In this document: in pieces, positions 1 through 32,000 of the stretch | How positions within the stretch are numbered: position 1 is the stretch's first letter | How the letters are laid out: every line of letters starts with the position of its first letter | Source of the DNA: Cupriavidus necator | GTDB taxonomy: Bacteria > Pseudomonadota > Gammaproteobacteria > Burkholderiales > Burkholderiaceae | DNA: 32,000 bases | NCBI RefSeq assembly: GCF_016127575.1 | Contig: NZ_CP066018.1 | Coordinates: 3,270,001 to 3,302,000 of the forward strand | Direction: 5' to 3' | Translations under genes and position numbers: made by a program | Notes under the pieces: model-generated | What the model saw: only the letters and a program-made list of their open reading frames with translations | Database searches by the model: none | Told to the model about the DNA's origin: nothing

Positions 1-942
1 CCTGGTCGCGACCTGCAGAACTACCTGACCATTCTTGACTTCGGCCTGCCTGATTTCAGTCTGAGTCAGGATATCAATCTTGCCATCCACGCGATTGCGC
101 AGCCACCAGGCACCCGACGGTCCCCACCCAGTCTCTAGAGTTCTCTTGCGGCGCTCAAGATTCATCATGTGGAAGACAATAGGGTACTCGGACACCAAGA
201 AGGAAGACAAAAGAGCGCTCGGAGTATTCGACTGCCAACCGCGTCCTATCCCGACGTGCGATCTCAGTAGCCTTGAGATACCCCCACGGGAGGTACGCGG
301 TTCATTACTCCAATTCACAGTCGCTCCGCGCACGAGTAAGCGAACCCGCGCTCCGATCTCGCTCAACAGTGCGGCGAGCCCGATTGCCGACTGACCTCCG
401 CCCACAACGACGATGTTCTTGTTCTTAGCCCATTCCAGACTCCCGAATTCGCTGGAGTGAACCACGTAAGGTGTCGGCATGCCCTGTAGTGCTGGAGGCA
501 TTTGCGAAAATCCCTTCAGACCCAAAGCCATTACCACGCGCCGCGCCGCCAGGGAACTGCCGTCGCCCAGGGCCAGCCGGAAGAATCCATCCTTGCGGTG
601 CATATCGACAACTTCCACTGCGCGAACATGACTGACCAACTGCGACTGAAACCAAAGCCCGTATTCCACAAAGAGCTCGAGCGGCAGGTGCATACCAATC
701 GGCTTATATTCAATACGATTGCGACGGCAATATTCTTCAATCGTATAGCCTTCCCGCGGCGCATAGAGATTCGAGGCAAATCCTTCCGAGCGCAACAGCA
801 TGCCTGGAGGCATGAAATTCCTCCAGGCATGCATTGGTTTCCCAAGAATTTGATGTGGCACGCCAGCTGAGGTCAGGTAGGCCGAAACCGATAAGCCATA
901 GGGACCAGCTCCGATGATAACCGTATCCGTTGACGAGATCAT
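1..942 (-). CDS. FAD/NAD(P)-binding flavoprotein monooxygenase-like oxidoreductase. Only the N-terminal 314 codons are present; the 3' end runs off the left edge. It is absent from the supplied ORF track because no stop codon lies in the window.
   Basis: Manual minus-strand translation from the ATG at 942-940 gives MISSTDTVIIGAGPYGLSVSAYLTSAGVPHQILGKPMHAWRNF... and stays open to position 1. There are two dinucleotide-binding motifs: GAGPYG at the N-terminus and VVVGGGQSAIG about 170 aa later. A purine-rich SD (AAGGGGAA) lies about 8 nt upstream of the ATG. Confidence 0.75.
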   Translation of the reverse strand, partial: MISSTDTVIIGAGPYGLSVSAYLTSAGVPHQILGKPMHAWRNFMPPGMLLRSEGFASNLYAPREGYTIEEYCRRNRIEYKPIGMHLPLELFVEYGLWFQSQLVSHVRAVEVVDMHRKDGFFRLALGDGSSLAARRVVMALGLKGFSQMPPALQGMPTPYVVHSSEFGSLEWAKNKNIVVVGGGQSAIGLAALLSEIGARVRLLVRGATVNWSNEPRTSRGGISRLLRSHVGIGRGWQSNTPSALLSSFLVSEYPIVFHMMNLERRKRTLETGWGPSGAWWLRNRVDGKIDILTQTEIRQAEVKNGQVVLQVATR

Positions 943-1033
943 TATTGCTCTTCCCCTTAAACTTGCCTGGCTTGCGGAGCCGCGCAGTACGGACCACCGC
1001 ATGATGCTGCGGGTGCAGAAAATCATTCTTGAA

Positions 1034-1551
1034 TCATTTTTCCGGTGCTGTCATGTCTTCGATAAAATCATGCCACTGAAAGTGCGAACCAAATAACCAC
1101 AGGCGCGGGGCGACCATAGTGCGGCGCCTTGAGAGATCAACCGCTCTATTGACTTCACGATTGACCATCGGGCGCGCCAATCCAGGCAATTGAACAGTTG
1201 CGATCGCCCAATTCAGCGTGTCCAATAGATCGGCGTGGCGTGCTGCACAGCGATTTCCGATTGCTTCTATCGTGCCGTCCAGCCAGATTAAGGCAATCCA
1301 GAACCAGGCCGCCGTGTCTTCTGTACGGGCGCGCACACTCGCTTTCTTGATTCTCTTTCGGGTGGCCGGACACTGCTTGCGCGCAGGCGCAGGTCGTCAG
1401 AGCCATGTATGCCATGGCGGACATAGTCGAATTGCTGGCGATGCAACCGGTTCCAGCACCGGTGGCGCGGCGCAACGTGGCCTCGACCACATTTTGGTCC
1501 TTCACACGGAGGCTCGGCTTTGGTTAGATAGACTCCGGAGCGGAAATCCAT
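1034..1551 (-). pseudogene. Possible decayed gene. Three consecutive minus-strand ORF pieces in three frames (1288-1551, 1155-1505, 1034-1336). Function unknown.
   Basis: The protein-like stretches hop between frames: MDFRSGVYLTKAEPP, then KDQNVVEATLRRATGAGTGCIASNSTMSAMAYMAL, then WFWIALIWLDGTIEAIGNR...PRLWLFGSHFQWHDFIEDMTAPEK*. Codon usage resembles the neighbouring island genes. It ends 92 nt upstream of the flavoprotein gene on the same strand. I recognise no family. Confidence 0.25.
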
Positions 1552-1574
1552 TGTCTGTCAGGGGATGGCCATGA

Positions 1575-2264
1575 ATGCCGCTGCGGGACGAACTGGGCGG
1601 ATCGATCATGAAGCGTTTGTTCGACATAGTTTTCGCCTCCATGGCATTGCTCGTGCTGGCCATTCCGTTGCTGATCCTGGCTGGCGCAGTGCGATGGAAG
1701 CTGGGCAGTCCGGTGCTGTTTCGTGCAACACGTGCAGGCCTGGGTGCCAGGCCATTCGAAGTCGTGAAGTTCCGAACCATGACGGAAGAGCGAGGCCCTG
1801 ATGACCAGCTCTTGCCGGATGAAGAAAGGCTCACGCCGTTCGGCAATTTTCTGCGCCGCTCCAGTCTCGATGAGCTGCCTCAGTTCTGGTGCGTTCTGGT
1901 GGGCGATATGAGTGTCATTGGTCCACGACCTTTGCCGATGAAGTACCTGCCGTTCTACTCACCGGACCAGGCACGTCGTCATCTGGTCCGTCCCGGCATT
2001 TCCGGCTGGGCGCAGGTGAACGGGCGGAACTCTCTGAGCTGGGAAGATAAGTTTCACTTCGACACCTGGTATGTGGACCACTGCTCTTTCTGGCTGGATC
2101 TGAAGATCCTCTGGCTCACGGTGGGCACTGTCATGGACCGCCGGGGCATCAACGCCGCGGGGGATCTGACCGTGCCTTCATTTACAGGCAGCCCAGGCAC
2201 CCAGTACGTCGCCAGCGAGTCCGAGCCCGCGCAGAAAGAAGAAGTTCCGATTCGCACGGCATGA
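1575..2264 (+). CDS. Bacterial sugar transferase: small PglC/WbaP-C-terminal-type polyprenyl-phosphate hexose-1-phosphate (priming) transferase.
   Basis: Translation: MKRLFDIVFASMALLVLAIPLLIL (a single N-terminal re-entrant helix) ...VVKFRTM...DELPQFWCVLVGDMSVIGPRP...RPGISGWAQVNGRN...WYVDHCSFWLDLKIL. These are the hallmark motifs of the PF02397 family. The start could instead be the internal ATG at 1608 (MKRLFD). Confidence 0.9.
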   Translation: MPLRDELGGSIMKRLFDIVFASMALLVLAIPLLILAGAVRWKLGSPVLFRATRAGLGARPFEVVKFRTMTEERGPDDQLLPDEERLTPFGNFLRRSSLDELPQFWCVLVGDMSVIGPRPLPMKYLPFYSPDQARRHLVRPGISGWAQVNGRNSLSWEDKFHFDTWYVDHCSFWLDLKILWLTVGTVMDRRGINAAGDLTVPSFTGSPGTQYVASESEPAQKEEVPIRTA

Positions 2265-2704
2265 CGAGTGTTCATGCTGAATGCCGCATGTTCTCCTTGT
2301 GACCATGCTTCTCTCGCGAAGAGATCGATGCCGTATCGTGGCAGTTCAGCTCGAACAAGACAAGCTACCGGACCAGGAGGGCAAGGACGTTGGTGAGAGG
2401 CTGTGCCGGTGGGTGTTCAAAGGCGTGTTGCTACTACGTGAATTTGCGCACGTATCGTGCTTCTTTCCAGCCGGTGATTCTGATTAGATGGTAGGTGTTA
2501 CGGTTGGGCGCAGGACAATGGCCGCAGTTCTGGCGGGACGGCTTCGCGCGATCGGTGAGTCCCGGTTCAAGAGCGGCAAAGAAGAAAGTCGGCGCTCCAG
2601 CCGCAGGACCGAAATCCGGTCCGACGAAAGCATCGAAAGACCTGCATGATGGGGCTGTGGGGCTATGGCAGGGTCATTGTGGTTGGAATGAGATTGGGGT
2701 GAAG

Positions 2705-3724
2705 ATGAACGTTCTTTTGACCTGCATAGGGAGACGGCGCTATCTGGTGGAGTATTTCAAGTCGGAGCTGAACGGGACCGGCATGGTGCTTGGGGTGGAC
2801 ATGCAACGCGGCGCGCCGGCCGCGAGCGCATGCGACATGTTCCTGGTAGGCCCCGGCCTCTTGGCGGATAACTACATCGACTTCCTGATCGATGTATGCA
2901 GGGTGCATCGGGTCTCGGCCCTCCTGTCGCTGAATGACTTGGAGCTCCCGCTCATTGCCGAGCACGCTCAACGGTTTCGGGAAATCGGAACGATACCGGT
3001 CATCTCGTCGGCAGAGGTCATTAGCCTTTGCGCGGACAAGTTCCTGACTGCGCAGTTCGCCGAATCAATCGGGCTGTCCACGCCGCGCAGCTATGCGACC
3101 CTCGAAAGTGCAGAGCATGCCATTGCGACGGGCTCGGTAGCCTTCCCTCTGATTGTCAAGCCCCGCTGGGGCAGCGCTAGTTTTGGCATCTTCGTCGTCG
3201 AGGACCTGAACGAGCTTCGCTTCGCCCGTGCGTACTGCCAGCGGATCTTGCAGAAATCGATCTTCGCAAAGATGGGACAGCCAGGGATGGAGGTGCTGAT
3301 CCAGGAAGTGATCTCGGGCCAGGAGTACGGGCTCGATATCTTCAACGACTTTGAGGCGAGGCCGATCGGGTTTGCGGTCCGCAAGAAGCTGTCGATGCGG
3401 GCGGGGGAGACGGACCGGGCGATCACTGTCGAAAGCGCGCCATTCAACGACCTGGCCACGCGAATCAGTCGCGAATTGCGGCACATCGGCAATGTCGACT
3501 GCGATGTGATCGAGCGCGACGGGCGTCAGTACCTCCTGGAGATGAATCCAAGATTCGGAGGAGGCTATCCCTTCACCCATATAGCGGGAGCCAACCTGGT
3601 GCGGATACTGCTGAACTGCGTGCGCGGCGGGCAGCAAGGGCAGGAAGTCCGCTATCAGGCCGGTATCGAACTGGCCAAGTGCGACTACCCGGTCGGCGTG
3701 GGAGCACGGGTTGAGGAGGGATAA
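2705..3724 (+). CDS. ATP-grasp domain ligase (carbamoyl-phosphate-synthase-L-like ATP-grasp, of the type found in polysaccharide clusters).
   Basis: MNVLLTCIGRRRYLVEYFK...FPLIVKPRWGSASFGIFVVEDLNEL...EVLIQEVISGQEYGLDIF...YLLEMNPRFGGGY. This is the typical ATP-grasp layout (K-loop, E/Q-E, terminal EMNPR motif). The track ORF starts at 2495, but its first 70 aa are low-complexity. The ATG at 2705 has a GGGGTGAAG purine tract just upstream. Confidence 0.85.
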   Translation: MNVLLTCIGRRRYLVEYFKSELNGTGMVLGVDMQRGAPAASACDMFLVGPGLLADNYIDFLIDVCRVHRVSALLSLNDLELPLIAEHAQRFREIGTIPVISSAEVISLCADKFLTAQFAESIGLSTPRSYATLESAEHAIATGSVAFPLIVKPRWGSASFGIFVVEDLNELRFARAYCQRILQKSIFAKMGQPGMEVLIQEVISGQEYGLDIFNDFEARPIGFAVRKKLSMRAGETDRAITVESAPFNDLATRISRELRHIGNVDCDVIERDGRQYLLEMNPRFGGGYPFTHIAGANLVRILLNCVRGGQQGQEVRYQAGIELAKCDYPVGVGARVEEG

Positions 3725-4118
3725 AGGCAGGCGCTAACAATCAATGCAACAGGACGGAGCAGCCACACTCGTCCGAGATGGATCTTGAACCAGACTGTCG
3801 GCAAATCGCGGCGATTTCCGTGAGCGGTTGCGCGCTCATTTCCATGGCGCGCCGGGTCAATTCGGCAGCGCTGCTCAGTGTGAGCACAGCGAGGCAGATG
3901 CCCGGGAGCCGCCAGGCGACAGGTGCCGGCCAAATGCGTCCCCTCGTGAAGAGCGTCATCGGTCAGATGCTTGCCGACGCGCCATACACTGGGCCTTTTT
4001 GACATTCCGATGTGCGAAACCAGACATTGTGCGGTTTGCACACCCGATAGATTGAGGGCTCGCGACCCGCCCGCCCCGGGCCGTCCACATTTCGCCACTC
4101 CCTGCAGGGAGGCATATT

Positions 4119-4922
4119 GTGAACACTTCAAGCATACCGACCAAGCCTTTGCGCGCGGTGTTGATGCAACGGCTGAAACAACGGCTCAAGCCGTACACGC
4201 CAGCCTGGTTGCTGAAATACCACCACGACCGGACCATCCGCAAAGACCGCGCACTGTATCAGGGAAAGGCGCTTCGCGAGGTGTTTTCCCATGTCTACGA
4301 AACCGGGGGGTGGGGCGTGGCGAAGGACCACTCCGGGTTCTACAGCGGGAGCAGTTCTCATGATCCGGCGATCGTCGACACCTATGTCGAAGCCGTAACG
4401 GCCTACCTCGGCTCGTTGCCATACCGGCCAGACGTGGTTGACCTCGGTTGCGGCGATTTCAATGTCGGCAGCCGTATCCGGCCGGCTTGCGCACGCTATG
4501 TTGCTTGCGACGTGGTGGAGGCAGTCATCCAGTCGAACCGCACCAGGTTCTTCTCCAGTCTTGATGTGGACTTCCGGTGCCTCGACATCACAAGCGAGCC
4601 CTGGCCGAGAGGTGACGTCGTTTTCCTGCGCCAGGTGCTCGATCATCTGGACAACGCACGCATTGCCGGCGTGCTTGCCAGCCTGACGCCATACAAGAGC
4701 CTGATTCTGACTGAGTATTTGCCTCTGGCACCCGATTTCCCGCCAAATCTCGACAAGCCGATCGGTCCTGGTCTCCGGATTTGGGGCGCTATACCAAGCG
4801 GAATCGTGGTGACGGAGCCGCCGTTCGAGCTGAAAGCCTTGTCGACGCAGATACTCTGTGAGGTGCAGGACAACGTAGGCGTCATTCGTACCATCGCGTA
4901 CGAACTGCCTCGGCAAACCTGA
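4119..4922 (+). CDS. Class I SAM-dependent methyltransferase.
   Basis: Motif I is VVDLGCGDFNVG, followed by an acidic post-I residue (ACDVVE) and then DVVFLRQVLDHL (motif II/III region). The GTG start is preceded by GGGAGG 8 nt upstream. Confidence 0.8.
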   Translation: MNTSSIPTKPLRAVLMQRLKQRLKPYTPAWLLKYHHDRTIRKDRALYQGKALREVFSHVYETGGWGVAKDHSGFYSGSSSHDPAIVDTYVEAVTAYLGSLPYRPDVVDLGCGDFNVGSRIRPACARYVACDVVEAVIQSNRTRFFSSLDVDFRCLDITSEPWPRGDVVFLRQVLDHLDNARIAGVLASLTPYKSLILTEYLPLAPDFPPNLDKPIGPGLRIWGAIPSGIVVTEPPFELKALSTQILCEVQDNVGVIRTIAYELPRQT

Positions 4923-4940
4923 CTGAACCTCTGCCAAGAT

Positions 4941-5140
4941 GTAATGTGCCGTCCTTGACGGTGCCAGGGGCAAGGGATTTTGACGTAGGAGGCCAGGGCC
5001 GGTTCGAGGCCCGGCAGTGCGGCAGCGACGGCCCAGGCGGCAGTTCGGGTCCGGTTAATCGGATGATCGGCGATGCGGCCCAGCACTTGGCGCGGGTAGT
5101 CTTGGTGCTGAGGCCGCTGAGCTGGCTGTGCCAATGAGCG
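4941..5140 (-). mobile_element. Remnant of the 3' end of an IS66-family element: the transposase C-terminal tail plus a candidate terminal GTAA end.
   Basis: Minus-strand translation gives ...RPQHQDYPRQVLGRIADHPINRTRTAAWAVAAALP. This resembles the conserved IS66 TnpC C-terminus as I recall it (..YLxxVLxRIADHPxxRIxELLPWxV..). About 90 nt further on, the plus strand reads TGTAATGTG at 4940-4948, consistent with IS66 ends that begin GTAA. No intact ORF remains, and the N-terminal ~450 aa are missing. Confidence 0.4.
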
Positions 5141-5168
5141 TGTACCCCCTGCGCCCGAAAAGAGGCGG

Positions 5169-7103
5169 TCACGCAATCTGCTCGATTTGCTCCTGCAACT
5201 CCAGCCACTTCTCCTCAAGCGTCTCCAGCTCGCCGTTGACCTCGCCCTGGCGCTTGAGCATCTCCATCAGCCTGGTCTTGTTGGCTTCGGCATAACTGCT
5301 TTCATCGGCCATGAACTGGTCGATCTCCTCCTTGGCGGCTTGCAGCACCGCCATGCGCTTTTCCACCTTTTCCAATTCTTTGGTCAACGGCTTGCGCAGT
5401 GCTGACAGCCGCTGGCGCTCGTCGGCTTCCGCGCGGCGCTGGTCCTTGCGGTTGACCGCCGCGGTGGCATCGCCGGCGTTCTCTGCCAGGTGCGCGGCGG
5501 TGGCGGCATTGCGCTTGGCCGCGGCCTGTTGCAGCAGCCAGTCGCGGTAGTCGTCCAGGTCGCCGTCGAACGGCTTGATGGTGCCGTCGGCCACCAGCAT
5601 GAACTGGTCGGCGGTCGCGCGCAGCAGATGCCGGTCGTGCGACACCAGGATCAGCGTGCCTTCGAACTGCGCCAGCGCCATGGTCAGCGCCTCGCGGGTG
5701 TCGAGGTCCAGGTGGTTGGTCGGCTCGTCCAGCAGCAGCAGGTTGGGCTTCTGCCAGACGATCAGCGCCAGCGCCAGGCGGGCCTTCTCGCCGCCTGAGA
5801 ACGGTTCGATCGGCGAAGTGGCCATGTCGCCGCGGAAGTTGAAGCTGCCGAGGAAGTCGCGCAGTTCCTGCTCGCGGGTATCGGGTGCCAGCCGCGCCAG
5901 GTGCTGCAGCGGCGAGTCGTGGTCGCGCAGCGTCTCCAGCTGGTGCTGGGCGAAGTAGCCGATCTGCAGGCCCTTGCCCAGGCGCAGGTTGCCCTTGAGC
6001 GGATCCTGCGTGCCCGCCAGCGTCTTGACCAGCGTCGACTTGCCCTGGCCGTTGGCGCCGAGCAGGCCGATGCGCTGGCCGTTCTGGATCGACAGCGCCA
6101 GGTTGTGCAGGATGGTGACGGGCGGCTCGGCCTCGGCATAGCCGCAATCGACACCGTCGAGCACCATCATCGGGTTGGGGGCGGCGTCGGGTTCGCGGAA
6201 CTCGAAAGCGAAGCCGGCGGCCACGTGCACCGGCGCCAGCCGCTCCATCTTTTCCAGCGCCTTGACGCGGCTCTGCGCCTGGCGCGCCTTGGTCGCCTTG
6301 GCCTTGAAGCGCGTGATGAACGATTCCAGGTGCGCGATTTCCTTCTGCTGGCGCACGTAGGCGGATTGCTGCTGCGCCATCTGCTGCAGGCGCAGGGTCT
6401 CGAACAGCGTGTAGTTGCCGCCGTAGCGGCGCAGTTGCTGGTTCTCGATATGCACGGTGACGTTGCAGATCGCATCGAGGAATTCGCGGTCGTGCGAAAT
6501 CATCACCAGCGTGCCGGGATAGCGCGCCAGCCAGTCTTCCAGCCAGACGATGGCGTCCAGGTCCAGGTGGTTGGTCGGTTCGTCGAGCAGCAGCAGGTCG
6601 GACGGGCACATCAGCGCCTGCGCCAGGTTCAGGCGCATGCGCCAGCCGCCGGAGAACGAGGCCACCGGCTGCGACACCTGCGCCAGCGTGAAGCCCAGGC
6701 CCAGCAGCAGGGCCTCGGCGCGCGCCGGGGCGGTGTAGCCGTCGGCGTCGGCAAAGGCGGCGTGGGCTTCGCCCTCGGCGCTGCCGTTGCCGCTGGCCTG
6801 TGCGGCGGCGATGGCGCCTTCGATTTCGCGCAGGCGGGTGTCGCCATCGATCACGTAATCCACGGCGGTGCGGCTGACCGCAGGCGTTTCCTGCGCCACG
6901 TGTGCGACGCGCCACTGAGCCGGCACGATGACATCGCCCCCGTCCGGATGCAGCTCGCCGCGCAGCAGCGCGAACAGCGTCGACTTGCCGCTGCCGTTGG
7001 CGCCGACAAGGCCCACGCGCTCGCCCGGGTTGAGCGTCACGCTGGTGTGGTCGAACAGCACCTTGGTGCCGCGCTGGAGGACTAGCTGGTCGATTCGGAT
7101 CAC
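5169..7103 (-). CDS. yheS: ABC-F family ATPase with two ABC domains plus a C-terminal coiled coil; YheS-type.
   Basis: It aligns by eye with E. coli YheS along the whole length (from my recollection of that sequence): VIRIDQLVLQRGTKVLFD...GANGSGKSTL...FSGGWRMRLNLAQALMCPSDLLLLDEPTNHLDLD...RFKAKATKARQAQSR...GANGQGKSTL...FSGGEKARLALALIVWQKPNLLLLDEPTNHLDLD, followed by a charged coiled-coil tail. I place the start at the GTG at 7103, which matches the YheS N-terminus, and not at the track start 7250. There is no obvious SD; the upstream tract is CCCTCCC. Confidence 0.93.
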   Translation of the reverse strand: MIRIDQLVLQRGTKVLFDHTSVTLNPGERVGLVGANGSGKSTLFALLRGELHPDGGDVIVPAQWRVAHVAQETPAVSRTAVDYVIDGDTRLREIEGAIAAAQASGNGSAEGEAHAAFADADGYTAPARAEALLLGLGFTLAQVSQPVASFSGGWRMRLNLAQALMCPSDLLLLDEPTNHLDLDAIVWLEDWLARYPGTLVMISHDREFLDAICNVTVHIENQQLRRYGGNYTLFETLRLQQMAQQQSAYVRQQKEIAHLESFITRFKAKATKARQAQSRVKALEKMERLAPVHVAAGFAFEFREPDAAPNPMMVLDGVDCGYAEAEPPVTILHNLALSIQNGQRIGLLGANGQGKSTLVKTLAGTQDPLKGNLRLGKGLQIGYFAQHQLETLRDHDSPLQHLARLAPDTREQELRDFLGSFNFRGDMATSPIEPFSGGEKARLALALIVWQKPNLLLLDEPTNHLDLDTREALTMALAQFEGTLILVSHDRHLLRATADQFMLVADGTIKPFDGDLDDYRDWLLQQAAAKRNAATAAHLAENAGDATAAVNRKDQRRAEADERQRLSALRKPLTKELEKVEKRMAVLQAAKEEIDQFMADESSYAEANKTRLMEMLKRQGEVNGELETLEEKWLELQEQIEQIA

Positions 7104-7183
7104 GGGAGGGGGAAATGCCTGAGTGAAAAACAGAAAAAGCGCGGAGAAAGCGGGCAACCGCCGGGTCTGGTGCGCTGGCCGGC

Positions 7184-7189
7184 ATTGTA
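7184..7189 (-). promoter_or_regulatory. Candidate -10 box (TACAAT) for yheS.
   Basis: The minus strand reads CGCTACAATG about 80 nt upstream of the yheS GTG. The same 10-mer recurs upstream of the LysR gene at 25765-25774. No convincing -35 element. Confidence 0.25.
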
Positions 7190-7387
7190 GCGTTTCCGGT
7201 GCGCCGCACGCCGTGGCGGTGCAAAACAGCCCGGCAACGTGCACCGCCAATGTGCCTTCGTGCCTCGACGATTCAGGGATTACCCTTGGTCTTGCAAAAC
7301 TCTATTTTCTTGTTCGTGCGTTGCGTGTAAATTCATTTTCACGAAAACGGCGTGCATCAGACGACGTCCAGACCAACCGCTTCCACC

Positions 7388-8350
7388 ATGCAAAAAGGCC
7401 ATTCGATCTCAGACCGCATTGCGCGCAGCCTGCCGACGCTGACGCCGGCGCACCGCCGCATGGCGGAATACGTGCTGGCCAATCTGTTCCGCGCAGCGAC
7501 CATGCGCATCGACGAATTTGCCGCGGCGGTGGAGGTGTCGGTGGCCACGGCCAACCGCTTTGCGCGGGCGCTGGGGTTCGACGGCTATCCGCAGTTCCGG
7601 GCCGAGCTGGTGCGCGGCTTCGAGGCCACGCTGGCTCCGGTGGAGCGGCTGCGCAGCGAGCTGGAGCGGCCCGCGACCGCGGCCGAAGTCTTCGCCGCCT
7701 CGCTGGAAGATGCCGCGGCCAACGCGGAAGCCACGCGGCGCGGCATCGACCCGGAGGCCTGCGAGCGCGCGGTCTCGGCGATCCTGGCGGCGCAGCGTGT
7801 CTACGTGGCCGGTTTCGGCGCCAGCGGTTTCCTGGCGGGCCTGCTGCAGCACGGGCTGGAAATGCACTGCCGCATGGTGACCTCGGTGGCGGGCGCCGGC
7901 GGCGCCTCGCATGCGGCGCGGCAGCTGTTCAAGCAGCAGCCAAGCGACCTGCTGATCGTGATTGCCTTCCCGCGCTACGTCACGGACACCATCGAACTGG
8001 CCGAGCGGGCCAAGTCGCGCGGCGGCCAGGTGCTGGCGCTGACCGACGGGCCGACCTCGCCGCTGGCGCCGCTGGCCGATATCGCGCTCTACGCGCAGGC
8101 CGGCAACCGGCTCTCGGCCAACTCCGATGCCACCGTGCTGGCGCTGATCGAGGCGCTGTGCGGCGCGGTCGCGCACCGGGCCGAGCGCCCGGTCAAGGCC
8201 GCCGCCGAAATGACCGAATTCCTGCTGCCGTGGCTGTACGGCACGCCGGCCGCGGAGTCCGCGGGCCGTGCCGCGCCCGGCACCCCGCAGTCCACCGAAG
8301 CCACGGCTGGCGCCACGCGCGGCCGATCCTCCAACACCCGCAAGTCCTGA
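7388..8350 (+). CDS. MurR/RpiR-family transcriptional regulator (N-terminal HTH_6 plus C-terminal SIS sugar-phosphate-binding domain).
   Basis: HTH region: RIARSLPTLTPAHRRMAEYVLANL...RIDEFAAAVEVSVATANRFARALGFDGYPQFR. SIS region: VYVAGFGASGFLAGLL...DLLIVIAFPRYVTDTIELAERAKSRGGQVLALTD. A GTG at 7352 is an alternative start. The stop lies 9 nt before iaaA. Confidence 0.88.
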   Translation: MQKGHSISDRIARSLPTLTPAHRRMAEYVLANLFRAATMRIDEFAAAVEVSVATANRFARALGFDGYPQFRAELVRGFEATLAPVERLRSELERPATAAEVFAASLEDAAANAEATRRGIDPEACERAVSAILAAQRVYVAGFGASGFLAGLLQHGLEMHCRMVTSVAGAGGASHAARQLFKQQPSDLLIVIAFPRYVTDTIELAERAKSRGGQVLALTDGPTSPLAPLADIALYAQAGNRLSANSDATVLALIEALCGAVAHRAERPVKAAAEMTEFLLPWLYGTPAAESAGRAAPGTPQSTEATAGATRGRSSNTRKS

Positions 8351-8358
8351 GCATCCAC

Positions 8359-9333
8359 ATGCAACCAGCAGTCATTGCCATCCACGGCGGCGCCGGCACC
8401 ATCACCCGCGCGGCGATGGACGCCGCCCGCGAACGCGAATACATCGAAGCGCTGCAACACGTGCTGCAAGCCGGCCAGCGCATCCTGGCCGAGGGCGGCA
8501 GCGCGCTCGATGCGGTCACCGAGGCCGTGCGCCTGCTGGAAGAATGCCCGCTGTTCAACGCCGGCAAGGGCGCCGTGCTGACCCATGCCGGCACCTATGA
8601 GCTCGATGCCGCGGTGATGGACGGCGCCACGCTGGCAGCCGGCGCGGTGGCCTGCGTCACGCGCCTGCGCAACCCGGTGCTGGCCGCGCGCGCGGTGCTG
8701 GACCACAGCGAGCACGTGCTTTTTGCCGGCGCCGGCGCCGAGGCCTTTGCGCAGTCGCAGGGGCTGGAACTGGTGGGCCCGGACTACTACTTCACGCAGG
8801 CCCGCCATGACCAGTGGCAGCGTGCGCTTGGCAACGCCGGCATGGCGCTGCTGGATCACGATGGCGCTGCGCTGGTGGCGCAAGGCAAGACGCAGGCGAG
8901 CGACCCGATCGATCCGGACAGCAAGTTCGGTACCGTCGGCGCGGTGGCCTGCGACGGCCGCGGCAACCTGGCTGCGGCCACCTCCACCGGCGGCGTGACC
9001 AACAAGCAGGTGGGGCGCGTGGGCGATACCCCGGTGATCGGCGCGGGCTGCTATGCGGACGACGTGGCGGCAGTGTCTGCCACCGGCACCGGCGAGATGT
9101 TTATCCGCACCGTGGCCGCGCACGACGTGGCTGCCCAGATGCGCTATGCGGGCCTGTCGCTCGAGGAATCAGCGCGGCGCGTGGTGATGGAGAAGCTGCC
9201 GGCCATCAACGGCCGCGGCGGCCTGATCGCGGTGGACCGCGCCGGCAACGTCACGCTGCCTTTCAACACCGAAGGCATGTACCGCGGTTTCGCCCGGGTG
9301 GGCGAGGCCGTGAACGTGTCGATCTACGGCTGA
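8359..9333 (+). CDS. iaaA: Isoaspartyl (beta-aspartyl) peptidase / L-asparaginase; Ntn-hydrolase, plant-type asparaginase family.
   Basis: [15 protein letters not shown]...[10 protein letters not shown]...[22 protein letters not shown] (autoprocessing G|T site)...[12 protein letters not shown]. It sits directly upstream of gsiABCD-like genes, as in E. coli. The track ORF 7123-9333 is a 5' over-extension in the same frame. Confidence 0.92.
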
Positions 9334-9374
9334 GCGCCATCCCCCTGCATCACCCGGCAATACAAGGAGTTCCA

Positions 9375-11273
<1,899 letters not shown>

Positions 11274-11311
11274 AGTCCTGGAAGTCACCAAGTTACCAAG
11301 GAGAATCGACG

Positions 11312-12868
11312 ATGTCTGCACGTATGGTTTCGCCCCGATGGGTGGCCGGCGCCTTTGCCGCCGGCACGCTGGGCATGCTGGTTTCGGCCCCGGCTTTCGC
11401 CGCCAAGGATGCCGTGATGGCGGTGAGTTCGACCTTCACCTCGCTGGATCCGTACGATTCGAACGACACGCTGTCGCAGGCGGTTGGGAAGAGCTTCTAC
11501 CAGGGCCTGTTCGGCCTGGACAAGGATATGAAGCTGGTCAATGTGCTGGCAGACAGCTACGACGTCAGCAAGGACGGCCTGACGTATACGATCAAGCTGA
11601 AGAAGGGTATCAAGTTCCACGACGGCACCACCTTCGACGCCGGCGCCGTCAAGGCCAACCTGGACCGCGTCACCAACCCGGCCAACAAGCTCAAGCGCTA
11701 CACGCTGTTCAACCGTGTCGCCAAGACCGACGTGGTCGATGCCAATACCGTCAAGGTCACGCTGAAGGAGCCGTTCTCGCCGTTCATCAACGTGCTGGCG
11801 CACCCGTCGGCGGTGATGATCTCGCCGGCCGCGCTGCAGAAGTACGGCAAGGAAATCGCCTTCCACCCGGTCGGCACGGGCCCCTTCGAATTTGTCGAAT
11901 GGAAGCAGCCCGACCACCTGAAGGGCAAGAAATTCGCGGGCTTCTGGAAGACCGGCTACCCGAAAATCGACACTATCACCTGGAAGCCGGTGGTCGACAA
12001 CAACACCCGCGCCGCGATCATGCAGACCGGCGAGGCTGACTTTGCCTTCAGCATCCCGTTCGAGCAGGCCGCGGTGCTGAAGAACAGCGCCAAGGTGGAT
12101 CTGATCGCCTCGCCGTCGATCATCCAGCGCTACCTGTCGCTGAACACCATGGTCAAGCCGTTCAACGACCCCAAGGTGCGCCAGGCCATCAACTATGCCA
12201 TCAACAAGGACGCGCTGGCCAAGGTCGCCTTCGCTGGCTACGCGGTGCCGGCCGAAGGCGTGGTGCCGCCTGGCGTGGACTATGCCGAGAAGCTGGGCCC
12301 GTGGCCGTATGACCCGGCCAAGGCGCGCGCGCTGCTGAAGGAAGCCGGCTATCCGAACGGCTTCGAGACCACGCTGTGGTCGGCCTACAACCATACCACC
12401 GCGCAGAAGGTGATCCAGTTCGTGCAGCAGCAGCTGCAGCAGGTCGGCATCAAGGCCTCGGTGCAGGCGCTTGAGGCCGGCCAGCGCGTGGAGAAGGTCG
12501 AGAGCGTGCCCAAGCCGGAAGATGCCGGCGTGCGCATCTACTACGTGGGCTGGTCGTCGTCGACCGGTGAATCGGACTGGGCGCTGCGTCCGCTGCTGGC
12601 TTCGGAGTCGATGCCGCCCAAGCTGCTGAATACCGCGTACTACAAGAACGACCAGGTCGACGCCGATATCGCCGGCGCGCTGCGCACCACCGATCGTGGC
12701 GAAAAGGCGCGCCTGTACAAGGACGCCCAGGAACGCATCTGGAAGGATGCGCCGTGGGCCTTCCTGGTGACCGAGAAGGTGCTGTTCGCGCGCAGCAAGC
12801 GGCTGAGCGGCGCCTATGTGATGCCGGATGGATCGTTCAATTTCGAAGAGATCGATATCAAGCAGTAA
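11312..12868 (+). CDS. gsiB: Periplasmic family-5 substrate-binding protein (GsiB-like).
   Basis: Signal peptide [30 protein letters not shown]|AKD. Body typical of the SBP_bac_5 family (KFHDGTPF-like [20 protein letters not shown]). AAGGAG lies 8 nt upstream of the ATG. Confidence 0.9.
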
Positions 12869-12919
12869 TGGGTGAGGCGAGGGCCGGGACTTCGTGGAAG
12901 CTCCTGCCCTGTCCCCCGG

Positions 12920-12945
12920 CCCCTCTCCCGCAAGCGGGAGAGGGG
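12920..12945. repeat. REP-like perfect palindrome (12-bp arms, 2-nt centre) in the gsiB-gsiC spacer.
   Basis: CCCCTCTCCCGC aa GCGGGAGAGGGG, read directly from the sequence. It is flanked by an imperfect second hairpin (GGGCCGGGAC...GTCCCCCGGCCC, about 12883-12923). The sequence type resembles the GC-rich extragenic palindromes common in beta-proteobacteria. Confidence 0.6.
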
Positions 12946-13089
12946 AGCAAACAACGGGTGCCGGCTGTAATCCCATCCAAAGAGCAGTAAGCAGTAAAGC
13001 AGTACGCCGAGGTGGCCGCCTTGCCCGCGTCGCGGGGTCGCAGGCGGGCGGCCTGCGGCCTCTGCTGCTGCATTTCTTTCTGGTGTGTC

Positions 13090-14010
13090 ATGCTGAATTA
13101 CTTCCTCAAACGTGTGCTGGGCGTGATCCCCACGCTGCTGATCGTGGCAGTGCTGGTGTTCCTGTTCGTCCACCTGCTGCCGGGCGATCCGGCGCGGCTG
13201 GCGGCGGGCCCGGAGGCCGATTCCGCCACCGTCGAACTGGTGCGCAAGGACCTGGGCCTGGACCGGCCGATGCACGAGCAGTTCGTCAACTTCTTTTCCA
13301 ATGCGGTCCGCGGCGAGTTCGGCCATTCGCTGCGCACCAAGCGCCCGGTCAGCGAGGAGATCGGCGACCGCTTCATGCCCACGCTGCTGCTGACGGTGGC
13401 GTCGATGGCCTGGGCGGTGGTGTTCGGCATGGCGATCGGCATCGGCTCGGCCGTATGGCGCAACCGCTGGCCGGACCGGTTCGGCATGACGCTGGCGGTG
13501 TCGGGCATTTCGTTCCCGGCCTTTGCGCTGGGCATGCTGCTGATGGAAGTGTTCTCGGTGCAGCTGGGCTGGCTGCCGTCGATCGGCGCCGACAGCTGGA
13601 AGCACTACGTGTTGCCGTCGATCACGCTGGGCGCGGCGGTGGCCGCGGTGATGGCGCGCTTTACGCGGGCCTCGTTCGTCGAGGTGCTGCAAGAAGATTT
13701 CATCCGCACCGCCCGTGCCAAGGGCGTGCGCGAGACGCTGGTGGTGGCCAAGCACGGCCTGCGCAACGCCATGATCCCGGTGGTGACGATGATGGGCCTG
13801 CAGTTCGGCTTCCTGCTGGGCGGCTCGATCGTGGTGGAAAAGGTGTTCAACTGGCCGGGCCTGGGGCGCCTGCTGGTCGATGCCGTCGAGATGCGCGACT
13901 ACCCGGTGATCCAGGCCGAGGTGCTGCTGTTCTCGCTCGAATTCATCCTGATCAACCTGGTGGTGGACATGCTCTACACCGTGATCAACCCAACCATCCG
14001 CTACAAGTGA
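13090..14010 (+). CDS. gsiC: ABC importer permease (GsiC/DppB-like).
   Basis: [35 protein letters not shown] is the canonical N-terminus of this permease family. The EAA-type loop is [20 protein letters not shown]. At 306 aa it matches the length I recall for E. coli GsiC. Confidence 0.9.
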
Positions 14011-14017
14011 GGCCGGC

Positions 14018-14932
14018 ATGACTGAGCTTTCCACGCCCGCCGCAGCGCAAGCGGCACCCGCCACCGCCTCCGTGCCGGAGGCCGTGCGCACGCCCTGGAC
14101 CGAGTTCTGGCGCAAATTCCGCAAGCAGCACCTGGCGCTGGGCGCCGGTGCCTTCGTGCTGGTGCTGGTGGTGATTGCCATCGTGGCGCCGCAGATCGTG
14201 CCGTACGACCCGGAGAACTACTTCGACTACGACGCGCTCAACGCCGGCCCGTCGGCCGCGCACTGGATGGGCGTCGATTCGCTCGGACGCGACATCTTCA
14301 GCCGCATCCTGGCCGGCGCGCGCATCTCGCTGGCGGCGGGTTTCCTGTCGGTGATCATCGGCGCGCTGATCGGCACCGTGCTGGGCCTGCTGGCGGGCTA
14401 CTACGAAGGCTGGTGGGACCGCATCGTGATGCGCATTTCCGACGTGCTCTTCGCCTTCCCGGGCATCCTGCTGGCGATCGGCATCGTGGCCATCCTCGGC
14501 AACGGCATGACCAACGTGATCTTCGCCGTGGCCATCTTCAGCATCCCGGCGTTTGCACGGCTGGTGCGGGGCAATACGCTTATGCTCAAGCGGTTGACCT
14601 ATATCGAGGCGGCGCGCAGCATCGGCGCGTCGGACTGGACCATCCTGATGCGGCATATCCTGCCGGGCACGGTGTCGTCGATCGTGGTGTATTTCTCGAT
14701 GCGTATCGGCACCTCGATCATCACCGCGGCCAGCCTGTCGTTCCTGGGGCTGGGCGCGCAGCCGCCCACGCCGGAATGGGGCGCGATGCTCAACGAAGCC
14801 CGCGCCGACATGGTGACCGCGCCGCACGTGGCGATTTTCCCCAGCCTGGCGATCTTCCTGACCGTGCTGGCCTTCAACCTGCTGGGCGACGGCCTGCGCG
14901 ACGCGCTTGACCCCAAGATCGACCGCCGTTGA
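14018..14932 (+). CDS. gsiD: ABC importer permease (GsiD/DppC-like).
   Basis: [24 protein letters not shown]...[22 protein letters not shown]...[12 protein letters not shown]. It begins 7 nt after gsiC. Confidence 0.9.
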
Positions 14933-14948
14933 ACCTGAGCCGCTGAAC

Positions 14949-15995
14949 ATGACCGCATCGACAACGGGCGTGCCGCGTGTCGGCAGCCTGCCGGCAGGTC
15001 CGCTGGACAGCATCGCCGACGTCGCCGGCGTGACCGTCGGCCATTGCACGCTGGCGGACGGCGCCGTGCAGACCGGCGTCACCGTGATCCGTCCGCATGG
15101 CGGCGATCCGTACCGCGACAAGGTGCCCGCCGCGGCCACGGTGCTCAACGGCTTTGGCAAGAGCATCGGGCTGGTGCAGGTGGACGAACTGGGCGTGCTG
15201 GAAACCCCGCTGGCGCTGACCAATACCTTTTCGGTCGGCGCGGTCGCGCAGGCGCAGATCCGTGCGGCGGTGGCGGCCAATCCGGAGATCGGCCGCGCGC
15301 TGCCGACCGTCAATGCGCTGGTGTTCGAGTGCAATGACGGCTACCTGAACGATATCCAGCGCATGGCGGTGGAGGGCAGCCACTATGAGGCGGCCCTGGC
15401 CGGTGCCGGTCATGACGTCGCGCAGGGAGCGGTCGGTGCCGGACGCGGCATGTCGGCATTCGGCGTCAAGGGTGGTATCGGCACTGCTTCACGCCTGGCC
15501 GGTGGCTATCGCGTGGGCGCGCTGGTGCTGGCCAATTTCGGCACGCCGGAATCGTTGACCGTGGCCGGCCGGCTGGCCGGTCCGGAACTGGTGCAGCGCC
15601 TGGCGCAGCCCGACACCGCGGCGCAACCGGAAAAGGGATCGATCATCATGATCCTCGCCACCGACGCCCCGCTGGATGCGCGCCAGCTGCGCCGGCTGTC
15701 GCTGCGCGCCGGCGCCGGGCTGGCGCGTACTGGCTCGGTGTTCGGGCATGGCTCGGGCGATATCGCAGTCGCGTTCTCGAGCGCGTATACCGTGCCGCAC
15801 GACACCGCCCGGCCGATGCCGGCCGTCGCCATGCTGCATGAAACCCATCTCGACCCGCTGTTCCGCGCCGCGGCCGACAGCGTCGAGCAAGCCATCCTGC
15901 ATGCCCTGTGGCATGCCGCACCGGTGCAGGGCCGCGACGGCCACGGCCGGCGCGCACTGCTGGACGTGATGCCCGAACTGGGCCAAACCGCCTGA
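14949..15995 (+). CDS. P1/S58-family peptidase (DmpA/BapA-like L-aminopeptidase / beta-aminopeptidase).
   Basis: SIADVAGVTVGHCTL...TGVTVI...NALVFECNDGYLNDI...GAVGAGRGMSAFGVKGGIGTAS...SIIMILATDAPLD...HGSGDIAVAFS. This is the characteristic S58 Ntn-type layout. It begins 16 nt after gsiD. Confidence 0.85.
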   Translation: MTASTTGVPRVGSLPAGPLDSIADVAGVTVGHCTLADGAVQTGVTVIRPHGGDPYRDKVPAAATVLNGFGKSIGLVQVDELGVLETPLALTNTFSVGAVAQAQIRAAVAANPEIGRALPTVNALVFECNDGYLNDIQRMAVEGSHYEAALAGAGHDVAQGAVGAGRGMSAFGVKGGIGTASRLAGGYRVGALVLANFGTPESLTVAGRLAGPELVQRLAQPDTAAQPEKGSIIMILATDAPLDARQLRRLSLRAGAGLARTGSVFGHGSGDIAVAFSSAYTVPHDTARPMPAVAMLHETHLDPLFRAAADSVEQAILHALWHAAPVQGRDGHGRRALLDVMPELGQTA

Positions 15996-16813
15996 TGAAG
16001 ATCCTTGTTTCCACCGATATCGAAGGCGTGGCTGGCGTCTTCCACGCCGAACAGACGCGCCCCGGCAACGGCGAATACGAACGCGCCCGCGCCTGGATGA
16101 CCGGCGAAGCCAATGCCGCGGTCGATGGTGCCTTTGCCGGCGGCGCGACTGAAGTACTGGTCAACGATTCGCACGGCGGCTTCCGCAACCTGCTGCCGGA
16201 CCAGTTCGATCCGCGCGCGCGGGTGGTGCTTGGCAAGCCGCGCTACCTTGGCATGATGGCCGGCGTCGAGGCCGGAGTCGACGGCGTGCTGATGATCGGC
16301 TACCACGGCCGCGCCCAGAGCCGCGGCGTGCTGGCGCACACCATCAACAGCGGCGCGTTTGCGCGGGTCTGGCTCAACGGCAAGGAACTGGGCGAGGCGG
16401 GCCTGTACGCCGCGCTGGCCGGCGAGTTCGGCGCTCCGGTGCTGATGGCCAGCGGCGACGATGTCTTCGTGCAGGAAACCCATGCGCTGATGCCGTGGGT
16501 GCGCTATGTCGAGACCAAGTCAGCGGACGGCTTCGGCAGCGGCACCTCGCTGTCGCCGGCGGCGGCGCGCGAGGCCATTGCCGCGGCGGCCGCAACCGCG
16601 GTGCGCGAACGCGCGCAGGCGCAATGCCTGCGCATCGCCGCGCCGGTGACTTGCACCCTGCAGACCCTGACGCCCGCGCACGCGGACCTGTTCTGCCAGT
16701 GGCCGGCGCTGGAGCGCCGCGACGGCGTGACGCTGTCCTTCCAGGCCGATTCGGTCCAGGCGGCGGTGCGCATGCTGAACTGCCTGTCGGCGATGTCGTT
16801 CATGCTGAAGTAG
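15995..16813 (+). CDS. dppA: M55-family D-aminopeptidase (DppA-like).
   Basis: MKILVSTDIEGVAGV...VLVNDSHGGFRNL...MIGYHGRAQSRGVLAHT. These are the M55 metal-ligand regions. The start overlaps the previous stop (TGATG). Confidence 0.85.
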   Translation: MKILVSTDIEGVAGVFHAEQTRPGNGEYERARAWMTGEANAAVDGAFAGGATEVLVNDSHGGFRNLLPDQFDPRARVVLGKPRYLGMMAGVEAGVDGVLMIGYHGRAQSRGVLAHTINSGAFARVWLNGKELGEAGLYAALAGEFGAPVLMASGDDVFVQETHALMPWVRYVETKSADGFGSGTSLSPAAAREAIAAAAATAVRERAQAQCLRIAAPVTCTLQTLTPAHADLFCQWPALERRDGVTLSFQADSVQAAVRMLNCLSAMSFMLK

Positions 16814-16892
16814 GGCAGGGCAGATTCGCCGGGACGAGCGCGCAGATCGGCGACAATGGCGGGTCTAGCAATTCAGGTATGAGCCGCAACGC

Positions 16893-17657
16893 ATGACCCA
16901 GGCACACGACGGGGGCTGGATCCCCGTGCGCAAGGACTTCGTCGACCCCGCCACGCGCTGCCATGCGCGGGGCGCGAGCCGCCGCCACCATGGCTTTCCG
17001 ACCGGGCAGGCTTATATCCTGCGCGACGCCGCAGGGCATGAATACCCCTTTGGCGACGACTGCGCGCGTGCCGCGGTGCCGCATCCGGGCCTGCTGCTGC
17101 AGGTGCCGGACTACACCGAGCGCGATGTGGTGCCGCGCACGGCCTTGCCCGAGGTGGCGCCCCCGGCCCGCCGGCGCGATCCCGCCCAGGCGCAGGCCGC
17201 CGAGCGCGCCGCCGCGATCCGCTACCTGGTGCTGCGCATGGAGAAGGTGGCCGCGGTGCCGCGCGTGCAGCCGACAGTGCGTTTCCCGGCGCTTGAGGGC
17301 GTCTACGAGCAGTACCAGCGCACTTGCGACATCGGCATGGCGCAAGTGCGCCGCATCCTGGCGATCGAGCGCAGCCCGTCCACCCCGCCGCGGCTGCGCG
17401 CCACCAACCTGCTGGACGTCTATACCGCGCATATCAAGCTGGAATGGCTGATCGCGGGGTCCAACAGCGTCGACAACATCCGCTTCCTGCGCAGTCTGCA
17501 CGACTGGCTGGCCCGTCACCTGGTGCTGACCGCCGGCCAGCTGGCCGCGGCCGGGATCGAGATGCATCCGCAGGCGTTCACCGCGCCCGGCATCTGGGGG
17601 CCGGGGACAGAGCCCGCGCCGGCATCGCCCGGGTACGCATCCGGATCGCTGTTTTAG
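16893..17657 (+). CDS. Hypothetical protein, 254 aa; no family recognised.
   Basis: Strong GC3 codon bias typical of the host. Clean ATG start 80 nt after dppA. The antisense ORF 16800-17567 has an Arg/Ala/Gly-rich artefact composition. No motif I can name. Confidence 0.6.
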   Translation: MTQAHDGGWIPVRKDFVDPATRCHARGASRRHHGFPTGQAYILRDAAGHEYPFGDDCARAAVPHPGLLLQVPDYTERDVVPRTALPEVAPPARRRDPAQAQAAERAAAIRYLVLRMEKVAAVPRVQPTVRFPALEGVYEQYQRTCDIGMAQVRRILAIERSPSTPPRLRATNLLDVYTAHIKLEWLIAGSNSVDNIRFLRSLHDWLARHLVLTAGQLAAAGIEMHPQAFTAPGIWGPGTEPAPASPGYASGSLF

Positions 17658-17720
17658 CTGCGGGTGGCAAGACCTGCGGATTTGGCGTCTAATGCCTGCA
17701 TCGCATCAGCCGGTCACGCC

Positions 17721-18791
17721 ATGAGCCATTTTTCTCGCAGCTACGCCGAAGCCCGCCAGAAGTTCCTTGACGCCGCGCGCACGGCCGGGGCCGCGCTGGC
17801 CCAGTTCCCGCACCCCACCAAGCGCGGCAGTGCCGGCGAGGACCTCGCCATCGACGTGGCGCTGGCCGGTCCGGCCGAGGCCCGCCGCTGCCTGATGGTG
17901 ACCTCGGGCACGCACGGCGCCGAAGGCTTTGCCGGATCCGGCGCGCAGGTGACAATGCTGCACGACGCCGCGCTGCTTGCCGATTGCGCCGCCGCCGACA
18001 CCAGCCTGCTGCTGGTGCATGCGATCAATCCCTACGGTTTTTCCCACCTGCGCCGGGTCAACGAGGACAACGTCGACCTGAACCGCAATTTCATGGACTT
18101 CACCCAGCCGCTGCCGTACAACGAGGCCTATGCCGAGATCGCGCCGCTGCTGGTGCCGGCGCAATGGCCGCCGTCCGACACCGACCAGGCGCAACTGATG
18201 AAGGCCGTTGCCGAGCGCGGCATGCCGTGGTACCAGGCCGCGGTCAGCCGCGGCCAGTACCAGGACCCGGGCGGCATGTTCTACGGCGGCGACAAGGCTG
18301 CCTGGAGCAACTACACGCTGTGCCGCATCCTGGCGCGCTTCGGCGCCGGGCGCGAGGCGCTGCGCTGGATCGACGTCCATACCGGACTTGGCCCCTGGGG
18401 CTACGGCGAGCCCATCCACATGGGCCCGGACACGCCGGAATCGCTCACGCGCACGCGCGCGATCTGGGGCGCGCGGGTAACCTCGATCTACGATGGCTCG
18501 TCGACCTCGGCCAACCTCACCGGCCTGGCCTGGCACGCGGTGCTGCAGACCCTGCCCACCATCGACTACGCCGGCATCGCGCTTGAGTTCGGCACGCTGC
18601 CGGTGGGCGAGGTGCTGGACGCGCTGCGCGGCGACCACTGGCTGCACCAGCACCCGGAAGCCGACGAAAACCAGCGCGCGCTGGTCCGCCAGGCGATGTG
18701 GCGTGCCTTCTATGGCGATACCGACGACTGGCGCGAGGGCGTGGTGGCGCAGGTGACCGACGCAGTGCGGGACACCATTGCCTCGGCCTAG
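17721..18791 (+). CDS. DUF2817 / M14-like zinc carboxypeptidase-fold protein.
   Basis: MSHFSRSYAEARQKFL...MVTSGTHGAEGFAGSG (HxxE zinc motif)...LVHAINPYGFSHLRRVNEDNVDLNRNF...IDVHTGLG. I prefer the internal ATG at 17721 to the track start 17664. Confidence 0.78.
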   Translation: MSHFSRSYAEARQKFLDAARTAGAALAQFPHPTKRGSAGEDLAIDVALAGPAEARRCLMVTSGTHGAEGFAGSGAQVTMLHDAALLADCAAADTSLLLVHAINPYGFSHLRRVNEDNVDLNRNFMDFTQPLPYNEAYAEIAPLLVPAQWPPSDTDQAQLMKAVAERGMPWYQAAVSRGQYQDPGGMFYGGDKAAWSNYTLCRILARFGAGREALRWIDVHTGLGPWGYGEPIHMGPDTPESLTRTRAIWGARVTSIYDGSSTSANLTGLAWHAVLQTLPTIDYAGIALEFGTLPVGEVLDALRGDHWLHQHPEADENQRALVRQAMWRAFYGDTDDWREGVVAQVTDAVRDTIASA

Positions 18792-18833
18792 CCGGCTCTG
18801 GCCGCAAGCGCCTTCTGGTAATGTCTCGACGTT

Positions 18834-18845
18834 GGCGGTAGAGTG
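18834..18845 (+). promoter_or_regulatory. ops-like element (GGCGGTAGAGTG) in the leader of the lipid operon.
   Basis: Exact match to the RfaH-recruiting ops consensus GGCGGTAGnnTG. It is on the non-template (sense) strand, 181 nt upstream of the 19026 start codon, in an otherwise non-coding 234-nt gap. Confidence 0.3.
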
Positions 18846-19025
18846 CTGAGCCAGGCACTGCCGCCATGCCTTGGCCGGCACGAGCAGCAGCCGCGCCGCG
18901 GTCAGAAAATTACCAGAAACAAGACGGAAGAGGTCGGGGCAGGCCCGGGCGCATGATCCTGCGCGTCGCCGCGGCCTGGCGCACGGCGTCGCTTCCGGCA
19001 TCAGCTCGGCAGGGAGGCCGGTGCG

Positions 19026-19652
19026 ATGACCCTCTATGAACTGAAGCCCAGGTTCCAGGCCCGGTTGCGCCCCATGGTGCAGGACCTGGCGCAGCGCGGC
19101 GTGACTGCCAACCAGGTGACGCTGGCCGCCGCGGCCGGCTCCCTGGCGGTGGGGGTGCTGGCCACGCTGGGCATGCTGGTGGCCGAGACCCCGGCGCTGT
19201 TCCTGCTGTTCCCTCTATGGTTGTTCCTGCGCATGGCGCTCAACGCCGTCGACGGCATGCTGGCGCGCGAGCACGGCCAGCAGAGCGTGCTGGGTGTCTA
19301 CCTGAACGAGCTTGGCGACATTGCCTCGGACCTGGCGCTGATCCTGCCGCTGGCCGCGCTGCCGGACTTCAGCCTGGGCCAGGTCGGCACCTTCGCGCTG
19401 CTGGCGGTGATCGTCGAGGCCACCGGGCTGATCGGCCCGCTGGCCGGGGCCAGCCGGCGCTACGACGGCCCGCTGGGCAAGAGCGACCGCGCCTTCGCGG
19501 TCGGCGCGATCGCGCTGTGGGCAGGTGTTGGCCTGGGCTTTGGCGCGGCCGCCAGCTGGCTGTGGCTGGTGCTGTCGCTGCTGTCGCTGTTTACGATTGC
19601 CAACCGGGTGCGCCGCGGTGTCGCCGAGGCCCAGTCCCGCACAGCGGAGTAG
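19026..19652 (+). CDS. ynbA: CDP-alcohol phosphatidyltransferase-family membrane protein (YnbA-like).
   Basis: MTLYELKPRFQ...LNAVDGMLAREHGQQSVLGVYLNELGDIASD (DGxxAR...GDxxxD variant of the CDP-alcohol motif)...GKSDRAF. Multiple hydrophobic spans. It is the first gene of the coupled operon. Confidence 0.85.
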   Translation: MTLYELKPRFQARLRPMVQDLAQRGVTANQVTLAAAAGSLAVGVLATLGMLVAETPALFLLFPLWLFLRMALNAVDGMLAREHGQQSVLGVYLNELGDIASDLALILPLAALPDFSLGQVGTFALLAVIVEATGLIGPLAGASRRYDGPLGKSDRAFAVGAIALWAGVGLGFGAAASWLWLVLSLLSLFTIANRVRRGVAEAQSRTAE

Positions 19653-19656
19653 CGAG

Positions 19657-21426
19657 ATGGACCGACCGTCGACGCGCCAGCCGCAAGAGCGGCAATTCGA
19701 GACCCACGACCGCCAGACGCTGTTCTATCGGCACTGGCCGGCGGTGGAGGGCCCGGCGCGCGGCGCCGTGGTGTTGTTCCATCGCGGCCATGAGCATTCC
19801 GGCCGGGTCGCCCACCTGGCCGACGAACTGAACCTGCCCGGCTACGAGATCTTTGCCTGGGATGCGCGCGGCCACGGCCGTTCGCCCGGCGAGCGCGGCT
19901 ACAGCCCCAGCCTGGCGGACTCGGTGCGCGATATCCAGACCTTCACCACCCATATCGCCGAGGTCCACGGCATCCCGCTGGAACGCACCGCGGTGATCGC
20001 GCAGAGCGTGGGCGCGGTGCTGGCCGCCACCTGGGTGCACGACTACGCGCCGCCGATCCGCGCGCTGGTGCTGGCCTCGCCCGCGTTCAAGGTCAAGCTC
20101 TACGTGCCCTTTGCGCGGCCGGGGCTGAAGCTGATGCAGCGCCTGCGCGGCAAGTTTTTCGTCAACAGCTACGTCAAGGCCAAGTTCCTCACGCACGATC
20201 CCGAGCGCATCGCCAGCTACGACAGCGATCCGCTGATCACGCGCCCGATCGCGGTCAATATCCTGCTGGACCTGTACGACACGGCGGAGCGCATCGTCGC
20301 CGATGCCGCGGCGATCACGGTGCCGACGCAGCTGCTGATCTCCGGCGCCGACTGGGTCGTGCATCGCGGGCCGCAGGACCGCTTCTATGAGCGCCTGGGT
20401 GCGCGCACCAAGGAGCGCATCGTGCTGGACGGCTTCTATCACGACACGCTCGGTGAGCGCGACCGCAAGCTGGCGGTCGATGCCGCGCGCCGCTTTATCC
20501 TGCGCGAATTCGACATGCCGTCGGCGCCGCGCTCGCTGCTCGATGCCGACCAGATCGGCCCGTTCCGCGAGGAATCCGACCGCCTGGCGTCGGCGCCTGT
20601 CGGGCTGGCCGCCTGGTACTGGCGCGCGGCGCGGGCCAACCTGAAGCTGGGCGGAATACTGTCGGACGGGGTGCGGCTGGGCCATGAGACCGGCTTCGAC
20701 TCGGGCTCGACGCTCGACTATGTTTACCGCAACGCCCCCTCGGGCCGCGGCAAGCTGGGCCGGCTGGCCGACCAGCAGTACCTGGACGCGATCGGCTGGC
20801 GCGGCATCCGCCAGCGCAAGGTCCACGCCGAGGCCCTGATCGCCGAGGCCGTGCGGCGGCTGCGCGCGGGCGGCATGCCGGTGCGGATCGTCGACATCGC
20901 CGCCGGGCACGGGCGCTATGTGCTTGAGGCGCTGGGCGCGCTGGATGGCGGCGCCGCGGCGGTCGAGTCGATCCTGCTGCGCGACTACAGCCCGCTGAAC
21001 GTCGAGCAGGGCCGCGCCCTGATCGCCGCCAAGGACCTCGCGGACGTGGCCCGCTTCGAGCAGGGCGATGCCTTCGACGGCGACAGCCTGGCGGCGCTGG
21101 CACCGGCGCCGACACTGGCGGTGGTTTCCGGCCTGTACGAACTGTTTCCCGACAACGCGATGGTGCGGCGCTCGCTCGAGGGCCTGGCGCGCGCGGTGCC
21201 GCCCGGCGGCTATCTGGTCTACACCGGCCAGCCCTGGCATCCGCAGCTGGAATTCATCGCGCGCGCGCTCACCAGCCACCGCGCCGGCGCCGCCTGGGTG
21301 ATGCGCCGCCGCTCGCAGGCCGAGATGGACGAACTGGTGCGGGCCGCTGGCTTTGACAAGGTGACCCAGCGTATCGACCCGTGGGGCATCTTCACCGTCA
21401 GCCTGGCGCGCAGGCGCGGCGCATGA
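19657..21426 (+). CDS. ynbC: Bifunctional alpha/beta-hydrolase (lysophospholipase-like) :: class I SAM-dependent methyltransferase (YnbC-like).
   Basis: N-terminal half: VVLFHRGHEHSGR (oxyanion region), IAQSVGA (nucleophile elbow variant), GFYHD (His). C-terminal half: RIVDIAAGHGRYVLEAL (motif I), LLRDYS, VVSGLYELF. The ATG at 19657 lies 4 nt after the ynbA-like stop. Confidence 0.85.
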   Translation: MDRPSTRQPQERQFETHDRQTLFYRHWPAVEGPARGAVVLFHRGHEHSGRVAHLADELNLPGYEIFAWDARGHGRSPGERGYSPSLADSVRDIQTFTTHIAEVHGIPLERTAVIAQSVGAVLAATWVHDYAPPIRALVLASPAFKVKLYVPFARPGLKLMQRLRGKFFVNSYVKAKFLTHDPERIASYDSDPLITRPIAVNILLDLYDTAERIVADAAAITVPTQLLISGADWVVHRGPQDRFYERLGARTKERIVLDGFYHDTLGERDRKLAVDAARRFILREFDMPSAPRSLLDADQIGPFREESDRLASAPVGLAAWYWRAARANLKLGGILSDGVRLGHETGFDSGSTLDYVYRNAPSGRGKLGRLADQQYLDAIGWRGIRQRKVHAEALIAEAVRRLRAGGMPVRIVDIAAGHGRYVLEALGALDGGAAAVESILLRDYSPLNVEQGRALIAAKDLADVARFEQGDAFDGDSLAALAPAPTLAVVSGLYELFPDNAMVRRSLEGLARAVPPGGYLVYTGQPWHPQLEFIARALTSHRAGAAWVMRRRSQAEMDELVRAAGFDKVTQRIDPWGIFTVSLARRRGA

Positions 21427-22808
21427 GCACGGTGCCGACGGAGGTTGGCGCCGGGGCGCATTCGCAGCTGCCTGCAGGCAACCGGCCCTGGGGGCTGGCC
21501 TGCCTGCTGCTGGCGCTGGCCGGCGCGTTCTTTTTCTCCAGCTACGGCTTTGCCAACTGGCTGGCGAGCCAGCGCGCCAACGTTCCGGCGGTCTATTTCG
21601 AATGGGAGCAGGGGATCCCGTTCCTGCCGTGGACCATCGTGCCGTACTGGTCGATCGACCTGCTGTACGGCATCTCCTTCTTCCTGTGGCGCACGCGCGC
21701 GGCGCTGCTCACGCACGTCAGGCGGTTGGTACTGGCGCAGCTGGTGTCGGTGGCGTGCTTTATCGCCTTCCCGCTGCGCTTCAGCTTTGCCCGGCCCGAG
21801 GCCGACGGCCTGCCGGGCCAGCTGTTCACGCTGCTGGGCGGTTTCGACCTGCCGTTCAACCAGGCGCCGTCGCTGCATATCAGCCTGCTGGTGATCCTGT
21901 GGGTCGCCTTTGCGGCGCACCTGCGCGGCGGCTGGCGCTGGCTGCTGCACGGCTGGTTTGCGCTGATCGGGGTCTCGGTGCTGACCACCTGGCAGCACCA
22001 CCTGATCGATGTGCCCACCGGCGCGCTGGTGGGCTGGCTGTGCGTTTACCTGTTCCCGATGCAACGGCCCGCTGCAGGCGCGCCGGATGCGCGCACGCGC
22101 CAGCTGTCGCGCCGCTACACCGTGGGCGCGCTGGTGGGGTTGCTGTGCGCGGTGCTGGCGGTGGGTGCGTCGGTGACGCTGGCGTTGCTGCTGTTGTGGG
22201 CCGCGCTGGCGCTGGCCTGCGTCGCCCGGATCTACGCGCTGGCCGCGCCGGCGTGGTTCCAGAAGGACGGCGATGGGATGATGGCCCCGGCCGCGCGCTG
22301 GGTGCTGGCGCCGTACCTGCTGGGCGCCTTCCTCAATTCGCGCTGGTGGACGCGGCGCGCGCCGCAGCCCAGTGCCATCGCGGACGGCATCTGGGTTGGC
22401 CGCTTCCCGACCCGCGCCGAACTGCGCGCGATCGGGGCGGACGCCGTCCTCGACCTGACCGCCGAACTGTCGCGCGCAGCCACCGACCCGGCGCTTGCGT
22501 ATCGTTGCGTGCCGGTACTGGACCTGACCGTGCCGACGCCGGAGCAGTTGGACAAGGCCGTGGCTCAACTCGACGCCTGGCAGCGGCAGGGCCGCCGCGT
22601 GCTGGTCAGCTGCGCGCTCGGCTATTCGCGCAGCGCGCTGGTTGCCGCCGCATGGCTGGCGCGCCAGCAGGGACTGCGCGACGCCGGCGCTGCGCTGGCG
22701 TTGCTGCGCGAGCATCGCCCGGCGGTGGTGCTCGGGCGCGAACATGCTGAGGCGCTGCAACGCTGCCTGGACCGTCCCGCCATGCCGGAGCCCGATGATG
22801 GCCGCTGA
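21423..22808 (+). CDS. ynbD: Membrane PAP2_C / sphingomyelin-synthase-like phosphotransferase domain fused to a cytoplasmic dual-specificity (CX5R) phosphatase domain (YnbD-like).
   Basis: N-terminal membrane domain with PSLHISL and TWQHHLIDVPTGALVGW (compare the SMS/IPC-synthase SGH and HYTxDV motifs). C-terminal VLVSCALGYSRS is a CX5R(S) P-loop (22611-22631). The start ATG overlaps the previous stop (ATGA). Confidence 0.82.
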   Translation: MSTVPTEVGAGAHSQLPAGNRPWGLACLLLALAGAFFFSSYGFANWLASQRANVPAVYFEWEQGIPFLPWTIVPYWSIDLLYGISFFLWRTRAALLTHVRRLVLAQLVSVACFIAFPLRFSFARPEADGLPGQLFTLLGGFDLPFNQAPSLHISLLVILWVAFAAHLRGGWRWLLHGWFALIGVSVLTTWQHHLIDVPTGALVGWLCVYLFPMQRPAAGAPDARTRQLSRRYTVGALVGLLCAVLAVGASVTLALLLLWAALALACVARIYALAAPAWFQKDGDGMMAPAARWVLAPYLLGAFLNSRWWTRRAPQPSAIADGIWVGRFPTRAELRAIGADAVLDLTAELSRAATDPALAYRCVPVLDLTVPTPEQLDKAVAQLDAWQRQGRRVLVSCALGYSRSALVAAAWLARQQGLRDAGAALALLREHRPAVVLGREHAEALQRCLDRPAMPEPDDGR

Positions 22809-23229
22809 GTTCACGCAAGGCACTGATGCCTGGATCGCGCACGCCGTCGCCGGGGCGCTGTCGGGCGCCGTGTGGATCGGCGCGGCCGGGCTGGCTTTCG
22901 GCGTGGCCACGGTATGGCTGGGGGTGGCCACGCCGGTCCCGCGCGTGCTGGCGGCCGCGTCGCTGCTGCTGGCGCTGCCCCAGGTCTGGCTGCTGCTGCG
23001 CGTTGCCATCGACCGCCGGCTGTTCGATGCGCTCGCGGCCGGGCGGCAGGACCAGCCCGACCTGGCCGGATTGGACGCCGCGCTGCTCGAACTGGGCTGG
23101 ATGCCGGCGCAGCGCGCCGGCCGTCCGTTGCCGGACCGCGCCCGCGGTGCGCTGCGGCTGGTGCGCGCCAGCGCCGCGCTGACTGTGTGCCAGCTGGCGC
23201 TGGCCTTGCTGACCGTGATCCTGAGGTAA
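22795..23229 (+). CDS. Small hydrophobic protein (144 aa, 2-3 predicted membrane spans); unknown function.
   Basis: High GC3 content. Hydrophobic stretches AHAVAGALSGAVWIGAAGLAFGVATVWLGV and LAAASLLLALPQVWLLL, with a C-terminal LTVCQLALALLTVIL. It overlaps the upstream gene by 14 nt and ends 6 nt before the acyltransferase gene, so it fits the operon exactly. Confidence 0.6.
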   Translation: MMAAEFTQGTDAWIAHAVAGALSGAVWIGAAGLAFGVATVWLGVATPVPRVLAAASLLLALPQVWLLLRVAIDRRLFDALAAGRQDQPDLAGLDAALLELGWMPAQRAGRPLPDRARGALRLVRASAALTVCQLALALLTVILR

Positions 23230-23235
23230 CCAACC

Positions 23236-23862
23236 ATGTGGCTTGCCCGCGCGACCGCGCGCGCCATCATCGTCTTCGCCCGGCTGCTGACCGGCATGCG
23301 CGCCAACTGGCAGGGCTGCATCCCCGCCGCGGTGCAGCGCGTCTACTTTGCCAACCACAGCAGCCACGGCGACTTCGTGCTGATCTGGGGCTGCCTGCCG
23401 CCCGACCTGCGCACAGTCACGCGCCCGGTGGCCGGTGCCGACTACTGGGATCGCTCGTCGCTGCGGCGCTTTATCGGCCGCGACGTATTCCACGCGCTGC
23501 TGATCGACCGCACCCGCAGCGAACCAGGCAGCGACCCGGTGGCGCTGATGCACGGCGCGCTGGCATCCGGCGACTCGCTGATCCTGTTTCCCGAAGGCAC
23601 GCGCAATACCACCGACGCGCGCCTGCTGCCGTTCAAGAGCGGCATCTACCACCTGGCGCGGGCCTGCCCCGGGGTGGAGTTCGTGCCGGTGTGGATCGAC
23701 AACCTCAACCGCGTGATGCCCAAGGGCGAAGTCGTGCCGGTGCCGCTGCTGTGCACCGTCACCTTTGGGCAGCCGGTGCTGCTGGCCGCCGAGGACAGCA
23801 AGGAAGCCTTCCTTGCGCGCTGTCGCGACGGCCTGCTCGCGCTTGCCCCGGAGCTGGAATGA
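23236..23862 (+). CDS. Lysophospholipid (1-acyl-sn-glycerol-3-phosphate-type) acyltransferase, PlsC family.
   Basis: NHSSHGD (HX4D catalytic block, 23353-23373), FIGRD, LILFPEGTRN (block III), and the PVWID block. Confidence 0.87.
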   Translation: MWLARATARAIIVFARLLTGMRANWQGCIPAAVQRVYFANHSSHGDFVLIWGCLPPDLRTVTRPVAGADYWDRSSLRRFIGRDVFHALLIDRTRSEPGSDPVALMHGALASGDSLILFPEGTRNTTDARLLPFKSGIYHLARACPGVEFVPVWIDNLNRVMPKGEVVPVPLLCTVTFGQPVLLAAEDSKEAFLARCRDGLLALAPELE

Positions 23863-24821
23863 CCGCCATGCCCACTTTGCACTGGAGCCCCGAGACCTGG
23901 CTGCTGTTCGGCGGACTGTTCGGCGTGCTGCTGCTGGCCTCCACCGTGACCGCGCTGCTGCGCTGGCGGGTGGCGGGCGGCGGCCAGCACGCGGTGATCG
24001 ACAACCTGGCGCAGCGCGTCTGGGCCTGGTGGTGGATGATCGGCATCATGGGCGTGGCCTTTGCGCTGGGCCGCACCGCGGTGATCGTGCTGTTCTACCT
24101 GCTTTCGTTCTTCGCGCTGCGCGAGTTCGTCACCATCATCACCACGCGGCGCGGCGACCATCACGCCATCGTCGCCGCCTTTTTCGTGTTCCTGCCGCTG
24201 CAGTACGTGCTGGTCTATATCGGCTGGTACGGCATGTTCTCGATCCTGATCCCGGTCTATGCCTTCCTGATCCTGCCGATCCTGGCGGCGCTGTCGTCCG
24301 AGACCACGCGCTTCCTGGAGCGCTGCGCCGGAGTGCAGTGGGCGGTGATGGTGTGCGTGTTCTGCATCTCGCACGTGCCGGCGCTGCTGACGCTGCCGAT
24401 CCCGGGCTTTGAAGGCCGCAACCTGCTGCTGATCGCCTTCCTGGTGATCGTGGTGCAGGGCAGCGACGTGCTGCAGTATGTGTGGGGCAAGCTGTGCGGC
24501 AAGCGCAAGATCGCGCCGCTGCTGTCGCCGTCCAAGACCGTCGAGGGCTTTGTCGGCGGCGTGGCCAGTGCCACCGCGCTGGGCGCGGCGCTGTGGTGGA
24601 TCACGCCGTTCTCGCCGTGGCAGGCCGGCGCGATTGCGCTGGTGATTGCGCTGATGGGTTTCCTCGGCGGGCTGGTGATGTCGGCGATCAAGCGCGACCG
24701 CGGCATCAAGGACTGGGGCCATATGATCCAGGGCCACGGCGGCATGCTGGACCGGCTGGACTCAGTGGTGTTCGCCGCGCCGGTGTTCTTCCATATCACC
24801 CGCTACTGGTGGGTGCCCTGA
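23859..24821 (+). CDS. ynbB: Phosphatidate cytidylyltransferase paralogue (CDP-diacylglycerol synthase family, YnbB-like).
   Basis: Polytopic membrane protein ending in the CdsA signature region SPSKTVEGFVGG...SAIKRDRGIKDWGHMIQGHGGMLDRLDS. ATGA overlap with the acyltransferase stop. The track ORF 22872-24821 is a 5' over-extension. Confidence 0.88.
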   Translation: MTAMPTLHWSPETWLLFGGLFGVLLLASTVTALLRWRVAGGGQHAVIDNLAQRVWAWWWMIGIMGVAFALGRTAVIVLFYLLSFFALREFVTIITTRRGDHHAIVAAFFVFLPLQYVLVYIGWYGMFSILIPVYAFLILPILAALSSETTRFLERCAGVQWAVMVCVFCISHVPALLTLPIPGFEGRNLLLIAFLVIVVQGSDVLQYVWGKLCGKRKIAPLLSPSKTVEGFVGGVASATALGAALWWITPFSPWQAGAIALVIALMGFLGGLVMSAIKRDRGIKDWGHMIQGHGGMLDRLDSVVFAAPVFFHITRYWWVP

Positions 24822-24833
24822 GCACCCCGGCCC

Positions 24834-25733
24834 TCACAGCTCCATCTCTTCGCACCACGCCACCACTGCATCGCGGAAGTCCTGGCAGATCGGCGACAGG
24901 TAGCCATCGGCGCGCCACAGCACGGCCAGCTCATGCTGCCACGACATGCCTGGCGCCTCGATCGCGGCCAGCCCCTGGCCCTCGGCCTGGTGCAGCATGC
25001 GCGGCGGCATGATGCCGAGCAGGTCCGAGTGCCGCAGCAGCTCGCCGAAGGCCACCGGCGACGCCGTGCTTTCCACTGCCACGCGCGGCGGCGGCAGCCC
25101 GACCGAGGTAAACCGTTCCTCCAGCCACTGGCGCAGGTAGAGCGAACTCGCCGGCACCACCCAGCGCTCGCCGCTCAGGTCGGCCAGCGTGCGGAAGCCC
25201 TCGCGGCGCGGATGGCCGGTGCGGGACACGATCTGCATGGTCAGCGGACCGAGCGGCAGCCAGGCAATGTCCGGCGGCAGGCTGGTCGGGCGCGCGCCCA
25301 GGATCAGGTCGGCCTCGCCGTTCTGCAGCATCGCCATCAGGCGCGCGCTCAGGTGGGTCTCGATCGAGAACGTGGCCAGCGGCCGGCTCAGGAAGAAGCG
25401 GGCCAGCAGCGGCGACAGCAGCGACGGCAGCAGGTAGGGGATGGCGCCCAGGCGCACCGTGCCCGCGCGCGCCGCGCGCTGCTCGGCCAGTTCGTTGCGC
25501 ATGTCGCCCGCCGCCAGCGCGATCCGGCGCGCATGGGCGGCCAGGGTGCGGCCCACGCTGGTCGGCACCAGCCCGCGCGGGGTGCGCTCGAACAAGGGCA
25601 TGCCGGCTTCGCCTTCCAGCCGCGCCAGCGTCTTGGACAGGCCGGACTGGGTCATGCCGAGGGTGTCGGCGGCGCGGTGCAGGTTGCCTTGCTCGATGAC
25701 AACCAGGAAGGCTTCAAGATCCTCGAATCGCAT
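24834..25733 (-). CDS. LysR-family transcriptional regulator.
   Basis: MRFEDLEAFLVVIEQGNLHRAADTLGMTQSGLSKTLARLEGEAGMPLFERTPRGLVPT (the LysR wHTH), followed by a LysR_substrate-like C-terminal domain. Confidence 0.92.
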   Translation of the reverse strand: MRFEDLEAFLVVIEQGNLHRAADTLGMTQSGLSKTLARLEGEAGMPLFERTPRGLVPTSVGRTLAAHARRIALAAGDMRNELAEQRAARAGTVRLGAIPYLLPSLLSPLLARFFLSRPLATFSIETHLSARLMAMLQNGEADLILGARPTSLPPDIAWLPLGPLTMQIVSRTGHPRREGFRTLADLSGERWVVPASSLYLRQWLEERFTSVGLPPPRVAVESTASPVAFGELLRHSDLLGIMPPRMLHQAEGQGLAAIEAPGMSWQHELAVLWRADGYLSPICQDFRDAVVAWCEEMEL

Positions 25734-25765
25734 GGGGCGTGATGGCGCTGGGGTCGGTGCGGGCC

Positions 25766-25771
25766 ATTGTA
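25766..25771 (-). promoter_or_regulatory. Candidate -10 box (TACAAT) for the LysR gene.
   Basis: The minus strand reads CGCTACAATG 32 nt upstream of the LysR ATG, inside the 72-nt amidase-LysR spacer. No good -35 element. Confidence 0.25.
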
Positions 25772-25805
25772 GCGCCGCACCTCCCCCGCGCCGGTCACGC
25801 AGGGC

Positions 25806-27191
25806 TTAGTGCGGCTCAGGCCATTGCCGCTGGGGTTCCGAGGCGCGCTCGAACCAGTGCGCCAGCTGCAGCACGCCCAGGTCGTCAAAGCGCCGGCCGG
25901 AGATCTGCAGCCCGATGGGCAGGCCGTCGCGCGACATGCCGCAGGGGATCGATGCCGCGGGCTGTTCGGAGTGGTTGAACACCGCTGTGAAGTGAGAGTC
26001 CTTGAGCGGCAGGTCGCCGCCGCTGTTGATGGCATCGGCGGCGAAGGGCAGCACCGGTGACACCGGCGAGATCACGAAATCATAGGGCTGGGTCGCGGCC
26101 ACGGTGGCCTCGCGCAGCTGCTGCATGCGCGTGAAGGCCTGGAAGGTCTGCTCCGGCGTGAGCGTGCCGGCAAACTCGGCGGCCTTGCGGATGTAGCCTG
26201 CCGCCAGGCTGGCGCGCTCCGGCGGCATCCCGGCCAGGTCGACCCGGCAGCGCATGGTGAAGAAGTGCGCCATGCCGATGCGCATGTCCATGGTGGTCCA
26301 GTCGCGCACGGGTTCGACCACGGCACCGCCTTGCTCGAACAGGTGCGCTGCCGCCAGCACCGCCGCGCGGACTTCGGCATCGACCTGCCAGTCGCCGCTC
26401 GGGTCCAGCCACAGGCCGATGCGCAGCCCGCGGATATCGCGCTCAAGCTGCTGCCAGGCGATGTCCTGCGGAGGCAGGCTCATGTAGTCGCGGGCATCGG
26501 GGCGCGAGATCGCCTGCATCGCCAGCGCGGCGTCGGCCACGGTGCGCGTCAGCGGACCGATCACGCGCGCGGCGGCTGGCGGATGGACCGGCACGCGGCC
26601 ATGGCTGGGCTTCAGGCCGAAAACGCCGCAGAAGCTGGCGGGAATACGCACCGAGCCGCCGATATCCGTGCCCAGGTGGAGCGGGCCGTAGCCCGCCGCA
26701 GCCGCGGCGCCGGCGCCGGAACTGGAGCCGCCGGTGTTGCGGTCCAGCTTCCACGGGTTGCGCGTGAGCGGATGGAAGCTGGACGGCGCCGCGCCCAGGA
26801 AGCCGAAATCCGGCATGGTGGTCTTGCCGACCACGATTGCGCCGGCCTCGAGCAGGCGCGCCGCGGCCGGCGCATCGGCCGGTGCCGGCGCCAGCACGGT
26901 GGCGGCGCTGCCGAGCGGCACCGGCGTGCCGCGCGTGGCGATGTTCTCCTTCAGCGTCACCGGCACGCCGTCGAGCGGGCCGTTCGGGGTGCCGGCCAGC
27001 CAGCGCGCCTCGGCGCTGCGCGCGGCGGCCAGCGCTTGCTCGGCATGCACCACGTACATCGCACGGATGCCGGGCTCCCAGTGTTCGATGCGGTCCAGCA
27101 CCGACTGCATGACTTCGACCGGGGAGAGTTCGCGCTGGCGGTAGTTGCTGAGCAGGTCGGCGGCGCTGAGTGCGTAGAGCGGAGTCTTCAT
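25806..27191 (-). CDS. Amidase-signature (AS) family amidase.
   Basis: MKTPLYALSAADLLSNY...GVPVTLKENI...GGSSSGAGAAAAAGYGPLHLGTDIGGSVRIPASFCG. This is the canonical AS motif with the Ser-cisSer-Lys region. I prefer the start at 27191 to the track start 27386, which would overlap the upstream ATPase gene. Confidence 0.9.
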   Translation of the reverse strand: MKTPLYALSAADLLSNYRQRELSPVEVMQSVLDRIEHWEPGIRAMYVVHAEQALAAARSAEARWLAGTPNGPLDGVPVTLKENIATRGTPVPLGSAATVLAPAPADAPAAARLLEAGAIVVGKTTMPDFGFLGAAPSSFHPLTRNPWKLDRNTGGSSSGAGAAAAAGYGPLHLGTDIGGSVRIPASFCGVFGLKPSHGRVPVHPPAAARVIGPLTRTVADAALAMQAISRPDARDYMSLPPQDIAWQQLERDIRGLRIGLWLDPSGDWQVDAEVRAAVLAAAHLFEQGGAVVEPVRDWTTMDMRIGMAHFFTMRCRVDLAGMPPERASLAAGYIRKAAEFAGTLTPEQTFQAFTRMQQLREATVAATQPYDFVISPVSPVLPFAADAINSGGDLPLKDSHFTAVFNHSEQPAASIPCGMSRDGLPIGLQISGRRFDDLGVLQLAHWFERASEPQRQWPEPH

Positions 27192-27241
27192 TGTCTTTTC
27201 CGAGAGGGTTGGCTGGCGCTTGGGAATCTGCATCGCCGGCG

Positions 27242-28897
27242 TTACTGCACACCGAACGGGTAGTGGCGTCCCGGCGCGGCGGCCAGCAGCGCGCGGGTGT
27301 AGTCCTGGCGCGGCGACAGCACGACGTCGCGCGTGGCGCCTTGCTCGACCACGCGGCCCTTGTGCATGACGATCAGGCGGTCGCACACCTGGCTGGCCAC
27401 GCGCAGGTCGTGGGTGATGAAGAGGATGCCGATGGCAAGCCGCTGCTGGATATCGGCCAGCAGCTTCAGGATCTGCGCCTGCACCGAGACGTCCAGTGCC
27501 GACACCGCTTCATCGGCGATCAGCACGCGCGGCTCGCACGCCAGCGCGCGGGCAATGCAGATGCGCTGGCGCTGGCCGCCGGAGAACTCGCTCGGGTAGC
27601 GGTGCAGCGCGTCGGGCCGCAGCCGCACCAGTTCCATCAGCGACTCGGCGCGTTGCCACGCCTGCGCGGGCGTCGCGCCGAAATTGACCGCGCCTTCGAC
27701 GATGGACTGGCCCACCGTGCGGCGCGGATTGAGCGAGCGGTTGGGGTCCTGGAACACCACCTGCACCATGCGCCGGAACGCGGACAGCTGCGCGCGGCGC
27801 GGCAGTTGCTGCGCGGCTTCGGGCAGCACCTGGATATTGCCCGCGGACGGTTCGATCAGCCGCGCGATGCAGCGCGCCACCGTGGACTTGCCCGAGCCGG
27901 ACTCGCCCACGATGCCGACGGTCTCGCCCGCCCGCACCTGCAATGACACATCGGTGGCCGCCTCGACCACGCGGCGCCGGCCCGGCCAGGCTCCCGAGAC
28001 ATAGGTCTTGCCGATGCCGCTGGCGTCGAGCAGCAACGCTCGCTGCGCCACCGACGGGCGCTGCGCGGGCTCCAGTCCCGGCACGGCATTGAGCAGCATG
28101 CGGGTGTAGTCCGCCTCGGGCTGGCGCAAGACCCGGTCTTTCGGCCCGCTTTCCACCTGGCGGCCAAGCTGCAGCACCACCACCCGGTCGGCAATGTCGG
28201 CGACCACGCCGAAGTCGTGCGTGATGAACAGCACCGCGGTCTGGTTCTCGTGCTGCAGTTCGCGCACCAGTGCCAGGATCTCGGCCTGCGTGGTCACGTC
28301 CAGCGCGGTGGTGGGCTCATCGCACACCAGCAGGGCCGGGCGCAGGATCAGCGCCATGGCGATGACGATGCGCTGGCGCTGCCCACCGGACAGCTGGTGC
28401 GGATAGGCGTCGTAGATCCGCTCGGGATCCGGCAGCCGCACGCGCGCAAAGATCGACAGCACGCGCTCGCGCCGCTGCGCGGCGCCCAGGCTGGTGTGCT
28501 GCGCCAGCATTTCCTCGACCTGCCGGCCGCAGCGCATGACCGGGTTCAGCGCGGTCATGGGTTCCTGGAACACCATGGCCACGCCGGTGCCGCGCAGTTC
28601 GCGCCGGCGTGCGGGGGTGGCCGCCAGCAGGTCTTCGCTGGCCAGCGCGATGCTGCCGCCTGAGACCTTCAGGCCTTCGGGCAGCAAGCCCATCACCGCG
28701 CGCGCGACCACGGACTTGCCTGAGCCCGATTCGCCCAGCAGGCAGACCACTTCGCCCGGCATGACGTCGAAGGAAACCCCCTGGACCGCATGCGGCCGGT
28801 CGGCGCCGGGCGGCAGGTCGATGCGCAGGTCGCGCACGCGCAGGCAGGGCGTGGCCGAGTCCGCGGCCGCCGACTCGGTCGTGTTCGTTGGCATCAT
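27242..28897 (-). CDS. Fused two-domain ABC ATPase of a Dpp/Opp-type importer.
   Basis: GESGSGKS appears twice. Signatures LSGGQRQR and FSGGQRQR. Walker B motifs [12 protein letters not shown] and [12 protein letters not shown]. One-nt overlap (TGATG) with the upstream permease gene. Confidence 0.92.
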
Positions 28898-29826
28898 CAG
28901 GCACTCCGCTTGCTGAACTTGGGGTCGAGGGTGTCGCGCAGGCCGTCGCCGAGCATGTTGACGGCCAGCACCGTTACCGCCAGGAAGGCGCCGGGCAGCA
29001 GCACGCTGTGCGGATGCGCGGTGAAATGGGCGCGCCCCTCGGCCATGATGTTTCCCCAGGTGGGGATGTCGGTGGGCAGGCCGATGCCGAGGAAGGACAT
29101 CACCGCTTCCACCAGCATCGCGCCGGCGCAGATAAAGGTGCCCTGCACCAGCAGCGGCGCGATGGTGTTCGGCAGGATGTGGCGCAGCATCAGTTTCCAG
29201 GTCGGCGTATCGAGCGCGATGGCGGCCTCGACATAAGGCTCTTCACGTACCGACAGCACCACCGATCGGACCAGGCGCGCCACGCGCGGCGTGTCGGGCA
29301 CGGTCATGGCCACGATCACCGTCAGCAGGCTGGGCCGCCAGGCGGCCACCAGCACGATGGCGAAGAGGATGCCGGGGATGGCCATCATGCCGTCCATCAC
29401 GCGCATGATGAAGCCGTCCAGCCAGCGCACATAGCCCGATACCAGCCCGACCGCCAGCCCCAGCAGCACCGAGGCCAGCGCCACCGACACCCCGACCGCC
29501 AGCGAGACCCGCGCGCCGTACAACGTGCGGCTCCAGATGTCGCGGCCCAGGCTGTCGGTGCCCAGCGGGAACAGGCGTTCGAAGGCATCGCCGGCCAGCG
29601 TCACGATCTCGGCGCGCGTGAAGGGGGCCAGCTGGCTGCTGGCGGGGTCCATGGTGTTGGGATCGATGGTGTAGAGCCAGGGCGCGGCCACGGCAAGGAA
29701 CAGCATCAGGCCGAGGATGGTGCCGCCGGCGCGCACGGCACCGTTGGCCAGCACCGCGCGCAGCCGCGAGGGACGGGCGCCGGTGCCGGGCGGGGCGGAT
29801 TCGATGGCAGTGGTGAGTGAGGTCAT
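28897..29826 (-). CDS. ABC importer permease (DppC/OppC-like).
   Basis: PLGTDSLGRDIWSRTLYGARVSL...YVEAAIALDTPTWKLMLRHILPN...LGDGLRDTLDPK. Confidence 0.9.
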   Translation of the reverse strand: MTSLTTAIESAPPGTGARPSRLRAVLANGAVRAGGTILGLMLFLAVAAPWLYTIDPNTMDPASSQLAPFTRAEIVTLAGDAFERLFPLGTDSLGRDIWSRTLYGARVSLAVGVSVALASVLLGLAVGLVSGYVRWLDGFIMRVMDGMMAIPGILFAIVLVAAWRPSLLTVIVAMTVPDTPRVARLVRSVVLSVREEPYVEAAIALDTPTWKLMLRHILPNTIAPLLVQGTFICAGAMLVEAVMSFLGIGLPTDIPTWGNIMAEGRAHFTAHPHSVLLPGAFLAVTVLAVNMLGDGLRDTLDPKFSKRSA

Positions 29827-29850
29827 GGGGCCGGGTTTCCGTGGGAGATA

Positions 29851-30792
29851 TCAGTAGCGAATGCGGGGATCGAGCAGCAGATAGCTCGCGTCCACCAGCA
29901 GGTTGATGACCACGTACGAGACCGAGAAGAACAGCGTGATGCCCTGGATCAGCGGGTAGTCGCGCGACAGCACGGCATCCACTGTGAGCTGGCCGACACC
30001 GGGAATGGCGTAGATGCTCTCGGTCACGACCACGCCGCCGATCAGGCCGGCCACGCTCAGCCCGATCACGGTGGCGATCGGCACCGCGGCATTGGCCAGC
30101 GCATGGCGCGTCAGCATGCGCCACTCCGGAATGCCCTTGGCGCGCGCGGTCTGCACGAAGTCCTCGGTCAGTGCTTCGGACACGGCGGCGCGGGTCGTGC
30201 GCGCCACCAGCGCGCACGACATCACCGACAGCGTGACGCAGGGCAGGGCCAGGTTGCGCAGCCATGGCCAGATGCCGTCGGCCAGGCGGCTGTAGCCCTG
30301 CGACGGCAGCCAGCCCAGGTGCAGCGAGAACACCCAGATCATCAGGTAGCCGGCCACGAAGATCGGCACCGAGAAGCCCAGCACGGAGCCGCCCATCACC
30401 AGGCGGTCGAGCCAGCGGCCGCGCCGGTAGGCCGCCAGCGTGCCCAGCGGCACCGCCGTCAGCACGGTCAGCACGATGGTCAGCGCCGCCACCGAGAGCG
30501 TGGGCTCCAGCCGCTGCGCGATCAGCGTGGTCACGGGCATCTTGTAGAAGAAGGAATAGCCCAGGTCGCCGCCCAGCACGTGGCCGAGCCAGCCGATGAA
30601 CTGGCGCGGCAGCGCTTGATCCAGCCCGAGCTGGGTGCGGATGCGGGCGATGTCTTCCACGCTGGCGGCGTCGCCGGCAATGGCCGCTGCCGGGTCGCCG
30701 GGGGTCAGCCGCAGCAGCGTGAAGACGATGACAGCCACCACCGCCAGCACTGGCACGGTGGCCAGGCTGCGGCGGACCAGGAAATTCATCAT
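29851..30792 (-). CDS. ABC importer permease (DppB/OppB-like).
   Basis: MMNFLVRRSLATVPVLAVVAVIVFTLLRLTPGDPA...ARAKGIPEWRMLTRHALANA. The ATG ATG at 30792/30789 has GAGG 8 nt upstream. The track start 30930 would overlap the binding-protein gene. Confidence 0.9.
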   Translation of the reverse strand: MMNFLVRRSLATVPVLAVVAVIVFTLLRLTPGDPAAAIAGDAASVEDIARIRTQLGLDQALPRQFIGWLGHVLGGDLGYSFFYKMPVTTLIAQRLEPTLSVAALTIVLTVLTAVPLGTLAAYRRGRWLDRLVMGGSVLGFSVPIFVAGYLMIWVFSLHLGWLPSQGYSRLADGIWPWLRNLALPCVTLSVMSCALVARTTRAAVSEALTEDFVQTARAKGIPEWRMLTRHALANAAVPIATVIGLSVAGLIGGVVVTESIYAIPGVGQLTVDAVLSRDYPLIQGITLFFSVSYVVINLLVDASYLLLDPRIRY

Positions 30793-30868
30793 GGCACTAC
30801 CTCGTTGGGGGAAAGGGAGGTCAGCAGGCTGGCGGCACGGCAGCCGGGACCGCGGGCGCCGTAGCGGG

Positions 30869-32000
30869 CTATTGCTTGCGCACGTTCCAGTACAGCACCG
30901 CCGGTGCCGGCAGCAGGCCGCTGATCGCACCGCTGCGCACCACGGTGGGCGCCTTGCCTTCGCCGACGGGCGCCAGGATGCCGTTTTCGATGGCGCGCAG
31001 CTGGATCCTGGTGGCGATGTCCTTGCGCTGCGCGGCGTCCGCGGTTTCGATGAAGCGGGTCTTGAGGGTTTCCAGCTCGGCGTCTTCCGGCCAGCCGAAG
31101 TAGCCGCGGTCGCCGTTGCCGGTCAGCGGGCTGTAGGTGATGGGGCTGCTGGCGTCGACGCCGCCCCAGAAGGTGATGTAGGCATTCCAGCCGCCTTTCT
31201 CGGGCGGTTCCTTCCTGGTGCGGCGCGTGATCAGGGTGCTCCAGTCGGTGGCCTGCACGTCGACATTGAAGCCCACCTGCCTGAGCAGCTGGCCGTAGAC
31301 CACCGGCAGGCGGCTCAGCGCGGGGGCATCGCCCGGCAGCATGATCACCACTGGCTTGCCGTCATAGCCGGACTCCTTGAGCAGCTTGCGCGCCTGTTCG
31401 AACTGCGGCTTGCCGGTGAAGAAGCCGGTCTGGTCGCTGGCATAGGGCGAGCCGCACAGGTAGATCGAGGCGCACGGCTTGTAGAAGTCGCGGTAGGTGG
31501 CCTGCGCGCGCAGCATCGCTTCCTGGTTGATCGCCAGCATCGCGGCCTTGCGCACCCTGGCGTCATTGAACGGCGGCACCTTGTGGTTGTAGATCACGGT
31601 GAAGGGGCCGGCGGGCATGATGTCGACCATCTGCACCCGCTTGTCGGTGCGCAGTTGCGGATAGTGCGATGACGGCACGACCTCGAGGATATCCACCTCG
31701 CCGTTGAGCAGCGCGTTTACCTGGGTCTGCGTATCGCGCAGGAACACCCATTCGACGCGGTCGACGTGCACGGCCTTGCCGCCGGCCAGGCCGGACGGCG
31801 CATCCTTGCGCGGCACATAGTCGGGATTGCGACGGTAGACCACGCGGTCGCCGGGCCGGAAGTCCTCTTTCTTCAGCGTGAAGGGGCCGGAGCCGGTCAG
31901 GTCGTCGATCTGCTTGTCGGCAGGCGTCTCGGCGACACGCTTGGGCATGATGAACGGCACCAGCGGGCTGGGCTTGCCCAGCGCATCCAGCACTGCGCCG
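30869..32000 (-). CDS. Periplasmic family-5 substrate-binding protein. The N-terminus lies beyond the right edge.
   Basis: The reading frame is open from the window edge. ...GSGPFTLKKEDFRPGDRVVYRRNPDY...ESGYDGKPVVIML...YFGWPEDAELE is typical of the SBP_bac_5 family. The internal Met at 31993 in the track is not the real start. Confidence 0.87.
   Translation of the reverse strand, partial: GAVLDALGKPSPLVPFIMPKRVAETPADKQIDDLTGSGPFTLKKEDFRPGDRVVYRRNPDYVPRKDAPSGLAGGKAVHVDRVEWVFLRDTQTQVNALLNGEVDILEVVPSSHYPQLRTDKRVQMVDIMPAGPFTVIYNHKVPPFNDARVRKAAMLAINQEAMLRAQATYRDFYKPCASIYLCGSPYASDQTGFFTGKPQFEQARKLLKESGYDGKPVVIMLPGDAPALSRLPVVYGQLLRQVGFNVDVQATDWSTLITRRTRKEPPEKGGWNAYITFWGGVDASSPITYSPLTGNGDRGYFGWPEDAELETLKTRFIETADAAQRKDIATRIQLRAIENGILAPVGEGKAPTVVRSGAISGLLPAPAVLYWNVRKQ

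Follow-up and report, generated by a model that had tools for sequence, protein, structure and literature searches.

A six-gene locus of Cupriavidus necator, located at positions 19026-24821 of the 32,000-nucleotide stretch of DNA that we analyzed (the window), is a typical representative of a widespread, uncharacterized operon family. We tentatively propose that this locus, as the full six-gene version of ynbABCD, directs the synthesis or processing of a minor, non-canonical glycerophospholipid through a self-contained pathway that is not essential, a reading that we regard as possible but short of an even chance. The locus carries the same annotation in hundreds of genomes, and the literature that we searched reports no lipid product for the operon or for any member of the family. 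This agrees with the original prediction, which held that, of the operon members, only YnbB has any functional link and that no product has been assigned to the operon as a whole.

Organization of the locus

The six open reading frames are intact, lie on the + strand, and each begin with an ATG start codon. The first gene, g1 (19026-19652), encodes a 208-aa, multi-spanning CDP-alcohol phosphatidyltransferase of the YnbA type, and it is followed by g2 (19657-21426), which encodes a 589-aa, YnbC-type hydrolase-methyltransferase fusion that is predicted to be soluble. The third gene, g3 (21423-22808), encodes a 461-aa, YnbD-type fusion of a PAP2-superfamily membrane domain and a Cys-phosphatase, while g4 (22795-23229) encodes a 144-aa membrane protein with approximately three TM segments and an Arg-rich loop. 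The last two genes, g5 (23236-23862) and g6 (23859-24821), encode a 208-aa PlsC/LPLAT-type acyltransferase and a 320-aa, multi-spanning CDP-diacylglycerol synthase paralogue of the YnbB type, respectively. From g1 to g6, the junctions measure +4, -4 (ATGA), -14, +6, and -4 (ATGA) nt, in exact agreement with the packing and junction lengths described in the original prediction. The upstream intergenic region (18792-19025, + strand) is presumably the site of promoter and regulatory sequences. It contains blocks at approximately 18813-18828 and 18832-18858, both of which are conserved in the C. necator clade when 13 Cupriavidus upstream regions are aligned, and it contains no match to the sigma-70 consensus.

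Relationship to the E. coli ynb operon and to housekeeping lipid synthesis

BLASTP comparison with E. coli K-12 reveals full-length matches of g1 to YnbA (46% identity), g2 to YnbC (61%), g3 to YnbD (42%), and g6 to YnbB (37% over 302 aa), confirming a correspondence that had been proposed from domain content. The E. coli ynbA-ynbB-ynbC-ynbD operon (b1408-b1411) shares these domain architectures, the two fusions among them, and like the window operon it is tightly packed on one strand. Relative to the E. coli operon, the window has two further genes, g4 following the YnbD-type gene and g5 preceding the YnbB-type gene, and its order is A-C-D-x-acylT-B as opposed to A-B-C-D.

Since the CdsA, CDP-alcohol transferase, PlsC, and phosphatase families could in principle yield phosphatidylglycerol, the locus might be read as the organism's housekeeping source of CDP-diacylglycerol (CDP-DAG) and phosphatidylglycerol. 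Judged from the protein sequences, housekeeping lipid synthesis by the locus is unlikely, and we give this reading almost no chance of being correct. While g6 scores 227 bits against PF01148 and carries the CdsA signature S-x-I-K-R-x4-K-D-...-H-G-G-x-L-D-R-x-D, it is YnbB-like over its full length; its N-terminal half is of the YnbB type and not of the CdsA type, its match to CdsA is confined to the C-terminal 119 aa, and it reaches only 85 bits against the NCBIfam CdsA equivalog, which has a cut-off of 385. Likewise, a comparison of g1 with PgsA gives nothing at E < 0.01. These results for g6 and g1 favor the original view of the genes as a paralogous, non-housekeeping set. In E. coli, cdsA and pgsA are separate genes and ynbB is non-essential; YnbB can synthesize CDP-DAG in vitro, yet it does not support the production of phospholipids in bulk (PMC7018664). 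The pairing of a CDP-alcohol transferase with a subsequent phosphatase is shared with PgsA and the PGP phosphatases, but YnbD does not complement their loss: its over-expression fails to rescue a PGP-phosphatase-deficient E. coli strain (PMC7413402).

A variant active site in the YnbA-type protein

The g1 protein scores 19.5 bits against PF01066, below the Pfam cut-off of 22, whereas its E. coli orthologue YnbA passes with 39.2 bits. Its signature is the variant N73-x2-D76-G-x2-A-R-x8-G-x3-N94-x3-D98, in which YnbA-type proteins invariably have Asn for two of the four signature Asp residues. The variant is present in all 79 full-length YnbA-family sequences that were examined, including that of the window; one further ORF, a fragment that does not cover the motif, was left out of this count. 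With Asn in place of two metal-binding Asp residues, YnbA-type proteins could use a different chemistry or a different donor.

A profile of the g1 family identifies the Mycobacterium tuberculosis PIP synthase (PDB 6h53, E = 9e-10) as the nearest solved relative, and the best NCBIfam relative is archaetidylinositol-phosphate synthase. These relationships would fit a bacterial phosphatidylinositol pathway in which g1 acts as a PIP synthase, the dual-specificity-type phosphatase (DSP) domain of g3 dephosphorylates PIP, and the PAP2 domain of g3 transfers phosphoinositol. An IPC synthase tops the fold matches of the g3 N-terminal domain, and the logic parallels that of Bacteroides thetaiotaomicron BT_1522-BT_1526, a characterized cluster that encodes a CDP-DAG-dependent phospho-alcohol transferase (the PIP synthase, PIPS), a PIP phosphatase, an IPC-synthase-like head-group transferase of the PAP2 superfamily, and a small protein integral to the membrane (PMC9246714). 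Nonetheless, we consider inositol very improbable as the head group. The equivalog scores lie far below their cut-offs (58.9 versus 180 bits for archaetidylinositol-phosphate synthase on g1, and 27.6 versus 170). The YnbA family retains the equivalent of PIP synthase Arg195, but Ile or Val stands in place of Arg94, a crucial residue that is conserved among enzymes using inositol phosphate, and Tyr133 and Arg137 have no equivalents. An inositol-phosphate synthase gene was found at none of the loci examined, and to our knowledge E. coli has no such enzyme.

The window module may share with BT_1522-BT_1526 the logic of one pathway in one cluster, but the two differ in content. The window lacks the inositol-phosphate synthase and, in g1, the inositol-phosphate-binding Arg94; its phosphatase is a Cys-based DSP instead of the PgpA type; g4 has no GtrA match; and the window adds a CdsA paralogue, an LPLAT, and a hydrolase-methyltransferase fusion.

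Two catalytic domains in the YnbD-type protein

The g3 protein consists of a six-helix PAP2-superfamily membrane domain (aa ~23-210) with the motifs R124-P125, P149-S-L-H152, and S185-x6-H192-x3-D196, two more TM helices (aa 223-273), and a C-terminal Cys-based DSP domain (aa ~317-450) with the motif C397-x5-R403. The DSP domain scores 53.7 bits against PF00782. In the AF2 model of g3 (pLDDT 85.6), its top fold matches are DUSP23/VHZ and archaeal Tk-PTP, with a Foldseek TM score of 0.82 for DUSP23. It also superposes at TM 0.74 on mitochondrial PTPMT1, a DSP-fold lipid phosphatase that ranks only 47th among the matches.

In profile searches of the membrane domain, PAP2 (21 bits) and PAP2_3 both fall below threshold. 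Its best fold matches are the IPC synthase 9vj4 and SMSr 8ijq, ranking above LpxE and PgpB, at E ~0.035 and TM 0.43-0.49, so that a sphingomyelin/IPC-synthase-like fold is weakly supported by the model. The original assignment of this domain to PAP2_C does not hold, as PF14360 was not detected by Pfam search. In common with the sphingomyelin/IPC synthase branch, the domain retains a catalytic His-His-Asp set without the basic residues that are typical of monoester phosphatases (the C1 Lys is missing and the C3 Arg is Val); it differs in being fused to two extra TM helices and a DSP domain.

Counting charged residues in the loops assigns an outside position to the PAP2 active-site loops and an inside position to the DSP domain. 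From the positive-inside rule and canonical PAP2 topology, the PAP2 domain is probably periplasmic and the Cys-phosphatase cytoplasmic. With its catalytic domains probably on opposite faces of the membrane, g3 would change the logic of the pathway.

In a further reading, g6 and g1 would join CDP-DAG to a sugar-1-phosphate to form X-PP-DAG, an MPIase-type glycolipid anchor in which diacylglycerol is linked through pyrophosphate, and the PAP2 domain would recycle diacylglycerol pyrophosphate at the periplasmic face. Lipid pyrophosphates are common substrates of PAP2 enzymes, and a YnbA active site made less negative by the Asn-for-Asp replacements could be suited to a phosphate nucleophile. The enzymes of the later MPIase steps are unknown, E. 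coli YnbB can restore MPIase under CdsA depletion, and membranes convert CDP-DAG to GlcNAc-PP-DAG (PMC7018664, PMC11413397). We nevertheless judge an MPIase-type product to be improbable. The module and its flanks have no conserved gene for a glycosyltransferase or a flippase, a ynbB knockout has no MPIase defect (PMC7018664), and the MPIase glycan also occurs in enterobacterial common antigen, yet the module is widespread outside Enterobacterales. This reading also leaves the Cys-phosphatase and the methyltransferase without a function.

Probable acyl-chain enzymes and a small membrane protein

The g2 protein scores 250 bits against PF12146 and 510 bits against PF12147. Its N-terminal part (aa 33-269) is an alpha/beta hydrolase resembling monoacylglycerol lipases and lysophospholipases, with Ser117 in the sequence QSVG, and its C-terminal part (aa 278-586) is a PF12147 SAM methyltransferase with the motif I sequence VDIAAGHGRY. 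PDB matches, all monoacylglycerol lipases, cover the hydrolase half only; for the methyltransferase half, no solved structure matches at better than E = 0.012. No hydrophobic segment is predicted in g2. The g5 protein scores 56.5 bits against PF01553 and 38.7 bits, below the cut-off, against the NCBIfam AGPAT domain, and it carries N-H-S-S-H-G-D as motif I and FPEGTR as motif III. Among the domain calls of the original prediction, PF12146, PF12147, PF00782, PF01553, and PF01148 stand, while PF01066 on g1 is below its cut-off and PF14360 was not detected on g3. The g4 protein has no Pfam or NCBIfam match, but 47 homologues are present in Cupriavidus and a profile search recovers 625 cluster representatives of ~140-150 aa, indicating that g4 belongs to a real protein family that lacks a Pfam model.

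The probable acyl-chain enzymes could instead serve a Lands-type stress remodeling or turnover of ordinary phospholipids that involves no new head group. The g2 hydrolase, closest to monoacylglycerol lipases and lysophospholipase L2, would generate lyso-lipids, the LPLAT g5 would re-acylate them, and g6, g1, and g3 would recycle phosphatidic acid and diacylglycerol. The g5-g6 pair, which travels together in Burkholderia, occurs on a Rhizobium plasmid without the other module genes, and a 2026 paper describes the same cluster in Pseudomonas as a "membrane phospholipid remodelling/biogenesis module" (PMC13541209). We consider remodeling unlikely, in that it accounts neither for a dedicated and divergent CDP-alcohol transferase, whose own acceptor pocket is conserved, nor for the Cys-phosphatase and the highly conserved methyltransferase, and the operon persists in E. 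coli without the acyltransferase.

A model for the pathway

We favor, tentatively, the synthesis or processing of a non-canonical glycerophospholipid. At the cytoplasmic face, g5 would convert a lyso-lipid to phosphatidic acid, from which g6 would make a private supply of CDP-diacylglycerol, as E. coli YnbB does in vitro. The g1 protein would then transfer phosphatidyl to an anionic, probably phosphorylated alcohol (X-P) other than inositol phosphate, yielding a phosphatidyl-X-phosphate, and the cytoplasmic Cys-phosphatase of g3 would remove the terminal phosphate, by analogy with PgsA/PTPMT1 and PIPS/PIP phosphatase. Finally, the periplasmic PAP2 domain of g3 would either pass the phospho-head group on to another acceptor or hydrolyze the lipid. 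The g4 protein would be an obligate small membrane partner of g3, and g2 would contribute acyl-ester hydrolase and SAM methyltransferase activities. The step order of the original prediction, with product methylation and remodeling of acyl chains, is speculative.

This model is consistent with the full-length orthology to YnbA/B/C/D and the co-conservation of the six genes, with the phospho-alcohol acceptor of PIP synthase, the nearest solved YnbA relative, and with the C-x5-R motif and DUSP23-like fold of the g3 DSP domain. The YnbB-type N-terminal half of g6, the fold matches, missing basic residues, and loop charges of g3, and the logic of BT_1522-BT_1526 also speak for it. Against it, a gene supplying X-P is absent from the module, E. 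coli keeps the other four genes without g4 and g5, and the model leaves the methyltransferase unexplained. Nor are these bacteria known to make ceramide as an acceptor for head-group transfer.

Distribution of the operon family

The gene-neighborhood survey called for by the original prediction shows that the six genes are co-conserved, with all six present in 67 of the 80 best-matching species loci, which come from several proteobacterial classes. The genes are collinear in 45 loci, g5-g6 has moved as a pair in 21, and one locus is rearranged; g4 invariably lies directly downstream of the YnbD-type gene, following g3 in 70 of the 80. The catalytic motifs are intact in the window and invariant across the family. 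No flanking gene beyond the six is conserved across the loci surveyed, and the module also occurs on Shinella plasmids. The four-gene set was found only in E. coli, and in a Sedimenticolaceae locus (L076) both extra genes accompany the E. coli gene order, suggesting that E. coli has lost them. The genes g4 and g5, which the original prediction took to be additions to the E. coli operon, belong to the common set: the six-gene set is the usual form in Proteobacteria, and the four-gene operon of E. coli looks like a reduced version of it.

Organization of the operon

The operon lies on the forward strand of the window (19026-24821) and consists of six intact open reading frames, each with an ATG start: g1 (19026-19652, 208 aa), g2 (19657-21426, 589 aa), g3 (21423-22808, 461 aa), g4 (22795-23229, 144 aa), g5 (23236-23862, 208 aa) and g6 (23859-24821, 320 aa). 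The g1-g6 junctions are, in order, +4, -4 (ATGA), -14, +6 and -4 (ATGA), and the tight packing that had been described for the six genes is thus borne out exactly by the ORF coordinates. The G+C content of the window is ~70%, and the operon does not differ in composition from the DNA around it. g3 shows 100% identity to an NCBI-annotated Cupriavidus necator protein, which, with the all-Cupriavidus homologs of g4, identifies the host as a Cupriavidus. Searching the window for Rfam families and tRNAs gave no matches, a promoter scan gave no match to the sigma-70 consensus, and the terminator-like matches in a terminator scan fall within coding sequence. Two blocks located 5' of g1 at 18813-18858, TTCTGGTAATGTCTCG and TTGGCGGTAGAGTGCTGAGCCAGGCAC, are kept in the C. 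necator/taiwanensis clade and not in the C. basilensis group, and a role as promoter or operator is possible.

A gene for a LysR-family regulator (24834-25733, reverse strand) is convergent with the operon and ends 12 nt past the g6 stop codon. A LysR gene is found near the module in 4 of 18 diverse loci, probably by chance, and we rejected it as a conserved partner; with a presence in only 4 loci, a regulatory link to the operon is doubtful.

Relation to the E. coli ynb operon

When the six proteins were compared with those of E. coli K-12 using BLASTP, four were matched over approximately their full lengths: g1 by YnbA (46% identity), g2 by YnbC (61%), g3 by YnbD (42%) and g6 by YnbB (37%). 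With four full-length Ynb orthologs adjacent on one strand and joined by overlapping or near-overlapping junctions, the description of the locus as ynb-like is well founded. The E. coli operon (b1408-b1411), however, has four genes in the order A-B-C-D, whereas the window has six in the order A-C-D-g4-g5-B. We surveyed other genomes using one genome per species and YnbC as the anchor. At least 540 species have a relative; the best 80 loci were kept, and the six window proteins and a g4 profile were mapped onto them. A collinear g1-g2-g3-g4-g5-g6 arrangement was observed in 45 of these best 80 loci, distributed among Cupriavidus, Pseudomonas, Rhodocyclaceae, Reyranella, Labrys, Variovorax, Xenophilus, Polaromonas, Marinagarivorans and Steroidobacteraceae. 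Another 21, in Burkholderia and Trinickia, have g6 and g5 as a divergent pair 5' of g1-g2-g3-g4, one locus (L076) has the order g1-g6-g5-g2-g3-g4, and the remaining 13 are mostly interrupted by contig ends. The expected co-occurrence of the six genes is therefore confirmed, whether they are collinear, rearranged or have the g5-g6 pair moved. The order in the window is the majority arrangement among the best 80 loci, and the four-gene form is found in E. coli alone.

The original prediction had treated g4 and g5 as additions to the E. coli operon. This does not hold, since the six-gene set is the usual form among the best 80 loci. Given that the six-gene set prevails, and that in L076 both g5 and g4 are present in addition to an E. 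coli-like gene order, g4 and g5 are core components of the family, and the operon of E. coli seems to be a reduced version of it. The same gene set is present in the independent gene calls of a metagenome contig and a Shinella plasmid, in both of which an unannotated protein of 136-145 aa directly follows the YnbD-type gene. Among 18 diverse loci, no alcohol supplier, glycosyltransferase, flippase or regulator was found as a conserved neighbor; the recurring clusters are the six genes and shadow ORFs, and other flanking genes are not conserved.

Several variants of the module were observed. In the Shinella plasmid (L086, 6271-12078), the YnbA-type gene is divergent from g2-g3-g4-g5-g6. The module is also found on large rhizobial plasmids or chromids, and in Cupriavidus nantongensis it is located on chromosome 2. 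Lysobacter antibioticus has an eight-gene module (L084, 2759-10649) in which two genes lie between g4 and g5, one for a 478-aa TIGR04222-domain membrane protein with a C-terminal tail rich in Gly/Cys/Ser and the other for a second YnbA paralog of 217 aa with the motif N-x2-D-G-x2-A-R-x8-G-x3-S-D-x2-D. A plasmid of Rhizobium leguminosarum CB782 carries an acyltransferase and YnbB-type pair without the other four genes (L087, 8132-9738). This solitary pair and the Burkholderia arrangement suggest that g5-g6 is a separable sub-module.

The acyltransferase and CdsA-type proteins

The assignment of g5 as a PlsC-type acyltransferase is supported by its PF01553 score of 56.5 bits (cut-off 23) and by the NHSSHGD (H-x4-D) and LFPEGTR motifs in its translation. 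Likewise, the CdsA-type domain call for g6 agrees with a PF01148 score of 227 bits and with the CdsA signature motif SAIKRDRGIKDWGHMIQGHGGMLDRLD in the translation. The similarity of g6 to E. coli CdsA is limited to its C-terminal 119 aa (46% identity), whereas that to YnbB extends over 302 aa, and the score of g6 against the NCBIfam CdsA equivalog NF008635 is 85 bits, compared with a cut-off of 385. The same pattern has been reported for YnbB, in which similarity to CdsA is confined to the C-terminal part (PMC7018664). YnbB makes CDP-DAG in vitro and can substitute in the making of MPIase, though not in bulk phospholipid synthesis (PMC7018664, PMC11413397), and a ynbB knockout has no phenotype (PMC7018664). 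An MPIase-type pyrophosphate-linked anchor is one candidate for the product of the module, and we regard it as improbable.

Divergence of the YnbA-type protein

The original prediction also called g1 a CDP-alcohol phosphatidyltransferase. The PF01066 score of g1 is 19.5 bits, under the gathering threshold of 22, while E. coli YnbA scores 39.2 bits; the YnbA-family profile, however, matches the Mycobacterium tuberculosis PIP synthase 6h53 over its full length with E = 9e-10. The call therefore holds with qualification. Judged by these profile comparisons, homology of g1 to CDP-alcohol phosphatidyltransferases is not in doubt, and the family is divergent. No match between g1 and PgsA was found at E < 0.01. 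Housekeeping CDP-DAG and phosphatidylglycerol synthesis, a role in keeping with the CdsA-type domain of g6, has an almost negligible probability, since g6 matches CdsA over its C-terminal 119 aa alone and g1 lacks a PgsA match. With NCBIfam scores that are also far under the cut-offs, the sequence comparisons indicate that the locus is a paralogous set distinct from the housekeeping cdsA/pgsA.

The divergence of g1 extends to the active site. Rather than the canonical signature D-x2-D-G-x2-A-R-x8-G-x3-D-x3-D, g1 has N73-x2-D76-G-x2-A-R-x8-G-x3-N94-x3-D98; the canonical form is present in E. coli PgsA. Asn in place of the first and third Asp was observed in all 79 full-length YnbA-family sequences, including those of the window and E. 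coli; one further ORF, a fragment that does not cover the motif, was left out of the 79. In the solved PIP synthase, the positions replaced by Asn are D68 and D89, which coordinate metal ions, and D93 is the presumed catalytic base (PMC6506517). The last Asp, equivalent to D93, is retained in the YnbA family. Arg94 of PIPS is crucial for inositol-phosphate binding (PMC6506517); in a profile alignment it is paired with Ile99 of g1, and this position is Ile or Val throughout the YnbA family. As for the conserved Arg155/Arg195 phosphate-binding site of PIPS, Arg195 aligns with the invariant Arg194, but the Arg152/Arg155 segment falls opposite the invariant K152-S-D-R155 with a one-position offset. 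The replacement of Arg94 by Ile or Val and the retention of the Arg195 equivalent suggest that the acceptor used by g1 is anionic and is not inositol phosphate.

The closest characterized logic is that of the Bacteroides inositol-lipid cluster, in which PIPS is encoded together with a PIP phosphatase, a small membrane protein and an enzyme resembling IPC synthase (PMC9246714). The window module differs from it in having no inositol-phosphate synthase and in having no basic residue in g1 at the Arg94 position of PIPS. A true PI pathway would fit this likeness, and yet we consider it very improbable given these two differences and the missed NCBIfam equivalog cut-offs, g1 scoring 27.6 against PIPSynth (cut-off 170) and 58.9 against archaetidylinositol-phosphate synthase (cut-off 180).

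The YnbC-type fusion and the published record

The proposed alpha/beta-hydrolase and SAM-methyltransferase fusion in g2 is clearly supported by Pfam, with both Hydrolase_4 (PF12146, 250 bits) and Methyltransf_20 (PF12147, 510 bits) above threshold. Invariant features include Q-S117-V-G with the Ser nucleophile, D232, H262 and the SAM motif I VDIAAGHGRY. For the methyltransferase domain, a sequence search of the PDB gave nothing better than E = 0.012 and no NCBIfam family was matched. YnbC-type proteins are ~68% identical between Cupriavidus and Pseudomonas. In E. coli, disruption of ynbC leads to higher polyphosphate, and BglJ-RcsB activates the ynbA promoter.

Our literature search found no paper naming a product of YnbA, YnbC, YnbD or the six-gene cluster, in agreement with the earlier statement that the operon has no published product. 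The corresponding six-gene cluster of P. protegens was listed in 2026, without experiments, as a 'membrane phospholipid remodelling/biogenesis module' (PMC13541209). Plain remodeling of ordinary lipids is in line with that listing; we think it unlikely to be what the module does.

The YnbD-type protein and g4

Originally, g3 was described as a fusion of a PAP2_C domain to a C-x5-R phosphatase. The phosphatase half is upheld by a PF00782 score of 53.7 bits (cut-off 33.5), whereas PF14360 (PAP2_C) was not detected in g3 even at E <= 10, and the matches of its N-domain are to PAP2 (PF01569, 21 bits, cut-off 27.2) and PAP2_3 (PF14378, 16.5 bits, with 22.3 bits for E. coli YnbD), all of which are below threshold. 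In the DSP domain, the P-loop C397-A-L-G-Y-S-R403 (C-x5-R) and the upstream acidic residue D367 are invariant. In the AF2 model of g3 (pLDDT 85.6), this domain superposes best on DUSP23/VHZ (TM 0.82), and PTPMT1 ranks 47th by Foldseek (TM 0.74).

The N-domain of g3 departs from the canonical PAP2 motifs C1 K-x6-R-P, C2 P-S-G-H and C3 S-R-x5-H-x3-D. Its C1 keeps only R124-P125, without the Lys of monoester phosphatases, C2 is P-S-L-H152, and C3 is S185-V-x5-H192-x3-D196, in which Arg is replaced by Val. By its motifs and profile matches, the N-domain is a member of the PAP2 superfamily without being a canonical monoester phosphatase. Since Foldseek results for the full-length protein were dominated by DSP matches, the N-domain was modeled separately (pLDDT 82.3). 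IPC synthase 9vj4 and SMSr 8ijq rank highest among its matches, above LpxE and PgpB, although both matches are weak (probability 1.0, E about 0.035, TM 0.43-0.49). Over-expressed E. coli YnbD does not complement strains deficient in pgpABC or lacking C55-PP phosphatase (PMC7413402). In 26 g3 homologs, the PAP2 active-site loops lie on the side low in Lys/Arg, and the N-terminus, even-numbered loops and DSP domain lie on the Lys/Arg-rich side. These charge counts and the canonical PAP2 topology suggest that the two catalytic sites are likely on opposite faces of the membrane.

A region of g3 comprising the two extra TM helices and the DSP domain (aa 229-451, window 22107-22775) matches the NCBIfam model PRK12361 with 133 bits. 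The N-terminal 235 residues of this 546-residue model match g3, and the C-terminal half, which we take to be a diacylglycerol-kinase-like domain, does not align. If that is right, the membrane-anchored DSP unit would amount to a lipid-phosphate module that can be reused.

In the small protein g4, about three hydrophobic segments and a loop rich in Arg can be recognized, and it has no match in Pfam or NCBIfam; a GtrA-like identity was rejected as there is no Pfam match. One homolog search returned Cupriavidus proteins only, and a profile search found 625 relatives among 1.84 billion cluster representatives, nearly all of ~140-150 aa. In the best 80 loci, g4, where present, comes after the YnbD-type gene without exception, including the loci in which the g5-g6 pair has moved, and it may be a membrane partner of YnbD.

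Neighboring regions of the window

The G+C content of positions 1-5000 is 56-61%, compared with 66-74% in the rest of the window. ORFs in this region encode a bacterial sugar transferase (1575-2264), a PylC-like ATP-grasp enzyme (2495-3724) and a class I methyltransferase (4119-4922); the region resembles the terminal part of a surface-polysaccharide cluster that differs in composition and was possibly acquired. A run of peptide-utilization genes follows at 7123-18791, for an Asparaginase_2/isoaspartyl peptidase (7123-9333), a double ABC ATPase of the oligopeptide type (8814-11273), a family-5 solute-binding protein (11270-12868), a peptidase S58 (14907-15995), a D-aminopeptidase M55 (15908-16813) and a DUF2817 protein (17664-18791). 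No peptide-utilization genes are conserved beside the lipid operon in other genera among the 18 diverse loci. Between the M55 peptidase and DUF2817 genes is a 254-aa forward-strand ORF (16893-17657) with no Pfam match; because an opposite-strand ORF (16800-17567) overlaps it, which of the two is the real gene is uncertain.

A tentative pathway and its significance

The pathway that we favor, while holding it tentatively, runs from a private CDP-DAG supply to a phosphatidyl-X-P, its dephosphorylation, and periplasmic transfer or removal of the head group. In this scheme, phosphatidic acid and CDP-DAG would come from a private source, g5 and g6, and g1 would join the phosphatidyl group to an alcohol bearing a phosphate. 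The terminal phosphate would then be removed by the Cys-phosphatase domain of g3 on the cytoplasmic side, and the head group would be transferred or removed by the g3 domain that resembles IPC synthase and faces the periplasm, acting with g4. The g2 hydrolase-methyltransferase might modify an intermediate or by-product. A more specific and rather doubtful proposal is that the lipid is an undescribed head-group donor, made at the cytoplasmic face of the membrane by way of private CDP-DAG, the Asn-variant transferase and the Cys-phosphatase, with which the periplasmic IPC-synthase-like domain decorates an envelope molecule. If true, this would be a new route of envelope modification, present in the genomes of at least 540 proteobacterial species and, in reduced form, in E. 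coli.

Overall, what had been described from the sequence is confirmed, and the pathway read into it receives partial support. The operon itself is not novel, the locus being an ordinary member of a widespread, similarly annotated and never characterized family, with nothing in the window out of the ordinary for that family. The contributions of the present analysis are the six-gene core, the reduced state of E. coli, the Asn-variant YnbA signature, the fixed g3-g4 pairing and a YnbD that is likely two-faced. The Asn-variant YnbA site, the likely opposite-face YnbD domains and the fixed g4-YnbD pairing offer targets for mutagenesis. Few predicted lipid-synthesis genes in E. coli still lack a known product, and the ynb genes are among them. 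Since the complete module has six genes and is strongly conserved, Cupriavidus, Pseudomonas or Burkholderia would be better hosts than E. coli in which to search for this product.
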